Assembly (NCBI GenBank): GCA_938045815.1
Contig: CALIBI010000001.1
Span: forward strand, 4,111 to 68,110
Origin: an uncultured Sulfolobales archaeon
Lineage (GTDB): Archaea > Thermoproteota > Thermoprotei_A > Sulfolobales > NBVN01
DNA: 64,000 bases
Direction: 5' to 3'
Part shown: positions 1 to 64,000 of the stretch, in pieces
Layout of the letters: each line of letters starts with the position of its first letter
How positions within the stretch are numbered: the stretch's first letter is position 1
The notes under the pieces: model-generated
What the model was told of the DNA's origin: nothing
What the model saw: only the letters and a program-made list of their open reading frames with translations
Database searches by the model: none
Program-made: the position numbers and the translations under genes

Positions 1-461
1 TCTATTTCCTAGACCCCAATCACGTCACGGTGACCCCGGTCCTCGTGAGGTATTTCGTTTACCCGTCACCACCCATAGTTATTTATAAGTTCATCAATTA
101 CTTCCCGGCAGTCAGGGAGCTACTCACGCAGATTCCTAATTTCAACCTAAGTATGGATGAAGTAAAGGAGATGCTTAAGAATAAGTTAAACGTTACTGAG
201 TACCGAGGAATCAGTAAGTCCTACGTGATACTGTACGGGACTCTCAGGCCAGCATACATAGTTACCGTAACTCCCTACAAGAACATAGCTATACTAGCCG
301 ATAGTGGGGAAATCATAACACAAAAAATAGCTACTACCACGCAAGCAACACCTGAAGGTAACCAGCTAACCACATACCTCGGACCAGCACTAATTCTAGC
401 AGCACTAGCAGTAGTGACAACATACCTAGTCTGGCTGAAGAAACGCCGCTCCTCACCCTAG
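1..461 (+). CDS. C-terminal part of a membrane-anchored surface protein (5'-partial)
   Basis: Frame is open to the window edge. Thr-rich linker, C-terminal TM helix and basic tail (LKKRRSSP). Confidence 0.7.
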   Translation, partial: YFLDPNHVTVTPVLVRYFVYPSPPIVIYKFINYFPAVRELLTQIPNFNLSMDEVKEMLKNKLNVTEYRGISKSYVILYGTLRPAYIVTVTPYKNIAILADSGEIITQKIATTTQATPEGNQLTTYLGPALILAALAVVTTYLVWLKKRRSSP

Positions 462-529
462 TTGTTTAGAGCTCCATACCTACCTCTTCTTGAGCAGGTC
501 TTTAGAGACAAAACTACCTTGCGGTTTAC

Positions 530-1753
530 TTACTCATATCTTAGAGCTGTTGCTGGAGGTATTTTGGCGGCTCTATAAGCAGGCAGTGTCCCACCCACAA
601 TACCTACCGCTACAGTTATGAAGACTGTAGTCAGTACTAAATCTGCGGTTATTTCTGGGTTAGCTACTATTAATAACCCGCTACTACCGGAAGGGCCAGC
701 AGGTATTGCGAGACCTCTTGACGAGAGTATGTGAGCACCTATAACGCCTGACACTATGCCTATAGCTCCACCTATCAATGACATTATTATTGATTCAGCA
801 AGTATCATGAAAACCACCTGCTTGTCAGTGAAGCCTAAAGCTTTCAAGACACCTATCTCACGCGTCCTCTCAATAACTGAGGTTATCATGGTTGACGCCG
901 TCCCAGCTACAGCCACCGCGAAAGCTGAGAGAGAAGCAGAGAAAACTATGAAGTCTAGAGCAGCAGTAACTGAAGAAACTGTTCTGGCTATCTGCTGGAA
1001 AGCTACTACAGTCACCTTATCCTGATACACGTCCCTAATCTTCCTAACCAGCACGTCAACTAGTGAGGGGTCCCTAGCTACTATGAAAATACCTGATATG
1101 TCCTTTATGTTAAGTATGGTGGGACCGCTTCTCGCAGGCAGGAAGATCGTCTGGTCTGGTGACACTAAAGCAGCACCACCAAACTCTCTAAGGACCCCCT
1201 TAACCCTGAGTGAGATTCTCCTCAAATTAAGCTTACCACCACTCAATACCTCAACAACGTTGACTGTGATAGAATCCCCGGTTTCGAACAGCCTAGTATT
1301 CGAGGTGGTTGAGTAAGCTATTGAATAACCTATCACGCAGTAAGTTATTTCTACGTCGAGAGGAAACTCACCATCTTCTAACTCCAGATTACCTATCGCT
1401 TTAACTAAGATTGACGGGTTTACAGCATATATGAATACGTTCCTCCTCCCCTCAGCAGTCTGTATGTAGCCCTGAGTAGAGTAGAAAGGCTCGGCCTCAT
1501 CAACCTCATCAAGACTCCTTATGTAGTCTAAATCACTACTAGATAGTCTATACCTCTCAGAAGGTAATATGACGACAGTATTCTGACCTAAAGCTAATAT
1601 AGCTCCCTCCACGTAGTTAGCGTAACCTCTCACGGTAGAAGTCATCATCACTAGCGCTAGGGGACCTATAGATATGCCAATTATGGTTAAGACAGCTCTA
1701 AACCTCTTCTCAGTTAATACCTTCATAGCATACCTAAAAATATCTTTAAGCAA
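530..1753 (-). CDS. ABC transporter permease, MacB/FtsX-like
   Basis: N-terminal TM (RAVLTIIGISIG), large extracellular domain, SVIERTREIGVLKALG motif, C-terminal PAYRAAKIPP. Confidence 0.92.
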   Translation of the reverse strand: MLKDIFRYAMKVLTEKRFRAVLTIIGISIGPLALVMMTSTVRGYANYVEGAILALGQNTVVILPSERYRLSSSDLDYIRSLDEVDEAEPFYSTQGYIQTAEGRRNVFIYAVNPSILVKAIGNLELEDGEFPLDVEITYCVIGYSIAYSTTSNTRLFETGDSITVNVVEVLSGGKLNLRRISLRVKGVLREFGGAALVSPDQTIFLPARSGPTILNIKDISGIFIVARDPSLVDVLVRKIRDVYQDKVTVVAFQQIARTVSSVTAALDFIVFSASLSAFAVAVAGTASTMITSVIERTREIGVLKALGFTDKQVVFMILAESIIMSLIGGAIGIVSGVIGAHILSSRGLAIPAGPSGSSGLLIVANPEITADLVLTTVFITVAVGIVGGTLPAYRAAKIPPATALRYE

Positions 1754-1755
1754 CC

Positions 1756-4700
1756 TTACTCCCTCACCTGAGGTATGGGGTGTGTCTTCAAGTACCTGTA
1801 GAGAATGAACGCCACGATACCCAGGAACACTATCACCGCGACCATAATGCTGTATCTTAGTAAATCAGTTGGTTCCTGCGGCGGTGTGGTAGTCTGAATA
1901 ACTGACTGAACCACACCAAACTCCCTACTCAAGACCTCAACCTCATTGTAGGGATTTCTGTAGCTTAATAATAACTCAACAGAATCTATGTAAGTACCTA
2001 CATCAAGATAAACTGCGAAGCTAGTCTGCGAAGACGGGTCTAGATCCCCTATGAAGACTTCCTCACTCTCCCTACCACCACCTACTAGCTTAGCAGTTAT
2101 TCTCTGTGCTTGAGCGTTACCTACGTTTATTAGAGTACAGGAAAGCCTTACTAACCCGCCAGAGTACGACACCTTAACATCAGACAGCATAATCTTTATG
2201 AAGGGCTCAATACTCACGGTGAATGAAATGTTAAGTACTTGCCTCAACCCGTTAGACGTCGTATAAATCACTGTAGCCATGAAGGGTATGTTACCGTATG
2301 TTATGGGGACGGGTACCTGAGCTGAGGGTAACGGATTCAAGTAAACAGGCACATTTATCGAGGTAATTACTCCTGGTTCCAACCTACTAATATAGATCGG
2401 GGTTGTCTTAGGTACGATTACGTAGCTACCGTACGGGTACACAGCTAGGTACACGTTGTAGGCGGGTGCAGTACCTAGATTCAGGATCTTCAGAGTCATG
2501 TTAACCTCCCTAGAATCCCTGAAGTTCAGGGGGGTCTCGCTCCACACCTGAATAAGTATTGGTGAACCAAGAACACTTATAGGGAGCCTCAACCCCTGTG
2601 TTCTGACGTTATCCCAATGATCAATGAAGGATAGCATCATGTCAGCATAGTAAGTACCTGGACTCACGGAGAGCACGTTGATCGGGATCACGAAGTACAT
2701 GAAGTCTCCCTTACCAAACTGAGCTTGTAGTGGTGTCTGAGTCCCTAGTAACTGAGTATAGTATCTTAGTAAGTCCTGCACATTACCGGGCTGTAACGTA
2801 GGTATCTGAGGCAGGGACGAGGTAGCAGCTACCCTAACCCTGCTCTCATTATTAACTGAAGAAACAAAGCCTTCAGGCAGTGTCACGTCAGCCACGAGAC
2901 CTCTAATAGATGGATACTCAGAATTCCTCACAACAACAACAAAGAAGTTCCCGTAAGTTTCAGGTTCTGCTGGCTTCCCAGCCCATGAAGCACTCACTAA
3001 CTCTATACCTAGGGAAACATCATTGATTAGGATAGGCAGCACTACCTCCTCCACCACACCCAGACCCTCACCACCAGAGTTAACTAAGTAGAAGAGTTTT
3101 AGGGAGCTATTGTGCCAGCCAGGACTCATATCTCCTGCGTTCAGAGTAAAACTTAATTGCAGGACTTGATTCGGTGGTATAGGTCCTGAAACGTAAGCTT
3201 TATTGAGACCCTTACTAGCGGTAAGTCCGTCAGGCAACACCAACTCAGCATAGACTGAAGATACTGAGTACGGGTAGTGATTTATTAGGTAGATCACGTA
3301 GGTAGCGTTCTGCGTGTTAGGATATACCGGGTTATTGTTAACCCACCCGAAACTAATCACGCTTAACCCACCTAAAGAACTCGGCGGGTAGGTGCTTACG
3401 GGGACTCCAACCACGTAGTGCGCTGTGACAGGGATGTAGGAACCGTAAATAGTTATGTAGTAAGTCGCCTTGACGCTGAGAATTAACGTATCTTCATCTA
3501 ATTCGCTCAGGCTTAGGTAGGGAACTAACCTACACGAAGATCCTGGACTTAAGTACGCAGAACACACCCCCTCACCATCAATAACAATTACTCCATCAGG
3601 TCCTGAAACCTTAAGGTAAACGTAGCTAGCTCCATACCTACCTAGATTCGTTAGTTCCACGTGCAGCGGGTAAAGCTTCTCTAAGCCGTAGGAAACAGCA
3701 GGTGTTGTGGCTCCCCACCAGACCTTACTTAAGACCAGGTCAGCTACGTAGTTATAGGGGTCTGAAATCAAGAACTGGAAATCTATGACCGTGGTTCTGT
3801 ACAGGAGTGAAGTACCTACTCTAGCGTCGTAAGTCACTATTAGGGACGCGTTATAAAAGCCTGGATTTGCTTCAGAACCCACATCAACTACTAACTGGAG
3901 AACGCAGGTACTACCCGGCTGCACCCCCGCTAAGCAAGTCCCCCCAACAGACTTGACCTGAATGAAGTCCGGGAATACAGGGCTCACATTCAGTAGCGTT
4001 AAGACGTCCTGACCGAAATTACTCAACCTAATAACTAGCGTTACGTCTCTCGAGGTTGGGAGAGCTTCAGCAGCACCACCCTGATAACTCCACTCAACCC
4101 AACCAATCCTTAACACATCCTCAGATACTAGAGTCGCTGTAACGTTTAAGGAGAGGTTAAACCAGAACTCAGAACCTCGGTAAGTAGCTAAGCCCTCAAA
4201 ATAAATCTCAGCTACTATAGTGTTTTCCAGCTGCTCAGACGTATTGACAACTATATTGCTGAAAGTCAGCGTAGCTATGCTACCGTAACTAAGTGGTTCC
4301 TCAAGCGTAGCTACCACATAGTTCCTACCATCTCTCGACCTAAGTCCCTCAGGAAGCTTGAGTACAGCGGTCAGAGAGTTTATCGTTGGTAGATCCCTGT
4401 TCTGTATCGTCACAAACATAACTAGTGAACGACCCTCACTATACGCGACACCGTAACTCCACCCACTATCAACAACCACGATGTTAGGTGCTTCAGGCAC
4501 GCTAACTACTACAGTAAAGCTTACGTTCGTGCTCGACTCATACGTAACCCCATCCTCAGTCCTGGAAGTCACGTTAATCCTTAAGAAACACTCGTAAGAA
4601 CCTGGACTCCCTGAAGGAGAAACATCAATACCACTAACCGTTAAGACATACGTACTATCTCTAGGCATCGTAGGTACCTCAACTCTGATCTCTCCAGGCA

Positions 4701-5337
4701 TTAATGGTGGCTGAAGCGTGAGAATCCCGTAACCACTCACCACATCCGAATTACCGGAATTCCTCAAACGAACATTAAGTATAGCGCCCTGCGTCCCCGG
4801 AAAAACACTAGCAGACCACCAAACATCAACCACGGACAACACTACATCAGGATACTCACTAACATTAACGTACACAGGAAATACAGCGTATTTAGGGGTC
4901 TCGCTATACCCGTCGAAGACCCTGTAAGTAACGTTAAGTTCTAGAACGTAACTACCCGGCAATACGTAGTCCTCTATGTTGAGTCTAGTCGTTATCAGGA
5001 AAACCTCTCCCGGAGCAAACTCGTAAGCCCAAGACCTATTAACTGAGTACGCCCAAACACATGAAGGAACTCCTGCTGAAAAATGAAAACCTTCAGGTAA
5101 ACTAAAACATCCTTGAACCCCTCTAATACTGAAAGCTTCCTCATTCCTTATCTCAGCGAGTACTTCAATGCTTCTACTGCCAGGATAAATCGAGGCACCG
5201 CCTGCAGCATTATGTTGAGTCACGGTTACTAGTGTGAGGCCTGGCGAATCCCCTGAAACGTTTAAGACTAGAGGCAGACCTGAAACTACAGATAAAACTA
5301 GCAAAGCCGTAAACACGCAAGAGCTAATCAACCTCAT
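1756..5337 (-). CDS. Large surface/S-layer-like protein (COG1361-like, tandem Ig/CARDB-like modules)
   Basis: Signal peptide, about 9 repeats of W..x..PG...L.v.l.N.G, C-terminal TM; lies between the ABC ATPase and permease. Confidence 0.8.
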   Translation of the reverse strand: MRLISSCVFTALLVLSVVSGLPLVLNVSGDSPGLTLVTVTQHNAAGGASIYPGSRSIEVLAEIRNEEAFSIRGVQGCFSLPEGFHFSAGVPSCVWAYSVNRSWAYEFAPGEVFLITTRLNIEDYVLPGSYVLELNVTYRVFDGYSETPKYAVFPVYVNVSEYPDVVLSVVDVWWSASVFPGTQGAILNVRLRNSGNSDVVSGYGILTLQPPLMPGEIRVEVPTMPRDSTYVLTVSGIDVSPSGSPGSYECFLRINVTSRTEDGVTYESSTNVSFTVVVSVPEAPNIVVVDSGWSYGVAYSEGRSLVMFVTIQNRDLPTINSLTAVLKLPEGLRSRDGRNYVVATLEEPLSYGSIATLTFSNIVVNTSEQLENTIVAEIYFEGLATYRGSEFWFNLSLNVTATLVSEDVLRIGWVEWSYQGGAAEALPTSRDVTLVIRLSNFGQDVLTLLNVSPVFPDFIQVKSVGGTCLAGVQPGSTCVLQLVVDVGSEANPGFYNASLIVTYDARVGTSLLYRTTVIDFQFLISDPYNYVADLVLSKVWWGATTPAVSYGLEKLYPLHVELTNLGRYGASYVYLKVSGPDGVIVIDGEGVCSAYLSPGSSCRLVPYLSLSELDEDTLILSVKATYYITIYGSYIPVTAHYVVGVPVSTYPPSSLGGLSVISFGWVNNNPVYPNTQNATYVIYLINHYPYSVSSVYAELVLPDGLTASKGLNKAYVSGPIPPNQVLQLSFTLNAGDMSPGWHNSSLKLFYLVNSGGEGLGVVEEVVLPILINDVSLGIELVSASWAGKPAEPETYGNFFVVVVRNSEYPSIRGLVADVTLPEGFVSSVNNESRVRVAATSSLPQIPTLQPGNVQDLLRYYTQLLGTQTPLQAQFGKGDFMYFVIPINVLSVSPGTYYADMMLSFIDHWDNVRTQGLRLPISVLGSPILIQVWSETPLNFRDSREVNMTLKILNLGTAPAYNVYLAVYPYGSYVIVPKTTPIYISRLEPGVITSINVPVYLNPLPSAQVPVPITYGNIPFMATVIYTTSNGLRQVLNISFTVSIEPFIKIMLSDVKVSYSGGLVRLSCTLINVGNAQAQRITAKLVGGGRESEEVFIGDLDPSSQTSFAVYLDVGTYIDSVELLLSYRNPYNEVEVLSREFGVVQSVIQTTTPPQEPTDLLRYSIMVAVIVFLGIVAFILYRYLKTHPIPQVRE

Positions 5338-5417
5338 CGACGGGTCACCTCAATTAGAGATTACTTCCGTAAGTAAAAAACACTGATTGTTTAGGGAAGT
5401 GACGGAATGCGTGGAAC

Positions 5418-6152
5418 TTACTTTATCTCTTTATACAGAAGACACTCATTCTTGGAAGGTGTTCGTAAATCCTTAATGACGCCATCTCTTATTATGTATA
5501 TCTTGTTAACACAGTTAGCTACTTCAGGGTCGTGAGTCACGACAACGACTGTCTGACCTCTCGTGTTTATTTTCACGAAGGTATCTACAACTACCCTAGC
5601 TGACGCTCTATCTAGGTTTCCCGTAGGCTCGTCAGCTAGTATTATTTCAGGGTTATTTACTAAGGCCCTAGCTATAGCTACCCTCTGCTGCTGACCTCCA
5701 GACAACTGGGTTGGTTTCTTAATAAGCCACTCTTCCTCACCACCGACAGCTTTAAGAGCTCTCAAAATCATCTCGCGTCTTAAGCGAGGAGACACTCCAG
5801 CAGGTATGAGAGGTAGTTCTATGTTTTCGTAAACCGTCATGCGAGCAACTAGGTTGAACTGCTGGAAAACAAAACCGATCTTTTTGTTCCTGAGCCTAGC
5901 TAACTCATCTGAGGGCAGCACTGACACATCAACACCATCAACATACACCTTACCCTTAGTAGGTCTGTCAAGCAAGCCAATAATGTTGAGTAACGTGGTC
6001 TTGCCAGAACCTGAGGGACCCATTATAGCTATGAAATCCCCCCTCACTATGCTTAAGTTAACTCCCTTCAAAGCCCAAGTAACTACGTCACCTACCCTAT
6101 AAGCCTTCCAGACATCAACTAGCTGCATCAGCAATCCTTTCTCGTTACTCAT
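5418..6152 (-). CDS. ABC transporter ATP-binding protein (MacB/LolD-like)
   Basis: Walker A GPSGSGKTT, Q-loop FVFQQFNL, LSGGQQQR signature, ILADEPTG, VTHD. Confidence 0.95.
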   Translation of the reverse strand: MSNEKGLLMQLVDVWKAYRVGDVVTWALKGVNLSIVRGDFIAIMGPSGSGKTTLLNIIGLLDRPTKGKVYVDGVDVSVLPSDELARLRNKKIGFVFQQFNLVARMTVYENIELPLIPAGVSPRLRREMILRALKAVGGEEEWLIKKPTQLSGGQQQRVAIARALVNNPEIILADEPTGNLDRASARVVVDTFVKINTRGQTVVVVTHDPEVANCVNKIYIIRDGVIKDLRTPSKNECLLYKEIK

Positions 6153-6259
6153 CCTATACCCTATCCTTTAAGAATAATCAACTCATAAAAATTACGCTTC
6201 ATATCGTGGCATTAGTATAACCTTATTAAATAGTACTCAGTCCTATGTTGGGGTAGAAC

Positions 6260-6535
6260 TTGGAGATCGTCATAGTGTTAGCTACGGGAGTGCTTGCTGG
6301 CTTGCTGATTAGCAAAGTTCTCAGTAAGAAAGAAAACACATCACTAATGAAAAACTTAGGAAGAACAACACTCGCCCTGACATATATTTTGGTTTTTATA
6401 ATCGGATTAAGAACTTCCCAAGTATTGCCGGATGTGTTGATGAAAGGGCTGCACGTAGTAGCTGCAGTCCTGGCATTCTCGGCAATACCCACAATCCTAA
6501 GTTTCGCTATCTCCTACATCATGCTGAGGAGCTGA
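6260..6535 (+). CDS. LysO/DUF340 family small membrane protein (N-terminal half)
   Basis: Short hydrophobic protein directly upstream of a LysO-like gene. Confidence 0.65.
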   Translation: MEIVIVLATGVLAGLLISKVLSKKENTSLMKNLGRTTLALTYILVFIIGLRTSQVLPDVLMKGLHVVAAVLAFSAIPTILSFAISYIMLRS

Positions 6536-6541
6536 TTCTTC

Positions 6542-7150
6542 ATGTTCAAGAACGCGAGTGCTTCACGAATCACCATAGTTTTTGTTTTGGGAGTGATAGT
6601 AGGGTTAATCACTAAAGTCAAGATCATTGATGATTTCCTATGGGTTACTCTCTTCAGCCTCATATTCTTGGTAGGAGTTTCGATGGGTTTAGATATGAGT
6701 AGGATTTTAGCAATGAGTAGAGAAAAAATATTATGGAGCCTCAAGCTAGTTATAGCTACGGTAGCAGGCTCCTTATCAGGCGGCTTAATAACGTACCTAC
6801 TACTAGGTAAACCAGCTCTAAGATATTCTTTAGCTATCTCAGCAGGCATGGGTTGGTACAGCTTTACTGGAACATACTTAACCAGCATGGACCCGTATCT
6901 CGGATTCCTCGGATACTTATCTAACGTTCTACGCGAGATCTACACCTACGTTACCTATCCTATTCTAGGCAAGAAACTAAGGCACTCCCCAATAAGCTTA
7001 GGTGGTGCCACAACAATGGACACAACACTACCAGTGATAACGTCCGTGAGTGGCTCTGAGGTGGGAGTTTTAGCTTTTATTCACGGCGCTCTCCTGACAC
7101 TCATAATACCTGTCATAATACCTGCTCTAGTAAGTGGATTACTTCCCTAG
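6542..7150 (+). CDS. Lysine exporter LysO (DUF340) family membrane protein
   Basis: GMGWYSFTG, SNVLRE and GGATTMDTTLPVI motifs. Confidence 0.88.
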   Translation: MFKNASASRITIVFVLGVIVGLITKVKIIDDFLWVTLFSLIFLVGVSMGLDMSRILAMSREKILWSLKLVIATVAGSLSGGLITYLLLGKPALRYSLAISAGMGWYSFTGTYLTSMDPYLGFLGYLSNVLREIYTYVTYPILGKKLRHSPISLGGATTMDTTLPVITSVSGSEVGVLAFIHGALLTLIIPVIIPALVSGLLP

Positions 7151-7269
7151 CCCTCACATGATCTTGAGCTCCTCGTAAGCAGCCCTCATAACGTTCTCAA
7201 GTTATCTTCTTAACTCGCTTAGGGAGGGGCTCAGACCTTTTAAGCGGTCATGAAATACAGGTTAGTATT

Positions 7270-7605
7270 GTGAGTAAAATGATAGAAAGTAGGTTACCTC
7301 TCTTACGGTTGTTGAGAGTAATTAAAGAACATGAAAACTCAAGTAGCTTACTAGAGCTCCACAATATCATCTATAAGCTACAGAACGAGAAAGGAATCAA
7401 ATTCGGCTACGACTTCATAAAATACTCTTTCGGACCCTACTCTAAAGGCTTAGAGGACGACTTAATGCTGCTAGCTCAAGCAGGATTAATCACGGTAGAG
7501 AGTAAAGAAAAGAAAACTCAGGTAAGACTAAGTAGTAAGGGACTAGCCCTACTGTCCTCACTAGACAACTCAAACAACACACCACAAACACGAAACAACA
7601 CTTAA
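7270..7605 (+). CDS. Winged-helix protein, YwgA/Panacea(DUF4065)-like
   Basis: IIYKLQ...F.KYSFGPYSKGLEDDL..L...GLI pattern. Confidence 0.65.
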   Translation: MSKMIESRLPLLRLLRVIKEHENSSSLLELHNIIYKLQNEKGIKFGYDFIKYSFGPYSKGLEDDLMLLAQAGLITVESKEKKTQVRLSSKGLALLSSLDNSNNTPQTRNNT

Positions 7606-8035
7606 GAAGAAGAGTCAAGAACACGCAAACAACACACTGTCCTTTCTTGACCACCACTCTCAAAAAGAATATCTTAAAATCATACTAAAAAGCTCCTAAG
7701 CTTAATGAATTCGTGAAAACTAAAACTATAAAATTCACGTAATCAACCACATATATTTGCGTCAAACATGTTCTGAATATTCATTTTTACAGATAGTTAT
7801 ACAAAAATTATGCAACAGACATCTTACTAGAAATCCTGGAAGTAAGAATACTAGGTTTATAAAGCTTGAATCCCTTGAAACGCTCTACTTAAACACTGTA
7901 GTGGGATCCTCAATAGATTCTGCCCACTCGTATTCTAGACCTCGTGAGTTTAGGTTTACTTAATATAGAGAGTAAATATCCTTGGCTCTGGGTTCCGAAG
8001 CATTAGAAGCTCGTTAGCTAGTAGGAAGTTCTTTC

Positions 8036-8770
8036 TTAGGTGGTTAGTGCGTATCTTCTTAGTACTTCATGGAGTTTTTCAGGGTTCTTTGTGTAGAGTC
8101 TAAGCTTAATGATTGTTCTGCCACTGCTGGGGGTCTGTATTAGGTCTACGTACATTCTCTTCGTATTGTATTCTATTCTGTACTGGTCAGCTCTTAAAGG
8201 AAACTTCAGCGTGATTCCAGTTCCTACAATACCCTTATCATATACTTCGTACTCAGCAATAACCTGAACAAATGATTTAACAGCTCTCCTCCCAACAAAG
8301 TTTATGACTTGAACAAGACCTAAAGGTACCTCATAACCAATCAAGTATGCTAGGAACCTATACTCAACAACCTCTATAGCTAGAGCTCTGATAAAGTCAA
8401 AATACCACCAATACCACACCAGGAAGACAGGAAATATTGCTAAATTTAGTAGCGAGACCTTAAGCATGGGCTTCAACTCAGAAACTAATTGCGTGTCTTT
8501 ACTTTGAAGCTCTAACACATCATTTCTTGATGCTTTAAAGAGTAGTCTACCAGTCTTAATCTCGCTTGGTGATACTCCACCACCCACTCTCGACTTCCTC
8601 ACACTCCAACTCGCGAAGAGTATCGCTACTATAAAGAACACTACAAAAGTGTACTGGTAGTACTGAGGATAGAACACGTTTATTACAGCCAAACTAAAAA
8701 CAAGTACTTGAGAATATATAAGCGAGAAAACCAGCTGTCTCCTGCTCTGGTAGTAAGCCACTACACTCAC
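8036..8770 (-). CDS. DUF2208-like archaeal membrane protein
   Basis: Two TM hairpins (SQVLVFSLAVINVFYPQY...) followed by a PH-like C-terminal beta domain; resembles the crenarchaeal family. Confidence 0.7.
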   Translation of the reverse strand: MSVVAYYQSRRQLVFSLIYSQVLVFSLAVINVFYPQYYQYTFVVFFIVAILFASWSVRKSRVGGGVSPSEIKTGRLLFKASRNDVLELQSKDTQLVSELKPMLKVSLLNLAIFPVFLVWYWWYFDFIRALAIEVVEYRFLAYLIGYEVPLGLVQVINFVGRRAVKSFVQVIAEYEVYDKGIVGTGITLKFPLRADQYRIEYNTKRMYVDLIQTPSSGRTIIKLRLYTKNPEKLHEVLRRYALTT

Positions 8771-8812
8771 CCTAAGGAAACTTAATTACGTGGTAATAAA
8801 TTACTACTTAGG

Positions 8813-9505
8813 TTGAGTAACGTGAGTAGGTTAGGACTGATCGCTTTGCTAGATAAGATGATCTCACAGTCTGAGATTATTGAGAAGTCTGGTACGAAGT
8901 ACGTGCTCAAAAGCTTCACGGGAGAGAAGTCATCTTTCAAGTGGTTTCCTTTAAGCACTTTTTTAAGCTTTATTTACCCATTTACGTACGACCCTAACGA
9001 AAGGTTAGAGAGAGAATTAGTTTTCTTCGGTCACGAATGGAAATACTTCAAGACACCTAAGATAGTTGAAGTCGATAAGGAGAACCATAAAATATTGCGT
9101 GAATACGTAGATGGTAGGATACTAGACACAGATATTGACGCAAACAAATTAGGTAAAGTCTTGGGGGAGATCCATAAGGAAGGTTGGGCATTAGGAGACG
9201 TGAAACTAACTAATTTCTTGATAGGTAGTAACGACTCAATATACGTTATAGACGCGGAGCAAGCCATATCTAAGGCGGAAACACAGCATATGGCTTGGGA
9301 CTTATACTTAGTTCTCCTAATAGCTAGCTACGCGTACATAAAATCACCCACTAAGTTTGAGGGATTCCTAGAGGATTTCTTATCCGGCCACGATGGCGTT
9401 TGCAACTGTAGAGAAATTTATGAAGGGTTCAATACGCCGAAGCTCCAAAGCCTCCTGATCCTACTTCCCCCTTCTCATCTTCTTAAGCTGGCTAAGGTGC
9501 TCTGA
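8813..9505 (+). CDS. Atypical Ser/Thr protein kinase-like protein (Bud32/RIO-like fold)
   Basis: VLKSF lysine, REYVDG hinge, LGDVKLTNF catalytic loop, IDAEQA Mg-binding loop. Confidence 0.75.
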   Translation: MSNVSRLGLIALLDKMISQSEIIEKSGTKYVLKSFTGEKSSFKWFPLSTFLSFIYPFTYDPNERLERELVFFGHEWKYFKTPKIVEVDKENHKILREYVDGRILDTDIDANKLGKVLGEIHKEGWALGDVKLTNFLIGSNDSIYVIDAEQAISKAETQHMAWDLYLVLLIASYAYIKSPTKFEGFLEDFLSGHDGVCNCREIYEGFNTPKLQSLLILLPPSHLLKLAKVL

Positions 9506-9594
9506 GTGCTTAAGTCATTGAATCTAATTGATGAAAGTCTTAAATATTTATTCGCTTCACATAAGAATTCTTATAGTGTAGGAGGGGTTCACAG

Positions 9595-10524
9595 TTGCTT
9601 GAAAAAAGACTTTACTTAATCATCCTGGTCTGTGTTGTTTTACTGTTGTCGGGAAGTCTAACACCCCAAGCTTCTGGTGACGTAAAATATACTTACGTTC
9701 TTTACCCTGACGGTCACGCTGACATTAAGGTTGTGTGTAATGTGACTGGAAGAGAAACTCTTGAACTCAGACTTGAGAAGGGATACATAGATATGACTAT
9801 CACTGTTTTCGCAGATAGTGGGACACCGTTACCTTACGTGTTAGAGCCTGATGGGAGGATAATCATCAACACTAGCCACCTAAACAATGTGACTATAGAG
9901 TATGAGGCAGTTGTAGGGGATGTTTTCGCTGAAGTTCAGGTCAACGTTCTCATAAGTCCGCTAGGTCCTGCAGACGTGATACTACCGCTTAATTCAGCTC
10001 TCCTATACTTTAGCGGCTCACCACAAGTATTCACGATCAGTGACCCGACAGGTAAGAATTTCTACATAGTTCTTAGTTACGATAAAGCAGGTACGTACGA
10101 GATAAGCTTTCTACTACTTCCTCGTGCAGAGACTCCTACTGAGACACCTAGTTCTCAAACAAGCCCTACACCCGAGAGTGTGGGGGTATCGACTACACTC
10201 ATTCTAATCTTAGTGGGTGTAGCAGCCGCGGCTTTACTAGGATACTTCATCATGAGGAGGAAGCTCGAGAAAGAAACCGTGATAGAGCCTCTACTAGAGC
10301 AAGGCTTTGACGAGCGGGATAAAGCGATTCTTAAAGCACTAGGTAGTGGAGAAGCTACCTTATCGGACTTAAGCAAAACAGTAAGACTCAACAAGTCTGT
10401 TGTTTGGAGAAGATTAGAGAGACTCAGAGAGCTAGGATATGTCGAGAAAGGTTATTCAAGAGGTAAGTCCGTGTATAAGCTGACACAGAAAGGACTGAAA
10501 ACCCTTAAAGATTTAGGTGATTGA
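9595..10524 (+). CDS. Membrane-tethered transcriptional regulator (extracellular domain, TM, cytoplasmic wHTH; COG2512-like)
   Basis: Signal peptide, T/P/S linker, TM, then wHTH (TLSDLSKTVRLNKSVVWRRLERLRELGYVEK). Confidence 0.8.
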   Translation: MLEKRLYLIILVCVVLLLSGSLTPQASGDVKYTYVLYPDGHADIKVVCNVTGRETLELRLEKGYIDMTITVFADSGTPLPYVLEPDGRIIINTSHLNNVTIEYEAVVGDVFAEVQVNVLISPLGPADVILPLNSALLYFSGSPQVFTISDPTGKNFYIVLSYDKAGTYEISFLLLPRAETPTETPSSQTSPTPESVGVSTTLILILVGVAAAALLGYFIMRRKLEKETVIEPLLEQGFDERDKAILKALGSGEATLSDLSKTVRLNKSVVWRRLERLRELGYVEKGYSRGKSVYKLTQKGLKTLKDLGD

Positions 10525-10533
10525 AGAGAATCT

Positions 10534-11522
10534 CTACGGGTTCCAGTTTTTCTTGGTATGCGGTCTCTCAAGCATGTCTTTTCTTCTCACTAACACTTTC
10601 GTTAAGTCATTACTCCTACTAGCTGGTTGCCCTCCTCCTAGGAGACAACCCCCTGAACACGCCCAAAAACTATCTTCTTGGGGGATCTAGCACGGTCTGA
10701 GAGAGCCTGCTTCAGATTCTTAATTTCATTAACTACTACCGCACCTTCCTCCCAACCTAATACCTAGTTCCTCAGTACTTAGTTCATTTATGAGTGACTG
10801 AAGCTCACGAGTAGTTGGTGAATTCACAAAGATTCTCCACGAGAGACGCTGTATTATGTAGATAGCGTCTTAAGGCATTCTTGGTGTGATTAGGTGTATA
10901 CTGTATTCGGGAACACTCCTACTGAGTATTGAGAACTCCACGAGAGATTCAGCCAGAATACCATTCTCCGCGATATTCTTGGCTTCACGCAGGTTTGAAT
11001 ATATGAATACCTTCGAGAAACCAATTAACCTGAGAGCAGAGATTATTTGCCCGATTCAAGATTCTCTGACCCCATAAGTGACGCTAGTGCTTCAGGCTCT
11101 ATATAGGCCGCCCTAAAGAAACCCTCACGAACCTTACCTAGCAGATCTTTTACTTTAGTTTAAAGACCTACAACTTCAACAAGACAGTGAGCAAAACAAA
11201 GTCCACAATTAACGCAACCAGCACTTTCTAGGGGTTCTTGATACGGCGTAGAAACGGTTGTATCTCTCTGAAAACGTAGTTTAGTGCTCTAACACCTACT
11301 AACGAACAAACTTCAACACACCTACCACAAACAACGCACTTAGACGTATCTATCTCGGTAAGTGACACTAATCCTAAAACTATCTCTATCGACTTTGCTG
11401 AACCTCCCGATACTAATACTGATTAGGTTGCTGCTAGCTAGATCCTCCAGTAACCTAACCAATTCGTTAGTGTTTATTGGGCACCCTCTGACGTAGTAGC
11501 CCGTCTTAACATAGTGATTTAC
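10534..11522 (-). pseudogene. Disrupted hybrid hydrogenase gene: [NiFe] small-subunit C-terminal fragment + 2x[4Fe-4S] ferredoxin + [FeFe]-hydrogenase H-domain homolog
   Basis: Manual translation across frames gives YVKTGYYVRGCPIN (11440-11522), CVVCGRCVEVC (11306-11338), CVNCGLCFAHC (11184-11216), GKIISALRLIGFSKVF, PTTREL (~10801-10818) and WACSGGCLLGGGQP (10624-10665). About 5 frameshifts plus in-frame stops at 11160-11162 and 10870-10872. Confidence 0.82.
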
Positions 11523-11976
11523 CTGTTAATCAGGTTTTCCAGAATTTCAGTAGTTATTGGTTCTACAAGTCTCAGCGTGGAGGGCATGTCTGTCTTTACG
11601 TCATCAAATATTACCTCACGTATTCTTGAGTTCGGTTCCGCTCTAAATAAACACGGAAGTACTTTCTCTAAGTCTCTCAGAAATTTTGAGTAATTCACTG
11701 TACTCAGTCCTTACCTCAACTCTAGTAACTTCCTCAACATATAATGCTATGAGTTTTCTTAGAGCTAAATCCGGCTCATCGATCTCGATTAATATGTTGA
11801 TGTTATCTAGTTCTTCCTGAGTGTGTGGCACTAAAGTTATTTTGGAGCAATCAAAAATCAGACCGACTTCATCACCGGGGTCTCACACCTATAGAGTCCG
11901 CCCACTTCTTAGGTATGACTACAGATAATGACTCTTTACCTACTAAGCCAACCTTCTTAATTATCTTCTCGGTCAC
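11519..11976 (-). pseudogene. Truncated, frameshifted AbrB/MazE-domain PhoU-type regulator
   Basis: MTEKIIKKVGLVGKESLSVVIPKKWADSIGVR / PGDEVGLIF...EPDLALRKLIALYV. Frameshifts at a C4 run (~11877-11880) and at ~11645; truncated at ~11520. Confidence 0.72.
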
Positions 11977-12067
11977 AGAGTCCAACCCAGTTAACGTTTG
12001 TTATCTGATCTTAAAGTTCTTCTTTTATTTATAAATTTCATTTACAAGATATTGTTGGTCGATAATA

Positions 12068-13282
12068 GTGAAGCAACCAACTCTTAACTATAACGTGATT
12101 CTAGATGACTTATCTGGAGAAAAAGCTTTTCAGTACATCTCGCGTGCTCGAGAATTAGCATCCAAGGGTTTTAACGTGATATCATTTGGGGTCGGTCAAC
12201 CAGACATACCTACACCTCAATTCCTAGTAGACGAAGGTAAGAAAGCTCTTGACGAGAGATTCACAGGATATACGGAGACTGAAGGAATTAAGGAATTGAG
12301 AGACGCTGTAGCAGAGTACCTCAACACACGCTACGGGAGCGACGTAAGGTCTGATGAGGTCGTGATAACTGCTGGTACTAAGGGTGCAGCATACCTAGCT
12401 ATGGCTGCTTACTTAAAGCCTAGTGACGAAATCATCGTGACAGACCCTACCTACCCAGTCTACTCTGAACTATCTAAGTTTCTCGGCGCTAGGCCTGTTT
12501 ACGCACCACTGAAATGGTTGGGTGAAGAGTCCGGATTCTCTCTAGATATAGACGCAATACATGAATTAATAACAAATAAGACTAAAGGCATAGCTATAGT
12601 TAACCCACACAATCCTACGGGAGCAGTCTTTAGTAGCAGGGAGGTAGAGAAACTTATGGACTTGGCTAGAGACTATAACCTCCTAATAATAGCTGATGAG
12701 ATCTACGATAACTTCCTCTACGAAGGAGCTGATTTCAAGTCCTTCATTAGTTTTCCTGACTGGAGAGACCACGTGCTTTATTGTAATGGGTTTTCCAAAA
12801 CTTTCTCCATGACCGGGTGGAGACTAGGCTACCTAGTCGCTAGGCGAGAAGTAACTAAAGCCCTCACTAAGCTAGCAGTGAATACCTGGTCTTGCCCACC
12901 ATCAATAGCTCAGAAAGTCGGTATTAAGGCTTTAAGAAGTGACTGGAGCTTCGTTCGAGAAATGGTGTCTTTATTTGACAAAAGAAGGATAACGTTATGC
13001 AGAGAATTAAAGCGAATTAAAGGATTTGAAGTATGGTGTGGTAAGGGAGCTTTCTACCTATTCCCGAGAATCTCGAAAATTTTAGAGGCTGCTGGATTAG
13101 GTGTGGAAACCTTCGTGACTAACTTAATGGAAGAAAAACACGTAGTAGTACTTCCCGGAACAGCTTTCCCAAAAGAATTCGGGAAAGACTTCATTAGGTT
13201 TAGTTACGCTATAAGTGAAGAAAAGATAGTAGAAGGGGTTAAGAGAATACGTGAGTTTGTAGAAGAGATAACCTCAAAATAA
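12068..13282 (+). CDS. Aspartate/aromatic aminotransferase, class I/II
   Basis: FGVGQPD, NPHNPTG, ADEIY and GFSKTFSMTGWRLGY (PLP lysine) motifs. Confidence 0.95.
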   Translation: MKQPTLNYNVILDDLSGEKAFQYISRARELASKGFNVISFGVGQPDIPTPQFLVDEGKKALDERFTGYTETEGIKELRDAVAEYLNTRYGSDVRSDEVVITAGTKGAAYLAMAAYLKPSDEIIVTDPTYPVYSELSKFLGARPVYAPLKWLGEESGFSLDIDAIHELITNKTKGIAIVNPHNPTGAVFSSREVEKLMDLARDYNLLIIADEIYDNFLYEGADFKSFISFPDWRDHVLYCNGFSKTFSMTGWRLGYLVARREVTKALTKLAVNTWSCPPSIAQKVGIKALRSDWSFVREMVSLFDKRRITLCRELKRIKGFEVWCGKGAFYLFPRISKILEAAGLGVETFVTNLMEEKHVVVLPGTAFPKEFGKDFIRFSYAISEEKIVEGVKRIREFVEEITSK

Positions 13283-13320
13283 TTGATAGAATTAATAAGT
13301 AGATACTTAACTTAATCTAT

Positions 13321-13384
13321 TTTTGGATGAAGAAAGCCAGGTGCTACGGAACCTAATGAAGAGAGAACCCCCGACTGACCAAAA
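13321..13384 (+). ncRNA. C/D-box guide sRNA
   Basis: C ATGAAGA 13327-33, 13-nt guide, D' CGGA 13347-50, C' ATGAAGA 13356-62, 12-nt guide, D CTGA 13375-78, closed by a 6-bp terminal stem TTTTGG/CCAAAA; intergenic. Confidence 0.78.
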
Positions 13385-13523
13385 TAGTTTTTAGAGCATC
13401 TCCTACCCAAGATAATCAGCGTCATTACACAGAGCCCCCACTAAGGAGGACAGCGAACGAAGGAATTCACGCCTCGCAAGCAGTAAGCAGAAACAAGTAG
13501 AACAAATTAAAGCTACTAACGCC

Positions 13524-13709
13524 CTAATAAGGACAGATTTTCCTTGGCTTAGATCTCCTGCATCTGTTTTTGTTGTTAGGATTTATGTAATAGCTTATAG
13601 CTTCTCTTATGATTTCAGACCTGTTCTTACCACTCCTAAGAGAGTAAATATCTACACACTCAATCAGTTCTTCAGGTAACCTAACAGTAATAGTTTTCAT
13701 GTGATCCAC
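13524..13709 (-). CDS. Ribbon-helix-helix (CopG-like) small DNA-binding protein
   Basis: KTITVRLPEELIECVD...GKNRSEIIREAI is a typical RHH pattern. Confidence 0.8.
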   Translation of the reverse strand: MDHMKTITVRLPEELIECVDIYSLRSGKNRSEIIREAISYYINPNNKNRCRRSKPRKICPY

Positions 13710-13846
13710 TATTAAGTAATCTCTAATGAGGGTTTAGATAAGCTAGAAGGTAAGATTTTTCCTCAGAGAGATCACCGAAAGTATCGGTTTGTAGGGTAGT
13801 TCTAGACTGCAAAGTTTATTTGATTCGTTTCTTAATTCTTATTGGT

Positions 13847-13957
13847 GCGGGGGTGCCCGAGCCAGGTCAAAGGGGGCGGGCTCAAGTCCTCCGGCATCGA
13901 GAGCGGGAGACCCGCTGGCGTAGGCCTGCGTGGGTTCGAATCCCACCCCCCGCACCA
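13847..13957 (+). tRNA. tRNA-Leu(CAA) with a 23-nt intron at 37/38 (13887-13909)
   Basis: Acceptor stem GCGGGGG/CCCCCGC, anticodon arm GCGGG-CTCAAG|A-CCCGC, long variable arm, GGTTCGAATCC, encoded CCA. Confidence 0.93.
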
Positions 13958-13982
13958 AACTAGTGAAGCGGGTTGGTAAGCG

Positions 13983-15011
13983 TTGATAATACGTGCTCTA
14001 ACCCTAACCTATGACGTGGTTCATGGTCTGAGCGAGTTGAGGAGAGACCTGGAGCTGGGCGAGAAGGCTTTAGTGGGTGAAGACCTTCCTCCCTGGACCG
14101 TCAGGGTTACGCTACCTGACGGAGCCCCTCAGGAAGTGATTGAGTGGTTGTGCGGTAGTAGGTACTTGTTCTCAGCATACCACTCCAGTGTCGGCGACGC
14201 AAGCGAGGAGTCCTTGAGGAAGGTCCTGAAGTGCGGCAACGCATTCGCAACCCTCCTCATCACCAGCCCCGACGATGTGCCTAGAGCTTCAGATCTGCTC
14301 ATGAGTCTGGTCAGCGAGTTAGGTGTTGACGTAGCCACCAGGCTGGGCTTCACCGTAGGCGACTACGTGGAAACCCCGTACTACCCCCTCTCAACACCTA
14401 GGAGGTACGGAGCCTCAGCCGCGTTAAGGTACGCGAACGACTTCCTAAGAACCCTCAAAACACAGGAGACCGTAAGGGGGGCCTACGAGGAGTTGAGGAG
14501 AAGCCTCAAGAGACTAGACGAAACACTGAGCTCAGCGCTTAAGGACATAGAAATACCGTACCTGGGGGTCGATGCTTCCCTCTCCCCGTGGATGGAGGAG
14601 TCCGTGGTCCCGATAATAGAGCACTTAAGCGGCACCCCCTTCCCAAGCACCGGCAGCGCTTGGGGGATAAGAAAACTAAACAACATACTCCAAGAACTAA
14701 GCAAAGAAATCAAGTCCACAGGATTCAACGAAGTCATGCTACCGGTAGGAGAAGACAACATTCTCATGAAGCTGGTGAGGGACGGCTCCCTGAGACTACC
14801 CCACCTCACATCCCTAACCGCCTACTGCCTAGTAGGGATCGACATGGTCGCTCTACCGGGAGGAAAGGAAACAATCGAACAAGTCCTGAAAGACGCGCTA
14901 GCAGCCCACGAGGTAAAGAAGAAACCAATAGGCGTCAGAGTCATACCATCCCCCAACAACAAGGAAATACACATAGCCAGGTTCGGAACAATACCGGTCA
15001 TCCAGACCTAA
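13983..15011 (+). CDS. DUF711/UPF0210 family protein
   Basis: GVDASLSPW, GFNEVMLPVGED and YCLVGIDMVALP motifs. Confidence 0.82.
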   Translation: MIIRALTLTYDVVHGLSELRRDLELGEKALVGEDLPPWTVRVTLPDGAPQEVIEWLCGSRYLFSAYHSSVGDASEESLRKVLKCGNAFATLLITSPDDVPRASDLLMSLVSELGVDVATRLGFTVGDYVETPYYPLSTPRRYGASAALRYANDFLRTLKTQETVRGAYEELRRSLKRLDETLSSALKDIEIPYLGVDASLSPWMEESVVPIIEHLSGTPFPSTGSAWGIRKLNNILQELSKEIKSTGFNEVMLPVGEDNILMKLVRDGSLRLPHLTSLTAYCLVGIDMVALPGGKETIEQVLKDALAAHEVKKKPIGVRVIPSPNNKEIHIARFGTIPVIQT

Positions 15012-15591
15012 ACCCGAAACACACAACCACATCAAGACCGGCTAAAACACCCACCAAACCCTCCACGACTGAAGACTCCTCAAAACCCCCTTTCCCCATA
15101 ACCTAATCTCTTCATGACCAACATACCTCCACCCAAGCCTCAGAAGTCCATGAAATATGAAATCCTCAACAACCGCTTTTCTCGCATAAAAACATCTAGC
15201 CCATTTCCTTGCAAACCCTACTATACTGTTCTTGGCTTCCCGTAGATTTCATCTATCTTTCAACAGTGACGGCATCGTTTTTAAATTAATTTCTTAAGCC
15301 TCGATAATTTAAACGATTCACTCAGTGAGAGTTTTGTAAAGTAAAGCCTTAGATGCGAGCAATAATCCCTTAGATGTCTCTCTGAATCTTAGCTATAACG
15401 TAAGCACACTCCCTTCTCCGCCCAGTCCGGGTACGTGCGCGTGCGGGTTTCGGGAATGGAGACTAGAGCGGGTGACGTCAGAGCGGTAAGCAGGAAGACC
15501 ACCCCCCAGAGTTAGGGGCTTTCTTTAATTCTTGACCCCCGTGAAGTTCCTTCACTCAAATTAGAAATGCCCACGTGGTGGGGGCGGGATA

Positions 15592-16107
15592 CTAAGCAAT
15601 TTTCTCGTGGACCTTAACGAGGGTTAGTTTCCTCTTGCAGTCGACCATGTATAGCCACAGGCCCTCACTGTTCAGCGACTCAAGCAGTTTTGCCGTGAGT
15701 TCGCTGAGTTCGTTCCTGGTGATTTGATCGTGTAAATCTTGCTCGGTGCATGAGGTGCCTACGTACTTCTTCTGGAGTAGGTATCTGCAACCTATTATGC
15801 TTCCTTCAGGGTCGAGGACGCATTGTGCCGGGGTGAAAGATGGTAGGGGTGGTAGGAAGCCTTTGTAAACCTCGACGTAGGTTCCTCGCTCACCTGTTGG
15901 TGTTAAGCCATGAGTTATCAGACCTGTGAGAGGTAAGCATTCCTTATCAATGAGTACTCCTTCTAGAGTTATTGGTTTTCCGAGAAGTTCTTTTAGTTCC
16001 TGAGGTATTTTATCGAGAAATGCTTCCACACAATGTTGAGGTAGGACGTAACTCATGAAGCTCTTGTTCAGAAAACCGAAAACCACCCTCAATTCTCCCT
16101 CACTCAT
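15592..16107 (-). CDS. Hypothetical protein overlapping the pyrH stop codon
   Basis: 171-aa ORF with a 4-nt overlap with pyrH; no family recognised. Confidence 0.6.
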   Translation of the reverse strand: MSEGELRVVFGFLNKSFMSYVLPQHCVEAFLDKIPQELKELLGKPITLEGVLIDKECLPLTGLITHGLTPTGERGTYVEVYKGFLPPLPSFTPAQCVLDPEGSIIGCRYLLQKKYVGTSCTEQDLHDQITRNELSELTAKLLESLNSEGLWLYMVDCKRKLTLVKVHEKIA

Positions 16108-16781
16108 GGAGCGACCCAGGAGCCGTAAATCTTCTCACCAGATAAAACAGACTTAAGCATGTAAGGCTTGAAAGCATTTATGAAAACCACCTTTAGTTTC
16201 GCTCTCTCAATGATCGAGAGAGCTATAGGATCCAACAACTCATACCTACCTGGTGTGTAGGACTGTGACAAAACGCTTTTTAGCTCTCCTATATTTAGCT
16301 CCTTAAGCATTCTTGCTTGAGGGTCTATTCTAGGGTCTCTCTCGTAAACTCCATCAACCGTAGTGGCGTTAATGAGTAGTTCCGCGTTAAGCAACTCAGC
16401 TAATGATGCAGCCACAGCGTTGGTGGATTGCCCTGGCTGCAAACCTCCCCCAACAGCTATTTTGTCTAGGTTCCACGCATGTATGAATTCTTCTATTCGT
16501 GTTGGTATTGGGTAGTATGCGTAATCCCCAAGTAAAGCAGAAAATAACATCGCGTTGAGTCTGGAAGCACCAATCCCTAAAATATCTTGCCATCCTATAG
16601 AAACACCAGCTTCCGAAGCCATGTTTATGTATTTCCTAGCTGTTTCGCCCCCACCAACAACAACAGCTAACTTCAGACCTTTCTTCTTGTGATCTACTAT
16701 TATCTCAGCAACCTCTATCAGAACCTTAATATTTTCCTGACTGAATAACTTTCCAGTCAGTTTAATCACAGCTCTATTCAA
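16104..16781 (-). CDS. pyrH: Uridylate kinase
   Basis: VIKLTGK, VVGGGETAR, QDILGIGASRLNA, GGGLQPGQSTNAVA, VDGVYERDP. Confidence 0.95.
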   Translation of the reverse strand: MNRAVIKLTGKLFSQENIKVLIEVAEIIVDHKKKGLKLAVVVGGGETARKYINMASEAGVSIGWQDILGIGASRLNAMLFSALLGDYAYYPIPTRIEEFIHAWNLDKIAVGGGLQPGQSTNAVAASLAELLNAELLINATTVDGVYERDPRIDPQARMLKELNIGELKSVLSQSYTPGRYELLDPIALSIIERAKLKVVFINAFKPYMLKSVLSGEKIYGSWVAP

Positions 16782-16821
16782 TCGAGATCCCCAAATAAAT
16801 TACCACCACAAAATAAAGATG

Positions 16822-17721
16822 TTAGTCAATGATTTCGTGAGAAATGCCCAAAGATCTTAACTCCTCAACTACTGTAGTTCTAGGTTCAGAACCTATCTTC
16901 CTCGATACAACTGCTTTAATCGGTGCGGGCTTACTCCTTGAGACAGACTCTCTAACTATGTGCTTGAGTTCCCCCACTTCCCGTATTTCCTTAATCGCAT
17001 ACCTAGATATTATGTGCCCGTAACACTCCCCATACTTCAGAGCTCTCTTAGTGAATCCGTCAGCATAGTGTGGTCCTCCAAAACCTACGGTAGGGATGCA
17101 GCTAACTGAAGACCTAAGTTCCCTTAACGCGTTTATCACGGACACACCAACTACCTCATGAGCTTTCTCATGAGACCATTCAACTTCTGATGACCCTATC
17201 TCAACGAACGTAAGTGGTTTCTGAAGACTAGTAGGTCCGTGATGCGTTACCTCATAAACAACCTCGAAGTCACTGAGTCTACCTACCACTAACTCACTCA
17301 ACTTTCTTAAGGTAAGGTATGAAAAGATAGGGTTTGCTATCGAGAGTTCTTTCGGTCTACCCCCCATATCAGCTGATTCGGTGGGGTTCCCAGTATGATG
17401 CACGGTTAATGACTTAATGCCTGAGCTAGCTTTATGACGCGATAAAACAACGTAGAAGCTAACGTTAGGCAACACATCATCCAGAAAATCAAGATAAATA
17501 ACATCCTCCTTAAAACCCACCAAGAAAGCGTTGAGTTCATCGAGAAACCAAGACACCACACTACCAGCTAACTGAATCTCCCTACCCTTAATAAACCTCA
17601 AAATAAAATCTGCTATACCTTTACCAGCAAGATCTTCAACACTATAAACTATGCCTACAAGACCCCCTCCATAGTCTTCATTCCGCAACCTAAGCACCAC
17701 AGCGCACCTTAAGATAAACAC
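16822..17721 (-). CDS. dtdA: Archaeal D-aminoacyl-tRNA deacylase (start uncertain, probably ~17690 or later)
   Basis: LSRHKASSG, LTVHHTGN, YEVTHHGPT, FVEIGSSEVEW, GFGGPHYA, GHIISRY. Confidence 0.92.
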   Translation of the reverse strand: MFILRCAVVLRLRNEDYGGGLVGIVYSVEDLAGKGIADFILRFIKGREIQLAGSVVSWFLDELNAFLVGFKEDVIYLDFLDDVLPNVSFYVVLSRHKASSGIKSLTVHHTGNPTESADMGGRPKELSIANPIFSYLTLRKLSELVVGRLSDFEVVYEVTHHGPTSLQKPLTFVEIGSSEVEWSHEKAHEVVGVSVINALRELRSSVSCIPTVGFGGPHYADGFTKRALKYGECYGHIISRYAIKEIREVGELKHIVRESVSRSKPAPIKAVVSRKIGSEPRTTVVEELRSLGISHEIID

Positions 17722-17867
17722 AAACTAACAAATAATTATAAAGAAAATTCCTCACCTCGTCTCGGGGTGTGTCCAGCGTTTTAGTCTTCAACCACGTATC
17801 AAACAACCTACACATCATTAAAGAGGGGGAGTGGGGGGAAGCTACACACTTATAAGCCTTAACTTCC

Positions 17868-18311
17868 ATGAAAGCTTGGTTGAGTATGAGGTACCTCATA
17901 ATAATTAGAGATTTTTTAGGGTGGGTTGCTAAGAAGACCGTGTTGTTATTAGGTCTCTTCGTTTTCTATGCTTACGGATTTCTATGGACTCTGAAGCCTC
18001 GCAAAGCAGAAACTATGAGTGAATTGCTTGATTTGTTTTACTATAAGTTTCTCAGGCTCGAGAAAAAACATGTTGAAGTTGTTAGAATTTCTGGAGATGA
18101 ATTAGTAACTATATGTAGGAACCCCTGCCCTATACTGCGGCTCACTCAGTTTCTGGGACTAGACACGAGATACACGTGTAGGCTGATTTCAGAACCTGTA
18201 TGTAGGTATGTACTCAAGCGTGTGGATCCTAAGCTAATTTTCGAGAGAAATTACGACTACATAAGGCCTTATAAAGACGGGTGTATGGAGAGAATATACT
18301 TGAAGTCTTAA
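17868..18311 (+). CDS. Cys-containing protein, ATC-hydrolase/V4R-like
   Basis: CRNPCP...C...C...RPYKDGCMERI pattern. Confidence 0.55.
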   Translation: MKAWLSMRYLIIIRDFLGWVAKKTVLLLGLFVFYAYGFLWTLKPRKAETMSELLDLFYYKFLRLEKKHVEVVRISGDELVTICRNPCPILRLTQFLGLDTRYTCRLISEPVCRYVLKRVDPKLIFERNYDYIRPYKDGCMERIYLKS

Positions 18312-18364
18312 AATCTATGTTAAAGCATTTATTTCGTGCTTCGTAGTATTTAGGGTGTGCTCTC

Positions 18365-19717
18365 GTGGTCTCGTATGATGTGGTCGTAATAGGTTCTGGG
18401 ATTGCTGGTGCTTCACTAGCTTACTTCCTGAGTAGGAGTGGCTTCAAGACCTTGGTAGTGGATGTCAAACCTTTTGAGAGAATAGGTGATAAACCCTGCG
18501 GTGACGCTATAGGCAAGCACCACTTTGATGAGTTAGGGCTTGAGGCACCTCCCGACGACGTAATAGAGGGTTACGTGGAGGGCATTGACGTTTATTCCCC
18601 TCTAGAGAAGGTGAAGTATAGGGTCGTTGGCGAGGGTTATGAAATCCATCGAGTAAAATATACTAAGTACTTATTAAGTGAGGCTATTAATAGGGGCGTA
18701 GACTTCTGGGGAGAGACTCAAGGAGTAGAGCCTCTAGTCAAAGAAGGCTTCGTCGTCGGTGTTTCCGTATGGGTTAGAGGTAAGGGAAAACACGAAGTAA
18801 GTTCTAAGATCTTAGTAGATGCTTCAGGAATGGCTAGAGCCATAGTTAGGAGACTTGATGATAAGTGGCCCGTAAGAGAAGATATAGACCAGAAAGACCT
18901 GAATATAGCGTATAGAGAGGTCAGAAGACTGAAGAAAGAGATAGAGGAGCCGGAAATCCTCAGAATCTACGTAAGCAAGAAGATAGCTCCAGGAGGGTAC
19001 TGGTGGTTTTTCCCCTACTCCAAAGAAAGAAATGTAGTTAATGTTGGTTTAGGTACTCAGGGCGGCATGAATTACCCCAATCCTAAAGACCTCCTACATC
19101 AGCACATCATAAGTAGGGAAGAATTCGCGGGTAGTGAGGTTATTGAGGCTGGCGGTGCTGCAGTACCCACGAGAAGACCTATAAAAACTCTTGTCTGGAA
19201 CGGCATCGCGGTAACGGGGGATGCTGCTTACGCGGTGAATCCAGTACATGGAGGCGGTAAGGGCTCCGCTATGCTAGCTTCTTGGTGTATCTCCAAATCA
19301 ATAATTCACGCGCTAGAGACGGGTGATTCTTCAGCTAGGAGCTTGTGGGAAGCTAACATATGCTTTAATAGGAGATACGGTGCTAAGCAAGCAGCACTCG
19401 ACATATTCAGGCTCTTCCTCCAGAAACTAAGTGATGATGATCTGGAGTACGGAATGAGTAGGAAAATAATAAAAGAGGAAGACCTCAATGAAGTTTCTCT
19501 TAGAGGTGACCTAGAACTCAGCGTTGTTGAGAAAGCTATGAGGTTATTAGCTGGCTTGTCTAGACCGTCTCTCCTCTTCAAGCTCCGTAGAGTTGCTCAC
19601 TACATGAGCGACGTTAAGCGCCTCTACCTAAACTACCCTGAAGAACCTGAAGGTCTCCTTAAGTGGTATGAGGAGGTTGAGAAACTATACTCTAGATTTA
19701 AGGAAGAAATAAGTTAA
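18365..19717 (+). CDS. Digeranylgeranylglycerophospholipid reductase (geranylgeranyl reductase family)
   Basis: GSGIAG FAD motif, KPCGDA, GYWWFFP, GDAAYAVNPVHGGG. Confidence 0.9.
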   Translation: MVSYDVVVIGSGIAGASLAYFLSRSGFKTLVVDVKPFERIGDKPCGDAIGKHHFDELGLEAPPDDVIEGYVEGIDVYSPLEKVKYRVVGEGYEIHRVKYTKYLLSEAINRGVDFWGETQGVEPLVKEGFVVGVSVWVRGKGKHEVSSKILVDASGMARAIVRRLDDKWPVREDIDQKDLNIAYREVRRLKKEIEEPEILRIYVSKKIAPGGYWWFFPYSKERNVVNVGLGTQGGMNYPNPKDLLHQHIISREEFAGSEVIEAGGAAVPTRRPIKTLVWNGIAVTGDAAYAVNPVHGGGKGSAMLASWCISKSIIHALETGDSSARSLWEANICFNRRYGAKQAALDIFRLFLQKLSDDDLEYGMSRKIIKEEDLNEVSLRGDLELSVVEKAMRLLAGLSRPSLLFKLRRVAHYMSDVKRLYLNYPEEPEGLLKWYEEVEKLYSRFKEEIS

Positions 19718-21525
19718 GCGAGTATGGAGTCTTTAATCCACGGATACATGTTGATCCACTTACTAATGAAGTCTTTATACGTCTTTATGTAAAGTGGGTG
19801 TGACGTCATCTTCTTTATCAGATCTAGGTTTCTCCTATACTTTACTGCCTCCCCTATACTATTAGTTCCTTTCATTCTTGCCCACTCCTCTAGAGTGAAC
19901 ATGTACTTCTTCTGCACATAATCTCTATACACGTCGTTAAGTACGTTGAACGTGCAGAACGGGACAACACGACCGTCAGGCATTAAGTAATGCACATTGC
20001 ATCTCATAACCCTCTCGACATCATAGTTGTAGAGATCCATGAAGTGCATCATGCCTAGGAAAGTAAACTTGTAGTGCCACTCACCAAGAGACTCGTACGT
20101 ATGCTTAACTAGCACCTCACTTACGAGCTTACGCAAGACCCCCTTAATTTCTGAGGGTACGTCACTCCACCTAATGTACTTCAACAGCGCCGAGATCACT
20201 AGCTTAGACCCGACTAAGTACCTGCTCCCACCACTCTTCAGCTCCATAGACTTTTCTTTAAGGTAGTCTAGGAAGCCCTGAACATCTATCATCTTGGTGA
20301 TAGGTACGTATTCGGGCTCCCCGTCATCCATTCTCACGTATATGTAGGTCCCCACACCGCATTCTGGGTGGTTAGCCATCTCAAACTTAAACACGCCGCT
20401 AAAGCCCTCAACGAATTCTGATATAGGTACTGACGCTGGTACGGGGAACCAATCACTAACCTTTATTTGTCCATTAGTCTGCTCTTCTATTAGCTTAGCA
20501 ACATCATATATGGTGACTCTTAGTTCGTCTCTCTCAGCCTTCTTTATCATTCCGGTCAGAGATACTGGTTGTAGGTTGACTGACCTGATTATGTCTTTGT
20601 TAAGTGCGGCAAACTTTATTATGTCTCCTAACTCGTGCGTGTTAAGACCTCTGATAACCGTGGGAACTAATACTACGCTAGTCATTCCAGATTTCCTAAA
20701 CGCGTCCAGAGCGAAGGGGACTTCCCAATGATTCTTAGGATTTGCTTGCGGCGAGACTCCGTCGAAGCTCATGTATATTGTGTTGACCCCCGCCTCCCTC
20801 AAATCTCTGGAGAACTTGACTGCAGCTTCCTCACCATCAAACAAGTACAGCTTAGCGAACTTAGTTATATTAGTATTTAACTGGATATGCTTAACCCCCA
20901 TCTCCCTCAGTAACCTAACTATCTCGACTATATCTTCTCTTAAGGTAGGTTCACCGCCAGTTAGTTGGACAGCTGGCGTGACACCCTGCTTAAGGAGTTG
21001 CTGAATCATAAACTTAATCTGCTCTATCGTTGGTTCGTAAACGAATCCTGATTTCTCGGCAAAGAAGAAGCAATACCAGCAGTCTAAGTCACACCTATTT
21101 GTTAAGACTAGGTTAGCTAATGCTGTGTGATTCTTATGTATGGGGCACAAACCACAACTGTATGGGCATGGAGCAGAGAGATTCGTATAGACGTGTCTAG
21201 GACCCCTACCCTCAACATACCACTTCTCTATTCTCTTAGCGAACTCAGAACTACCCTGATATAGCTCTTCAATCTCCCCGTGCTCGGGACACTCCTTCCT
21301 TATGTATAGCTTCCCGTCCCTCTCAAAAACAACTGCAGGTAGTAACGCATAGCAGTAGGGACATATAGACTGCGTCATCCTAAACAGTTTCTCACCTTCA
21401 TTCAGCTTAGGTAGAGAACCCCATACCCTAACCTCCCTATCAGCTATCCTAATAGTTCGCGTCGTCTGGTCATAAAATGAAGGAGTTATTAATTTTCCTT
21501 CCTCAGAGTTTTGGTCGTTACTCAA
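19714..21525 (-). CDS. tes: Tetraether lipid synthase (radical SAM, MJ0619-like)
   Basis: CPYC..CPEHG metal site, CPYSCGLC..H, radical SAM CDLDCWYC, MHFMDLYNYDVERVMRCNVHY...PFC auxiliary-cluster region. Confidence 0.9.
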   Translation of the reverse strand: MSNDQNSEEGKLITPSFYDQTTRTIRIADREVRVWGSLPKLNEGEKLFRMTQSICPYCYALLPAVVFERDGKLYIRKECPEHGEIEELYQGSSEFAKRIEKWYVEGRGPRHVYTNLSAPCPYSCGLCPIHKNHTALANLVLTNRCDLDCWYCFFFAEKSGFVYEPTIEQIKFMIQQLLKQGVTPAVQLTGGEPTLREDIVEIVRLLREMGVKHIQLNTNITKFAKLYLFDGEEAAVKFSRDLREAGVNTIYMSFDGVSPQANPKNHWEVPFALDAFRKSGMTSVVLVPTVIRGLNTHELGDIIKFAALNKDIIRSVNLQPVSLTGMIKKAERDELRVTIYDVAKLIEEQTNGQIKVSDWFPVPASVPISEFVEGFSGVFKFEMANHPECGVGTYIYVRMDDGEPEYVPITKMIDVQGFLDYLKEKSMELKSGGSRYLVGSKLVISALLKYIRWSDVPSEIKGVLRKLVSEVLVKHTYESLGEWHYKFTFLGMMHFMDLYNYDVERVMRCNVHYLMPDGRVVPFCTFNVLNDVYRDYVQKKYMFTLEEWARMKGTNSIGEAVKYRRNLDLIKKMTSHPLYIKTYKDFISKWINMYPWIKDSILA

Positions 21526-21676
21526 CTTGCATTACCTCCTATACTTTCACTCTGTTAATAATAAATACTTTCAGTATTTTTATTGATTCACAACTAATTA
21601 CTTATTCCTAGTAGTTCCGTAATGACAATCACTGCAAGACTTCTACGAGAACAGATAAAGTATTAGTGGGTGGTCT

Positions 21677-22606
21677 TTAGAGCCAGCCTTTAAGATTATC
21701 CCAACCACCACGAAGTTCTTGCTCCTCTAAGTATATGATGCCTGGGTCACCCTCAACAACCTCTCCCACGAGGACATAGTCTTCAGGCATTTCTGCGTCC
21801 GTGAAGATGACTATAGAGTACTCCTCCCCCATGTAGCGTAGGAGCATCCTCAAGTCTATCGAGTATTGTTTTGAAATTTCCATCACCTCCTCACACACGC
21901 TCTCCCTAAGTAACTTCATAGCTACATTATTCATCCTCAAAATCCTCCTCAAAGACTCTAAGCCGTCACTAATGTCTGTAGATGCTCTCACCTCATCAAG
22001 AACTTTCAGGAATTTTAGTGGGGCTTCAGGTCTTTTCAAGTTTTTGAGGAATTTCTTAAGAATTCCATCATCCAGCACCTTCTCGTAGTATATTAGTGCT
22101 GGAATAGAAGAAATACCTAAACACTTAGTTGAGTATACCTTATACCCTGGTTTCAGCCCCTTATTGCTTATTGTGGTTCTCGAAACACCGAGCACGGCGA
22201 CGTCTAGCCACCCATCCTCAGAAATATTAAGATCACCACCCAAGAACAGTGCTTTAAGTGCTTGGCAAGAGTCTCGTAACCCGCGAGCTACGTCCTTAAC
22301 GTCTTCTAGACTCATTTCTTTCTGAAGACCTATAGATACTGTGAGAGCTACTGGAGTACCTCCCTTAGCTATCACGTCAATAGCAGCGCCCAGAGCCACC
22401 CTGTACGCTAGGTCATCAAAACCCATCCACGGGTACTTAGACGTCCTGAATGACGTACCGTCTATCTTCAGAAAAAACCACTCACCCGGGACTCTTAAAG
22501 CTCCCGCGTCGTCTAAGTAACCGAAAGGTATTCCAGCATAATACTCACCAAGTATATCAACAATAACTTCAATCAACTCATGCTCACTAAACCCACTAAC
22601 ACTCAT
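21677..22606 (-). CDS. thiL: Thiamine-monophosphate kinase
   Basis: DDAG, KIDG, DVIAKGG, GGDL and TDISDGL motifs. Confidence 0.88.
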   Translation of the reverse strand: MSVSGFSEHELIEVIVDILGEYYAGIPFGYLDDAGALRVPGEWFFLKIDGTSFRTSKYPWMGFDDLAYRVALGAAIDVIAKGGTPVALTVSIGLQKEMSLEDVKDVARGLRDSCQALKALFLGGDLNISEDGWLDVAVLGVSRTTISNKGLKPGYKVYSTKCLGISSIPALIYYEKVLDDGILKKFLKNLKRPEAPLKFLKVLDEVRASTDISDGLESLRRILRMNNVAMKLLRESVCEEVMEISKQYSIDLRMLLRYMGEEYSIVIFTDAEMPEDYVLVGEVVEGDPGIIYLEEQELRGGWDNLKGWL

Positions 22607-22663
22607 TAACTACGCCCAAGTAGAAATAGAGTTATAAGAATTAATAGTGTTATATCATGTAGG

Positions 22664-23980
22664 GTGGCTACTCAAGTGCTCAGAAGTCTTAGTAGGGTTA
22701 GAACCCACTTCCTGCTCACTCTCTTACTAGTCCTCATAATTTTTTCTTTGTGGTCGTTACACGCGACTCCAGTCGTTAGCTACGCTCAGGAAAGCCCCAG
22801 CTACGACGTATTTAACTTCCTATACGTGGACGTAGCCGCAATCACGTACGCAAGTAACGTTTCTGAGGGGTATTTCGAAGTACCTATCAACTACACCGAA
22901 CCACACTATACTCAGGTCGTGCACGTCTCCAGAATTGGTGGGGACGTTATTATTGATTCTTCAGGAAGCAACACTGTCTTCAAGATACCTATAAATAATA
23001 ATACGCGAGGTTTTGTAGTGCTGAACGTCACGTTGATTCGTGAGTCACGTAAGGAGTTAAATATTGTGGTGCAAGCTCTATACCTCGGGAATATATACCT
23101 CTATGACTACCCCTACCCCGAAGAAGTTGTGAGTAAGTATGTGTTGCAGCCTAATGAGAAGGTGGTTGAGATTGTTGTTCCTCTTTTTGAGGAGTGGATG
23201 CGAAGCAAGTTTTCATCGATTAACTTAAGCAGAGTATCTAAAACATTCCTAGCTATTTGGGCAGCCAAATACATATATGGGGATGACCTCATAAAGTATA
23301 ACGCCGGCTCAATACCTAGATCCTTAGACGAGGTTCTGGAGAAGAGGGAAGGTGACTGCGACGATAAATCAAGAATACTTCTCAGCCTGCTCTGGTATTA
23401 CGGCATCCCAGCAAAGATACAGTACGGCTACGTTTACCTGAATTTCGATTACGTAGCAGATGTTTACGGTTCTCTCACCAGATTTATTAATGCGGGACCT
23501 CACGCGTACGTGATTATCTACGTGCCTACCGTCGGGTGGGTTTCAGTAGATTTCCTTGCGTGGGCACGCCTCTACAGACCAACACTCATAACAGGTGAAT
23601 CAACGTACTCTACCGTGACTAGCGAAGACCTGAAGGAAATCGAGAAATTCTATACTTCTTTCAGGTACCTTGAGTTAATAGAAATGCATGAGTCCAGCAA
23701 TCTACCTGACGACCTGATTAGAGACTTACTAAGTGATGACTTGATGGGCAGGCTGGAGAGAATGTTTAGTGAAGAACCTCAAGAAACTAATACCACCACC
23801 GATGAGTCGAGCACGACACAGCCTCCCACTACACAGACCACCGACACTCATTACGAAGAAACAGAAAAGACTGAAGTAACAGCTCTTGAAGCATCCCTTA
23901 AGATCTTCTTAATAATCGCTCCAGTAGTAGGTGCTGCTATATTGTTGCTGGTTATTCTGAAGGTTAAACGACGATCTTAA
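22664..23980 (+). CDS. Membrane-anchored transglutaminase-like protein
   Basis: Signal peptide, GDCDDKS / HAY / WVSVD triad, Thr-rich linker, C-terminal TM. Confidence 0.85.
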   Translation: MATQVLRSLSRVRTHFLLTLLLVLIIFSLWSLHATPVVSYAQESPSYDVFNFLYVDVAAITYASNVSEGYFEVPINYTEPHYTQVVHVSRIGGDVIIDSSGSNTVFKIPINNNTRGFVVLNVTLIRESRKELNIVVQALYLGNIYLYDYPYPEEVVSKYVLQPNEKVVEIVVPLFEEWMRSKFSSINLSRVSKTFLAIWAAKYIYGDDLIKYNAGSIPRSLDEVLEKREGDCDDKSRILLSLLWYYGIPAKIQYGYVYLNFDYVADVYGSLTRFINAGPHAYVIIYVPTVGWVSVDFLAWARLYRPTLITGESTYSTVTSEDLKEIEKFYTSFRYLELIEMHESSNLPDDLIRDLLSDDLMGRLERMFSEEPQETNTTTDESSTTQPPTTQTTDTHYEETEKTEVTALEASLKIFLIIAPVVGAAILLLVILKVKRRS

Positions 23981-24005
23981 TCATTATTAAGCAAGTGATT
24001 AACGT

Positions 24006-24317
24006 ATGTGTAGTGAGTCGATTCTCTGTGAGGTTTGTGAGGAGAAGCCTGCTGTCGGGAGATGCAGGATATGCGGTAGGTACGTTTGCGATGAGCACTT
24101 GAATAAAGAGGGTGTTTGCGTAGTTTGCGTAGATTTGATGTGCAGAATATGCAATACTAGACTCTCAGTAACTTCATGTGTTGTGTGCGGCAAGCCTGTT
24201 TGCAGGACCTGCTCAATAGAGCTAGAACCCGGGATCCGTGTATGTAAATACTGCATTAACGATCTTTCAGCTCTTAAGGAGCTAGGACTGCTTCCTAAGC
24301 TTACCGAGAATATTTAG
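24006..24317 (+). CDS. Cys-rich tandem zinc-finger (B-box-like) protein
   Basis: Eight CxxC/CxxH pairs arranged as two repeats. Confidence 0.72.
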   Translation: MCSESILCEVCEEKPAVGRCRICGRYVCDEHLNKEGVCVVCVDLMCRICNTRLSVTSCVVCGKPVCRTCSIELEPGIRVCKYCINDLSALKELGLLPKLTENI

Positions 24318-24370
24318 GGTTCCTAAAATCAGTGATATATCTGGGAGGTAGTGTTTTAGGTTAGGGATGC

Positions 24371-24877
24371 TTGATGGTGTTGGGTGAGCTCAGTCTTAAA
24401 GAATTGATATGCGGTGATCACTACCTCGTTTGCGTAGGTACTGAATTAAGAAGTGATGACGCGGCTGGCTTAAGACTGTGTGAGCTTCTAGTATCACGTG
24501 GTTTCCCTGAAGACAGGGTTATTAAGTGTGAGTTCGGTCTAGAGAATTGTATGTCATTTATTGAGGAATCTTCAGTAAAGAATGCTTTGATAGTGGATGC
24601 TGCGCTGGTTCGGGGGCAGGAAGAAACTCCTGACTACTTTATAGCAAGTATAGACTCAATTAACGATGCAGTAGCTTTAGTAACAACTCACTCAATGCCT
24701 ATTAAGCTTGTTGTAGAGTTGCTGAGGAGTGAAGGTTTGTTTAAGGATGTGTGGGTTTTAGGTATAGTAGCGAGAAACCTTGACTTAGGTGAGGAAATCA
24801 GTCCGGAAGTGCAGGAAACCATAAACTACCTAGCAGACTTAATTATTAAGACTTTAAGTACGTGCATTACTAAATAA
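24371..24877 (+). CDS. hycI: Hydrogenase maturation endopeptidase (HycI type)
   Basis: G.ELRSDDAAG, IVDAA and TTHSMP metal ligands; abuts the Mbh cluster. Confidence 0.88.
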   Translation: MMVLGELSLKELICGDHYLVCVGTELRSDDAAGLRLCELLVSRGFPEDRVIKCEFGLENCMSFIEESSVKNALIVDAALVRGQEETPDYFIASIDSINDAVALVTTHSMPIKLVVELLRSEGLFKDVWVLGIVARNLDLGEEISPEVQETINYLADLIIKTLSTCITK

Positions 24878-25877
24878 AACTCAGCACAACCACCGAGAGA
24901 ATCAGAGCTACTAACGCAGGTATTAACGCGTACTTGATTACTGACGTTACCCCCTGTTCTATCCTGAACCTACCGAAGGAAGACTTGAGAATAGTTATGG
25001 TGGTGAGGACCGCTAAGTATTTCAAGATAGTAGTTAAGACCCCTAACACTAAGTTCTCACTAAACGGGTGTGGGCCTCCTAAAAACATGAAGGTAACTAC
25101 TAGCGAGAGAACGTAGAGGTCTGCATCATGAAGGAAGTTAAAAAGTGCTAGAAGAGGGCCGCTGAACTCTGTCTCCACACCAGCTATTAACTCTTGTTCT
25201 GCTTCAGGTATATTGAATGGCGGGAGCATCAGTTTAGATTGTATAGAGATTAAGGCCGCTATAGTTGCTAGGAGCATAGGTATTGCCGTCAACGGGTTAA
25301 GCCACAACCTCCACGCGGTCTCGACTGCCACACTAACAGAGAAGACTGGTCCTCTTCTAGCGACGAAGCTTGTTAGGTAAACTGGAACTATCACTGCAGT
25401 GAAGAATGCAGGTTCAGCAACAGCCAAAATTGATGAGTATCTTGAGACGCCCTTGATCGCGAAGGGGTTTGTTAGCGAGGTAAACATGAGTAATTCTGAG
25501 ACAGCTACCCAGACACCGAGAAGGTAGATTAAGAGTATCACGTCAAAATCGGAAGCTATCCTTACTGGCGATATAGGTAGTAAGAATAGCGAGGTTGTCA
25601 GAGCTCCAATCCCTATACAACCGAAAATCCTGGCAAGCGTAACGCTACCATACTTATAACTAGGTTCTGTCTTCACTAGGAGTAGTTTAAGGAAGTCTGC
25701 GAAAGGCTGTAGTATGCCGAGAGGTCCTACGTAAGAGGGACCCATTCTTCTTTGAGTTCTAGCAAATAATTTCCTCACCCACCACTCACTAAGCATTGAA
25801 GCGATCCAGAGTATTAGGAGATTCTGGAATACTAGCACGCTGAAGATACCTAACGAAGTAAGCGTTAGTTCGTTCAC
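24870..25877 (-). CDS. mbhM: Membrane-bound hydrogenase subunit M (NuoH-like)
   Basis: RRMGPSYVGPLGILQPFADFLKL, PFNIPEAEQEL..G..TEFSG. Confidence 0.9.
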   Translation of the reverse strand: MNELTLTSLGIFSVLVFQNLLILWIASMLSEWWVRKLFARTQRRMGPSYVGPLGILQPFADFLKLLLVKTEPSYKYGSVTLARIFGCIGIGALTTSLFLLPISPVRIASDFDVILLIYLLGVWVAVSELLMFTSLTNPFAIKGVSRYSSILAVAEPAFFTAVIVPVYLTSFVARRGPVFSVSVAVETAWRLWLNPLTAIPMLLATIAALISIQSKLMLPPFNIPEAEQELIAGVETEFSGPLLALFNFLHDADLYVLSLVVTFMFLGGPHPFSENLVLGVLTTILKYLAVLTTITILKSSFGRFRIEQGVTSVIKYALIPALVALILSVVVLSFI

Positions 25878-25882
25878 CTAAA

Positions 25883-26239
25883 TCACCTCGTGAAATATAT
25901 GATAATAGAGATTAAAGCTAGCAAGCCTACGTACGTCACCATGTACACACTCCAATCATTTAATACGCCATTATGCATTTGGTCCCTCAGGAACACGTAT
26001 AGTTTGCGACCAGTACCTCTTACTATACCCCAGAAGAGGTTACGTGCCGGGACATCAATAGATCTTATGATGTTCGCTGGCTCCCCACCTATGTAAGGCT
26101 CTGAGTACTCTGAGCTACTATGTGTTGTTTTCCTAGATAATGAGACGTAGATTAAATACATCACAAGAGACGAGAACGCTAACACACCACTCAAGAACAG
26201 AGTAGCTGTCCAGGGGTCTAGATTAAGTTGAGTCACCAC
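25883..26239 (-). CDS. mbhI: Membrane-bound hydrogenase subunit I
   Basis: TM - PYIGGE - HNGVLNDW - TM; position between mbhH and mbhM. Confidence 0.8.
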   Translation of the reverse strand: MVTQLNLDPWTATLFLSGVLAFSSLVMYLIYVSLSRKTTHSSSEYSEPYIGGEPANIIRSIDVPARNLFWGIVRGTGRKLYVFLRDQMHNGVLNDWSVYMVTYVGLLALISIIIYFTR

Positions 26240-26242
26240 TAC

Positions 26243-27844
26243 TCACCCACCCCAAAAAACTAAATAGCCTTGCACCCAGTAATTGAGTATCCCGTCTTTC
26301 GAGGTCGTTGCTTCCACGAAGCCTCGTAACCAGTAACTAATTATAGGTGATAATAATCCTGTTATCAAGCACGCAACACTCAGTACTAGGAGTACTGCTA
26401 AGGGTAGTCTACTAGTTCTCACGAATTCTCTCTTAGGTATTATGAAGAATACTGAGTAGAGTAATCTAACGTACCCTAAGAGTGAAACAGCTGAAATAAT
26501 GTTTATGATTACTGAGATGTAAGGCGCTCCTGCCTCGAGATAGGAAACATAGAGCAGATACTTACTGAAGAACCCTCCGAACGGCGGGATACCTAATAAC
26601 TGAAGAACACCCGTTATTAGCACGATACCTAGTACAGGGTTTTTCCTAGCTACCCCACCCAACTCATCAAGTTTTCTTGTCCCTCCAGCCATGTATATTA
26701 TCACGCCTGACGCGAGGAAGAGCAGAGACTTACCTATGCTGTGGTTTATTAAGTGGTAGAAGGCTCCGGTAAGTCCGTCCACGAACGCTTGTGAATCTGG
26801 TCGAGATATGAGGGAAGAGCCTATAGAGAGTCCTATCAAGACCAAACCAATATGGCTTATCGTCGAATATGCAAGCAACCTCTTAATATCGTCCTGCACA
26901 ACCATCATGAAAGCTCCTATCAGTCCTGAAGCAAGTCCTAAAATAAGCGTTACTAGTAGTATCATGTCTCTTAAGTCACTCATTAAGGAGAATGGGTTAA
27001 ATATCGTGTAGAAGAATCTGAAGATTGCGTACACACCAACATTCACTACAAGACCTGATAACGCAGCTGAGACAGGAGTTGGTGCTTCAGGATGCGCGTC
27101 AGGGAGCCAGAAGTGGTTAGGGAATATCGCTGACTTGAAGGTAAAAGCCCATAACGATAAAGCTAGAGCTACTGCTGTGGCAGCATATATCTGACCATAG
27201 TAAAGACCTGAAACTAGGTTATGACCCCAGAACAGTGTTACTTTATTCGTTAAGTCAGCCATGTTGAGCGTCCCAAAGGAAGCATAAATGAAAACTAACG
27301 CTATGAAGTAGATGGTCGTGGCTACGGCTCCGAACAACCCGTACTTTATGGCTGCTTCAATAGCTTCCGGCTTATTTCTGTGGAAACCTACTAGAGCGTA
27401 AGCACTGATAGACATCACTTCAAGCATAACAAATAGGTTGAAGGCATCGCCAGTGTAGATGCAACCAAGCATCCCTACCTCAAGACCTAAGAGTAAGGTG
27501 TAGTAGTACGGTGCATCCTTTAAACTCCTGATATACCACGCACTATACAGCGTTATCAGGAACATTACTGAAGCAGTTAGTAAAGCTATGAGAGAGTTTA
27601 TCTCGTCTATCTCGTACGATATACCTATTGGAGGCCACCAACCACCAAAAGGATAAGCTTTAGGTCCTTCTCTAACAACTATGTTAAAATTATATGCTGC
27701 TACTATTAACGCGTACAGTGAGGTAATGGACGCGTACGCGTGGAAGAACCTAATATTCTTTATGATCATCCCTAACAAAGGTAGCACGAAAGCAAGACCT
27801 AAGAGTGAGGGAACCAACACACCTATGCTTAGGTAATACATCAC
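26243..27844 (-). CDS. mbhH: Membrane-bound hydrogenase subunit H (MrpD/NuoM-like antiporter subunit)
   Basis: DAFNLFVMLEVM, FKSAIFPNHFWLPDAH, KRLLAYSTISHIG, GIPPFGGFFSK. Confidence 0.92.
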   Translation of the reverse strand: MMYYLSIGVLVPSLLGLAFVLPLLGMIIKNIRFFHAYASITSLYALIVAAYNFNIVVREGPKAYPFGGWWPPIGISYEIDEINSLIALLTASVMFLITLYSAWYIRSLKDAPYYYTLLLGLEVGMLGCIYTGDAFNLFVMLEVMSISAYALVGFHRNKPEAIEAAIKYGLFGAVATTIYFIALVFIYASFGTLNMADLTNKVTLFWGHNLVSGLYYGQIYAATAVALALSLWAFTFKSAIFPNHFWLPDAHPEAPTPVSAALSGLVVNVGVYAIFRFFYTIFNPFSLMSDLRDMILLVTLILGLASGLIGAFMMVVQDDIKRLLAYSTISHIGLVLIGLSIGSSLISRPDSQAFVDGLTGAFYHLINHSIGKSLLFLASGVIIYMAGGTRKLDELGGVARKNPVLGIVLITGVLQLLGIPPFGGFFSKYLLYVSYLEAGAPYISVIINIISAVSLLGYVRLLYSVFFIIPKREFVRTSRLPLAVLLVLSVACLITGLLSPIISYWLRGFVEATTSKDGILNYWVQGYLVFWGG

Positions 27845-27853
27845 CTCACCACC

Positions 27854-28369
27854 TCAGTCAAAAATTCTTTTAGCGAATCTCTCAAAAACTTCTGAGACAT
27901 GCTTCCTCGCCTCAGCAGATTCCGTGGCAACCGCGTTTATCCAGTGAACGTAGAAGGCTTTCTCTTCGGGAAACACGTCAACCACCACAGTACCGGGGGT
28001 GTTAGTTATTGAGTTGGCTATAGTCAGCATAGCGTAATCACTCACAACTTCGTAAGGGACCTTAACTATGCCTGGGTTTATGGGCATTTTAGGGTGTAGT
28101 ATCCTTCTCATTACGTCTAAGTGCGCTCTAACCTCATCTACGAAGAAATATCTTATAGAGTATATGAGGAGCCAGCCAAGCCTCCATACCTGAATTAACT
28201 TGCTGGGATTACTTATAACGAGGTTAGCAGTTATTACTGATGTTGCTAAAGCTACTAGGACCCCAGTAATTAAGTCATAAGCTGATACAGACCCGGAAAA
28301 CACTACATAAATTATAAAAACCAGGAAGAAAACCCCCAAAACCTTACCTACGAACCTCACTTGAGTCAC
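27854..28369 (-). CDS. mbhA: Membrane-bound hydrogenase subunit A (MnhE-like)
   Basis: PINPGIV, ANSITNTPGT, YVHWI. Confidence 0.88.
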   Translation of the reverse strand: MTQVRFVGKVLGVFFLVFIIYVVFSGSVSAYDLITGVLVALATSVITANLVISNPSKLIQVWRLGWLLIYSIRYFFVDEVRAHLDVMRRILHPKMPINPGIVKVPYEVVSDYAMLTIANSITNTPGTVVVDVFPEEKAFYVHWINAVATESAEARKHVSEVFERFAKRIFD

Positions 28370-28785
28370 CCCCTCAACCTAGCTACTCTCCTAACATCTG
28401 TTGTTCCATAAAGTCTGTAGACTTGTAGCGTGAGGAAGATTAAGAATAGTGTGACAGCAAGACCTATAACTATGGCTGTTAAAACTAGTGCTTGAGGTAG
28501 TGGGTCTACAGCTCTGTTAATGAATCGTATCAGGTCCTCGCTTGTTGGTTCAGTGCTAGTTATAACTGGAGGTATAGGTGGTTGTTCTGGTGACGGCCAC
28601 CCCCTATAACCCACAATTATAGCTAGGACATTAGCGGTATCTGAGAATATTGTTAAGGCGATTATCTTCTTTATTAGACTTGGTCTTGCAAAAATACCGT
28701 ACAATGATATGCCTACGTTAAAGAAAAGACTAAACAGCAAGATATTAAACAAGAATGTGTTTAGTTCATTCATACGTCTCACCAC
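28366..28785 (-). CDS. mbhG: Membrane-bound hydrogenase subunit G (MnhC-like)
   Basis: LIKKIIAL, VDPLPQALVLTAIVIG. Confidence 0.9.
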   Translation of the reverse strand: MVRRMNELNTFLFNILLFSLFFNVGISLYGIFARPSLIKKIIALTIFSDTANVLAIIVGYRGWPSPEQPPIPPVITSTEPTSEDLIRFINRAVDPLPQALVLTAIVIGLAVTLFLIFLTLQVYRLYGTTDVRRVARLRG

Positions 28786-29602
28786 TAATAAAACTCTTGA
28801 CTACCTCCTCAGGCATGGAAAGTAATATGAAAACCAGTGTAAACTCACCAGCCACCGCCAGATACTCAAAAATATTGAGGAAGAATAGTGAACCACTTAT
28901 TAACGTGCCTGAGATTTGGGCTGGCAGACCTACGGGTGCGTCAAATTTAGGCTGGTTCTGAAAAACATAAGCGTTAAGCCCTGTGAGCAGCCCTATAAAG
29001 ACAGCCGCTAGAGTAGTCAAGTATATTCCCAGAAGGCCTGCTGTCCACAACATAAACATGGGTTTCTCAGAAATACCCCTACTAAGTAAGAAATACACTG
29101 AGAAGATCACTAGAACTAAGAGTGGAGCTACCGCTGCGGCAGAACCTCCTTGGAATCCTCCTCCATGTGTTAGGTGACCGTGAAGCGCTATAGAAGCACT
29201 TACCGCGATTATTAGTGGTGTTAATAATCTAGCTGCAGTCTTACTTATCAGACTTAATCCGTAATTGTTGTCTTTATTGTTTGCGTTGTTTAAGACACTC
29301 TTAAGTGTTACACCTCTCATCAAAGTTAGCGCACCAACTACAGCTAGAAAGAAAACAGCAGTTTCGAATAGTGTATCAAGACCTCTATAATCCCAGACTA
29401 TAGCCGCGACTGCTACGGGGCTCATAGCTGTGAAATTAGTGTACTGCGGATTCAGTGTCGTGTAGAGATACCAGGAAGCTAACATCCTAACTCTAGGTAA
29501 TGGGAGCGGATAATAACCTAAAGCACCTCTAGCAAACGCTAGTGAGAACGTGAGAACCAATAATATTAAACTACCCAGCACTAAGAGTTTCTTAATCCTC
29601 AC
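28766..29602 (-). CDS. Membrane-bound hydrogenase subunits E+F fused (MnhB-like)
   Basis: VAAIVWDYRGLDTLFE (E part) and HGHLTHGGGFQGG (F part) in one ORF. Confidence 0.85.
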   Translation of the reverse strand: MRIKKLLVLGSLILLVLTFSLAFARGALGYYPLPLPRVRMLASWYLYTTLNPQYTNFTAMSPVAVAAIVWDYRGLDTLFETAVFFLAVVGALTLMRGVTLKSVLNNANNKDNNYGLSLISKTAARLLTPLIIAVSASIALHGHLTHGGGFQGGSAAAVAPLLVLVIFSVYFLLSRGISEKPMFMLWTAGLLGIYLTTLAAVFIGLLTGLNAYVFQNQPKFDAPVGLPAQISGTLISGSLFFLNIFEYLAVAGEFTLVFILLSMPEEVVKSFISGETYE

Positions 29603-29882
29603 TTGCTACCACCTCATTCGAATCATTCTCAGTTCTTTCAGTTTTCTTTATCAGAAAAAGAACTGCTGCAGGGTACAAACCCACAGATACTGGTATATAA
29701 ACCAAAGCTATGTCAGGAGCCATAAGTAAGTAGAAAAGTATAACGTATGTAGTACTTTGTATCGCAGATAAAACTACTGCCTTAATTAAGTTACTTTCTA
29801 GAATAGCCAAATATGTTGCGACTAGTGATACGACTCCTGTCATAGCCATAAACAAGTAAGTCAATGTACTTAATTCTATCAT
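29592..29882 (-). CDS. mbhD: Membrane-bound hydrogenase subunit D (DUF4040-like)
   Basis: NLIKAVVLSA...LLMAPDIAL. Confidence 0.82.
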   Translation of the reverse strand: MIELSTLTYLFMAMTGVVSLVATYLAILESNLIKAVVLSAIQSTTYVILFYLLMAPDIALVYIPVSVGLYPAAVLFLIKKTERTENDSNEVVASED

Positions 29883-30268
29883 TCCTTCCCACCCTCCCTA
29901 AACTTCTCCTTCAAAGCATCGTGAATTAACGGGTAGGGAATTGCTGCTTTAGACCTGTAGGAAGCTCTGGCTAGTGCGTGAGAACCTACGGGACCTAAAA
30001 GCAGTATCAGCAAAGCAGTCACTGCTGCTCCTCCTGTAACGAACCATCTGTGTGTTCCTAACTCAACGTAGCCAGCAGCGAAGAGAGCGGCTCCAATTAA
30101 TGGGACGAAAGCTCCCCATATAGTTCCTACTGTAGCAGCATGTAGCCTCACAAAAAAGTTAGGGAATCTTAGTAGTCCTATAGACCCTGTAAGGTCTGCT
30201 ATGGCTCCTACTACTATCATTAGAGTCCCTGCGGCCATTAATATTTCATTAATAAGTTCCTCTACCAT
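29879..30268 (-). CDS. mbhC: Membrane-bound hydrogenase subunit C (MnhG-like)
   Basis: IGLLRFPNFFVRLHAAT, PVGSHALARA. Confidence 0.9.
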   Translation of the reverse strand: MVEELINEILMAAGTLMIVVGAIADLTGSIGLLRFPNFFVRLHAATVGTIWGAFVPLIGAALFAAGYVELGTHRWFVTGGAAVTALLILLLGPVGSHALARASYRSKAAIPYPLIHDALKEKFREGGKE

Positions 30269-30270
30269 AA

Positions 30271-30552
30271 CTACTCACCCATCTCTCTAGACTCAAGATA
30301 CTTAGCTACATAAATATCTAGAGCAAATACCCATAAAGCCAAGACCATAGCTACAGCTATTAGGATGGGGGAATGAAAGAGTATACTTAAGATAGTTATG
30401 AAAGCTGCTAAGTCATAACTCATAGAATCTATAGCTAACACGCTGTCAGGTATCGTAGGTCCTTTAACAGCTCTCACTGAGTACAGCGCGAAAGCTGTTA
30501 AGTAGATAGGTATTACCCAGAAGACTACTGATAAGTAGAGCTCAGAATTCAT
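30271..30552 (-). CDS. mbhB: Membrane-bound hydrogenase subunit B (MnhF-like)
   Basis: GPTIPDSVLAID, AKYLE. Confidence 0.88.
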   Translation of the reverse strand: MNSELYLSVVFWVIPIYLTAFALYSVRAVKGPTIPDSVLAIDSMSYDLAAFITILSILFHSPILIAVAMVLALWVFALDIYVAKYLESREMGE

Positions 30553-30953
30553 TAAACACCACCAGCCGCCTTAGTAGTGGTTGATAAAGAAAGCTCGCTA
30601 GATTCTACGATTGTTGAAGAAGCAAGTCTGTACTCATTAGTAACTAAATACGCATTTACCGGACACACGGTAACACACCTATAACAGAAAACACACCTGA
30701 AATAGTCGACTACTGGATATATCCTCCTAGCATTAGTCTTAGGTGCTACATACTCATCAGGGATTTTAGTCATTGTTATGGCGTTCGCAGGACACTCTAC
30801 AGCACAGAGGGAACAACCAATACACTTCTTCAGATCCGCGTACTGTCTCCCCCTAAAATCTGGTTCTATGAGTGTTTGTTCTTTAGGGTACTGTATAGTT
30901 ACTGGCTTAACGAATATCCCCTTAATAATCTCCTTAATCAGACCCGGCCTCAC
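30552..30953 (-). CDS. mbhN: Membrane-bound hydrogenase 2x[4Fe-4S] subunit N (NuoI-like)
   Basis: PVTIQYP, CIGCSLCAVECP, CVFCYRCVTVCP. Confidence 0.9.
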   Translation of the reverse strand: MRPGLIKEIIKGIFVKPVTIQYPKEQTLIEPDFRGRQYADLKKCIGCSLCAVECPANAITMTKIPDEYVAPKTNARRIYPVVDYFRCVFCYRCVTVCPVNAYLVTNEYRLASSTIVESSELSLSTTTKAAGGV

Positions 30954-32152
30954 TTCCTAACACCTCCCAACTCCTTCAGAGGTACCTGATACCTGACACC
31001 TCTTCTTAAGTCTGTGATCACCGCTCTCTCCATGCAAGATATGCAGGGGTCGAAACTCCCCAGAATAATCGGTACGTCAGCTATCATCTGATCAACGTAA
31101 GTAAAAGCAGAATTAACTATGTTGTTTAGTGATGGGGTTCTTATCTTGACTCTATACGGTTTATCACCACCAGAACTACTGACATAGTATGTTAACTCAC
31201 CTCTAGGAGCCTCGACAGCCGCGTAAGACTCACCAACAGGGAACCTTCTAGGTAGTTTTCTCTCGTCAGGTACTGGATTACCTTGAGGCAGATGCGTTAA
31301 GATGTACCTCACCATATTTATAGACTCGTAGAGCTCCCCGAATCTTACCATAGCTCTCGCGTAGCTATCACCGTAATCCTCCGTAATAACATTGAACGGT
31401 ATATCGCCGTAAGCATCATACTTATCCTGAATTCTAATATCTGTTTTAATGCCAGAACCCCTAACCACAGGTCCTACTAAAGAATATGCTAGTGCTTCCC
31501 TAGGCTTTATCCTGCCCGTATCCCTCAGTCTTCTATTGATCGTCACGTCCTCCTGAAAGATCTTATGATAATATTTTATTCTCTCTTCAACCCTCTTAAT
31601 AATATCCAGTATCCTAGAAGTCTTTACCTCATCAATATCTCTCCTAACACCACCAACCATCATGTAATCAGCCATTACCCTCTGCCCAGTCAGTATCTCC
31701 TTAGATTTCATCACGTATTCTCTATCCTTCATTAAGTACATAAATAAAGTTTCGTATCCAGCAAGCTCGGCTGTTACAGCTAGTACGAGCATGTGGCTGT
31801 GAAGCCTCTCTAACTCCATCGAGAGAACTCTCAAGTACTTAGCTCTAGGTGGTGGATCTACGTCAAGTATGTATTCAAGCGCTCTCACGTAGCAGTTTGT
31901 GTGAACAGCATTACATATACCGCATACACGCCCAATTATGAATATATCTCTGTAGAAAGTGTTCTTCTCGGTCAGCTTCTCTATACCTCTATGGTTATAG
32001 CCCGTCATAACGTCTACCTTGATTATTCTCTCCCCATCCGCGTAAAGCTTCAGTAGTAGAGGCTCGTGTAACGCTGGGTGTTGAGGACCTACAGGTATCT
32101 CAACAGCCATAGGTATCTCGATCAGATGTGTGACTTCAACCATCTCAAACAC
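30950..32152 (-). CDS. mbhL: Membrane-bound [NiFe]-hydrogenase large subunit (group 4)
   Basis: GPQHP, HRGIEK, both Ni-binding motifs intact (RVCGIC, DPCISCMER), C-terminal extension after the Arg. Confidence 0.93.
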   Translation of the reverse strand: MFEMVEVTHLIEIPMAVEIPVGPQHPALHEPLLLKLYADGERIIKVDVMTGYNHRGIEKLTEKNTFYRDIFIIGRVCGICNAVHTNCYVRALEYILDVDPPPRAKYLRVLSMELERLHSHMLVLAVTAELAGYETLFMYLMKDREYVMKSKEILTGQRVMADYMMVGGVRRDIDEVKTSRILDIIKRVEERIKYYHKIFQEDVTINRRLRDTGRIKPREALAYSLVGPVVRGSGIKTDIRIQDKYDAYGDIPFNVITEDYGDSYARAMVRFGELYESINMVRYILTHLPQGNPVPDERKLPRRFPVGESYAAVEAPRGELTYYVSSSGGDKPYRVKIRTPSLNNIVNSAFTYVDQMIADVPIILGSFDPCISCMERAVITDLRRGVRYQVPLKELGGVRK

Positions 32153-32600
32153 CTGAGTCTTTCCTTAGCGGGTAGATATCTTTAGATGACACGTCCGCGG
32201 GAACAAAGAAAGATCTCCTTAGGTAGTTATTCCCATCAAATATTATTCCTAGTAGGTCGTAAGTCTCTAGCTCACCTGCCAGAGCACCGGGAACTAAGTC
32301 AATCACTGACGGTATGATTGGGTTTTCTCTAGGTAGGTAAGCTCGAATAACTAGGTATGTGTTGTGTCCGAACACATTAACGAAGTAATCAATACGTATA
32401 AGGTTTTTCTCAGGGAAGTCCGTGCCTTCTATGGTTGCGAGGTAGTAAGCTTCCCTGTCTAGAGTCTCAGACAATTTACTGAATACCTCCCTAATCTTGC
32501 TTGCCTCCACCTCAATAACTACTCTGTTAGGCTTCATGGTGTAGGAGTTAATCACGTATTCCTTAAGAAAATCAACCAGATTTAGATTCGTTACCATCAC
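32145..32600 (-). CDS. mbhK: Membrane-bound hydrogenase subunit K (NuoC-like)
   Basis: IPSV, ELETYDLLGIIFDG, YPLRKD. Confidence 0.88.
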   Translation of the reverse strand: MMVTNLNLVDFLKEYVINSYTMKPNRVVIEVEASKIREVFSKLSETLDREAYYLATIEGTDFPEKNLIRIDYFVNVFGHNTYLVIRAYLPRENPIIPSVIDLVPGALAGELETYDLLGIIFDGNNYLRRSFFVPADVSSKDIYPLRKDSGV

Positions 32601-33015
32601 CCCTCTCTAACTTCTTAAGTAGCTTAACGATGCCATCAAGTATTGCTTCCGGCCTGGGTGGGCATCCAGGTATGTACATGTCTACCTTAACCACCTTATC
32701 AGCCCCACCCACAACCGGGTAGGAACCCTGAAAAACCCCACCACTGAGAGCGCAAGCCCCGACAGCGACAACAAACTTCGGGTCAGGCATTTGCTCGTAG
32801 AGCCTCTTAAGTCTTTCAGCAGCCTTCTTCGTCACAGCTCCTGTGACGACTAATACGTCGCCGTGCCTCACGGAAGGAGCGAGCTTAACCCCAAACCTCT
32901 CTGGGTCGTAATGTGGTGTTATTGAAGCAAGAACCTCGATATCGCAACCATTGCACGCGCCGGTATTGAAATGTACTAGCCACGGCGAGTACTTAATTAT
33001 TTTGACTCGCTCCAT
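32572..33015 (-). CDS. mbhJ: Membrane-bound hydrogenase small subunit J (NuoB-like)
   Basis: CNGCDIE, DPERFG, VGACALSGG, IPGCPPRP. Confidence 0.93.
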   Translation of the reverse strand: MERVKIIKYSPWLVHFNTGACNGCDIEVLASITPHYDPERFGVKLAPSVRHGDVLVVTGAVTKKAAERLKRLYEQMPDPKFVVAVGACALSGGVFQGSYPVVGGADKVVKVDMYIPGCPPRPEAILDGIVKLLKKLERGDGNESKSG

Positions 33016-33083
33016 ACACTTAACACCTCCTAATCCCTATCATAAACATTGAATAGCTTAAAAATATTGAGTTACTATTGTTG

Positions 33084-35420
33084 TTATTTATTGATTGATA
33101 AAACAGAAACTGCCTGTCCAAGAGGTATCCCCCCATCATTTAGTGGGACTTTTTCAGACAAGAGTATAGGTATCTTAAGATCCTCTAGAGAGTCTTTGAT
33201 CCCGCTCACTAAGAAATCATTCACTGCAGCACCACCACCTAAAACAATGAAATCAGGCTTGAAGTACCCGCTATCTATCACCTTAACTACTACTCTACCT
33301 AAAGCAAGTCCTAATCCGTACTGGCTAGTACGTCCTACATTAACCTTCACACGTGTCCTCAAATCAGCATCCATTAAAATCTCAATAATTCTACTTAAGA
33401 ACCCGGTCAAATCAATTGAGTACGTGCCATCAGTATACGAAACTCTAAAATCCTCAACCAAGTCTTTAATGACTTCACCACCGCGTGAGAAAGCTTCTAA
33501 CGTTATGGCTGGCTCACCCTCATATGTTCTCACGTAACACACGCCTAGCAGTGCGGAAACAGCGTCTAAGAATCTTCCGGTAGAAGAAGACCACACATAA
33601 TCGCCGCGTCTGACCAGAGTATACAGCATATCTATCTCGTCAAGATCTTTAAGCCCTCTCTCAAAACCTAGCTTAAGAGCTACTTCCTTAACTTCCTCAG
33701 GACTCATGAAGGTGAGGAGGCTTGAAGCCAAGTATCTGGCTGGTCTGTAAGTAGATTCATCACCTATGAAGGGTAGGTACGAGAGGGAACCCACCCTAGC
33801 GTAGCTTAGATCCTCACGTATAATTAGGACTTCACCACCCCAGATAGCCCCGTCATCGCCGTAACCTACCCCATCCATCACTACAGCTATGGTAGGTCTT
33901 CCAAGTATTTTCTGGTCAGCCATAGTAGCTAGAGCGTGAGCGTAATGATGTTGCACCTCAAGCAACTCAAGCTCCTGATCTAGCGCGTAGAATCTCCCTA
34001 AACGACTTGAGTTGTAGTACGGGTGCTTATCTACAACGACAACAGATTTGCTTACGTCCACCCTATAATTATTTACGAGAAACCTGAGGTATTTTGAGAG
34101 GTCCTCGAGCGTGTCGAGATCGTCAGCGTCACCTATATACTGGGTTAATACGACTTTATCCTCAAAACCTACAGCACCAGCAGATTGTAACTCAGCCCCG
34201 AAAGCAATCACGTTCTTAGGTAGTTTGCTGCCTATCTTAATCCAGGTGGGGGCGTACCCCCTACCCCTCCTAAGCAGTACTGGTTTCTCGTTAGTGAATC
34301 GTACTACTGAGTCATCAGCTCTATTAACTATTTCCCTATCATGAGTTAACACATAATCAACTACCTTATTGAGCTTCCCGTAAACACATTCCTCACTAAC
34401 ACACATAGGTTGCCCTTTCGGGTTGCCGCTAGTCATTATAAGGAACTTATCACTTGTGTCAAGAAGTAGTAGGTAGTGTAGTGCTGTATAGGCTGTGAAG
34501 ACACCCTCAACATCCATGTTCGGTGAAACATACTTAGAAACACTTGAATCCTCCTTCTTAGGAAGCAGAACGATAGGTCTCTCAGGCGATTTAAGCAGTT
34601 CCTCAGCTTTCTTGTTAATCACTACAATTTTTCTCAAGACATGCGTGTCGAGGCCCATGATCGCGAAAGGCTTAGTAGGTCTCTCCTTCCTCCTCCTTAA
34701 CTTAAGAACTACTTCGTCGTCAGTGGCTAGAGAAGCTATGTGGTACCCGCCAATCCCCTTAATAGCTACTATAGCGCCCTCCTCAATAAGTCTAGACGCC
34801 TCCTTAATAGGGTCTCTAGACTCAATCAAGGTTCCAGCATTATCTGTTAGCCAGAGTCTAGGACCGTCTGCGGGACAGCTTATGCCCTGAGCATGATACC
34901 TCCTCAAATCCTCAACATCGCTATATTCCCTAGAACACTCATCACACAACCTATACTTACTCATTGAGGTGTTCTCCCTATCGTACGGTACCCTATACAT
35001 CATCGTGAATCTAGGTCCACACCAAGCACACGAGTTGAACGCATACCTGTATCTCCTGTCAGCAGGATTCAGAACCTCTCTTAAGCAGTCATCACATATA
35101 GCGAAGTCTGGAGGTATCATAGACCTCTTTATAGCTTTAACATCACTACTCAATATAACGAAGTCTCTAAAATCACCTACGTCATCCAAGACCTCAATCT
35201 CTACACCCTCAACACGTGCTGTAGGGGGTTTCTCACTCATCAGCTTATTAATAAATCTTGCGAGAGTTTCGTAATCACCCTCAACAACAACCTCAACTTC
35301 TGAACCACCAACGTTTCTTAAATAGCCTTTTACGCCTAGTCTTAACCCTAACCTGTGAAGGAAAGGTCTGAAGCCAACCCCCTGAACAATACCTTCAATT
35401 ACTAACCTCAGTACAGGCAT
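33084..35420 (-). CDS. hypF: Carbamoyltransferase HypF
   Basis: Acylphosphatase domain VQGVGFRPF, two zinc fingers, KGIGGYH YrdC domain, QHHYAH, DGVGYG, PLNDGGIPLGQ. Confidence 0.96.
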   Translation of the reverse strand: MPVLRLVIEGIVQGVGFRPFLHRLGLRLGVKGYLRNVGGSEVEVVVEGDYETLARFINKLMSEKPPTARVEGVEIEVLDDVGDFRDFVILSSDVKAIKRSMIPPDFAICDDCLREVLNPADRRYRYAFNSCAWCGPRFTMMYRVPYDRENTSMSKYRLCDECSREYSDVEDLRRYHAQGISCPADGPRLWLTDNAGTLIESRDPIKEASRLIEEGAIVAIKGIGGYHIASLATDDEVVLKLRRRKERPTKPFAIMGLDTHVLRKIVVINKKAEELLKSPERPIVLLPKKEDSSVSKYVSPNMDVEGVFTAYTALHYLLLLDTSDKFLIMTSGNPKGQPMCVSEECVYGKLNKVVDYVLTHDREIVNRADDSVVRFTNEKPVLLRRGRGYAPTWIKIGSKLPKNVIAFGAELQSAGAVGFEDKVVLTQYIGDADDLDTLEDLSKYLRFLVNNYRVDVSKSVVVVDKHPYYNSSRLGRFYALDQELELLEVQHHYAHALATMADQKILGRPTIAVVMDGVGYGDDGAIWGGEVLIIREDLSYARVGSLSYLPFIGDESTYRPARYLASSLLTFMSPEEVKEVALKLGFERGLKDLDEIDMLYTLVRRGDYVWSSSTGRFLDAVSALLGVCYVRTYEGEPAITLEAFSRGGEVIKDLVEDFRVSYTDGTYSIDLTGFLSRIIEILMDADLRTRVKVNVGRTSQYGLGLALGRVVVKVIDSGYFKPDFIVLGGGAAVNDFLVSGIKDSLEDLKIPILLSEKVPLNDGGIPLGQAVSVLSINK

Positions 35421-35496
35421 CTCTCCTCAGTAAACATGATTCTACTCAGCTAATTAACAAAGTCTTTCTTAAAGTGTTTTAATTCTTTATGAGAAT

Positions 35497-35997
35497 CTAC
35501 AATAACAAGTTTATTATAGCTATAACCCCCTCCATAGCTAACACAACTATGGAGGAAGCTATCACTACCCCAATCACTATAGCTAGCGAGGCTCTCAACT
35601 TACTTAAACCGAATATGTGAGCGATTAGTGAGGCAGTCCAAGCTCCCGTTACGGGTAGAGGTACCGCCACAAACACTGCCAGTCCTAAATAACCCCACTT
35701 ACCCAAGTACTTACGTCCCTTCTCTCTCGCATTATCTACCAATCGAGAATATAAGTATGCAGTAATTTTCATTAATCTATTGTTAGAACTCAGTAACGTA
35801 TTCTCTAGGAATTGAAGTATGTTCAAAGCCATGAAAGGAACTAAAGAATTACATAAAACAGCTAAGATAATGAGTAACCACCTAATACTTGCGTCTTGAG
35901 CGATGATGTAAGCTAAAGGTATAGCACCCCTGACTTCCGATATAGGAGCCAACGCACTCAAGACAACCAGAAAAATACTAGTAATGAGTGAAGTCAT
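35497..35997 (-). CDS. COG2426 / small multidrug export family membrane protein
   Basis: PISEVRGAIP, FVAVPLPVTGAWTAS. Confidence 0.85.
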   Translation of the reverse strand: MTSLITSIFLVVLSALAPISEVRGAIPLAYIIAQDASIRWLLIILAVLCNSLVPFMALNILQFLENTLLSSNNRLMKITAYLYSRLVDNAREKGRKYLGKWGYLGLAVFVAVPLPVTGAWTASLIAHIFGLSKLRASLAIVIGVVIASSIVVLAMEGVIAIINLLL

Positions 35998-36105
35998 TAT
36001 GCTGCCTCATTACCTAAACGAGAATACCTAAATAAGCCTAATTTTGTGTAGAGGCTTACATTATCTCGTGGTCAGCACTAAACTTATAAGCACTCACACA
36101 ATATA

Positions 36106-36921
36106 TTGGCGGGTTCAGTGAGTAGGGATTGGTTCCCGCGCTCGGGTGACGAAACTCCGCATGAGCACACTCACTTAGTGACGCCTGCCAGGGTTTACTT
36201 CAATAATGTCTTGAGTAGTAGGTTCCGAATGATTAAGGTCAAGCCTCTGCGTAGCTTAGTAACCCCTAAACCACCTCAGTTTTTCATGGTTTGGGTACCA
36301 GGAGTTGATGAGATACCGTTAAGTGTGGCTGACTATGACGAGAAAAGCATATCGTTTATTTACGAGGTTAAGGGGGCTGGCACTAACGCTTTATCTAAAC
36401 TCGGTTCAGGGTCTTACTTAGGTCTTAAAGGACCTCTAGGCAAGCCCCTCAACATAGTTGAAGGATTCTCTACACTGCTTGTTGTGGGGGGTTCAGGTGT
36501 TGCGCCAACACCATACATAACTAAGTACTTAGCTTCTAGGGGATGCAGGTTTGAGGTTATTTGGGGGGTTAAGAAAAGGAGCGAGCTCTTTAACCTAGGC
36601 TCCGTGATGAGCGGTGTTGAGTATATACACATAGCCACAGAAGATTGTAGTGTTGGTTATTGCGGGATGGCTTCAGAACTGACCAGAGAACTAGTAAGCA
36701 AGTATAAGTACGATTTAGTGATTGGTGTCGGGCCTAAGGGGATGCTTAAATCTTTATGTGAAGTTACTTCAGGACTTAACACTTACGTGGTTTTAGAGAC
36801 TATGGTGAAGTGCGGTCTCGGGCTTTGCGGTTCTTGTGTCCTCCCCAACACGGATAAACTACTGTGTGTTGACGGGCCAGCGTTTAGGTGTGAGGAGGTG
36901 ATGCAGTATCTCAGGACGTGA
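36106..36921 (+). CDS. pyrK: Dihydroorotate dehydrogenase electron transfer subunit (true start may lie further downstream)
   Basis: QFFMVW, GPLGKP, GGSGVAP, GP..M, MVKCGLGLCGSC..LCVDGP. Confidence 0.9.
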   Translation: MAGSVSRDWFPRSGDETPHEHTHLVTPARVYFNNVLSSRFRMIKVKPLRSLVTPKPPQFFMVWVPGVDEIPLSVADYDEKSISFIYEVKGAGTNALSKLGSGSYLGLKGPLGKPLNIVEGFSTLLVVGGSGVAPTPYITKYLASRGCRFEVIWGVKKRSELFNLGSVMSGVEYIHIATEDCSVGYCGMASELTRELVSKYKYDLVIGVGPKGMLKSLCEVTSGLNTYVVLETMVKCGLGLCGSCVLPNTDKLLCVDGPAFRCEEVMQYLRT

Positions 36922-37831
36922 CGTAGACTTAAGCACGGTCTTAGCTGGGGTAAGGCTTAAGCACGTTCTAATGAATGCTAGCGGTATTCTAGGAGCTACT
37001 CCGGAACACATAGCTAAGTTAGCTAGCTACGGATTAGCAGCCGTAGTAACTAAAACGTTCACTGAGAAGCCGAGGGAGGGGTACGCACCACCAATAATAA
37101 TTAAGCTTAGGAACTGCGGGTACATAAACGCCGTAGGCTTAGCTAACCCAGGTATTGAGTTACTGCCTCAGGTAGTGAGGAAGGGTAAGGAGTTAGGGTT
37201 AGTAACTATAGTTAGTGTTGGTGGCTCAAGTCTAGAAGAATTCGTTAAAGTCTCTACAGTAGCTCTCGATTCAGGCGCAGACATGCTTGAGTTGAATCTC
37301 AGCTGCCCACACACGAGAGGCTACGGACTCGATATCGGGAGCGACCCAACAAACGTTTACGAAGTCGTTAAGGCGGTGAGCTCCTTAAGCAGCACCCCAG
37401 TAATAGCTAAACTAGGCGTAAGCGACAACTATGTTAAGTCGTCTGGTAAAGCACTTGAGGGAGGAGCTAAAGCATTAACGCTAATCAATACCGTTAAAGC
37501 GATGATCATAGACGTATACTCAGCAAAACCAATACTCAGCAATGTTTTCGGAGGGATGTCAGGCCCTCCAATACACCCAATAGCTGTAAAGGTAGTTTAC
37601 GATGTCTACAAAGAATACGAACCAGAGATAGTAGGAGTTGGCGGGATAGTTGACTGGATCTCGGCTGCAGAATTAATATTAGCTGGAGCTGAAGCACTCC
37701 AATTAGGCTCAGCACTCTCAACAAAACCTAGAGAACTAGTGGATTCAGTACTAGAAGGACTAAAAGAATGGGTTAGTGAGTTAGGCTACACAAGAATCAA
37801 AGACTTAGTTGGACTAGCTCACAAAAAATAA
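36908..37831 (+). CDS. pyrD: Dihydroorotate dehydrogenase catalytic subunit, family 1B (first ATG at 36971; conserved N-terminus extends upstream to a putative ATC at 36908)
   Basis: MNASG, INAVGLANPG, ELNLSCPH, LINT, GGMSGP; in-frame DVDLSTVLAGVRLK lies upstream of the ATG. Confidence 0.9.
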   Translation: MSGRDVDLSTVLAGVRLKHVLMNASGILGATPEHIAKLASYGLAAVVTKTFTEKPREGYAPPIIIKLRNCGYINAVGLANPGIELLPQVVRKGKELGLVTIVSVGGSSLEEFVKVSTVALDSGADMLELNLSCPHTRGYGLDIGSDPTNVYEVVKAVSSLSSTPVIAKLGVSDNYVKSSGKALEGGAKALTLINTVKAMIIDVYSAKPILSNVFGGMSGPPIHPIAVKVVYDVYKEYEPEIVGVGGIVDWISAAELILAGAEALQLGSALSTKPRELVDSVLEGLKEWVSELGYTRIKDLVGLAHKK

Positions 37832-38018
37832 GTAACATTGAAACACTAATTTAGTAAAGCATTCAACACGTTAAGCTTTCGTGGCGAGCATAGAAACCTA
37901 TTACGTGAATACATCTTTCACGCACGATCAACGTGACAGCGGGACCACGAACTTACATCATTAACTAGAACCAGAGTACCCTCAGTTTTTATATTTTTCT
38001 TTAATTTTTTATTGTTCG

Positions 38019-38095
38019 GGGGCCGTAGTTTAGCTTGGTAGAATGCGGGGTTCGGGTCCCCGTGGTCCGGGGTTCAAATCCCCGCGGCCCCACCA
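38019..38095 (+). tRNA. tRNA-Pro(CGG)
   Basis: GGGGCCG/CGGCCCC acceptor stem, CGGGG-TTCGGGT-CCCCG anticodon arm, GGTTCAAATCC, encoded CCA. Confidence 0.95.
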
Positions 38096-38186
38096 AACAA
38101 CCAATTGAGTTGAGGTTATTGTCTTACGTTAGTACGATTTAAGCCAAGCAATACTCTCACGCTTCGTTCTCGTGTTTTGTTGATGG

Positions 38187-39401
38187 TTAGTTTCTCTTTA
38201 ATGTTTCGCGTGTGAATATCGTTACTAGTGCTGTGCTGGTTATCGCTATCATCAACTGAATTATTATTGAGTAGTAGGGATCCAGCAGTGTTGATATTGT
38301 TTGAATTACTGCTGTTGCGGAAAAGAGTATCATGTTGAATAAAGCTACTGAGGTCGCGGAGTATTTTGCGTCGTAGCTTTCTTTAGCCATCGGAGGAGCT
38401 ACTATATGAAGTCCTGAAGCGATGCCTAGCAAGATTAACGAAGCACATAAGACCTCTGTGCTGGTTATTCTAGTAGCGTAGAGCATTAACGCCCATGAGG
38501 CTGTAGAGATTAGTACGGCTAGGATTATTACTGGTTTCCTGCAAACCAGTATTTTATCGCTTAAGAAGCCAGCTATCGGTGACGCGAGTGTGAATGTTAG
38601 TGCGAGAACTAGTAAGTACTGACTACTTACTTCAAGACTCAACCTGAAAGGACCCGTTAATAGTTTCTGACCCCAAGCAGACTGGTAAGCTAGCGTGGCT
38701 CCGTACGTCGCTATAGACGCGGCGCTAAGCCCCCACATATGCGGGTCTCTTACTAAGTGCCTGAAATGACTAAACGTTTCTACTAGTTTACCGTCCTGCA
38801 CGCTCGTACCGGGATCTTTAGTAGTGAGGTAGAGGAGTGCAGCAACAACTAGCGTTGCAATCATCATTAATTCTAGAAGTGTTTTCAGTCCCGCAGCATT
38901 CAGCGCAAGTCTTAAAGGATAAGTAGCTATTATCGCGCTCAAGTTACCTACTAACAACGCGTACGACGTCAACCTCCCCTGCATCTCCCTACTATAGCTT
39001 AGTGAGGTTGCTCTCTGGTATGCTAGAAAAGCTGCCGCACACGAGAAACCTACAACAACTCTTCCTAAAATTAAGGATTGAGGACTCATAAAATACATCA
39101 TAGAAGTCCCAGCAAACATTGTGGTAGCGAATAGAGTTCCTATCCTCTTAATCCCGAAAGAATCTAGCAGCACCCCTACAAAGAGTTGAGCTAACGTATA
39201 AGCATAGAAGTACGCCGACGTAAGAACTGCGAGCAGTAAGTCTGGACTAATATTATTCTTAAGTGCTATCTGATCAATCTCTGACTTCATGACTCCAGTC
39301 ATAACTCTGTGAAAATACGTCATCACGTAAAAAAACAAAAGTACAACTAGTAAAAAACCTCGTGACTCAACCCCACCTAACCTAGCTCTCAATAGCTGCA
39401 C
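38187..39401 (-). CDS. MFS transporter
   Basis: About 12 TM helices; GVLLDSFGIKR and GFLSDKILVCRK motif A variants. Confidence 0.9.
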   Translation of the reverse strand: MQLLRARLGGVESRGFLLVVLLFFYVMTYFHRVMTGVMKSEIDQIALKNNISPDLLLAVLTSAYFYAYTLAQLFVGVLLDSFGIKRIGTLFATTMFAGTSMMYFMSPQSLILGRVVVGFSCAAAFLAYQRATSLSYSREMQGRLTSYALLVGNLSAIIATYPLRLALNAAGLKTLLELMMIATLVVAALLYLTTKDPGTSVQDGKLVETFSHFRHLVRDPHMWGLSAASIATYGATLAYQSAWGQKLLTGPFRLSLEVSSQYLLVLALTFTLASPIAGFLSDKILVCRKPVIILAVLISTASWALMLYATRITSTEVLCASLILLGIASGLHIVAPPMAKESYDAKYSATSVALFNMILFSATAVIQTISTLLDPYYSIIIQLMIAITSTALVTIFTRETLKRN

Positions 39402-39777
39402 ACCCGATTATCGCTCCTGAATAACCATCTTTACTCATTTAAGCTTTTTCATGAGCAAAAAACTCTTTACGAGTCTATGAGTAGTTGTAGGGTCTAGCAA
39501 CACTAGAAACTCCCTCACGTTGAGGAAGCTATGTTTGGAGGTGACTTGAGGAGTAATAACATCACCACCCAGAACAACTAAACAATCTAAAATCATTCTA
39601 ATCATCACCCCTAAACCGAGACAACCCAAAGATTAAAAACACACAGAATCGGAGAGAAGCACTTACTCTCTATAAAGTTAAGTATTCCTCCAAGATTTAA
39701 AGAAGACTTAAGCAGACTACCGGGGTGCTTGCATCATATATATAAGTCTAGATAATAATTTGGTTATTGGTGGTTAG

Positions 39778-40158
39778 GTGAGGTCCTACTGTGAGGTCTA
39801 TGTTAGGGATGTACTCCCTTCACTCAGGCTCTATTTAGCTGAGAAACTAGTACGTGATTACGGCTTAACTCAGCTAGAAGTATCACGTATGCTGGGTATT
39901 TCACAACCACTCGTTAACTACGTAGTGAATAAAAGAAGAAAACCAAAAATGCTGGAGAAGCTGGTCAGCATACCGCAACTTAAGGATATACTGGATAAGA
40001 AAGCTAGTGAACTGGCAGGACGAAAAGCTCGTTTCAGCGACTTAACATGTGATTTCTGTTTCGTCCTGAGGAGAGAAGGTCTAACGGATCAGATTATTAA
40101 GTCTCTAAACTACGAGATATGTATGTGCGCAAACGGGAAACCAGTAACTAAGCAGTAA
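39778..40158 (+). CDS. HTH transcriptional regulator (COG2522-like)
   Basis: CE...RDVLPSLR..LA..L...GLTQLEVSRMLGISQPLVNY; C-terminal C..C. Confidence 0.82.
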   Translation: MRSYCEVYVRDVLPSLRLYLAEKLVRDYGLTQLEVSRMLGISQPLVNYVVNKRRKPKMLEKLVSIPQLKDILDKKASELAGRKARFSDLTCDFCFVLRREGLTDQIIKSLNYEICMCANGKPVTKQ

Positions 40159-40224
40159 AGCTTCCTAAGCAGCTTAGCAGAAATCACAAACACATTAATT
40201 TATTGGGTCTTATGCCCTAGTTTA

Positions 40225-42501
40225 ATGGGAGATGCTGAGGTCTTGAAGATAGACGAGCTAATTACTAGGGTTCAGAATTTTGAGGTGGAATTGAGAAAAC
40301 CTTTCGTAGGTAGGGATGAGGAGTCTAGAGTAGTGGTTCTCGCCTTACTCACTGGGGAGCACGCAATCCTCATCGGGGAGCCCGGTTGTGTCACAGGAGA
40401 TACTATAGTGTCTTTTGAGGATGGGAGGCTCTCCTACATAGAAGACGTAGCTAGGGATTTACCTCCAGGAATCTACGCGACGGGACTCTCCGTCTTTCCT
40501 CCCAGCAAGGCTACTGAACTCCACGTGTATGATGTGTGGGAAACTTACGAAATCTTAACCGAGAGGGGTTTCAGGGTAAGAGGGACCGCCAACCACCCAG
40601 TAATGACTAGTCGAGGCTGGGTTGAGTTAAGGAATCTCAGGGAAGGTGATGAGGTAAGGATTGTGAGTAAGTTGCCTTCACCTTCCCATCAAGTACCTAT
40701 ACCTGGTGCGGAGCGTCTTGCCGTGAAGCATAATCATAGAGCGAGTAGGGTTCTAAACAGGAAGATCGCTGAGCTGCTGGGTATTTTCTCTACTCGCGGC
40801 TACTTCCTAGGCAGTGAATCAATAGGTTTAGAAAAAAGGAATGATGAAAAAGAACTGCTCCAGAAATTAACAGATTTGGTTGAAGAGATCTCAGGTCCTG
40901 AATCATGCTCAATTGATTCTCTAGATGGGCAGAAGATCGTGTGCGTTTCCACATACCTAACTAAGTTACTCAGGCTGCTCGTTGATTCCGCGAGTAATCG
41001 TGTACCGAGACTTGTTCTCTCATCACCTAACAGCGTGTCTGAGGCTTTCCTGAGAGGGGTTTTTGAGAGTGCTGACTTAATAGCGGATGGTAAGAGCCCT
41101 CGCATAGTCTTGAGAAGTAGGAGTAGAGTGTTTCTAGAAGGAGTTCAGATGCTGCTGTTACGTAGCGGTATCTCATCAACTATTCTCGATTATGGTGAGG
41201 GCTTAAGCACTTGCAAGTCTCACGAGCTCGTGATAGAGGGTGAGAACAACTTAAGAAAGTTCTCAGTTAAAGTAGGTTTTATGTCGGAAAGCAAGAAACG
41301 CAGGCTTGCCTCATTAATCAAGTCTACTGAGTTGAGTGGAGACTCCTCAAACAGTCTTGGTTGGGATGCTATTAAGTTAGTGAGGCGGGTTGAGGGTTGG
41401 GTAAGGGTCTACGACTTCCACGTGCCTGGAACGCACGCATTCTTTACTAACGGGTTATTATCGCATAACACAGCTAAATCAGCTCTGGTGAGGAGAGCTG
41501 CTGAACTTCTCAACGCCAAGTTCTTCAAGTACTTACTTACCAGGTATACAGAACCCTCAGAGCTTTTCGGACCCCTAGATATTAGAGCGCTTGAGGAAGG
41601 GAAATACGTTAGGTTGACTACGGGTAAGTTACCTGACGCCCAGATAGCTTTCTTAGACGAGATATTCAAGGCTAACTCAGCTATCTTGAACGCTCTCAAC
41701 ACCCTCCTCCAAGAAAGAATACTTTATGATGGGTTCACAGAACTAAGAGTTAATTTGTGGACTCTTTTTGGTGCTAGTAATGAGGTGCCTGAGGATCCTG
41801 AGATTCAATCTGTTTATGACAGGTTCCTACTAAGACATTTCGTTAGACCTGTTCAAGAAGATTTGTGGAGGAATTTATTGAGAGCTTCCTGGGAGCTAGA
41901 GAAGCAGGCTTCGTTAAGTCTTAAGAACGTGGACGGTGATAGGGTACTCAGCATAGGAGAAATCAAGAAGATTAATGAGAGACTATTTGAGGTAGACTTA
42001 AGCAGTATTGAGAGCAAGCTACTAAGACTCTTAGCAGCCCTGGAGAGTAGAGGCATTCACTTAACTGATAGACGTAAAGGTAAGTCTTTGAAGGTCGTGG
42101 CAGCGAACGCTATATTGAGTGGTAGAATGTACGCGACAGAGGAAGACCTACTCTCGATTAAGTACTTAGCTGTGAGAGACTGGGACGATATAGAGAAGGT
42201 TAACGCCGTCTTAGCGGAAGAGCTGAAGACTCCTTTCAAGTATGTGAGGGAGTTAAGCGAGATAAGAACTAACTTAAGAGAATTGTATCAGTACGTGAAG
42301 TCTTTAGAAGGTATAGAAAGTTCCTTTGTTACGGCCAAGTTCGAGAACATCGTTAGGGAACTAGAAATAACTAAAGCTAAGGTAATCAACATAGTTAGAG
42401 AATCTCAAGACTCCCAGGTCCTCAGACTGAGTGAGGAGGTGCTGCACTTAATAAATAGCATCATGGAGGTAGTCAACAAGAAGGTCGGTCGAGTTGAGTA
42501 G
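40225..42501 (+). CDS. ravA: RavA/MoxR-type AAA+ ATPase interrupted by an intein
   Basis: Spliced Walker A GEPG|TAKS, YLLTRYTEPSELFGP, FLDEIFKANSAILNALNT, ASNE, YDRFL. Confidence 0.9.
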   Translation: MGDAEVLKIDELITRVQNFEVELRKPFVGRDEESRVVVLALLTGEHAILIGEPGCVTGDTIVSFEDGRLSYIEDVARDLPPGIYATGLSVFPPSKATELHVYDVWETYEILTERGFRVRGTANHPVMTSRGWVELRNLREGDEVRIVSKLPSPSHQVPIPGAERLAVKHNHRASRVLNRKIAELLGIFSTRGYFLGSESIGLEKRNDEKELLQKLTDLVEEISGPESCSIDSLDGQKIVCVSTYLTKLLRLLVDSASNRVPRLVLSSPNSVSEAFLRGVFESADLIADGKSPRIVLRSRSRVFLEGVQMLLLRSGISSTILDYGEGLSTCKSHELVIEGENNLRKFSVKVGFMSESKKRRLASLIKSTELSGDSSNSLGWDAIKLVRRVEGWVRVYDFHVPGTHAFFTNGLLSHNTAKSALVRRAAELLNAKFFKYLLTRYTEPSELFGPLDIRALEEGKYVRLTTGKLPDAQIAFLDEIFKANSAILNALNTLLQERILYDGFTELRVNLWTLFGASNEVPEDPEIQSVYDRFLLRHFVRPVQEDLWRNLLRASWELEKQASLSLKNVDGDRVLSIGEIKKINERLFEVDLSSIESKLLRLLAALESRGIHLTDRRKGKSLKVVAANAILSGRMYATEEDLLSIKYLAVRDWDDIEKVNAVLAEELKTPFKYVRELSEIRTNLRELYQYVKSLEGIESSFVTAKFENIVRELEITKAKVINIVRESQDSQVLRLSEEVLHLINSIMEVVNKKVGRVE
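40387..41469 (+). mobile_element. Intein (361 aa) with LAGLIDADG-type endonuclease domain, inserted in Walker A
   Basis: Block A CVTGDT, block B TANHP, block F/G VYDFHVPGTHAFFTNGLLSHN followed by Thr(+1); degenerate LAGLIDADG motifs LLGIFSTRG and LRGVFESAD. Confidence 0.95.
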
Positions 42502-43762
42502 AGGTTTTCTGTTAGGGATTAATTACGAAGACCCGGTCATCCGATATAGAGGGGAGAAGATAGTTAAGCTCTCGTCTAGACTAGGTTTAAAGAAGGAATT
42601 CATTACTGCCGAGTTAGTAACAGATTTCTTCTATACTCTCTACCTTCCTCACGCCTTAATTGAGGAGCACCCTGAGGTGAATAACCTACACTACACTCTA
42701 GTTAAGGCATTGAATGAGTCTGAAGAATTACTGAAGATTAAGAAGCACACAATACTAGACTCCTTCATATCAACTCTCACAACTATCGCTATCCTCCAGT
42801 ACTTTGCGGAATTCCTTGAAGAAAAGAATGAACTCGTTAACGTGAGAGAATTAAGAGAAACGCAAAATGAGGTTCTAAGATCTGTTCTGAGAGAGTCTCT
42901 AAAGAGTGTGACACGAGAAGTTGAGACTATGAAGAAGCTTGAACGTCTCTACACGTCAGGGATTCAGCCAGGTGTTGGGAGTGAGTTTGATTTGGAGGAG
43001 GACGCTGAGAAGGTTTTGAGACTAGCTAGGATGACTGACGTTAGTATGATTCTAGAAGTTCTTTCGCTAGTACCTGATGTTGTTAGGAAGACTAGAAAGA
43101 AGTACGAGAAATTCAATAGAGGGGAGTTCAACGGCTACGACTTAGGCAGCGATCTAGAGAGGTTGGTTCCCACCCAGTTAGCATTCCCCCGTAAGTACCT
43201 CCTACTGAGTTACGTTGAATCCAAACTACTGCTTTACGACAAGAAAATTAGTAAGTCTTTAGGACCTCTCTACCTGCTTACGGATAAGTCAGGCAGTATG
43301 GAGGGTGAAAAAATAGAGTGGGCTAAAGCAACTGCTGTAGCGTTACTCATAAAGTCTAGGAGGGAAGTACGTGAGTTTTATATGAGATTTTTTGATGGCG
43401 CCCCGCACGACTTAATAAGAATTTCCAGGAAAGCAAGTTTCTCAGAATTCTTAAATCTCATCAGGAATTTAGCTAGAGTCAAGAGTGGTGGCGGGACAGA
43501 CATAACTAAAGCCATAACAACCGCTTGCGACGACATAATTGGTAGTGGCTTAGTTAAGAGAGACTCCGACATAGTAGTTATAACGGATGGTGAAGACACT
43601 CTCTCCGTAACTACCTTGAAAAGAAAACTAAAACAAGCTAACGCAAGACTATTCTCCGTCATGATACAGGGGGACAACAAGGACCTAAAGATGTTGAGTG
43701 AGAAATACCTGACAGTGAGTACGTTAGATAAAAACACCATACTAAGGATTGTTGAAAGCTAA
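42494..43762 (+). CDS. viaA: ViaA-like VWA domain protein
   Basis: DLERLVP, MIDAS DKSGS...GGGTDI...ITDGED; overlaps the ravA 3' end. Confidence 0.88.
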   Translation: MSRGFLLGINYEDPVIRYRGEKIVKLSSRLGLKKEFITAELVTDFFYTLYLPHALIEEHPEVNNLHYTLVKALNESEELLKIKKHTILDSFISTLTTIAILQYFAEFLEEKNELVNVRELRETQNEVLRSVLRESLKSVTREVETMKKLERLYTSGIQPGVGSEFDLEEDAEKVLRLARMTDVSMILEVLSLVPDVVRKTRKKYEKFNRGEFNGYDLGSDLERLVPTQLAFPRKYLLLSYVESKLLLYDKKISKSLGPLYLLTDKSGSMEGEKIEWAKATAVALLIKSRREVREFYMRFFDGAPHDLIRISRKASFSEFLNLIRNLARVKSGGGTDITKAITTACDDIIGSGLVKRDSDIVVITDGEDTLSVTTLKRKLKQANARLFSVMIQGDNKDLKMLSEKYLTVSTLDKNTILRIVES

Positions 43763-43797
43763 GCATGAGCAGCCCTATTGGTGGGGCAACACTGTTT

Positions 43798-44610
43798 TTA
43801 AGGTGATTTTCCCGGGGGCAGGACGTAGAATCTTATTTTCCCGTCTAGGTAATCCCTAATAATTAGCTTCGCTGATTCAGTAATTACGGGCTCTTTATCG
43901 CTCTTGTATACCCACCCTCTCCTGATGGCTAGCTCCCGCAATATGGTGTCTGAATCAATGCTATCAATCCCGTAAGCTTCTTTAAATGCTTTAGGGTTGT
44001 GTGTCGTTATTTTCTTTATTAGCATCATAGCAGTAGCAACAGGATTTCTTATAACGTCTATTGGGTTCATCCTTATAATTACTTCTGCTTCATCCCCCTC
44101 CGCAGGTATTATGCCGGGAGTATCAAGTAAGTAAATCCCTCCACCCACATTGAATAGCTGAGCTTTCTTCGTGTAACCAGGTGTTCCTGGGTAGGGAGAT
44201 GTTCTAGTTGCGTGTCTGCCTGCCCAAGTATTAATGAGTGTTGACTTACCTACCTTAGGTACGCCGAAAACCCCAACTATTAACGGTTTCTTATCACTAA
44301 GTTTCCTGATAATCTTTCTTAGTTTAAGCGTACCTAACCTCTTCTGTGCTGAGATAGGTACTGCTTTCATACCCTCAAACTCTTCAAAGTACTTAACCCA
44401 AGCACGCACTACATCGCGTGGTACGAGATCAGATTTATTCAGTATCAAGACGTACTTAGTTCCTAACTCATTACAAAGCTTCTCAAATCTCTTGCTCCTA
44501 GTAGTTATGGGGTCCCTAACATCAACTACTTCTAGAGCAACATCAACAGTTTCTAAGAGCTCCTTAACGAGTCTCCAGTTAGCTAGTAACATCTTGTTAA
44601 GCCTTACCAA
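43798..44610 (-). CDS. Circularly permuted YlqF/RbgA-family GTPase
   Basis: G4 NKSD, then G5 ISA, G1 GVPKVGKST, G3 DTPG. Confidence 0.92.
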   Translation of the reverse strand: MVRLNKMLLANWRLVKELLETVDVALEVVDVRDPITTRSKRFEKLCNELGTKYVLILNKSDLVPRDVVRAWVKYFEEFEGMKAVPISAQKRLGTLKLRKIIRKLSDKKPLIVGVFGVPKVGKSTLINTWAGRHATRTSPYPGTPGYTKKAQLFNVGGGIYLLDTPGIIPAEGDEAEVIIRMNPIDVIRNPVATAMMLIKKITTHNPKAFKEAYGIDSIDSDTILRELAIRRGWVYKSDKEPVITESAKLIIRDYLDGKIRFYVLPPGKSP

Positions 44611-44654
44611 AAATAGTAAGCAAGAATAATAATAAAGCTAAAAGCTTAGTCTCA

Positions 44655-45224
44655 CTAAAAACCAATATACTTATCTCGAGCGACTCCGCATACCGGGCAT
44701 CTTTCAGGTGCTTCAGGACCTACATGCGTGTGCCCGCATACCGGGCATATCCATACTTTACCTTCTAGAGGCATATCCTCTCCTTTATCTACGTACTCCT
44801 TAGCCTTCCTGTATAACTCAGCATGTATTTTCTCAGCTTCTAGCGCCCAATTAAAGGTTCTCTTAGTTGACTCATCCTTGTGGAACTCCGCGATCGCTAC
44901 ATACGTGGGGTACATTTCTTTTACCTCGAACTCTTCACCCCTTATTGCTAGAGCGAGATTCTGTGATGTGTTACCAAGTCCTATTGGTGCACCACCACAA
45001 GCTTTCTGATCAGACATTACGGAAGACATCCTCATTAAGTGATTACGAGCATGCACTTGCTCAGCGAACGCTATAGCTCTAAATAACCTAGCTACGTTCT
45101 TAAATCCTTCCCTCTCAGCTACCTCCTCGAAAGCTCTGTATCTTGATTGAGCCATAGATTCTCCAGCATACGCTGATAGCAAGGCTTCCTTAACTAGAGG
45201 ACGTAATTCAATCACTAAATTCAC
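44655..45224 (-). CDS. rbr: Rubrerythrin
   Basis: GESMAQSRY, EQVHA, EEFE...Y, EKIHA diiron ligands; C-terminal CPVCG..CPVCG. Confidence 0.95.
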   Translation of the reverse strand: MNLVIELRPLVKEALLSAYAGESMAQSRYRAFEEVAEREGFKNVARLFRAIAFAEQVHARNHLMRMSSVMSDQKACGGAPIGLGNTSQNLALAIRGEEFEVKEMYPTYVAIAEFHKDESTKRTFNWALEAEKIHAELYRKAKEYVDKGEDMPLEGKVWICPVCGHTHVGPEAPERCPVCGVARDKYIGF

Positions 45225-45279
45225 CTCGTTATTAAGTATTAATCGGACCTTTTAAATTTTTCTTTCAATTTTTAACATA

Positions 45280-46287
45280 TCATTTTAGCCTCTCTCTCGG
45301 CATGCTTAGCATAGTAAGCGATGTGTTTTGCTTTATGAACTCTTTATACTTACGTATGTGCTTAGTTTCTCTGGGATCTAAACCACGTTTCATAGCTAAT
45401 ACTACTGAAGCAATACCTACTACTTGAGACCATTTTATTAATTCATGCACGTAGGAATTACTTAATTCGTAAGTAATTACTTCTAGTCCAGCACCCAACA
45501 AAGTTTCTCTCAGGAATTCCAAGATAACATCATTCTCATCTCTAAAAATAACTATACTGAAGGGCCCGAACCACGCTTCCCAACCAACTATGTCGTTGTG
45601 GAATCCCTCAGGATATATCTCAACCTTAGCAGGTATTTTAGTGTTTTCATTAAACTCATCCTTAGCTCTGAGAGCTAGGGGGTAGTACCTAGTTGAACTC
45701 ACGAATACAGGTATCTTGCCCAGCAATCTCTCAGATAATTCGTATCCTAATTTTAGCGTGTCTTCACGCTTAAGAAACTCTGCTAGTTGCTTCCCCCGCG
45801 GCACACCTAAATCTATCCCGAAACTCTTAAGTATTTTAAGAGTTGCTAGCAGGAGTGCCGGGAATGAGGATCTTGGTGTTCTGCCAGGAGGAATCGTAAC
45901 GTAAGGGAGTTTCCTCTCCTCAGCGAGTCTAATCATCTCACCACCTGAAGCTACTACAGCTACTTGAGACCCTCTTCGAATGACTTCATTAAGGCAAATG
46001 AGAGTCTCGGCAGTATTACCTGAGTAGCTCACAGCTATTGCTAACCAACCCCTACCAACCCACCTCGGAACATGAAAGTCCTTAACTAGCGTTACAGGTA
46101 CTTCGAGAATCTCTGAAGAGAGTGAGTATATCACGTCCCCAACTATTCCTGAACCACCCATCCCTACTATCAGGAGTCCTTCAATACCTTCTTTTAGGGA
46201 CGCAGTATTAACAGGCTCCACTAAATCAATCTCCTCGATTAGTTGGGTCCAGTCAAGATATTCCTTCAGGAACTGATTAGGCTCCAT
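45280..46287 (-). CDS. Bifunctional phosphoglucose/phosphomannose isomerase (start placed at the ATG after SD GGGGGTGA)
   Basis: GMGGSG, SYSGNTAET, PRSS, NENTK, PEGFHNDI. Confidence 0.92.
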   Translation of the reverse strand: MEPNQFLKEYLDWTQLIEEIDLVEPVNTASLKEGIEGLLIVGMGGSGIVGDVIYSLSSEILEVPVTLVKDFHVPRWVGRGWLAIAVSYSGNTAETLICLNEVIRRGSQVAVVASGGEMIRLAEERKLPYVTIPPGRTPRSSFPALLLATLKILKSFGIDLGVPRGKQLAEFLKREDTLKLGYELSERLLGKIPVFVSSTRYYPLALRAKDEFNENTKIPAKVEIYPEGFHNDIVGWEAWFGPFSIVIFRDENDVILEFLRETLLGAGLEVITYELSNSYVHELIKWSQVVGIASVVLAMKRGLDPRETKHIRKYKEFIKQNTSLTMLSMPRERLK

Positions 46288-46381
46288 AAGGACGCTCACC
46301 CCCTTAAATCTCTGAGTAATGAAAGAACCTAACACTTTAAAAACATTTCTTGGTCTTAAGACATTCGTTGGTGAAGTATAC

Positions 46382-47047
46382 TTGGGCTCGAACTTTAAGG
46401 AGTTTGAGAAGTCGTGGAAGGGGAAGGAGAAGAGTGTGGGTGATCATCTTAAGGAGCTGTTCGTTAAGGAGAAACCACTGAGATACAGGCTTGCTATGGC
46501 TCAGTACAAGCTAAATTCTATGACTAGGAGGCTTGAGGTTTATCTAGATAGACTTAAGGCTAGGGACAAGGAACTCTTCGAGAAAGTTGTTGATGCTCTA
46601 ATATCTAAGGACCAGACTAGAGCAGTAATGTATGCTAATGAGGTTGCTGAGTTAAGGAAAGTCGCTAAGAGTCTCTTCCTAGTTCAGGTAGCTCTGGAGC
46701 AGATAGGCTTAAGAATTGAGTCGATAAGAGAGATTGGTGAAGTAGCTGCTTATCTAGGCCCGGTAGTAGGAGTAGTTAAGGACGTGAGAGAAGCGATAAA
46801 GAACACACTACCTGAGATAGGTATAGAGCTAGGCGAAATACAAGACATACTACAGGAGACCGTTATGGAGGCTGGCGAGATGATAGGTGTTGGTGGCGTG
46901 AGCATGTACGCAACACCTGACGCGAGGAAGATACTTGAGGAAGCTAAGGTAGTCGCGGAACAAAGAATGAAGGAAACCTTCCCAGCACTTCCCTCAATAC
47001 CTACCGCCATATCAGAACAAGCAAAAAGCACTACAGAATCTGGTTAA
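46382..47047 (+). CDS. cdvB: ESCRT-III / CdvB paralog (CdvB1/B2-type, no C-terminal wH domain)
   Basis: RDKELFEKVV.A....D..RA.MYANEVAELRK Snf7 core; Pro-rich tail FPALPSIP; TTG start after GGTGA. Confidence 0.85.
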   Translation: MGSNFKEFEKSWKGKEKSVGDHLKELFVKEKPLRYRLAMAQYKLNSMTRRLEVYLDRLKARDKELFEKVVDALISKDQTRAVMYANEVAELRKVAKSLFLVQVALEQIGLRIESIREIGEVAAYLGPVVGVVKDVREAIKNTLPEIGIELGEIQDILQETVMEAGEMIGVGGVSMYATPDARKILEEAKVVAEQRMKETFPALPSIPTAISEQAKSTTESG

Positions 47048-47171
47048 GCTTTCGATACCATACGCAACATAAAGATTTTCTTCATCAAAAATACTAACTC
47101 ATCAAAGCCTTAAATCAGACAGTTCTTTTATGAAGTCATGTTCTTCTTAATTAGTTAAGAGCTGTGCTTAA

Positions 47172-47852
47172 TTAATCAGCAAATAATTTGCCATTAACTA
47201 TCTTTAAGACTCTATCTACTGGGTATTTAGCGATATCTGAGTCATTCGTAGCTATGAGGACAGACCTCCCGCACTCCTTAAGCTCCTTAAGAATCCTTAT
47301 CACCTCGTCCTTATTTTCGGGTGTTAGGTACGCGGTCGGCTCATCTAAGAGTAGTATCTCAGGCTCATACACTAGGATTGAAGCTAGAGCTACCTTGACT
47401 TTCTCCCCACCACTCAATCTGTAGGGTAACTTACTTAGTAAGTGTTCTATACCTAGTCTACGAGCAATTTCAGTAACACGCGCTCTCACTACCTCCTCAC
47501 TAATCTTGAGCTGCCTTAACGCGAAAGCTACCTCGTCGTATACCGTAGCATTAAAGAACTGATCTTCCGGGTCTTGAAAACTTACTCCTATCTTCCTCCT
47601 AGCTAAAGGTAGTTGCTCGTATATTGACTTACCTTCTAATAAGACCTCCCCGCTTTCAGGTCTTAAGAGTCCGGCAGCCACCAAGATTAGGGTTGTCTTG
47701 CCTGAGCCGTTAGGACCCTTAACTACTGTGAGTTCTGACTCACCTAGGTCTAGTTCCACACCTCTTAAGACGTAGTCTTCTTCTCTAGAATACCTAAACC
47801 ACACGTTCCTTAGTTGTAGCTTAGTTACCAAAGTACCCCACCCGCTAAACAT
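47172..47852 (-). CDS. cbiO: ECF transporter ATPase (CbiO/NikO)
   Basis: GPNGSGKTT, FQDPEDQFF, LSGGEK, LLDEPT. Confidence 0.9.
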   Translation of the reverse strand: MFSGWGTLVTKLQLRNVWFRYSREEDYVLRGVELDLGESELTVVKGPNGSGKTTLILVAAGLLRPESGEVLLEGKSIYEQLPLARRKIGVSFQDPEDQFFNATVYDEVAFALRQLKISEEVVRARVTEIARRLGIEHLLSKLPYRLSGGEKVKVALASILVYEPEILLLDEPTAYLTPENKDEVIRILKELKECGRSVLIATNDSDIAKYPVDRVLKIVNGKLFAD

Positions 47853-48571
47853 ATCAAGAACTCGATGAACGCTACTAGAGAAACTAGTATATCAAGTTTT
47901 GACAGCTTAAAAGACTTACGGAAAATTAGGTTCTCGGAAGCTTCACCGAACATCCTAGCCTCCACAGCTAGGAAAGCTCTCTTACTCTTCTCACTACTCC
48001 TAATTATAAGATCTCCTATCACGGTAGCGTAAGTTGGTAAGCTTCTCAAGCCTGCATTCCTAATTAGTCTTGCTTCCCTACCTAAGAGTATTTTTGATGT
48101 ATCGCGGAGTAAAACCGAAATTATCTTAACGTGTATCATTAAGAGTAGTGCGGCGTCAGGTAATCTAGACTTCCTCATAAACTCACTTAGTTTTTCCCAG
48201 CCTAAGACTGTCGTCGCAGCTAGTAAGAAGCTTGTCGTGCTGACAGCTCTAAGCACGTAGAATAAGTAGAGGCTTACGGAACCCTCAGTTAGGAAAGGTG
48301 TTAAAGCTATTAAAGAAAACAGAAACACATAAAGAAGAGCTGAGGAAAGTTTTCTCAGGTAGTTTCTTTTGTTGCGTACAGCCAGTATAGCAACTGAAGC
48401 AACTAGCGTGAGAACCACTACGTGAAGACTCGTTGTAAAAGAAGTCAAGACTATGATAGTGAATGACATAACCACAAAAATAAGAGAGACTTCTCCCTGA
48501 CTCCGTAGATCTATCACTTCAAGAGTCTGAGAAGCAGTGTCAAGAAACTTCCTAACTACTGCTGAGCTCAA
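47825..48571 (-). CDS. cbiQ: ECF transporter T component (CbiQ/NikQ)
   Basis: Hydrophobic; GREAR and AVEARMF Ala-Arg-type motifs. Confidence 0.85.
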   Translation of the reverse strand: MSSAVVRKFLDTASQTLEVIDLRSQGEVSLIFVVMSFTIIVLTSFTTSLHVVVLTLVASVAILAVRNKRNYLRKLSSALLYVFLFSLIALTPFLTEGSVSLYLFYVLRAVSTTSFLLAATTVLGWEKLSEFMRKSRLPDAALLLMIHVKIISVLLRDTSKILLGREARLIRNAGLRSLPTYATVIGDLIIRSSEKSKRAFLAVEARMFGEASENLIFRKSFKLSKLDILVSLVAFIEFLICLAGGVLW

Positions 48572-48575
48572 TTCT

Positions 48576-48860
48576 TTACCGCCTTATCATAGTCTTCATG
48601 ACGAAGCCTGCAAGAATTATTATTAACACCCCTAAAACTCCGCAGACTATGTATCCTAACCAATCAGGTAATCCGGGCACAGTATATTCTTTCAGAGGAG
48701 TCCATGTAAACTCAGACTCATTTAACCGTAATTCTTCAGCTACCAAATCTAGAGGTTCGTGATACCCTAACTCCTCAGCCAGGAAGACACCGAAGAGCGG
48801 ACTCAACACTAGGAGTACGAGCAGAGTGAGGAGTGTTTTAAGAGAAAACATTAAGACCAC
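48576..48860 (-). CDS. PDGLE-domain NikN/CbiN-like protein
   Basis: EPLDLVAE, PLKEYTVPGL, two TM helices. Confidence 0.85.
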   Translation of the reverse strand: MVLMFSLKTLLTLLVLLVLSPLFGVFLAEELGYHEPLDLVAEELRLNESEFTWTPLKEYTVPGLPDWLGYIVCGVLGVLIIILAGFVMKTMIRR

Positions 48861-49471
48861 CTCACGACTCCAGGGGATTTCAGCGTAAGGTAGCTCACCA
48901 CACTGCTAGTTATTAAACCCTCTATAAGACCTAGGATCGCGTGCCACGAGGTCATTACGTATACTGGTAAGGAGGAATTCCATGAAGCTCCTAACTCAAT
49001 ACCACACGTAAGTCCAGCTATTGTTAAGCTGAACCACCCGGCAAGAAAACTACCCAACCATACTTTCTTAGTAAACCTATAGACGGTCCTGAACACTACA
49101 TAACTAGTTAAAACTCCCATAATACCCATATTAAGTATGTTGGCTCCTATAGCTGTTAATCCACCGTCATGGAATACTAAACATTGAACCGAGAGTACTA
49201 AGGTCATGGATAAGACGCCTAACCAGGGACCTACCAAGATCCCTACTAGCGCACCTCCTATTAAGTGTAGACTAGTGCCTCCAGGGATGGGCCAAGCAAT
49301 CATTTGCGCGACAAAAATCCCCGCACTTAAGGCAGTAAACAAGGGTATTTTCTCGTTTAGAGAATCTTTTTCTGAAGAAATTTTGCGGATAGCTATTAAC
49401 AAAACTCCTAGCGTTAGAAGTAACGTGGTTCCAGCAACAGCTGGTGAGAGGTATCCGTCCGGTATGTGCAT
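48851..49471 (-). CDS. cbiM: Ni/Co ECF substrate component (CbiM/NikM)
   Basis: N-terminal MHIPDGYLS, GTSLHLIGG, FHDGGLTAIGANILNMG. Confidence 0.94.
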   Translation of the reverse strand: MHIPDGYLSPAVAGTTLLLTLGVLLIAIRKISSEKDSLNEKIPLFTALSAGIFVAQMIAWPIPGGTSLHLIGGALVGILVGPWLGVLSMTLVLSVQCLVFHDGGLTAIGANILNMGIMGVLTSYVVFRTVYRFTKKVWLGSFLAGWFSLTIAGLTCGIELGASWNSSLPVYVMTSWHAILGLIEGLITSSVVSYLTLKSPGVVRWS

Positions 49472-49475
49472 ATTA

Positions 49476-49502
49476 GTGCACCAAAATTGATATTTGGTGC
49501 AC
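49476..49502. promoter_or_regulatory. Perfect 10-bp inverted repeat (GTGCACCAAA-N7-TTTGGTGCAC) between the TATA box and the nikM/cbiM start
   Basis: Read directly from sequence; minus-strand TATA TTTATATA at 49504-49511, ATG at 49471. Confidence 0.6.
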
Positions 49503-49599
49503 CTATATAAATCTTCAGCTAATCCTGAGATATGCTGCTAAGGTTAGTTCAATGATTTAAAGGTTTCTAGCATAAGTTTTATAGGGGGTTGGAAATAGG

Positions 49600-50886
49600 T
49601 TGCTCGTTCATACTGCTGATCTGCATATAGGTGCGTTTAGCGAGGTTCCTCTCTCGGGAGCTCCTCTCGGAGCTCTCAGAGAAATAGTTGAGTATGTGAT
49701 AGAAAATAATGTTAGGTATTTGGTGATCTCAGGTGACTTATTTGAGAGACCTAAGCTTGAGAATTACTCTCTTCTAAGACATGTTGTCAGAGAATTAAAG
49801 AAGTTGAGAGATAGTAATGTTTTCGTGGTTAGTGTTCCAGGAAGTCATGATATTTCTGTTAGAGGTAGTGATTTAGTTCATATTTTGGGAGATGCCGGCT
49901 TAGTGCATCTGACTAAGTATGAAGAAGTTGATGATGGTCTCTCACTAGAGCCTCTAGAACTAGGTGATTACGTTTTTTACGGAGTGCCAGGACTTAAGAG
50001 AGGTTTTGAAGCTAAGTTACTGAGTGAGGGTAAGGTTCGTTTCAGAAACATAAACGATTTAAAGAAGCCTGTTATCGTGCTAGCTCATACCGGCGTAAAG
50101 TTTTATGGTTACGACCCAAGCGATCTTGAGAGCAGATACGGGAGGGTATTCATTTCAAGTGATGAGTGGTTAAGGAGTCTTCCAGATAAAGTAACCTACG
50201 TTGCTTTAGGACATATTCACTACCCCCTCCCACTATCTCATGAGTTCAGGTTAAGAGCTGCGTACGCTGGCGCACCTGTAGGTAGGGACAGGAATGATCT
50301 GCGCGAGACATACGAGCTGAGGAGTAGGGGCTTCAAGAGGAGGTTCTTAGTTGTTGAGCCTGATGAGGAACCGCCTAAAGTAAAGAGTTTATGGAACGAC
50401 TTCGGTGTTGAGGTCTTGTACGAGAGGATTTCCTTTACAGACGTGAAGGAAGTTCTGAACTACGTTAAGAAGTTATCCAGAGATATGCACGGGGATTACA
50501 AAGTCTTGCTAATCGACTTAACTAATGTTGAGGCGGATAAGCTTGGGAAACTCTTATATGAGGCAGACCGCCTAAAAACAGAGTTAAGAAGTAGTAATAC
50601 GTCTCTCATGATTAACACTGAACTCAAGACTAGGGGAGGGTCTGTAGAGATAGAAGTGAAGCCAGGTGAGGGTTACATAGACGCTATAGAGAGATCCGTA
50701 GCAGAAGATCTAGCCAAGAAATTAGGTTTTAGAGTAACTCCGGAGAAAGTATTGGAACTCATTAGTATTCTGGGTAGGAAGAAACCTGAAAGCAGTAGTG
50801 AGGAAGAGTTTTATGAGGAAATGTTTAAGGAATTAATGAAGGTGATGGAGGAGATACTTAGTGAGTCAAGGGAGGCTGCTAGTTAA
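49600..50886 (+). CDS. mre11: DNA double-strand break repair nuclease Mre11
   Basis: ADLHIG, GDLFE, PGSHD, LAH, LGHIH phosphoesterase motifs. Confidence 0.9.
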   Translation: MLVHTADLHIGAFSEVPLSGAPLGALREIVEYVIENNVRYLVISGDLFERPKLENYSLLRHVVRELKKLRDSNVFVVSVPGSHDISVRGSDLVHILGDAGLVHLTKYEEVDDGLSLEPLELGDYVFYGVPGLKRGFEAKLLSEGKVRFRNINDLKKPVIVLAHTGVKFYGYDPSDLESRYGRVFISSDEWLRSLPDKVTYVALGHIHYPLPLSHEFRLRAAYAGAPVGRDRNDLRETYELRSRGFKRRFLVVEPDEEPPKVKSLWNDFGVEVLYERISFTDVKEVLNYVKKLSRDMHGDYKVLLIDLTNVEADKLGKLLYEADRLKTELRSSNTSLMINTELKTRGGSVEIEVKPGEGYIDAIERSVAEDLAKKLGFRVTPEKVLELISILGRKKPESSSEEEFYEEMFKELMKVMEEILSESREAAS

Positions 50887-52174
50887 TATACTTAATGAAG
50901 TAATTAATGATCTTAAGGATGATTACCTGAGCACCAGAAGTGATGAGTTAGTAAGATTGAGAGACCAGGTACTTAAGTCCTACTACGAAGTAGTGAACAT
51001 GAAGACTTCGAGTAAATCACTCGTCGTAGGCTTCGTTGACGCTGGTTTTAGAACATATAAAACGGATATTTCTTTCATAATCCCTATAAAAATTGGTGCT
51101 TTATTAAGAGACATTGACGGAAAACTACTAACAGTTAATGAAGTCTTAGGTAAGTCTTCGGTGGAGAGTATACTCATGTATTCTAGCAGGAAGCCTTCGG
51201 GAGAAAAATACGAATTCAGAGTTAAGGTAAGGTCTGTGAACAGCAACTCACTACTTTTTGAAAACCGTGGTGACGATCTTGTTGCTTCACAAGAAATAAA
51301 TAGATTTGTTAGAGAGTTTGTGAAACCATCACTCAAGAAGAAACCGCGTTTCTTCGTCAGGTTCACTAAGTATATTGAGGGATTAATTGAGCTGGCTTAC
51401 GCGGTTAAACTCCTTCATAAGACTAGTGAGGCAGGACTCAAGCCAGGGTATGTGGTTCTAGACGGTACTCTGGTGAAGTGGTTTGCTATTGAGAGAGCTG
51501 GTAGCGGTCGTGTGGACGGCTTAAACATAGTTTCCGCACTCACAGGTCTTGATGTAGAGACTATCAGGAATCTACTCTGGAGGATTGTAGGTCTCTCAAA
51601 AACAACAAAATTCACCAACATAGCTCGTAGTTACGGAATATTTCGGAGTGCTGGGAACGTGTCCGGCGGACTCTACACAGCCCCTAACTTAAGCGAGAGC
51701 AAGGATGTATGTAGGATTCTGACTGAACAGGCGGCAATACCTAAGAGAAAGAATCTAGTTAAGGAGATTATTGAAATAGTTAATAGGGTTGTTTACGAGA
51801 GGAATAACGTGTATGTTGCTAGGTTCCCCCTAACACCAGACCTCAAGAACGTTTTCGTTCTGGACCTGCACGTGCCGGAACCTATCCTCTCAGTAAGTGA
51901 TGATGCCAGATTTAACGTTGGTGTAGCTACTGACGTTAGGAGGATTCTGGATGAGGTAGTTAACGAGCTTTTCAGAATCAGGTCTAAGCTAATTGGTGAG
52001 CCTCCTTTAGGGTATATGGAGGTAGATAGAGGGGTTAGGTTTAGTGAGGAGGAGAGTAAAACGTTTGAGGAGATCTTAATAGGCTTAGTGCGTGGTTCTC
52101 TAGAGGATGAGCTAGCTGATGTTTTAGTTCAGGTTTTTTCTCCCACAACCCGTATGAGGTATGGGTATAGGTGA
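50861..52174 (+). CDS. nurA: NurA 5'-3' nuclease
   Basis: FVDAG, VLDGTL, GLSKT, C-terminal GYMEVD; context. Confidence 0.82.
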   Translation: MSQGRLLVNILNEVINDLKDDYLSTRSDELVRLRDQVLKSYYEVVNMKTSSKSLVVGFVDAGFRTYKTDISFIIPIKIGALLRDIDGKLLTVNEVLGKSSVESILMYSSRKPSGEKYEFRVKVRSVNSNSLLFENRGDDLVASQEINRFVREFVKPSLKKKPRFFVRFTKYIEGLIELAYAVKLLHKTSEAGLKPGYVVLDGTLVKWFAIERAGSGRVDGLNIVSALTGLDVETIRNLLWRIVGLSKTTKFTNIARSYGIFRSAGNVSGGLYTAPNLSESKDVCRILTEQAAIPKRKNLVKEIIEIVNRVVYERNNVYVARFPLTPDLKNVFVLDLHVPEPILSVSDDARFNVGVATDVRRILDEVVNELFRIRSKLIGEPPLGYMEVDRGVRFSEEESKTFEEILIGLVRGSLEDELADVLVQVFSPTTRMRYGYR

Positions 52175-54282
52175 TTAAGGTGGTTGTAAGTATAGGTCGA
52201 ACCTACGCGTGGCGTGACGGAATAACGCACGTAATAATATCCAGTAGTGACTACAGACCAGGCATTGGTGACATACTTTACGTCAAGACTGAGTCAGGTT
52301 ACGTACTACTTCAGGTAAGCGGGTTTGAAGGAGAGATACCAGTAGCCCCAACCTCCTTCCTAGCTAAAGAAGGGTACCCTCAATACGCTTACGTAATCGA
52401 GAAAACAATACTAGCTAAAACAATACCTATCTTCGAGATAAGATATGTGAGGTCTGGTAACGATGTTAGGAGTGTTATTATGAAGCCTAGTCAGCCTCCC
52501 CCTCTAGACATTCCCGTCTACATTCTTAAGGGAGGTGATGAAGAATCAGAACACGTCATGAGTCTGCTAAGTCGCAAAATACCTAAGAAGGAAGACAACG
52601 CAGTCCCTATTGCATGGCTCAGAGCTGGGATAGCCTCAGTCAAGGAACTCATGCCAGAAAAGTATTTCAGGAATGCTAGCTTAAGGCTAAACCTTGAAGA
52701 CATGATAGCTAAGCACGTCCTCATCTCCGGACAAACAGGTTCCGGAAAAACCACAAGCGTTATGGGCATAATAACTCAGTGGATCAGGTACGGCGGAAAA
52801 CCAAAACCAATTTCCTGGATCATAGCTGACAGACACGGCGAATACTCTGAAACCGAAAAATTCGTGAGCCTTTTAAGTAAGGCGTTAAGAATAAATTCGG
52901 AGTTAAGAGGTTCGTATAAAGGCATCTACATTTACACGCTCAAGACTAATATCGATAGAGTTAATAGAAGACAGACAGAAGGATTTCTAGTAACACGTCT
53001 TGAGGGAGGTTTCGACGCCGCGAGCGTGAATGTTTATGATGTTATTAACGCTGCTGAACTCCTCGGCAGAAACGTTAGCGAACTGCTTGAGATTACCTCA
53101 ATACTTACTACTTTAATCAAGAACATGTCTGAGACGCAACCATCTCAGCACAGCGGGTCTACCCCCACCGGGGGACTTCAACAAACCAAAGAACGTAAAA
53201 TCAGTGAGTCAATTATTAGGGTTTTCGTTGACGAGAATGAAAACCCTACAGGGAATCTCCTAGCTCTCATACCACTCATAACTAGTAACGTAGTTAGGTA
53301 CGAAGGTGTTAGAGAACCTAAGAAGAGAGGCGTTTATGAAGTATTCGTTAATGCAGGGATTTACGTTCACACATTAAGAGATTTCAGAAGGATGATCTTG
53401 TCGATTTTTGGCTGGCGAGAAAGAATAGAAAACTTAATAGTTAATGGTAAGAAAATACCTGCTAGCGTAATCGATGATAGGAACTCCGTATTCAAGGTTA
53501 CGCCAATACTTAAAGACCCGCAGTCATTGATAACACTACTTAAAGCTATAGTTGATTCTGCGGAAAAAACATTTGAAGCGAATCGAGCTTCTTACCCGTG
53601 GTATGTTAGTAAGGATAGCGAACCTTCAACCCTCACCTCTATCCTCACTTCAGGTTCGTTAGATCTTAGTGAGGTGGTGCGTAGGGTAGATGAGGGTGCG
53701 TTAGTGATTCTTGATGTTTCTAAGCTACCTTTATCTCTCGGTGACATGGTTGTTATTAGTGTTTTGAGGAGGCTTTTTGAGGAGAGGATGCTGGCTGGTG
53801 TTGATGTAGCGAGGGAGAAGCCTGTTGTAGCTGTTGTTTCTGAGGAGGCACCACTTTATCTTAGTCCCGAGAAGGTTTCAAGTCCCTACAACATATTTGC
53901 TAGGCTGGCTAGGGAGGGGAGGAAATTCGGTATAGGCTTGATAGCTTTATCTCAGATAGCAACCATGATTGAGAGGCAGATACTAGCAAATTTCAATACC
54001 TTGATAGCTTTAAGAACCAAGCACAGAGGCGACATAGATTATATGAGCAGTATAGGCATCCCGGCTGAGTCTCTGCCAAGCCTTAGTGATAGGGAGGGGT
54101 TCCTCTACACTCCCGACTTAAGTGTTAGTGAGCCTATACCTGTTTATGTTCCAGCCTACTTCGATTACAGCAGTGAGATAGAGAGTGAGTTTAGCAGGTT
54201 AGTTAAGTCGGAGGAAGACTCAGTCAGTGTTGCGAAAGCACTCTTAGGTGGGGTGAGCGAAGACGAGGATTCTGGGGGTTAG
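52171..54282 (+). CDS. herA: HerA helicase/translocase
   Basis: N-terminal HAS barrel, KHVLISGQTGSGKTT, DRHGEY, SEEA, REGRKFG...SQ. Confidence 0.9.
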   Translation: MIKVVVSIGRTYAWRDGITHVIISSSDYRPGIGDILYVKTESGYVLLQVSGFEGEIPVAPTSFLAKEGYPQYAYVIEKTILAKTIPIFEIRYVRSGNDVRSVIMKPSQPPPLDIPVYILKGGDEESEHVMSLLSRKIPKKEDNAVPIAWLRAGIASVKELMPEKYFRNASLRLNLEDMIAKHVLISGQTGSGKTTSVMGIITQWIRYGGKPKPISWIIADRHGEYSETEKFVSLLSKALRINSELRGSYKGIYIYTLKTNIDRVNRRQTEGFLVTRLEGGFDAASVNVYDVINAAELLGRNVSELLEITSILTTLIKNMSETQPSQHSGSTPTGGLQQTKERKISESIIRVFVDENENPTGNLLALIPLITSNVVRYEGVREPKKRGVYEVFVNAGIYVHTLRDFRRMILSIFGWRERIENLIVNGKKIPASVIDDRNSVFKVTPILKDPQSLITLLKAIVDSAEKTFEANRASYPWYVSKDSEPSTLTSILTSGSLDLSEVVRRVDEGALVILDVSKLPLSLGDMVVISVLRRLFEERMLAGVDVAREKPVVAVVSEEAPLYLSPEKVSSPYNIFARLAREGRKFGIGLIALSQIATMIERQILANFNTLIALRTKHRGDIDYMSSIGIPAESLPSLSDREGFLYTPDLSVSEPIPVYVPAYFDYSSEIESEFSRLVKSEEDSVSVAKALLGGVSEDEDSGG

Positions 54283-56575
54283 GTTAAGGAATATCAGGAG
54301 TTATGTTGATAAAACTATTGTTTTCCCGCAATCCGGAACCACAGTTATTTACGGAGATAACGGTACAGGAAAGACTTCTATTCTCCTCGGTATTAACTAC
54401 GCGTTATTCGGCCTACCTAGAGGTCAGAAAAGCAGTGACCCTTTCATAGGTTTTGTTAGTCCATACAAAGAGGACTTGCTGAGAGTTGGTGCGTCCTCAG
54501 CGATTGTTAGGATTCTCCTAAGGCATAGAGATAAGCTAATACTAATTGAGAGAAGACTCAATGGCGATAGGGGTGGTAGGATAGTGATTTTCGGGATTAC
54601 TGGCAACACACTTAAGGTTGAGTCGAGCAGCAGTTATTCTTCAGAAGATCTTACTGAGAAGATACTCGAAATATTTAGCTTGAGGGAAGATCCTAGGAAG
54701 AGTAGAAGCACCTACATATTCAGTAACGTGATGTATGTTCCTCAGTTCAACATACACCAGACATTAGTGCTTGACGATAAACAGAGGAGAGAACTTGTTG
54801 ACAGGGTTTTAGGGCTAGATAAGTATATGACTGCACTAAACAGTATCGAGAAGATAGCTAAAGGCAAGAACTCAGTAATCGGTAGTGAGCTCTACAATAT
54901 TAATAAGATGATTGAAGACCGCAGAAAAACTCTCGAGAAAATAAACGTGAATGAAGTGAGAACCAAATTAAGTGAGTTGAGGGCTAGGTACGACAAGCTA
55001 AACGAGAAATTAATTGAGTTACGCAAACAACGCGAGTCTCTGGAGACGGAGAAAGAAAAACTTGATAGTATTATGTATGAGTTAAGTCTTAAGATAGGTG
55101 AGTTAAGGAATAAGATTAGAGTAATTGATGCAAGAGAAAAAGAACTAAAGAACAAGAAAGAAGGACTTAGCAAGATTCTTTCAGAAATAGGCTTACGTAG
55201 TGTAGAGGGTGTTAATGATCTCGTTAGAGAGCTTCAAACGCGTAGACTGGATCTGGAGGATGAGTATTCTCGCGTGAGTGAGAATCTCAAACAACTAGAT
55301 GAGAAGTTAAGAAGTATTGAGGGCGAGGAGAAGAAGACTCTCTCGCGCGTGTCTAGGCTAGAAGCCAGGATAGAAAGTATAAAGAGTAGGGTTAGGGAGA
55401 TTTGGAGCGAGGTTGTAGAAACGAGGGATGTCGTGGCTCAGGGTATATGTCCCTTATGTAGGCAATCAATAACGCGTGAGTATGGTGAGAAGCTGGTAAG
55501 AGATATATATGCGGAAATGCGTAAGACCGCTATGGAGATAGTACCACTAATCAGGGAGCTTTGGGCTGAGAAGCTTCTTCAGCACAAGCTCTCCAGCGAG
55601 AAAGAAGAAATTACGAAAATAAGGAGTGAGTTAAGTGAGTATCAGAATAAGATTTTAGAAAAGCTTAGGGAAGTAGAAGCTAGTATTCCTAAACTTAATC
55701 AAGTTGCTGAGCTTCATGAAGAAATCTCTAAGTTAGAGCGTGAGGTCTTGGAGAAGGCTAGGGTTGCAGAAGAACTTAATTCTGCTGAGGAGGAGCTTAG
55801 GAGACTTAACGAAAAGGTAAATGAATTAAAGAGCAAGTTAAGCGATATTACGAAGGAGGAGGTTAACCGCAGCAAAGAGTTAGGAGAAGTCTCTAAGCAG
55901 ATAGAGAACTTAGAGAAAGATTTAGAAAGATATAGTGAGTTAAGTGATGAGTTAAGAAAGCTCGAGTTGAGAGTCTCCACCCTCACTAAGGTTAGAGATT
56001 ACCTAATCAACCACATTTATAAAGGTGTTGAAACTATAGAGAGTACTGTTCGTAATTTAGCGCACGACAGGTTCAGTGAGTATTTTCAGGAGTACTTTAT
56101 TAAGCTTCTCGAAGATCAGGAGTTAGTTGAGGCATCAGTAAGTGACTTCAAACCTGTCCTGAAAGTTAGTGGTGAAGTCGCCAGAGGACACGAGATCTCA
56201 CAGCCTAGCGGTGCTCAACTAATTGCTTTAGGTCTTGCTTATAGACTAGCTCTGAACAGGGTGGTGAGAGATTTAAACAAAGAGTTGAGAGATTCAGTTT
56301 TAATCATGGATGAACCAACACTAGGCTTCAGTCCTGAAAGAGTTGAGAAGTTGAGGGAACTAATAGAGTCTATAAGGAGTAATTCGGGTGATGCGCAAGT
56401 AATACTAGTGACTCACGATGAGAGATTACTTGCTGTGGGTGATTGCAAAATAAGACTCTCCATAAATCAATCAAGAAATGAAACAATAGTTGATTATGAG
56501 GAGTGTTTCGTAAATGAAGGAAACATAGATTTCCGGGAATACGTGAACTTCGTCTCTAGCATGCTCTTGAAGTAG
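54263..56575 (+). CDS. rad50: Rad50 ATPase (770 aa if started at ACG 54263; the 54476 call omits Walker A)
   Basis: In-frame RILGVRLRNIRSY and GDNGTGKTS (54353-54379) upstream of 54476; coiled coil with CPLC hook; MDEPT, VTHD. Confidence 0.9.
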   Translation, partial: TRILGVRLRNIRSYVDKTIVFPQSGTTVIYGDNGTGKTSILLGINYALFGLPRGQKSSDPFIGFVSPYKEDLLRVGASSAIVRILLRHRDKLILIERRLNGDRGGRIVIFGITGNTLKVESSSSYSSEDLTEKILEIFSLREDPRKSRSTYIFSNVMYVPQFNIHQTLVLDDKQRRELVDRVLGLDKYMTALNSIEKIAKGKNSVIGSELYNINKMIEDRRKTLEKINVNEVRTKLSELRARYDKLNEKLIELRKQRESLETEKEKLDSIMYELSLKIGELRNKIRVIDAREKELKNKKEGLSKILSEIGLRSVEGVNDLVRELQTRRLDLEDEYSRVSENLKQLDEKLRSIEGEEKKTLSRVSRLEARIESIKSRVREIWSEVVETRDVVAQGICPLCRQSITREYGEKLVRDIYAEMRKTAMEIVPLIRELWAEKLLQHKLSSEKEEITKIRSELSEYQNKILEKLREVEASIPKLNQVAELHEEISKLEREVLEKARVAEELNSAEEELRRLNEKVNELKSKLSDITKEEVNRSKELGEVSKQIENLEKDLERYSELSDELRKLELRVSTLTKVRDYLINHIYKGVETIESTVRNLAHDRFSEYFQEYFIKLLEDQELVEASVSDFKPVLKVSGEVARGHEISQPSGAQLIALGLAYRLALNRVVRDLNKELRDSVLIMDEPTLGFSPERVEKLRELIESIRSNSGDAQVILVTHDERLLAVGDCKIRLSINQSRNETIVDYEECFVNEGNIDFREYVNFVSSMLLK

Positions 56576-56672
56576 TTCAGGAGTTAACAAACATTACCTT
56601 AAAACTTATTAATGGTAAATAAACGTGTTAATTAGGGAAATAACGTGATTGTTCACTGTTTGGTGATATCAC

Positions 56673-57749
56673 GTGTCATTAACAGGTCTTTATGTAGCTA
56701 GGGCTGATAGCTTAGGGATTCTTTTTAGTGAGTTGAGGAGATTAGGTTACGTGATTGTAGGGTATAGGGTGGTTGATGGGGTGTTAAGGCTTGAGGAGCT
56801 AGATTCTTTTGATGAGTTTGCTCATAATGTGGAGGACATTCAGAGCCCTGGTAAGTACTCGTTAGTTAGTGGTGGTTTCTATAGGCACGGGCCAGACTCG
56901 CCTAAAAGGTTTCTCTACCCGCCTACTCTAACTCTCTTCAGAGTTTCTAAGGAGTGGGTTGCGAGTACTCCGACGTATGAGGAACGTAATCTCGCGTTTT
57001 TTGGTTTAAAGCCTTGTGATTTAGCATCTATTAAAGTGCTTGATAGGGTTCTCTTGGGTGTTGACGAATATTACACGAGTCTTAGGAGGAATTTAGTTCT
57101 CGTAGTAGAGAATTGCACTAGTCCTGGTGGAACATGTTTTTGTAGTACCATGAATACGGGACCTAGAGCTAGAGACACTTTTGACTTAGCATATACTAGG
57201 CTAGGTGATAAGCTTGTGCTGGAGGCTGGTAGTGAGCTGGGTTTAAGACTCCTTGACGTTCTCGAGGTAGAACCCATTGATGATGCTACGTACGAGAGAT
57301 TTGAGGTAGTGATGCGTAACGCTAGTGAGAAAGCTAGAGCAGGGTTTGAACTAAACGGATTGCCTGAAGAACTTGAGCTACGTATAGAGTCTAAGGTTTA
57401 TAAAGAGGTTACTGAGAGGTGTCTCGGTTGCGCGAATTGTAACATGGTTTGCCCAACATGTTTTTGTTTCGATGTGCTTGACACCCCCTTAATCGACGGA
57501 TCTGCTGAGAGAGTTAGGGTGTGGGACGGTTGCTTGAACTTTACTTACGGTCAGGTAGCTGGAGGTCATTTCAGACCTGACTTGTGGGCTAGGTACAGGC
57601 ATTTCGTTCTCCACAAGTTTGCTTACTGGATAAAACAGTTCGGCACATACGGGTGTGTAGGGTGTGGTAGGTGTATTACCTGGTGTCCTACAGGCATAGA
57701 CTTGAGAGAGACCGTGAAGAAAGTTCTGAGAGGTGGTAAGGACGGGTAA
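56673..57749 (+). CDS. hyhB: Group 3b soluble hydrogenase beta subunit (Fe-S)
   Basis: KPCDL, CFCS, CLGCANCNMVCPTCFC, CVGCGRCITWCP. Confidence 0.93.
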   Translation: MSLTGLYVARADSLGILFSELRRLGYVIVGYRVVDGVLRLEELDSFDEFAHNVEDIQSPGKYSLVSGGFYRHGPDSPKRFLYPPTLTLFRVSKEWVASTPTYEERNLAFFGLKPCDLASIKVLDRVLLGVDEYYTSLRRNLVLVVENCTSPGGTCFCSTMNTGPRARDTFDLAYTRLGDKLVLEAGSELGLRLLDVLEVEPIDDATYERFEVVMRNASEKARAGFELNGLPEELELRIESKVYKEVTERCLGCANCNMVCPTCFCFDVLDTPLIDGSAERVRVWDGCLNFTYGQVAGGHFRPDLWARYRHFVLHKFAYWIKQFGTYGCVGCGRCITWCPTGIDLRETVKKVLRGGKDG

Positions 57750-58572
57750 GAATATGACTACTCTAACCCCTCTTAAAGCTCTAATAACTCGTGTGAGGAC
57801 CGAGACTTGGAATATTAAGACGTACTACGTGAAGTTACCTGATGAGGCTAAGTTACCTAAGCCAGGACAGTTCAACATGCTCTACATACATGGAGTTGGT
57901 GAAGTACCTATATCTATCAGCGATTTAGATGAGGAGTCTAGGATTGCTGCTCACACAGTTAGGTTTGTTGGTTCCGTCACCAAGACTTTCGAGTTACTTA
58001 AGGAAGGTGATATAATTGGGTTTAGAGGCCCTTACGGCATCGGATGGCCTATGGATGCTATGATCAACAAAAACATAGTCTTAATAGCTGGCGGGATCGG
58101 CCTACCCCCCTTAAGACCCGTAATAAGAGAGGTAGCTAGGAATAGAAGCGCTTACGGCAAGCTAATCATTCTTTACGGAGCTAGAACTCCTGAAGACCTC
58201 CTCTTCACCTACGAGTACAGCGACTACGAATCAATCCCTGACACAGAGTTCTACGTTACCGTGGATAAGCCTAGCGAGGGTTGGAAAAACAACGTAGGCT
58301 TTGTGACGAACCTAATAAAGTACGTGGACGTTAATCCCAGCGAGTCTTACGCGTTCGTGTGCGGTCCTGAGATAATGATGAAATTCGCTACTCAAGAGTT
58401 GCTTAAGAGGGGGTTCAAAACAAACAAGATCTACTTGTCTCTCGAGAGAAGAATGAAGTGTGGTGTTGGTTTATGTGGTCACTGTCAGATGGGTCCATAC
58501 TTTGTTTGTAAGCACGGTCCTGTATTCCCCTTATGGTTCATAAGTAAGTACTTTTGGGTTGATCAGATATGA
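57733..58572 (+). CDS. hyhG: Group 3b soluble hydrogenase gamma subunit (FAD/NAD(P))
   Basis: PGQFNML, GEVPIS, GGIGLPP, ERRMKCGVGLCGHCQ..VCKHGP. Confidence 0.93.
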   Translation: MVRTGKNMTTLTPLKALITRVRTETWNIKTYYVKLPDEAKLPKPGQFNMLYIHGVGEVPISISDLDEESRIAAHTVRFVGSVTKTFELLKEGDIIGFRGPYGIGWPMDAMINKNIVLIAGGIGLPPLRPVIREVARNRSAYGKLIILYGARTPEDLLFTYEYSDYESIPDTEFYVTVDKPSEGWKNNVGFVTNLIKYVDVNPSESYAFVCGPEIMMKFATQELLKRGFKTNKIYLSLERRMKCGVGLCGHCQMGPYFVCKHGPVFPLWFISKYFWVDQI

Positions 58573-59336
58573 GGAAGCTTAGAGTAGCTGTTTATAAGTT
58601 CTCTAGTTGTGATGGGTGTCAGCTACAGTTCCTAAATCTAGAAGATGAGCTGCTAGAGTTGAGTAACTTCATAGAGTTTGCTTTGTTTTATGAGGCTAGG
58701 AGATTCGTTGGTTCAGGTCCTTACGACGTAGCTTTCGTAGAGGGTTCTATCTCAACACCGCACGAGGTTGAAGTTATCAAGAAGGTTAGGGAGGAGTCTA
58801 AGATCGTAGTAGCTATAGGTGCTTGCGCCACTTCCGGCGGGATACAGGCTCTCCGTAATTGGGCTAATGAAAAGGAGTATAAGCTGTACGTTTATCCGAG
58901 ACCTGAGTGGATAGAAACACTTAAGTACGCGGAACCCCCATCAAAGTACATTAGGGTTGATTACGAGATACGTGGTTGTCCGGTTAGTAAGGAACAACTA
59001 CTTTCTTTTGTTCTACAACTGCTTAAAGGTAAGATACCTACACTGCCTGTTGACTCTGTCTGCGTGGAGTGTAAGAGGAGGGGGAATGTGTGTGTCTTGG
59101 TTGCGAGAGGGATTCCTTGCTTAGGCCCTATTACTATGGGGGGTTGCGGTGCTTTGTGTCCTTCGTATGGTAGGGGCTGTTACGGGTGTTACGGCCCCAT
59201 GATAGACCCTAAGCCGGAGGTTTTGAATGCGTGTTTTAAGGAGTTGGGTCTCAAGCCTAAAGAAATACAGCTTCTTTTCAAGCAATTTACTAACTGGTCT
59301 AAGGAGTTTAGGAGGGTGATTGAAGAGTATGAGTAG
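58569..59336 (+). CDS. hyhS: Group 3b [NiFe]-hydrogenase small (delta) subunit
   Basis: SCDGCQ, GACATSGG, RGCP, CVEC...CLGP...CGA.CP. Confidence 0.93.
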   Translation: MRKLRVAVYKFSSCDGCQLQFLNLEDELLELSNFIEFALFYEARRFVGSGPYDVAFVEGSISTPHEVEVIKKVREESKIVVAIGACATSGGIQALRNWANEKEYKLYVYPRPEWIETLKYAEPPSKYIRVDYEIRGCPVSKEQLLSFVLQLLKGKIPTLPVDSVCVECKRRGNVCVLVARGIPCLGPITMGGCGALCPSYGRGCYGCYGPMIDPKPEVLNACFKELGLKPKEIQLLFKQFTNWSKEFRRVIEEYE

Positions 59337-60615
59337 GGTTATTAAGGTAGACTACTTAGCTAGGGTTGAGGGGGAGGGTAGTCTATTCGTCGAGTTAGAG
59401 GATGACAAGGTTTCTAGAGTTGAGTTAGGTATTTTCGAGCCTCCAAGATTTTTTGAAGCGTTCTTAAGAGGTAGGAAGTATTATGAGGTCCCTGACATAA
59501 CTGCTAGGATTTGCGGTATATGCCCTGTAGCATACATAATGAGTTCTAGTAGAGCGTTAGAGAAGATACTAACTGTTGAAGTACCTGAAGAGATAGAGAA
59601 GCTTAGGAGGATAATATACCTCGGCGAGTGGATTGAGAGCCACATGCTCCACGTCCTCATGCTACACGCGCCAGACTTCCTAGGGTATGAGTCTGTTCTG
59701 AGTATGGCTAAAGACCATCCAGAGATAGTCAAGAAAGGTTTGAAGGTGAAGTGGTGGGGCAACCAAGTAATTAGGGTTGTGGGCGGTCGCTCAATGCACC
59801 CGGTTTCTTGCAGAATCGGTGGTTTCTACAGAATCATTAGGAAGGAAGAGTTACTCCCGTTACTGAAGGAGTTGAATCACGTGAAAGAGTGCGCGAGGAA
59901 GTTGTTGGAGTGGGTGCTGGAGTTACCTATGCCTGACCTAAGAAGAGAAACAGAGTTCGTGTCGCTTAGGGGTGAAGGCGAGTACCCGATACTTAAGGGT
60001 AGAGTGCTCTCTAGTAAGGGCCTCAATATATCTGAGGACGAGTTTGAAGATAATCTTATCGTAGAACAAACAAAGTATTCAACATCACTTAGGTACAGAC
60101 TTAAGGGTAGGGGTTACTACATCGTAGGTCCTCTCGCAAGATACAACAACAATTACGACCTCCTAGACCCTGAGGTTCGTAGTGTTGTGGAGTCTCACGG
60201 TTACGGCGCCCCCCTACATAACAGTTTCCAATCAATAATAGCTAGAGCTGCTGAAGTATATCACGCGGTCTTAGAACTAGAGGAACTAATTAATAGTTAT
60301 AGGGAGCCTCAACAACCTTACGTGGAGGGCGTAGTAAGGGGAGGTGCGGGTGCAGCAATAACAGAAGCTCCTAGAGGTATGCTGTACCACAAGTACGAAA
60401 TAAATGAGAGAGGATACGTAGTTGACGCCAACATAATACCACCAACCTCACAAAACCTAGCAAGCATAGAGCAAGATCTTCTAGCACTAGGTAACAAGCT
60501 AGCAACACTGAACCCAACAGACGCACAGTGGCTAGCAGAACAAACAGTCAGAAACTACGACCCATGTATATCATGCTCAACACACTTCCTCAAAATAAAG
60601 TACATCAACAAATAG
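59320..60615 (+). CDS. hyhL: Group 3b [NiFe]-hydrogenase large (alpha) subunit
   Basis: RVEGEG, RICGICP, DPCISCSTH plus a short cleavable tail. Confidence 0.95.
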   Translation: MKSMSRVIKVDYLARVEGEGSLFVELEDDKVSRVELGIFEPPRFFEAFLRGRKYYEVPDITARICGICPVAYIMSSSRALEKILTVEVPEEIEKLRRIIYLGEWIESHMLHVLMLHAPDFLGYESVLSMAKDHPEIVKKGLKVKWWGNQVIRVVGGRSMHPVSCRIGGFYRIIRKEELLPLLKELNHVKECARKLLEWVLELPMPDLRRETEFVSLRGEGEYPILKGRVLSSKGLNISEDEFEDNLIVEQTKYSTSLRYRLKGRGYYIVGPLARYNNNYDLLDPEVRSVVESHGYGAPLHNSFQSIIARAAEVYHAVLELEELINSYREPQQPYVEGVVRGGAGAAITEAPRGMLYHKYEINERGYVVDANIIPPTSQNLASIEQDLLALGNKLATLNPTDAQWLAEQTVRNYDPCISCSTHFLKIKYINK

Positions 60616-60648
60616 TCACACCAAAATTCTTAAGTCACGACTATGTTT

Positions 60649-60726
60649 TGGTGGGCCCGCGGGGACTCGAACCCCGGACCTCCGCCTCGTAAGGGCGGCG
60701 TCCTAACCAGGCTAGACGACGGGCCC
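60649..60726 (-). tRNA. tRNA-Val(TAC)
   Basis: GGGCCCG/CGGGCCC acceptor stem, CCGCC-CTTACGA-GGCGG anticodon arm, GGTTCGAGTCC, encoded CCA. Confidence 0.95.
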
Positions 60727-61023
60727 TAACCACAAAAAACACAAAACAAACCTAATAAATCTTTAGCAGCGAACTCCCAGAACCTACTCTTATCTATTAT
60801 TTCCACCTCATACTACTCAGTGAGTATAGTTATCACCTCGATAACCAAGTATTAAAGAACTAACCAGCACCAAACCTCAGTAAACCCCTTAAACCCAAAA
60901 CAATTAGCAAAAGTTAGAAACTAGGTAATTTCAATACAGTACCTACCCTTATTTAATAGAATACTCAACTAAACTAATTGCTTAATTATGTTAGGGGGCC
61001 TGTTCTCGTGCTTAAGATTTATA

Positions 61024-61059
61024 AGTTCTACTCCAGAACTATAGTTCTGGGGTAGAACT
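61024..61059. promoter_or_regulatory. Tandem operator-like palindromes AGTTCT-N5-AGAACT x2 (together a 36-bp near-perfect palindrome) between TTTATAA and the ATPase start
   Basis: AGTTCT-ACTCC-AGAACT-AT-AGTTCT-GGGGT-AGAACT read directly; TATA 61018-61024, GTG at 61060. Confidence 0.65.
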
Positions 61060-62094
61060 GTGCTGTTTGATCCCAGACCTAAATCTAACAGGTCTGAGCT
61101 TTTTGGGAGGGATCGTGAGCTTGAGTTACTTCACGCTAATGTTGATGTACCTCTCATAATAATTACTGGTGTTAGAAGGGTTGGGAAAACTTCTCTTTTG
61201 AGTGTGTTTCTTAATGAGGTGAGTGTCCCGAACGTTATGATTGATTTGAGAGATTTACGTACTAATTATGGTTTGCGAGATCTGTATGGTCTGATCTCTA
61301 AAGCTTTTTCGTCAAGGCTTGAGAAGCTTTATGAGGTTCTCAGGTCTATATCAGGTATAAGAGTTGAGGGTTTTGAAGTAGAGATTAAGTGGAGAGGTAG
61401 GGGTTCACTCACGCTTTCTTCGCTCTTCGACGCACTAAACAGGAGAAGGATTATAGTAGCTTTCGACGAGGCTCAGAAACTTAGAGGTCCTCGTTCTCAG
61501 GAATTTCTTAATGCGCTTGCGCATGCGTATGACTATGATAGGAACGTGACGTTCATACTAACAGGTTCGGAAGCTGGCTTACTTTACGGTTTTCTAGGAA
61601 TTGATAAACAGAGCTCACCGTTATACGGGAGGTACTACTATGACCTCAGACTCGAAAGATTCGATAAAAACACCTCGCTTGAGTTCTTGAGAACAGGCTT
61701 CAAGGAGTTAGGGATACGTATAGAAAATGAAGTACTGGAAATAGCTGTGGAAGAGTTTGACGGGATACCTGGCTGGTTAACATTTTTTGGTAACGAATAC
61801 TTCAGAGGGAATAAAGATATAGCTAGAGTAAAAGAACTAGCCATAAACATAGCACTTGAGGAACTACAAAATATCGTTAAAGAGAGAGGCAGGAGATACG
61901 CGTTGGTTCTTAAAGGAATAGCTGAAGGAATCACTACCTGGAGTGGCTTAAGAAGATACCTTGAAGAAAAAGAAGGAACAACGATATCATCTAGCATACT
62001 ATACAATGTTGTGAGAAACTTGGAAGACATGAGTATAATCCGCAACTACCAATTTCTAGACCCTGTGTATAGGGAAGCAGCTCTAAGAATTTAA
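61060..62094 (+). CDS. Archaeal ATPase (COG1672/ATPase_2 family) with C-terminal wHTH
   Basis: LFDPRPK..R.ELFGRDREL, GVRRVGKTS, FDEAQ, TGSE, SPLYGR, C-terminal FLDP. Confidence 0.92.
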   Translation: MLFDPRPKSNRSELFGRDRELELLHANVDVPLIIITGVRRVGKTSLLSVFLNEVSVPNVMIDLRDLRTNYGLRDLYGLISKAFSSRLEKLYEVLRSISGIRVEGFEVEIKWRGRGSLTLSSLFDALNRRRIIVAFDEAQKLRGPRSQEFLNALAHAYDYDRNVTFILTGSEAGLLYGFLGIDKQSSPLYGRYYYDLRLERFDKNTSLEFLRTGFKELGIRIENEVLEIAVEEFDGIPGWLTFFGNEYFRGNKDIARVKELAINIALEELQNIVKERGRRYALVLKGIAEGITTWSGLRRYLEEKEGTTISSSILYNVVRNLEDMSIIRNYQFLDPVYREAALRI

Positions 62095-62126
62095 ACCTCA
62101 AGATAATTCCTTAAAATTCACCGTAT

Positions 62127-62774
62127 TTATTGTTGCCGATAACGTCTTATCATGATAGCTGTAGCTAGTGCTAATACAGTAACTATGATCGCTAAGAATG
62201 CTTCCGTTACCCACGCATCACCAGTTATCTTCAGTATCGTTATTCCAGCGATGTTTAGCGTCCCGTGAGTGATTATTGCTACGAGCAGGTACTTAACGTT
62301 ACTTACTGAAACCATCACTAAGACCGAGAATATTGTGTGAGCTACTACAGCAATATTCCTCTCTATCGCGCCAGGCAGTAATTCGAGTATGTTGTGGTTA
62401 TTGTAGGGATATGTGAGGATGGGAATTACGTATATGAATAATGCTTCAGTAACTCCCCACCCTAATCCTAAAACGATCGCGTTACCTATTCTAGGATTTC
62501 TTACTACTGGACTCCGAAGTATGAGGTACCTGATAGATTCCTCAAATATTCCGGCCGCGTAGGAAGCGATTATCAAGTACGTGCTCTCCTCAACATTATT
62601 GAGGAGTAGGTATAGCAGTGGAACTCTAAGTAGTAACGCGATTAACCACCCACTACCCCCAAGTATTGAGAACACCCAATCACTCTTCCAGCGAACTACC
62701 ACAGCGTATATTAATGCTGAAAGACTTGGAACTAATGACAGCATGAGTAGCGTGATTACCTCAAGCAAAGTCAT
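62127..62774 (-). CDS. YhfC/PrsW-like intramembrane glutamic metalloprotease
   Basis: AGIFEES.RY, GLGWG..EA, IER...H, HG..N. Confidence 0.85.
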   Translation of the reverse strand: MTLLEVITLLMLSLVPSLSALIYAVVVRWKSDWVFSILGGSGWLIALLLRVPLLYLLLNNVEESTYLIIASYAAGIFEESIRYLILRSPVVRNPRIGNAIVLGLGWGVTEALFIYVIPILTYPYNNHNILELLPGAIERNIAVVAHTIFSVLVMVSVSNVKYLLVAIITHGTLNIAGITILKITGDAWVTEAFLAIIVTVLALATAIMIRRYRQQ

Positions 62775-62794
62775 TTGATAACACTCACAGAAAC

Positions 62795-63331
62795 TCAGTA
62801 AATTGAGGGTTTAGCTTCCATGAGATGTTTCCAAGGTCCACGAACGTAATGGATTATGAGTAGAAAAACAGTGAAGATCGTTCCAGGTAGTACTGAGTAA
62901 ACATAAATGAGATCACCTATTTTTTCAATTATTTTGGTAAGTATAAGGTTACCCGAGTAGTTTATGAGGACTACAGGTAAATATCCTAGGATTAGTGTGA
63001 AGACTCCTCCAGTAAGGAGTATTGAGGTTAGAAGACCTTTTCTTAGCTTTAATTCTATGTAGTGCTGCAATAAACCGAGAAGAGCTCCGAGTAACGCGTA
63101 CTGAAACGGATACACTAATGGAGCTGCTAAATCGGCTGAAGAAACAGTTTTTGAGAGTTGTTCGTACACAACATCGTAAGGTACATCGTATGTTGTCGAG
63201 ATAACTTCAGCTATAGCTACCAACATCTCCTGAACTATGTAGCGGAAAAAGAGAATGTAGAGCAATCCAAGCACTAAGCCGCTTAACAACCCAGCTATAA
63301 TTCCGGCGAGAGCTGACCTACTATACGACAT
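62795..63331 (-). CDS. Hypothetical membrane protein
   Basis: Four hydrophobic segments; SD-like GAGGT upstream. Confidence 0.65.
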   Translation of the reverse strand: MSYSRSALAGIIAGLLSGLVLGLLYILFFRYIVQEMLVAIAEVISTTYDVPYDVVYEQLSKTVSSADLAAPLVYPFQYALLGALLGLLQHYIELKLRKGLLTSILLTGGVFTLILGYLPVVLINYSGNLILTKIIEKIGDLIYVYSVLPGTIFTVFLLIIHYVRGPWKHLMEAKPSIY

Positions 63332-63436
63332 GCACGCATTACCTCAATAACATTCACGTCTCTCAGCTAATATTAATACCGCAACAAAACAAGAACTAAG
63401 TCAGGGGTACTGCTTGAAAACTACTCGGAGCTTTTG

Positions 63437-64000
63437 TCAAACCATGTATTCTGAGGTTTTAGTGTTTCCTCTGGTCAGGGTTATTAAGGCTATCACTATT
63501 ATCATTAAGATACCTAAGTACTGAGTTAAGCTTAGGTACTCACCTAATATTACTCTTGAGAGGATTAGCGATACTACTGGTTCCAGAGTCGTTATTAGTC
63601 CAGCACGTACTGGGTTAATAGTCTTCATTCCCTCATAGAAGAGGATCACAGCAACACCCATACATGCCACGCCCCCGTACGCGACGTAGGGTAGTGAGTT
63701 GATGTTTAGGACGATCCCCTCAGAGAAACATACTATGATGGTTAACATTATTGTTGCTGAGAGCGTTGATTGAACAATTATTTCGTTTCTGCTGAATCCT
63801 CTAGCGTAGAGTTTTTTAGGTATTATTAAGGTAGCGGAGTATGTGAGCGCTAGTGCTAACCCTATTAAGAAGCCTTTCACTGAAGTAATAGTGAGTTCAG
63901 GATTCGTGGCTACGTAAGCACCAACAAAAACTAGTATTGAGAGAACCAGGCTGGTAGGGTGTGGGAGCCTCCCACATATCACGGACTCAATTAAAACAAC
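63437..64000 (-). CDS. EamA/DMT family transporter (5'-partial)
   Basis: Frame open to the window edge; FYEGMKTI..RAGLITTLEPV...LGE.L. Confidence 0.88.
   Translation of the reverse strand, partial: VVLIESVICGRLPHPTSLVLSILVFVGAYVATNPELTITSVKGFLIGLALALTYSATLIIPKKLYARGFSRNEIIVQSTLSATIMLTIIVCFSEGIVLNINSLPYVAYGGVACMGVAVILFYEGMKTINPVRAGLITTLEPVVSLILSRVILGEYLSLTQYLGILMIIVIALITLTRGNTKTSEYMV

Follow-up and report, generated by a model that had tools for sequence, protein, structure and literature searches.

Relic of a hydrogenase operon with a broken [NiFe] small-subunit and [FeFe]-hydrogenase-like fusion gene in a Zestosphaera genome

Described hydrogenases and the locus

In the hybrids of group F [FeFe] and group 3f [NiFe] hydrogenases, a HyhS-HydA fusion is found together with HyhL, HydB, HydC and HydD (Greening et al., Cell 2024, PMC11216029). 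That study has 21 group F sequences. Of two group F proteins from Thermoplasmata that were tested, one clearly produced H2 in vitro, and most archaea with active [FeFe] hydrogenases lack the maturases. For a protein to pass the pipeline of that study, a positive HMM score and a CxxxC motif sufficed (PMC11216029). In the NiFe-HydABCSL (NiFe-Bfu) of Acetomicrobium mobile (Feng et al. 2022, PDB 7T2R, PMC8880783), HydA has no H-cluster motif and a [4Fe-4S] cluster, A5, takes its place.

We analysed a window of 64,000 nucleotides from an uncultured Zestosphaera archaeon (contig CALIBI010000001.1), in which the minus strand at 10534-11522 carries a true pseudogene, the disrupted end of a hydrogenase subunit in which a [NiFe] small-subunit domain was fused to an [FeFe]-hydrogenase-like domain. 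The relic is a dead member of the gene family first described in 2024 (Greening et al.). As in group F, its intact orthologs join a [NiFe] small-subunit domain at the N-terminus to a HydA-type domain at the C-terminus, the operons of the relatives contain contiguous hydC, hydB, hydD and hyhL, the L3 CxxxC motif is present, and the occurrence is in Thermoproteia. The system departs from group F in that the window copy no longer functions and has lost its partner genes to a deletion, the Desulfurococcaceae-type clade as a whole has other residues in place of the L1 cysteines (Ser at the ligand position), and the Pfam H-domain scores are marginal. Because the filter of Greening et al. asked only for a positive HMM score and CxxxC, the Zestosphaera-type proteins may already count as group F; the running text of that paper does not name the Desulfurococcaceae.

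With the A. mobile NiFe-HydABCSL the intact archaeal system shares HydB, HydC, a group 3 [NiFe] large subunit, a HydA-derived Fe-S subunit without the H-cluster motif, and a small-subunit part that consists of the proximal-cluster domain only, like the 179-aa HydS of A. mobile. It differs in that the archaeal HydA is split: the N-terminal 2Fe-2S/His-[4Fe-4S] part is HydD, which is fused to the C-terminal Fe-S tail of the small subunit, and the 2x[4Fe-4S] and H-like part is fused behind the small-subunit domain, whereas HydS is free-standing and HydA a single chain in A. mobile. The archaeal large subunit is closer to the alpha subunit of Pyrococcus sulfhydrogenase I than to HydL of A. mobile. 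The sulfhydrogenase (group 3b) HyhBGSL, which is intact in the same window at 56673-60615, has the small-subunit motif YxRGCP and the HyhL-type large subunit in common with this system; its HyhS (255 aa) is free-standing without any HydA-like part, and its partners are HyhB and HyhG rather than HydBCD.

The fusion remnant and its intact orthologs

All the peptides that the first-pass annotation had read from the sequence were found on the minus strand where it had placed them, spread over three frames with stops between (Table 1). No ORF longer than 46 aa covers them, in agreement with its claim that the ORF track had missed a gene, and within 10525-12067, an interval bounded by two intact genes, ORFs reach 62 aa at most. 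The intact ortholog of the congener G004 matches the region by tblastn at E 5.9e-59 and 1.1e-40; with the matches of the stitched fragments in congeners, these values place the homology of the remnant far beyond chance. In a codon-level alignment with L001, the closest ortholog, the remnant has 70% amino acid identity over intact codons.

Table 1. Coordinates of the fusion remnant, its lesions and the surrounding features in the window
Feature	Position	Strand	Basis or remark
HyhS-HydA-like fusion pseudogene, codons 108-442 and read-through tail (native stop lost)	10534-11522	-	blastn, codon alignment, tblastn
Last ~27 codons of [NiFe] small-subunit (Oxidored_q6) domain, proximal-cluster motif YVRGCP	11442-11522	-	Oxidored_q6 limits in ortholog
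Peptide VNHYVKTGYYVRGCP	11478-11522	-	
2x[4Fe-4S] ferredoxin-like (HydA F-domain) remnant	11184-11353	-	Fer4_7, motifs, family profile
Peptide IDTSKCVVCGRCVEVC	11306-11353	-	
Peptide AGCVNCGLCFAHC	11184-11222	-	
Shortened HydA H-like domain remnant	10534-11160	-	codon and MAFFT alignments, Fe_hyd_lg_C, ortholog fold
Peptide IISALRLIGFSKVF	11005-11046	-	
GFSKVF in H-like remnant	11005-11046	-	
L2-equivalent IIQRLSW	10837-10857	-	invariant Cys replaced by Arg
Peptide PTTRELQSL	10792-10818	-	
TTREL in H-like remnant	10792-10818	-	
Peptide WACSGGCLLGGGQP	10624-10665	-	
L3 motif ACSGGCLLGGGQP	10624-10665	-	has the CxxxC of Greening's filter
5' truncation of fusion remnant	codon 108	-	codon alignment
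2-bp deletion	~11366	-	just upstream of 2x[4Fe-4S] part
4-bp deletion	~11262	-	separates the two CxxCxxCxxxC motifs
Premature stop TAA at ortholog Lys230 (AAG)	11160-11162	-	codon alignment
1-bp deletion	~11053	-	codon alignment
Premature stop TAA at ortholog Gln327 (CAA)	10870-10872	-	codon alignment
20-bp deletion	~10763	-	codon alignment
1-bp deletion	~10664	-	codon alignment
Deletion junction, 5,271 bp lost relative to G004	11522/11523	.	blastn vs L013
AbrB/MazE-domain pseudogene, about codons 12-162 of 307	11523-11976	-	tblastn in three frames, E 2.4e-47
Intact flanking gene, 309 aa, winged-helix HTH	9595-10524	+	adjoins fusion gene in G004 (synteny)
Intact flanking class I/II aminotransferase gene	12068-13282	+	adjoins other operon end in G004 (synteny)

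For the count of lesions, the closest ortholog (G004, L001) served as reference. All five deletions (2, 4, 1, 20 and 1 bp) shift the frame, and the native stop codon of the gene is absent. Together with the truncation, the two premature stops and the lost stop, nine disabling lesions were counted, so the earlier count of at least seven stands. Residues that are invariant in the family are also replaced in the remnant (C335R, Y221H and P223L in the codon alignment). Programmed frameshifting and an alternative genetic code were both rejected in view of the five shifts of different sizes, the TAA stops, the missing 5' third and partner genes, and the loss of an invariant Cys. A search of 9500-13600 against Rfam found no RNA families.

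What remains of the gene can be read from one domain into the next, as the tail of the small-subunit domain runs contiguously into the HydA-like part in the window DNA. The likeness to the window's own HyhS that had been pointed out earlier is borne out by a YxRGCP-type motif common to both, the HyhS copy of which lies at 58947. Both CxxCxxCxxxC motifs are still readable (at 11338 and 11216), Fer4_7 matches the stitched fragment at E 4.4e-8, and the family profile aligns the 2x[4Fe-4S] stretch with HydA residues 120-265 of 8a6t_A and 7p5h_A. In the H-like remnant, the L1-equivalent reads 'ESLVE'.

To find orthologs, 60 related genomes were searched in six frames with the stitched 333-aa sequence. 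An intact ortholog of 442-470 aa, with 47-69% identity, is present in seven of nine congeners (Zestosphaera, Desulfurococcaceae), where the stitched fragments match intact frames of 451-470 aa at E 1e-120 to about 1e-145 (best 7e-145), and uninterrupted frames of 437-492 aa occur both in the congeners and in several more genera within the family and the order. The same match in the window's own genome has 7-13 internal stops, and there is no second copy. Public records label the orthologs 'hypothetical', '4Fe-4S binding protein' or 'F420-reducing hydrogenase gamma subunit'. In the 442-aa ortholog of G004, Oxidored_q6, the proximal-cluster domain of the [NiFe] small subunit, covers residues 13-134 (E 1.1e-21), the 2x[4Fe-4S] domain covers residues 163-228 (Fer4_7), and homology to HydA extends from ~143 to the C-terminal end. 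Of the HMM searches proposed in the first-pass annotation, Oxidored_q6 matched in the intact ortholog and Fer4 on the stitched fragment itself.

The third proposed search, with Fe_hyd_lg_C (PF02906), stayed below the gathering threshold of 22.1 bits, at 18.1 bits (E 0.0022) for the stitched fossil and 21.5 bits for the C-terminal ~210 aa of the nearest ortholog, that of G004. Pfam gave only Fer4 matches on the separate fragments, plus Fe_hyd_lg_C at E 0.25, and a six-frame PF02906 scan of the whole window genome returned no match. Across the family, nine of 33 members reach E<=0.01, the best at 2.8e-8. Pfam alone would have missed the HydA-like relic and led to its wrongful dismissal, and because of these sub-threshold scores the HydA homology had to be sought by a profile search against the PDB and by fold comparison. 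The profile of the 33-member family matches the bifurcating [FeFe] HydA structures 8a6t_A and 7p5h_A (T. kivui, T. maritima) at E ~1e-33, and the match is colinear through the ferredoxin domain, the first H-domain strand-helix to GFDKVF, TTREL and the L3 CPGGCxxGGGQP. Using an AlphaFold2 model of an intact ortholog (pLDDT 79.8) as the query, Foldseek ranked [FeFe] hydrogenases in all of places 1-49 (E 4.5e-17 to 1e-11, probability 1.00, TM ~0.5 normalised to the whole 442-aa query). The HydA 2x[4Fe-4S] and H-domain motifs named in the first-pass annotation therefore reflect real HydA homology, and the ortholog domains, the PDB profile match and the Foldseek result together establish that a [NiFe] small-subunit domain and a HydA-type module are fused in one ORF, as it had supposed.

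Loss of the operon in place

The orthologs of the window's two flanking genes enclose six genes of one orientation in G004, the fusion gene coming last. The operon content was read in G004, G003 and G017, and the order in these relatives is abrB-like, hydC, hydB, hydD, hyhL and fusion, which is the layout that Greening et al. 2024 give for group F; NiFe-HydABCSL has this gene set too. The abrB-like regulator of G004 is an AbrB/MazE-domain protein of 307 aa (Pfam MazE_antitoxin), HydC (189 aa) is NuoE-like with a 2Fe-2S_thioredx domain, and HydB (607 aa) is of the NuoF/Bfu type with a C-terminal 2x[4Fe-4S] part (Complex1_51K, NADH_4Fe-4S, and Fer4 at 553-605). HydD (236 aa) combines the HydA N-terminus with the small-subunit Fe-S tail. 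The [NiFe] large subunit HyhL has 370 aa as called in G004 and 423-426 aa in G017 and G003, where RICGICSHAH and DPCIPCAVH provide all four Ni-Fe cysteines. In database comparisons, HyhL is closest to Pyrococcus sulfhydrogenase I alpha (E 6.5e-38) and matches 7t2r_D at E 7.6e-27, and HydB matches 7t2r_B of the A. mobile NiFe-HydABCSL at E 1e-201.

By blastn, window 9540-11522 corresponds to 8429-10433 of L013 (the G004 locus) and window 11523-13379 to 15705-17572, and these two clean blocks indicate a single deletion of 5,271 bp. It took the 3' half of the abrB-like gene, hydC, hydB, hydD, hyhL and fusion codons 1-107, so that the contiguous partner genes of G004, G003 and G017, with their Bfu-type HydB, NuoE-like HydC and four-cysteine HyhL, are deleted from the window. 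The end coordinate given in the first-pass annotation, 11522, is exactly the deletion junction, at which we found no convincing microhomology. On the far side of the junction, the abrB-like remnant is cut at the junction itself and has frameshifts of +1 (~11880) and -2 (~11647) in the codon alignment. Six of the seven small indels across both stumps are deletions. Such an excess of deletions is the usual bias in the decay of prokaryotic pseudogenes.

An ancestor of this Zestosphaera genome thus carried the hydrogenase operon between the HTH and aminotransferase genes, where congeners still have it, and one 5,271-bp deletion brought codon ~162 of the abrB-like gene up against fusion codon 108. 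Both stumps then decayed under relaxed selection through deletion-biased indels, two nonsense mutations and the replacement of invariant residues. The earlier proposal that the lineage carried and lost the gene is upheld insofar as the loss happened in situ, with flanks syntenic with G004; what went was the whole operon and not one gene. The lost complex had also been counted as the third hydrogenase, and since the window genome keeps three other [NiFe]-type large-subunit genes, it would be the fourth.

Could the lesions be assembly or sequencing artefacts, in an organism that really has an intact gene or operon? The genome is a MAG of 72 contigs, and the confirmation available is at the contig level, from a run (X1, a public marine metagenome) that may be the sample behind the genome assembly: a Logan contig, the product of a different assembler, spans 10400-12200 with 3 SNPs, 0 gaps and a word depth of ~10.7, and reproduces every indel and the junction. 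An artefact would further have to account for nine lesions that arose independently in the fusion remnant, another three in the abrB-like one and the 5.3-kb deletion, all between flanking genes that are both intact, for the replaced invariant residues, and for the absence of a second copy from the genome. At this locus still more sequence has been deleted from the nearest relative, G001 (85% nucleotide identity in the flanks), which retains no more than ~90 bp from the 3' end of the relic and in which a further ~2.5-kb deletion also took most of the neighbouring aminotransferase gene. The pairwise dN values give the window branch ~2 times the dN of the G004 branch; the overall dN/dS of 0.19 between the relic and G004 cannot date the loss because most of this divergence predates inactivation, and only the ~2-fold dN excess is informative. 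We regard an artefact as very improbable, and the earlier judgement that decay is likelier than sequencing error holds. A fragment that was never functional here, a horizontally acquired piece of a foreign operon that then decayed, is just as hard to credit. The operon locus does differ between G003 and G004, implying that the operon moves within the genus. Against an insertion, the sequence on either side of the relic is colinear with G004, whose complete operon fills exactly the missing interval, and the relic is closest to the congeneric G004 copy (69% amino acid identity), consistent with the flanking genes.

Purifying selection acts on all three domains of the intact copies (omega 0.05-0.38), so that orthologs under selection, synteny, multiple lesions and their reproduction in an independent assembly, the usual marks of a pseudogene, are all found. 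Given that sister species keep the operon intact, the relic is a case of ordinary gene loss, which is routine and well documented. The locus shows exactly how a small thermophile genome sheds a five-subunit hydrogenase operon, by one large deletion and then deletion-biased erosion, and the next stage is seen in the sister genome. For annotation, neither a group F nor a NiFe-Bfu hydrogenase should be assigned to the window genome. Overall, the minus strand at 10534-11976 is best explained, with high confidence, as the non-functional relic of a hydrogenase operon whose ancestral function would have been NiFe-Bfu-like.

The H-like domain and the ancestral enzyme

The relic also points to the HyhS-HydA fusion clade of the Desulfurococcaceae, for which database annotations do not go beyond '4Fe-4S binding protein' and 'F420-reducing hydrogenase gamma subunit'. 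The [FeFe]-type domain of this clade has lost an H-cluster ligand yet remains under selection, which makes the clade the more interesting lead. It bears on the exchange and repurposing of [FeFe] and [NiFe] modules, a question raised by Greening et al. 2024. The position of the L1 ligand (Cys300 of CpI) is an invariant Ser (S302) in all 33 aligned intact family members, the position of the Cys299 proton relay is Arg, Val, Met, Ala or Ser in all Desulfurococcaceae-type members, and the equivalent of Lys358 is Trp in the Zestosphaera clade; the L1 and L2 equivalences come from a MAFFT alignment with divergent archaeal HydA and not from a structural superposition. S302, E305, C335, C405 and C409 are invariant in the 33-sequence alignment, which shows no further invariant Cys between C222 and C335 and no conserved Cys in the H-like domain beyond C335, C405 and C409. 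Three of the four H-cluster cysteines (L2 and both L3) are thus invariant in the intact family, the L2 Cys being Arg in the window, and the full ligand set (L1 Cys300, L2 Cys355, L3 Cys499/Cys503; CpI numbering) is not present. The H-domain of the family is ~140 aa shorter than the canonical one, and the segment between TTREL and L3 is missing.

A PF02906 scan of 400 genomes of the phylum, followed by alignment and a tree, gave four types. Type 1 is an unfused M3-type HydA of 545-562 aa next to hyhL, with a single Cys at L1 and with the L2 Cys and L3 kept. Type 2 (485-506 aa) is a HyhS-HydA fusion with PCC at L1 (PCS in L023), PCxxRK at L2 and L3 kept; fusions with the full PCC / PCxxRK / CxxxC set occur elsewhere in the phylum (L021-L023). 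Type 3 fusions (413-477 aa) have Ser for the L1 ligand Cys and keep the L2 Cys and L3, and type 4, the fusions of the Zestosphaera clade (433-465 aa), have RSPxE at L1, TQCxSW at L2 and CPGGCLLGGGQP at L3. All fusions form one clade against the unfused proteins (support 100/100), in which type 4 makes up a monophyletic group (100/100) that nests with type 3.

The Ser in place of the L1 Cys and the truncated H-domain suggest that the [FeFe] half was probably a non-catalytic Fe-S relay already before the loss, and the lost enzyme was most likely a NiFe-Bfu-type hydrogenase rather than a hybrid with two active sites. The first-pass reading of a hybrid hydrogenase holds for the architecture, the ancestry and the loss; a hybrid in the catalytic sense is doubtful. 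By analogy with A. mobile HydA, where the [4Fe-4S] cluster A5 replaces the H-cluster, we lean towards the H-like domain as an electron relay between the proximal cluster of the small subunit and the Bfu core. The ancestral enzyme would then, like the electron-bifurcating NiFe-HydABCSL, have made or split H2 at the [NiFe] site of HyhL, and the H-like domain would have held only a relay cluster of the [4Fe-4S] type, analogous to A5.

An enzyme with two true active sites, in which the H-like domain had a functional, if unusual, H-cluster, seems unlikely to us; in that case the lineage would have lost an active [FeFe] catalytic site in addition to the [NiFe] one. Several observations would suit such an enzyme. 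Architecture and operon agree with the description of group F, and H2 production was clear for one of the two Thermoplasmata group F proteins once it had been matured artificially. Neither the L2 Cys nor the L3 CxxxC-GGGQP motif varies, the fusions share a single clade with the fully cysteine-equipped type 2 (L021-L023), and the H-like domain of intact copies is under purifying selection (omega 0.10-0.28). The dual-site enzyme is opposed by the Ser at the Cys300 equivalent, the replaced Cys299 relay, the Trp at the Lys358 equivalent, the marginal Pfam H-domain scores, and the A. mobile precedent of such a domain holding a plain [4Fe-4S] cluster (PMC8880783). The missing TTREL-L3 segment, which lines the [2Fe] pocket, points the same way, but it is also absent from the cysteine-complete L021-L023, so its absence alone is no argument against activity. 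A search for the HydF maturase found none over the cut-off in 37 relatives; we dropped this as evidence against an active H-cluster because maturases are missing from most archaea with active [FeFe] hydrogenases.

Returning to the relay function that we prefer, the Desulfurococcaceae-type fusions might, tentatively and at somewhat less than even chance, be a distinct H-cluster-less offshoot of group F, in which the catalytic domain has shrunk to a Ser/Cys3-ligated [4Fe-4S] relay. On this reading the module may be dispensable in Zestosphaera and lost more than once, as it is a fossil here, nearly erased in G001 and not found in G006, a genome that is only 81% complete. If so, the living Desulfurococcaceae-type fusions would stand midway between hybrids with two active sites and bifurcating hydrogenases that have the [NiFe] site only, A. 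mobile HydABCSL among them.

HydD and the fusion protein

In the congener G004, HydD aligns over residues 23-145 with the HydA N-terminus (7q4v_A 6-130), the part that carries the 2Fe-2S and His-[4Fe-4S] sites, and over residues 138-201 with the Fe-S region at the C-terminus of the sulfhydrogenase small subunit (9nez_A 161-225). Judged by these alignments, HydD looks like a reciprocal chimera of the fusion protein, and the pair therefore looks as if hydA and hyhS had exchanged domains. The modeling templates used by Greening et al. (Cell 2024, PMC11216029), 7T2R chain A and 5ODC chain E, imply that they had already seen the HydD chimera.

Operon partners and related hydrogenase genes

A gene for an AbrB/MazE-domain protein lies ahead of hydC in both G004 and G003, despite the different operon loci in these two congeners, and its product may be a regulator dedicated to the hydrogenase operon. 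The unfused M3-type HydA proteins of five other genomes have full-length PF02906 matches (E 1e-30 to 1e-42) and a single Cys in L1 (xACP/xECP), and each has a hyhL-like gene as its neighbor, an arrangement that may be of the 'group G' type. Besides HyhL (window 59320-60615), our genome encodes two more [NiFe]-type large-subunit homologs, and the cluster around the one in the window, with Fer4 proteins near it, is probably Mbh/Mbx- or Nuo-like.

Coordinates of the hydrogenase-related features
Feature	Location	Strand	Size	Context
hydD of G004	L013 12039-12749
AbrB/MazE (SpoVT-AbrB) domain protein, domain N-terminal	L013 15269-16192 (G004); L014 15181-16104 (G003)		307 aa
Unfused M3-type HydA	L016-L020 (genomes G382, G101, G169, G115, G125)		545-562 aa
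Large-subunit homolog, ORF	window 30950-32152	-	400 aa	multi-gene cluster 25883-32600
Large-subunit homolog, frame	G000:C7:75647-75856 (contig 7)		572 aa

The relic locus and its surroundings

Three substitutions (10931 G>A, 10953 C>T and 11743 A>G), all within the pseudogenes, separate the window from the Logan contig of run X1; they reflect strain variation or else a difference between consensus sequences. An Rfam scan of window 9500-13600 at the gathering threshold returned no family, including at the proposed C/D-box sRNA site (13321-13384), a result compatible with a putative, uncurated archaeal C/D sRNA there. In the closest relative, G001, a further deletion of ~2.5 kb (L031 on G001:C21, ~10184-10259, corresponding to window 10617-13091) takes away almost the whole relic and most of the neighboring aminotransferase gene. 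A different contig holds an aminotransferase copy that is 77% identical.

Follow-up and report, generated by a model that had tools for sequence, protein, structure and literature searches.

The window, a 64,000-nucleotide stretch of DNA from an archaeon of the genus Zestosphaera, carries at positions 10534-11522 a recently inactivated, 5'-truncated pseudogene. It represents the 3' two-thirds of a fused [NiFe] small-subunit/HydA-like gene belonging to an archaeal "hybrid" hydrogenase operon (group F/3f). Judged from its intact relatives and from the analogy with a bacterial complex, the HydA-like domain (H-domain) of the ancestral protein was most likely a non-catalytic module with a Ser/Cys3-ligated cubane, like the H-cluster-less HydA of bacterial NiFe-HydABCSL. 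The full account, in which the window holds a gene remnant of a hybrid operon whose H-domain carried such a cubane and which then suffered deletion and decay, appears to us quite probable.

A truncated fusion gene and its lesions

The remnant shares 91.7% DNA identity (blastn) with the intact locus L099, which serves as reference for the lesions below. The features of the window are as follows.

10534-11522, minus strand: HyhS-HydA-like fusion pseudogene remnant, equivalent to codons 108-445 of an intact 445-aa ortholog plus the stop (tblastn with intact orthologs)
11478-11489, minus strand: RGCP, whose Cys is the last ligand of the proximal cluster in the [NiFe] small subunit, almost the sole survivor of the HyhS domain
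11184-11338, minus strand: two ferredoxin-type [4Fe-4S] motifs, CVVCGRCVEVC and CVNCGLCFAHC, in two different frames, with Fer4 family matches
11160-11162, minus strand: in-frame nonsense codon, TAA where L099 has AAA, at codon 123 of the retained segment (ortholog codon 230; GL*TKV at 11151-11168)
10933-10959, minus strand: L1-equivalent ILAESLVEF, against ILA[KR]SPVEF in intact orthologs (Pro to Leu)
10870-10872, minus strand: in-frame nonsense codon, TAA where L099 has CAA, at ortholog codon 327 (PQDA to P*DA)
10834-10857, minus strand: L2-equivalent IIQRLSWR, against [IV]TQCLSWR in intact orthologs, the invariant Cys being replaced by Arg (CGT, 10846-10848)
10624-10659, minus strand: L3 motif CSGGCLLGGGQP, with both Cys and GGGQP intact and the Pro after the first Cys replaced by Ser
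11522/11523: breakpoint of a clean deletion of 5,238 bp, at which the left flank is joined exactly to the right flank
11523-11985, minus strand: frameshifted 5' remnant (about 151 codons) of an AbrB/MazE-type regulator gene (tblastn with the regulator of genome G004)

Window positions 8024-11522 align with L099 11116-7591, and positions 11523-13399 with L099 2352-475. Lost with the deletion were hydC, hydB, hydD and hyhL, together with the second, 3' half of the regulator gene and the first 107 codons of the fusion gene. In intact relatives the regulator gene heads the operon and the intact homolog matches Pfam MazE_antitoxin; in the window, residues 4-163 of the G004 regulator are scattered over three frames (tblastn), and comparison with L099 shows a +1 insertion near 11881 and a -2 deletion near 11645. 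The fusion remnant carries the two nonsense codons and five small deletions of 2, 4, 1, 20 and 1 nt (at about 11365, 11265, 11049, 10764 and 10663), all of them frameshifting. As a result, L1, L2 and L3 can be read only in a conceptual translation that crosses one nonsense codon and two frameshifting deletions. Substitutions are found at invariant residues (D115G, P223L, G225E and A226V, plus the L2 Cys to Arg), and the CP-VGA tail of the second ferredoxin motif has become CLVEVV. In both remnants dN/dS is 0.45-0.46, against 0.06-0.15 in the four flanking genes. In the course of events that we propose, the whole enzyme would have been lost from this genome by the 5.2-kb deletion first, with neutral decay afterwards, and the L2 Cys-to-Arg change would be part of that decay.

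Intact orthologs and homology to HydA

Pfam search of the window translation returned ferredoxin matches only, with none to PF02906 (Fe_hyd_lg_C), and PF02906 had no match anywhere in the source genome. Homology to HydA was therefore established through intact relatives, profile-profile comparison and fold search. Intact orthologs of 442-477 aa occur in seven of the nine other genomes of the genus, as well as across the family and order; the operon is entirely missing from two other species of the genus. In the orthologs, Pfam recognizes Oxidored_q6 (residues 13-134), two Fer4 domains and a C-terminal Fe_hyd_lg_C remnant, which corresponds to a [NiFe] small-subunit domain with its proximal [4Fe-4S] cluster, a 2x[4Fe-4S] ferredoxin (F) domain and a cut-down H-domain of about 200 residues. 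The PF02906 profile aligns over its last 40-95 columns only; ortholog P0001 scores 21.5 bits against a cut-off of 22.1, and the more distant L010 reaches 34 bits over profile columns 151-245 only. A profile of 35 intact relatives nevertheless aligned to a HydA profile with an hhalign probability of 100% (E = 8.6e-45). Likewise, an AlphaFold2 model of an intact ortholog (mean pLDDT 83) matched TmHydA, TkHydA and CpI in Foldseek (E ~1e-17, query TM-score 0.50-0.55). The homology to HydA is thus far above chance.

The gene order of the operon, conserved at genus, family and order level, is regulator, hydC (NuoE-like), hydB (NuoF-like), hydD (like the NuoG N-terminus), hyhL ([NiFe] large subunit) and the hyhS-hydA fusion. 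The Pfam content of the partner genes is NiFeSe_Hases; Fer2_4 with NADH-G_4Fe-4S_3; Complex1_51K with NADH_4Fe-4S and Fer4; and 2Fe-2S_thioredx. The contiguous hyhL, hydB, hydC and hydD are collinear in G004, G003, G017, G030 and L099, and all four are deleted from the window. By its gene content, the source operon is assigned to the archaeal "hybrid" hydrogenase type predicted to be linked to NAD(H) and ferredoxin.

The roughly 100 intact relatives form one clade, termed here the short clade, which is monophyletic (SH-aLRT 98) and sister to Cys-retaining fusions. It accounts for 48 of the 52 fusion loci recovered from GTDB species representatives, a share biased toward the short clade by the short-clade profile used in the screen. 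Within the Thermoproteota it extends over Desulfurococcaceae, Ignisphaera, Pyrodictiaceae, Thermofilaceae and Bathyarchaeia. Although its proteins are only about 33-37% identical, they keep Ser, Cys, Cys, Cys and GGGQ. Searches of 41 family genomes for HydF and HydG gave no match above the curated cut-off; this is weak evidence, since HydEFG is missing as well from most archaea whose [FeFe] hydrogenases are active.

H-cluster motifs in the short clade

The initial annotation, made from the window alone, had described a HydA-like domain without the L1 and L2 H-cluster cysteines and with L3 preserved. Its three motif strings were recovered on the minus strand where it had placed them. Its gap-free alignment of the L1 region, ILAESLVEFSILSRSVPEYSIHLITPRMP (beginning at 10959, minus strand), was reproduced by hhalign, in which the family S-P pairs with the [CS]-P of TSC[CS]PGW. 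In canonical L1, TSCCPxW, Cys299 is the relay and Cys300 the ligand. The family reads x-[RKAVS...]-S-x-x-E in its place, so that S302 maps on the Cys300/Ser position and R, K, A or V on relay Cys299. Only a single intact relative has any L1 Cys: it is found in none of 60 short-clade cluster representatives and is absent from 47 of 48 short-clade GTDB species loci, the exception being L068 (Thermofilaceae), with a Cys at the relay position. The CpI C300 position, on the other hand, is an invariant Ser across the whole short clade, and the remnant retains this Ser (10945-10947) together with the Glu. To call the L1 H-cluster cysteine missing therefore makes the loss greater than it is. A substitute fourth Cys in the YSNLCEAKN segment of some Zestosphaera proteins was considered and rejected, as it is not conserved even within the genus.

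A different picture emerged for L2 (MPCxxKxxE). The Cys of this motif is kept without exception in intact relatives (ITQC, ITPC or ITSC), with Thr or Ser in place of Met and with Trp (in Zestosphaera) or Arg (elsewhere) at the Lys358 position. The Arg of the window is one transition away from a Cys codon (TGT to CGT) and, by this comparison, arose through drift after inactivation. For L3 (ExMxCxxGCxxGGGQP), intact relatives read CPGGCLLGGGQP; the upstream Met is not conserved, and both Cys of the window copy are intact, as first described. All complete short-clade sequences carry the L2 and L3 Cys. The equivalents of C355, C499 and C503 (CpI numbering) are thus invariant Cys in intact relatives, whereas the window has lost the first of them. 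Across 35 diverse relatives S302, E305, C335, C405, C409, G414 and Q415 are invariant.

The stretch between L2 and L3 had been reported as much shorter than in HydA, and indeed P0001, an intact ortholog from Zestosphaera, has 70 residues there, where canonical enzymes have 144-145. Over the short clade the two motif spacings are 33-36 and 70-76 residues, compared with 55 and 145 in HydA. The SPQQ loop and the FGATGGVMEAA helix, segments that line the di-iron [2Fe] site, are absent from short-clade proteins; the Lys and Met residues holding the di-iron subsite are variable, Met353 and Met497 not being conserved. Sequence comparison places the loss of the relay Cys, the SPQQ loop and the FGATGG helix long before the death of the gene.

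The alignment of intact orthologs, a check proposed with the initial annotation, hence shows a loss of the L1 Cys common to the clade and a loss of the L2 Cys confined to the window. The idea that the multi-codon replacements predate pseudogenization stands for L1 and for the short L2-L3 spacing, both already present in intact orthologs, and falls for the L2 Cys. Retention of TSCCP and MPC in intact orthologs had been named as the outcome that would turn the losses into drift; what was found is half of it, the L2 Cys being kept by all intact relatives.

Comparison with known hydrogenases

Group F/3f hybrids have been described with an N-terminal HyhS fused to a C-terminal HydA-like domain, a fusion gene contiguous with hyhL, hydB (NuoF-like), hydC (NuoE-like) and hydD (NuoG-like), an occurrence in Thermoproteia and Bathyarchaeia, and all fusions in one clade apart from bacterial HydA (PMC11216029). 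The intact orthologs share these features, including HyhS N-terminal to the HydA-like domain; the window has lost most of HyhS. Group F enzymes were stated to keep the H-cluster cysteines, and two Thermoplasmata fusions made H2 after addition of [2Fe]adt; L3 CxxxC is the only motif named in the sequence filter of that study, per its methods (Greening et al., 2024, Cell; PMC11216029). While group F/3f as published has a true H-cluster domain, with conserved CpI C300, C355, C499 and C503, the Thermoproteota-type clade lacks the relay Cys, has Ser at the Cys300 position, misses the SPQQ and FGATGG segments and has an L2-L3 spacing half as long. The window copy differs additionally in being a truncated pseudogene.

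A further parallel is the electron-bifurcating hydrogenase NiFe-HydABCSL of Acetomicrobium mobile, in whose HydA the H-cluster is replaced by a dead-end FeS cluster (Feng et al., 2022; PMC8880783; PDB 7T2R/7T30). That enzyme likewise combines a Bfu-type HydB/HydC/NuoG-like module with [NiFe] large and small subunits. Its HydA H-domain has lost the H-cluster motif and has an Fe-S cluster (A5) alone on a side branch, and H2 is activated solely at the [NiFe] site; a comparable state is proposed for the short clade. The same set of modules occurs in the intact relatives, where the [2Fe] pocket elements are absent too; the subunit boundaries differ. HydA of A. mobile is one 692-residue chain separate from HydS, whereas in the archaeal operon its N-terminal part is a separate gene, hydD, and the remnants of the F- and H-domains are fused behind HyhS.

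A precedent for the Ser comes from HydA1 of Acetobacterium woodii HydABC, in which L1 reads TSCSPGW and the [4Fe-4S]H cubane has a Ser ligand instead of a Cys, at the position of the invariant Ser of the short clade (Katsyv et al., 2023; PMC10021017; PDB 7Q4V). In contrast to the short clade, A. woodii HydA1 keeps the relay Cys, a full-length H-domain and an active H-cluster. We also considered whether TSCSPGW is an alignment artefact and rejected this, as Ser301 replaces the cubane ligand in the structure (PMC10021017).

Role of the ancestral H-domain and alternative explanations

Because a Ser at this position ligates the cubane of an active HydA1, the ancestral H-domain probably still bound a [4Fe-4S] cluster, as predicted from its conserved residues. 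The suggestion of a non-catalytic, repurposed scaffold or electron-transfer module is the best-supported reading, given the loss of the relay Cys, SPQQ and FGATGG, and we infer such a module; the cubane ligand set, however, was not lost with them. In the proposed mechanism, H2 chemistry would occur at the [NiFe] site alone. The H-domain remnant would bind a Ser/Cys3-ligated [4Fe-4S] cluster resembling the A5 cluster of the A. mobile complex, which would relay electrons or lie on a side branch; the domain would double as a docking scaffold. The invariance of the four ligand residues is compatible with a cubane and also with a still-functional H-cluster.

Two alternatives concern the history of the gene. 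The frameshifts and the deletion might be assembly or sequencing artefacts of a metagenome-assembled genome, here a 72-contig draft, with the gene intact in the organism. This is highly improbable: all lesions fall in the two remnants and the four flanking genes are undamaged; the remnants show two nonsense substitutions, a deletion of 20 nt, an elevated dN/dS and changes at invariant residues; the ends of the 5.2-kb deletion meet exactly within a single contig; and two further species of the genus lack the operon altogether. Practically without likelihood is the view that a formerly canonical HydA lost every one of these motifs, L1 too, by drift after its inactivation. The window copy is changed at several family-invariant residues, among them the L2 Cys, but its closest intact ortholog (L099/P0004, 92% DNA identity) already reads ILAKSPVEF, and TSCCP is missing in every intact short-clade relative. 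Drift is refuted for L1 and for the shortened spacing, and holds for the L2 Cys only.

The other alternatives concern the H-domain itself. It is unlikely that the remnant held no cofactor and was a pure structural scaffold docking HyhL or HydD. In the A. mobile complex HydB/HydC and the HydSL [NiFe] module enclose HydA between them, and its A4/A5 branch is called a non-functional remnant, but invariant Ser, Cys, Cys, Cys and GGGQ at such low sequence identity are hard to explain without a bound cluster. We judge it distinctly unlikely that the ancestors were true hybrids, in which the ~200-residue H-domain binds a full H-cluster with a Ser-ligated cubane and an alternative proton path, and the window is a dead [FeFe] hydrogenase. 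In favour of this view, none of the four cubane-ligand positions is vacant or varies, A. woodii shows that an H-cluster with a Ser ligand can be active, long-clade fusions without the relay Cys (SWCP) belong to a group reported active, and HydEFG is generally absent from archaea with [FeFe] hydrogenases. Against this, the SPQQ loop and FGATGGVMEAA helix that line the [2Fe] site have been deleted, Zestosphaera has Trp in place of Lys358, conservation is lacking at Met353 and Met497, the L2-L3 stretch is half as long as in canonical enzymes and PF02906 is matched over its last 40-95 columns only. Very small H-domains (group E, ~286 residues) are active, which counts against the non-catalytic reading, as do the H-cluster cysteines and the H2 production reported for group F. 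We hold it very unlikely, even so, that a di-iron subsite is still built on the Ser/Cys3 cubane of an H-domain of ~200 residues without the relay Cys, SPQQ, FGATGG and HydEFG; in that event the complexes would be two-site hybrid hydrogenases with the smallest H-domain known, and the window would record the recent loss of one.

Implications

The window itself contains only a dead gene; its interest lies in the relatives and in their bearing on the published archaeal "hybrid [FeFe]/[NiFe] hydrogenases". In short-clade proteins the relay Cys and the di-iron pocket are gone and the cubane ligand set survives as Ser/Cys3. If the non-catalytic reading is correct, short-clade complexes would not be two-site hybrids but the archaeal equivalents of NiFe-HydABCSL, the bifurcating enzyme of bacteria, and annotations of H2 metabolism that count them as [FeFe] hydrogenases would need revision. 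The intact orthologs can be used for direct expression tests of H-domain function. The long, middle, Cys-Cys-retaining and short clades may be viewed as a stepwise series of an H-domain stripped to an Fe-S module.

The remnant in the window

The minus-strand feature at 10534-11522 is a pseudogene of no unusual sort, fairly recent in origin and derived from an operon type already described in the literature. Three-frame translation of 10500-11900 on this strand gave no long ORF, only recognisable protein pieces chained across shifting frames, and the initial annotation had positioned the L1 and L2 equivalents and the last piece exactly.

Pieces of the remnant and motif equivalents (translation, minus strand)
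RGCP, piece of remnant
CVVCGRCVEVC and CVNCGLCFAHC, two ferredoxin motifs
EPEALASL, piece of remnant
ILAESLVEF...HLITPRMP*DAIYIIQRLSWR, piece with internal stop (*)
from 10959, ILAESLVEF, L1 equivalent
10834-10857, IIQRLSWR, L2 equivalent
TTRELQSL, piece of remnant
to 10624, CSGGCLLGGGQP, last piece

The read-through translation matched Pfam at the ferredoxin motifs only, and PF02906 had zero matches across the whole genome; since Pfam was silent on the H-domain, testing the "[FeFe]-like" label required related proteins.

Intact relatives and their operon

Six-frame searching across 40 related genomes recovered uninterrupted orthologs of 442-477 residues in seven of the nine other genomes of the genus (Zestosphaera, family Desulfurococcaceae), and further intact ones elsewhere in the order, in several genera and families. 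The intact protein combines a sulfhydrogenase-delta-like Oxidored_q6 [NiFe]-hydrogenase small-subunit domain with four proximal-cluster Cys (Pfam), a 2x[4Fe-4S] ferredoxin domain, and a short C-terminal region whose PF02906 match is confined to the last 40-95 profile columns, scoring 21.5 bits in Zestosphaera and 34 bits in a more remote member.

This C-terminal region is HydA-like. In phmmer searches of the PDB, residues 188-317 of an intact relative align to the F-domain and H-domain start of T. kivui HydA1, T. maritima HydA and CpI, and its L3 block to ACPGGCxxGGGQP. Comparison by hhalign of a 35-relative profile with a profile of 15 bacterial HydA gave a probability of 100% (E = 8.6e-45, 309 columns). 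The AlphaFold2 model of the Zestosphaera ortholog (mean pLDDT 83, residues 240-370 mostly in blocks >90) has TmHydA, TkHydA and CpI as best Foldseek matches (E ~1e-17, query TM-score 0.50-0.55).

In the related genome G004 and the Logan contig L099 (92% identical), the fusion gene is the sixth and last of an operon flanked by an HTH-membrane gene and an aminotransferase gene, the same pair that flanks the window remnant. The gene order is kept at genus, family and order level; the operon is entirely absent from two other species of the genus.

Genes of the intact operon
1, AbrB/MazE-type regulator
2, HydC, 2Fe-2S thioredoxin-like
3, HydB, Complex1_51K + NADH_4Fe-4S + 2xFer4
4, HydD, Fer2_4 + NADH-G_4Fe-4S_3
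5, HyhL, NiFeSe_Hases, RVCGVC and DPCIPCAVH motifs
6, HyhS-HydA-like fusion

As a separate observation, hyhL of G004 (locus L013, G004:C3, 10873-11055, minus) has no ATG, GTG or TTG in the conserved N-terminal 61 codons up to RVCGVC; ATA stands where L099 has ATG (L099 5975-5977), with GAGGTGA six nt ahead, a pattern suggesting that this species either starts hyhL at ATA or couples its translation to that of hydD.

The architecture is that of the group F [FeFe] / group 3f [NiFe] "hybrid hydrogenase" (PMC11216029), and closely resembles bacterial NiFe-HydABCSL as well (PMC8880783). Group F enzymes are described as retaining the cysteines of the H-cluster; group F/3f hosts include the classes Thermoproteia and Bathyarchaeia, the sequence filter in the methods names the L3 CxxxC motif only, and the model and assays used Thermoplasmata proteins (PMC11216029); in our analysis Thermoplasmata-type fusions fall in the Cys-retaining long and middle clades. 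Short-clade members likely lie within the published group F set. The text of that paper yielded no statement on Thermoproteota members without L1 cysteines.

H-cluster motifs: ancestral state and later drift

The gap-free L1 alignment of the initial annotation was obtained again by both hhalign and MAFFT, pairing A-[RK]-S-P-V-E (or P-[AV]-S-x-A-E) of the relatives with S-C-[CS]-P-G-W. The relay Cys299 position in short-clade relatives holds R, K, A, V, S or others, and the Cys300 ligand position an invariant Ser, followed three residues downstream by an invariant Glu. L1 Cys occurs in 0 of 60 short-clade cluster representatives and is absent from 47 of 48 short-clade GTDB species loci, the exception being a relay-position Cys in one Thermofilaceae locus. 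This locus, L068 (JANXEW010000002.1, LVPCSIAE), is the sole short-clade fusion of this kind; its Cys-Ser pair is that of A. woodii TSCSPGW, and reflects either reversion or retention from the ancestor. All intact relatives carry the L2 Cys (within ITQC, ITPC or ITSC), with Thr or Ser in place of the canonical L2 Met; at the Lys358 position Zestosphaera has Trp and the others Arg. L3 is preserved as CPGGCxxGGGQP. Short-clade relatives lack any equivalent of the SPQQ loop and FGATGGVMEAA helix, both of which line the CpI di-iron subsite (hhalign and alignment).

Spacing between motifs (residues)
Canonical HydA: L1-L2 55, L2-L3 144-145
Long-clade fusions: L1-L2 47-49, L2-L3 129
Middle clade: L1-L2 43, L2-L3 88
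Cys-Cys-retaining intermediates: L1-L2 35-37, L2-L3 79-84
Short clade: L1-L2 33-36, L2-L3 70-76

The motif losses had been proposed to predate pseudogenisation, with an alignment of intact orthologs as the check, and that alignment divides the proposal. In the closest intact ortholog the three motifs are ILAKSPVEF, [IV]TQCLSWRNF and EVCPGGCLLGGGQP, against ILAESLVEF, IIQRLSWRIF and WACSGGCLLGGGQP in the window. Both the missing L1 cysteines and the short L2-L3 spacing are ancestral. The L2 Cys is invariant in relatives and its loss confined to the window copy, where the Arg codon CGT (10846-10848) is a single transition from TGT; this change is post-inactivation drift. The claim that the domain lacks its L1 ligand holds for the relay Cys, which is gone, but not for the ligand position, which holds Ser.

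In the ML tree all HyhS-HydA fusions form one clade (SH-aLRT 100), within which the Cys-less short clade is monophyletic (SH-aLRT 98). Its sisters are two Brockarchaeota/Nitrososphaerota-type proteins retaining IPCC or IPCS, and the group so formed has as its sister the long and middle clades, in which the ligand Cys survives within SWCP or SWCK. By this topology the L1 change is one old event, later than most of the domain shrinkage.

Two other fusions deserve mention. L071 (PWEN01000009.1), a long or middle-clade fusion with SWCLPA in a MAG labelled Candidatus Nealsonbacteria (a CPR bacterium), has motifs nearly identical to those of the Thermoplasmata locus L072, and is a probable case of misbinning or transfer. 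P0137 (859 aa), of the middle clade, carries ~350 extra N-terminal residues resembling, as judged by eye, a response-regulator receiver and histidine-kinase ATPase region, a hint that the fusion may serve in sensing.

Predicted cluster content

L1 of A. woodii HydA1 (PDB 7Q4V) is TSCSPGW, versus TSCCPGW in CpI. Katsyv et al. reported that Ser301 takes the place of one cubane Cys ligand in this enzyme, which is active with its H-cluster infrared signature unaffected (PMC10021017); Ser at the L1 ligand position is therefore a proven cubane ligand. This precedent, and a complete short-clade ligand set (Ser, Cys, Cys, Cys) that is invariant among proteins only ~33-37% identical, argue for a [4Fe-4S] cluster bound by the short-clade H-domain. 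A di-iron subsite is argued against by the missing relay Cys and pocket elements, and weakly by the lack of any HydF or HydG hit above the curated cut-off in 41 family genomes, since HydEFG are also missing from most archaea whose [FeFe] hydrogenases are active. What is kept is a stripped H-domain, probably with a Ser/Cys3 cubane. Its closest mechanistic parallel is A5, the cluster found in place of the H-cluster in A. mobile NiFe-HydA. With this putative cubane, the short-clade family represents a modest new variant.

Inactivation of the window copy

By blastn, window 8024-11522 matches L099 11116-7591 (91.7% identity) and 11523-13399 matches L099 2352-475 (93.5%). The blocks are collinear and the junction joins left and right flanks exactly: relative to the L099 layout this is a clean deletion of 5,238 bp, which removed the regulator 3' half, hydC, hydB, hydD, hyhL and fusion codons 1-107. 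The fusion remnant has further deletions of 2, 4, 1, 20 and 1 nt, and two nonsense substitutions versus L099:

11160-11162, minus, AAA to TAA
10870-10872, minus, CAA to TAA

The regulator remnant carries one +1 insertion and one -2 deletion. Against L099, dN/dS is 0.45-0.46 for both remnants and 0.06-0.15 for four intact flanking genes, and family-invariant residues are changed in the window copy (D115G, P223L, G225E, A226V, C335R). The pattern of lesions speaks against an assembly artefact as their source.

Elsewhere in the window, at 56673-60615 (plus strand), four intact genes form a sulfhydrogenase-like group 3 [NiFe] cluster, homologous to beta, gamma, delta and alpha of Pyrococcus HydBGDA/ShyBCDA; every match scores well under NCBIfam equivalog cut-offs, so this is a divergent relative. 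NuoD-like (399 aa) and NuoB-like (146 aa) genes at 30950-33015 (minus) represent a complex-I / Mbh / Mbx-type membrane module. The retained [NiFe] cluster and this module may explain why loss of the operon was tolerated.

Follow-up and report, generated by a model that had tools for sequence, protein, structure and literature searches.

Near-cognate initiation at an ACG codon behind a strong Shine-Dalgarno sequence as the likely start of rad50 in a Zestosphaera archaeon

Introduction

Where does translation of rad50 begin in a genome in which the Walker A motif of the encoded protein lies upstream of every canonical start codon of its frame? The question is raised by the herA-rad50 junction in a 64,000-nt stretch of DNA (hereafter the window) from a hot-spring archaeon of the genus Zestosphaera, represented by a 72-contig assembly that is probably metagenome-derived. 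An earlier note on the window had placed the start at an ACG codon inside the herA tail, and had suggested an ortholog codon survey and a genome-wide scan for Shine-Dalgarno (SD)-led non-canonical starts, both of which have now been run. On the sequence evidence assembled here, we consider it likely that rad50 is translated from this ACG (54263) by SD-anchored near-cognate initiation. Coordinates are window positions, and all features given below lie on the + strand.

Results

The rad50 gene shares an operon with mre11 (49600-50886, Metallophos match) and herA. The upstream operon genes span 49600-52174 with every junction overlapping, and include a 437-aa ORF (50861-52174) that occupies the expected NurA position and has no family match. 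The 703-aa herA (52171-54282, stop TAG 54280-54282) was identified by Pfam DUF87/HerA, NCBIfam HerA, and its translation. As proposed, the rad50 CDS would cover 54263-56575 (770 codons plus stop), an identification based on its translation and on Pfam, NCBIfam, and PDB matches. The translation contains Walker A and, mid-protein, CPLCRQ as the CxxC zinc hook, together with SGAQ (signature motif), LIMDEPT (Walker B), and VTHD (H-loop); Pfam AAA_23 and SMC_N match its N-terminus and AAA_21 matches residues 510-725, while Rad50 ATPase chains from the PDB cover residues 7-207. Its top NCBIfam matches are Rad50 models at 146.5 bits, below the equivalog cut-off of 700, and the window Rad50 is a divergent, short (770 aa) member.

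An in-frame scan found no ATG, GTG, or TTG among the 73 codons of the rad50 frame between 54257 and 54475, a run that has a chance of about 2.5% given the 4.9% in-frame frequency of these codons in this genome. Not until TTG 54476-54478 does the frame offer a canonical start, and automatic gene calling uses this TTG; the resulting database protein P0003 (699 aa, beginning MLRVGASS) lacks the Walker A/P-loop GDNGTGKTS, which is encoded at 54353-54379, upstream of every canonical start. All coordinates that the earlier note gave for this gap, from the TGA at 54254 to TTG 54476 with Walker A in between, were confirmed. By dicodon (hexamer) usage, 54263-54475 reaches a coding score of 0.51, level with the 0.52 averaged over the gene body. 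At the head of the frame stands the SD sequence GGGGTGA (54250-54256), which matches the anti-SD of the genome's own 16S 3′-end, GGATCACCTCCT, and shows complementarity to GGATCACCTCC, the 16S 3′-end found in the genome; all orthologues retain it ahead of the start position. The TGA of this SD (54254-54256) doubles as the in-frame stop from which the rad50 frame opens, and a gap of 6 nt separates its end from ACG 54263-54265, the proposed initiation codon, with which herA and rad50 overlap by 20 nt.

The ortholog codon survey found canonical starts at precisely the ACG position, which aligns with ATG at eight loci (L005, L011, L012, L033, L034, L045, L046, and L048) and with GTG at three more (L009, L010, and L013), making 11 canonical-start loci in all. 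The ACG likewise coincides with Met1 in the solved structure of P. furiosus Rad50 (1II8, by PDB alignment) and with the first position of the NCBIfam Rad50 model PRK03918, and the start put forward in the earlier note, 6 nt after GGGGTGA, agrees with these positions. In L033, L034, and L048 the junction reads TGA GCG AAG ATG and differs from that of the window by T for C alone. The base concerned, C54264, is the third (wobble) base of the herA Asp codon GAC (54262-54264), and the change from ATG to ACG is silent in herA, as had been claimed: the three loci carry GAT/ATG where the window carries GAC/ACG.

ACG itself occurs in six of the ten species genomes of the genus and is kept in 11 distinct sequences. 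On an independent contig (L032), the Rad50 of which is 68% identical, the frame reads TGA GGA GAG ACG and a canonical start is also absent; this Rad50 has been called as a 720-aa truncated protein, P0014. Over the 70 codons following the ACG, dN/dS was about 0.014-0.075 at dS of 0.6-1.8, which indicates strong purifying selection, and this range includes the comparison between the window's own genome and L032, both of which are without any canonical start. A feature missed in the earlier note is a GTG two codons 5′ of the ACG, abutting the SD, in five of the seven ACG-bearing lineages; because of this upstream GTG, conservation of the ACG in those five lineages is no proof of its use. As a general start of the ACG clade the GTG was rejected, since the window genome has GCG and L032 has GGA at its position; in the other ACG-bearing relatives, it lies 0 nt from the SD, a spacing with few starts. 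Regarding the origin of the ACG, the tree backbone is a polytomy, a minimum of two changes is needed, and an AU test for one clade gave p=0.40.

In this genome, the spacing (d) between GGTGA and the start codon is strongly biased, with 52% canonical starts at d=6 and 4-16% at the other in-frame spacings; canonical starts concentrate 5-7 nt past the SD and are at background level by 9-15 nt. A position-specific test was built on the SD+6 position, and it replaced a crude count of coding signal upstream of the first canonical start. It covered ORFs that have 100 codons or more, begin behind a GGTGA in the same frame, and offer no canonical start early on; there were 25 of these. Near-cognate codons were found at d=6 in 12 of these 25 ORFs, and at the five flanking positions in 11 of 125 (Fisher p=1.5e-5), and the enrichment was confined to d=6. 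The 12 codons comprised four ACG, four ATA, two CTG, one ATC, and one ATT, and ACG alone (4/25) exceeded its codon usage of 0.95% with p=9e-5. The same SD+6 enrichment was observed in a complete genome from another family of the order (6/9 versus 1/45, p=2e-5). About a dozen other genes, roughly 1% of the genes, share by their sequence this putative SD+6 near-cognate arrangement. The crude count, at a score of at least 15, had returned 17 cases in 1.5 Mb for G000, 12 in 0.76 Mb for G003:C1, and 6 in 0.76 Mb for G034; being similar in controls, it was not specific and was discarded.

The spacing data bear directly on the possibility that initiation occurs in the same frame at ATT 54269 or CTG 54272 instead of ACG. 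Both codons are in the rad50 frame 3′ of the SD, are compatible with the conservation described above, and in E. coli are stronger than ACG, at 1-2% of AUG (bioRxiv 10.1101/063800); moreover, CTG and ATH at SD+6 appear to act as starts elsewhere in the genome. Nevertheless, ATT and CTG lie 12 and 15 nt past the SD, where canonical starts are at background and near-cognates are not enriched, the orthologues start at the ACG position and not at either of them, and CTG 54272 reads CTA in L003 and L033. We therefore regard a start at one of these codons as unlikely, and retain ACG 54263 as the proposed start of rad50.

Several of the genes with the SD+6 arrangement have conserved or canonical counterparts in relatives. 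In the essential rpoB, GGGGTGA NNN NNN CTG is followed by 101 codons without a canonical start in G000, G001, and G004, and relatives have TTG or ATG where these three have CTG; in G000 the rpoB start is at plus-strand position 34896 of contig C10. The earlier note had named pyrD as a second SD-led near-cognate start in the window, and this was borne out: at 36894-36910, GGAGGTGA is followed after 6 nt by ATC (36908-36910), a codon shared by seven species genomes, while in G003, G005, and G006 the codon after this position is TTG. The first canonical ATG of pyrD lies 21 codons past the ATC, within the DHO_dh domain, and Pfam DHO_dh begins at residue 10 of the open frame. Further, the ATA of a DUF498 gene aligns with ATG, the ACG of an AlaX-like gene likewise aligns with ATG, and the ATA of a RIO kinase gene is kept in G000 and G003.

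A different reading is that the rad50 start has been lost, so that the gene is a recent pseudogene that yields no Rad50, or only a truncated, inactive form from TTG 54476. The absence of a canonical start and the 699-aa product of the gene callers, devoid of Walker A, would fit this. Against it, the frame is unbroken over its 770 codons, the first 70 of these at the N-terminus have evolved under the low dN/dS reported above (at dS up to 1.8) in ACG-bearing lineages, the ACG state persists in several species, no second rad50 was found in the genome, and the essential rpoB is in the same situation. Loss of the gene is accordingly very unlikely. Even less probable is an origin of C54264 in faulty assembly or consensus calling, or in a minority variant of the population, the true codon being ATG. 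The assembly does consist of 72 contigs and the junctions of L033 and L034 differ from that of the window only by T at 54264; however, ACG is present in independent assemblies, including at least six species genomes together with metagenome contigs and public run assemblies, and random errors would not give a position-specific excess of near-cognates at SD+6.

Archaea are not known to edit their mRNAs, whereas start-creating C-to-U editing of mRNA occurs in plant organelles. Such editing would convert the rad50 ACG to AUG and the rpoB CUG to UUG and restore canonical initiation at the RNA level, and both genes do show a T-to-C change relative to relatives (ATG to ACG and TTG to CTG). Half of the non-canonical codons at SD+6 are ATA, ATC, or ATT, which are irreparable by C-to-U, so that editing is neither sufficient nor needed, and we give it scant credence. 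Least credible of all is a programmed +1 frameshift near the herA end, producing a HerA-Rad50 fusion, for although rad50 lies in the +1 frame with respect to herA and the run GGGGG (54274-54278) would permit re-pairing of tRNA-Gly, this slippable run is not conserved (TCT AGG AGT in L003, TCT GGG AGT in L032 and most relatives), it is not preceded by a slow codon, orthologues begin separately and in the ordinary way where the window has ACG, and an SD at 6 nt favours internal initiation; the earlier note had likewise held the fusion to be less likely.

Initiation at the ACG may be envisaged as follows. The strong SD GGGGTGA would pair with the 16S 3′-end and thereby set the P site 6 nt downstream, where initiator Met-tRNA would pair with the first and third bases of ACG, the middle mismatch being tolerated. 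Translational coupling could contribute, in that ribosomes ending herA 17 nt further on may feed the ACG site, and the product would be a full-length 770-aa Rad50 including Walker A. A start at ACG might lower Rad50 dosage, as the earlier note conjectured. That ribosomes initiate at this codon, that Met is inserted there, and how efficiently this would occur, we infer from the sequence comparisons. Two published observations count against the proposal: in E. coli, initiation from ACG reaches only about 0.1-1% of that from AUG (bioRxiv 10.1101/063800), and aIF1 of S. solfataricus reportedly discriminates against non-canonical starts, according to work cited in PMC6237735. Relaxed start selection through loss of aIF1 (SUI1) was considered and rejected, as PF01253 scored above its cut-off in all ten of the ten genus genomes. 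ARAGORN and regular-expression scans of the assembly revealed no recognisable initiator tRNA, and the only tRNA-Met(CAT) found was an intron-containing, elongator-like copy; the initiator tRNA gene is probably intron-containing itself or unassembled.

Discussion

Rare non-canonical starts are found in bacteria, such as the AUU of infC and pcnB, and NCBI table 11 counts CTG, ATT, ATC, and ATA among its start codons. Similar to these, the starts proposed here are SD-led internal starts at a codon one base off AUG, presumably read by initiator tRNA, and the ATA, ATC, ATT, and CTG cases, namely pyrD, rpoB, the DUF498 gene, and the RIO kinase gene, would fit the rare bacterial class. ACG differs in that, to our knowledge, it is not a start codon of table 11, and the machinery here is archaeal (aIF1, aIF1A, and aIF2); in addition, the codons described here are conserved across species and concern roughly 1% of genes, including the essential rpoB.

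[quoted passage not shown] In common with our proposal, ACG in that system can initiate with an N-terminal Met behind a good ribosome-binding site. It falls there in the 0.1-1% class, however, and is unused by native genes, whereas here a conserved repair gene would have no other start available to it.

In eukaryotes and their viruses, initiation at the near-cognate ACG occurs as well, e.g., at AAV VP2 and Sendai virus C′. By analogy, the two may share decoding by Met-tRNAi with e/aIF2-type factors and an output often below that of AUG. Unlike the eukaryotic cases, which depend on scanning and Kozak context, the rad50 case would depend for positioning on SD pairing, with a constant spacing of 6 nt, within an operon of overlapping genes.

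Among archaea, ribosome profiling of Haloferax volcanii found about 30% of putative alternative initiation sites to be near-cognate, and these were set aside as possible false positives (PMC7261190). Both data sets concern archaeal near-cognate sites, putative ones in our case, but the H. volcanii sites are alternative ones, while those described here would be the sole conserved starts of core genes; furthermore, mRNAs of H. volcanii are mostly leaderless, and the present cases are SD-led. In the literature searched, we found no ACG starts described in archaea and nothing on translation in Zestosphaera.

Our results suggest that, in these hyperthermophilic Thermoproteota, ACG, CUG, and AUH can serve as sole starts of conserved, even essential genes when licensed by a strong SD at a constant spacing of 6 nt. 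The rad50 ACG offers a testable handle on the stringency of archaeal start-codon selection by aIF1 and aIF2, and makes it possible to ask whether near-cognate starts set subunit ratios in operons such as mre11-herA-rad50. A practical consequence concerns annotation. Standard gene finders accept only ATG, GTG, and TTG, so that Rad50 is cut to 699 aa in the window and to 720 aa in its relative, and, because the truncation removes Walker A, a repair or metabolic reconstruction would score Rad50 as defective. Truncation also affects further proteins of this genome, among them RpoB and PyrD, a LeuT-type transporter, a RIO kinase, and an AlaX-like editing protein.

Probable translation of the rad50 N-terminal region upstream of all canonical start codons

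The window (positions 4111–68110 of contig C1, in a 1.52-Mb assembly of 72 contigs) carries a forward-strand operon of overlapping genes, comprising mre11 (49600–50886), a 437-aa ORF (50861–52174) overlapping both of its neighbors, herA (52171–54282, stop TAG 54280–82) and, as the last gene, rad50. The rad50 frame, +1 relative to herA, is open to 56575 after TGA 54254–56, which is directly followed by the codons GCG AAG ACG AGG ATT CTG GGG GTT AGG. No ATG, GTG or TTG was found among the 73 codons at 54257–54475, the earliest canonical start being TTG 54476, and the Walker A motif GDNGTGKTS (54353–79) lies 5′ of it in the same frame, as the earlier note had claimed. The public gene call, a 699-aa product from TTG 54476, lacks the P-loop. 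The encoded protein is a short, divergent Rad50 with Walker A, a CPLCRQ zinc hook, an SGAQ signature, Walker B and VTHD; Rad50 was its top match in both NCBIfam and PDB, and a search of the genome for a second rad50 found none. In alignments, the ACG at 54263 coincides with the first residue (Met1) of the P. furiosus Rad50 structure 1II8, and it is also where the NCBIfam Rad50 profile begins (position 1).

The dicodon coding score of the N-terminal stretch was 0.51, compared with a gene-body mean of 0.52 and with −0.40 and −1.45 in the remaining two frames. Over the 70 codons 3′ of ACG, pairs of ACG-bearing genomes gave dN/dS of 0.014–0.075 at dS of 0.6–1.8, and the pair of genomes without any canonical start gave 0.025 at a dS of 1.55. 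Because the coding score is close to that of the gene body and dN/dS is low, the stretch is, judged from sequence, read in the rad50 frame and maintained by selection.

The 437-aa ORF, for which a Pfam and NCBIfam search returned no match, occupies the position expected for nurA in the archaeal mre11-rad50-herA-nurA cluster. HerA is unusually long (703 aa), and HerA models match it over the central and C-terminal parts only, far under their equivalog thresholds. The crown Zestosphaera clade shares the acidic HerA tail, SEDEDSG(G/S), which overlaps the rad50 start.

The ACG codon is placed at the favored Shine-Dalgarno spacing and is shared by some orthologues

The 16S rRNA 3′ end of the genome is GGATCACCTCCT, and GGGGTGA therefore constitutes a 7-base Shine-Dalgarno (SD) sequence. 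Genome-wide, the commonest distance (d) from GGTGA to the canonical start of long ORFs was 6 nt; where the TGA is in frame, a canonical start stood at d=6 in 52% of ORFs, compared with 4–16% at d=0, 3, 9, 12 and 15. The rad50 ACG lies at exactly d=6, in keeping with the spacing noticed earlier, and every rad50 orthologue has the SD conserved at this spacing ahead of the start position.

A total of 28 loci supplied the herA-rad50 junction; they came from genomes of species in the genus and the order, from metagenomic contigs and from contigs of public assemblies. The codon homologous to ACG 54263 was canonical in 11 loci, namely ATG in L005, L011, L012, L033, L034, L045, L046 and L048 and GTG in L009, L010 and L013; in L033, L034 and L048 the sequence TGA GCG AAG ATG AGG ATT is that of the window with T replacing C. 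Other loci had ACG, either with a GTG two codons upstream (L003 and the groups L004/L007/L035, L006/L038 and L008/L037/L047) or, in the window and L032, with no canonical start ahead of Walker A. The upstream GTG directly abuts the SD (d=0) in most ACG-bearing relatives. L032 comes from a separate sequencing run, encodes a Rad50 68% identical, reads TGA GGA GAG ACG, and was likewise shortened by the gene caller, to 720 aa (P0014). Since the C of ACG is the wobble base of a herA Asp codon (GAT or GAC, used 54:46 genome-wide), the ATG-to-ACG change is silent in herA, which upholds the earlier note on this point.

ACG was present in 6/10 species genomes of the genus. The backbone of the Rad50 tree was unresolved; the best tree implies a minimum of two changes for ACG, but a single ACG clade was not rejected (p-AU 0.40). 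Under either history, ACG has evidently been maintained across divergences at which synonymous sites are saturated.

Near-cognate codons are enriched 6 nt downstream of the SD at the genome-wide level

A crude count of upstream coding extensions was uninformative, this genome not exceeding two control genomes, and a positional test was therefore used. The test set consisted of the 25 ORFs in this genome with ≥100 codons whose frame begins immediately behind an in-frame GGTGA and whose six leading codons include no canonical start; ACG, ATA, ATC, ATT and CTG were the codons scored. These occupied d=6 in 12/25 ORFs (ACG 4, ATA 4, CTG 2, ATC 1, ATT 1), compared with 11/125 at five flanking in-frame positions (Fisher p=1.5e-5; binomial p=7e-7 against their 9.3% usage); ACG alone accounted for 4/25 against 0.95% usage (p=9e-5). 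In the first 760 kb of a complete 1.32-Mb genome from a different family of the same order, the ratio was 6/9 (ACG 2, ATA 3, CTG 1) to 1/45 (p=2e-5), so that the arrangement reaches beyond Zestosphaera; examples of GGTGA-N6-ATA/ACG/CTG opening ORFs without canonical starts lie at 22682(−), 464157(−) and 168774(−). Contig 1 of the deep-branching Zestosphaera genome G003 showed no enrichment (4/23 at d=6; 0–5/23 at each flanking position). Given the enrichment in both genomes, SD-anchored near-cognate starts look like a property of this archaeal group, involving roughly 1% of genes, and ACG looks like one of the codons so used.

A coding-potential scan of the whole assembly for N-termini upstream of the first canonical start placed rad50 among the five extreme cases, with RNA polymerase subunit B ranking first. 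In rpoB (L049, L074, L075), which lies outside the window on the minus strand of contig C10 with its start codon at plus-strand position 34896, a conserved N-terminus of 103 codons lacking a canonical start is encoded behind GCGGGGTGA GGG GAT CTG, where GGGGTGA is the SD; no ATG/GTG/TTG occurs for 101 codons after that CTG. The CTG at SD+6 is common to this genome, G001 and G004, with differing flanking codons; the aligned codon is TTG in G002, G007, G008 and G009 and ATG in G003, G005 and G006. In five additional genes (glycogen synthase, class-III aminotransferase, DUF498, pyrD and AbrB/MazE-like) the Pfam domain begins ahead of the first canonical start. For pyrD (36894–36971, plus strand), which the earlier note had taken as a second SD-led near-cognate start in the window, GGAGGTGA is followed after 6 nt by ATC 36908; the first canonical ATG stands 21 codons further, within the DHO_dh domain, and genomes of seven species in the genus retain the ATC, which bears out that reading.

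In DUF498, the deep-branching species have ATG at the codon aligned with the ATA. ACG was also found at the expected start of genes for a LeuT-type sodium symporter (C45:38317, +), a flavin-reductase-like protein (C55:12944, −), an AlaX-like protein (C61:33943, −) whose HxxxH motif is encoded ahead of any canonical start, and the class-III aminotransferase (C7:~9490, −); in the latter two ACG aligns with ATG of relatives. A RIO-type kinase has ATA at SD+6 both here (C42:1103, +) and in G003, the deepest-branching member of the genus (C1:348852, +), with at least 9 codons free of canonical starts, and 34 in G003. In the closest relative, G001, the class-III aminotransferase (C15:12731–13453, L106) contains a TAA in frame, gives a shorter match and is possibly a pseudogene there.

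SD-anchored initiation as the most economical explanation

C-to-U mRNA editing that restores canonical starts would be consistent with rad50 and rpoB, each of which has C where relatives have T, but is not needed, and ATA, ATC and ATT starts are beyond its reach. A +1 frameshift yielding a HerA-Rad50 fusion, already ranked as less likely in the earlier note, remains unlikely because GGGGG 54274–78, the sole plausible slip site, is not conserved among relatives. An assembly error at ACG is improbable, since independent assemblies carry the same state and the near-cognate pattern is position-specific. Initiation at ATT 54269 or CTG 54272 would entail unfavorable SD spacing and has a low probability. 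A recent pseudogene is contradicted by purifying selection on rad50.

We propose SD-anchored near-cognate initiation as the most economical explanation of the sequence data. SD pairing would set the P site 6 nt downstream, where the initiator tRNA would tolerate a single mismatch, which falls on the second base in ACG, on the first in CUG and on the third in AUA, AUC or AUU; coupling to herA ribosomes terminating 17 nt downstream may assist. The initiator tRNA-Met was not recognized in this assembly by ARAGORN and pattern scans, the sole CAT-anticodon tRNA seen being intron-containing (15th contig, 20207–20298); the initiator gene may hold an intron or be absent from the assembly. Loss of aIF1, which would relax start selection, was rejected as the cause, as aIF1 was found in 10/10 genus genomes. 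In S. solfataricus, aIF1 is reported to discriminate against non-canonical codons (as cited in PMC6237735).

In the limited literature searched, no paper on ACG starts in archaea was found; ribosome profiling of Haloferax volcanii noted near-cognate candidate sites and then set them aside (PMC7261190). Bacteria use a few non-canonical start codons, and in E. coli ACG can initiate at 0.1–1% of the AUG level, with N-terminal Met (bioRxiv 10.1101/063800). A reduction of Rad50 dosage by ACG, suggested in the earlier note, is a plausible candidate effect, and the CTG on rpoB suggests that these organisms may pay only a modest penalty for near-cognate starts.
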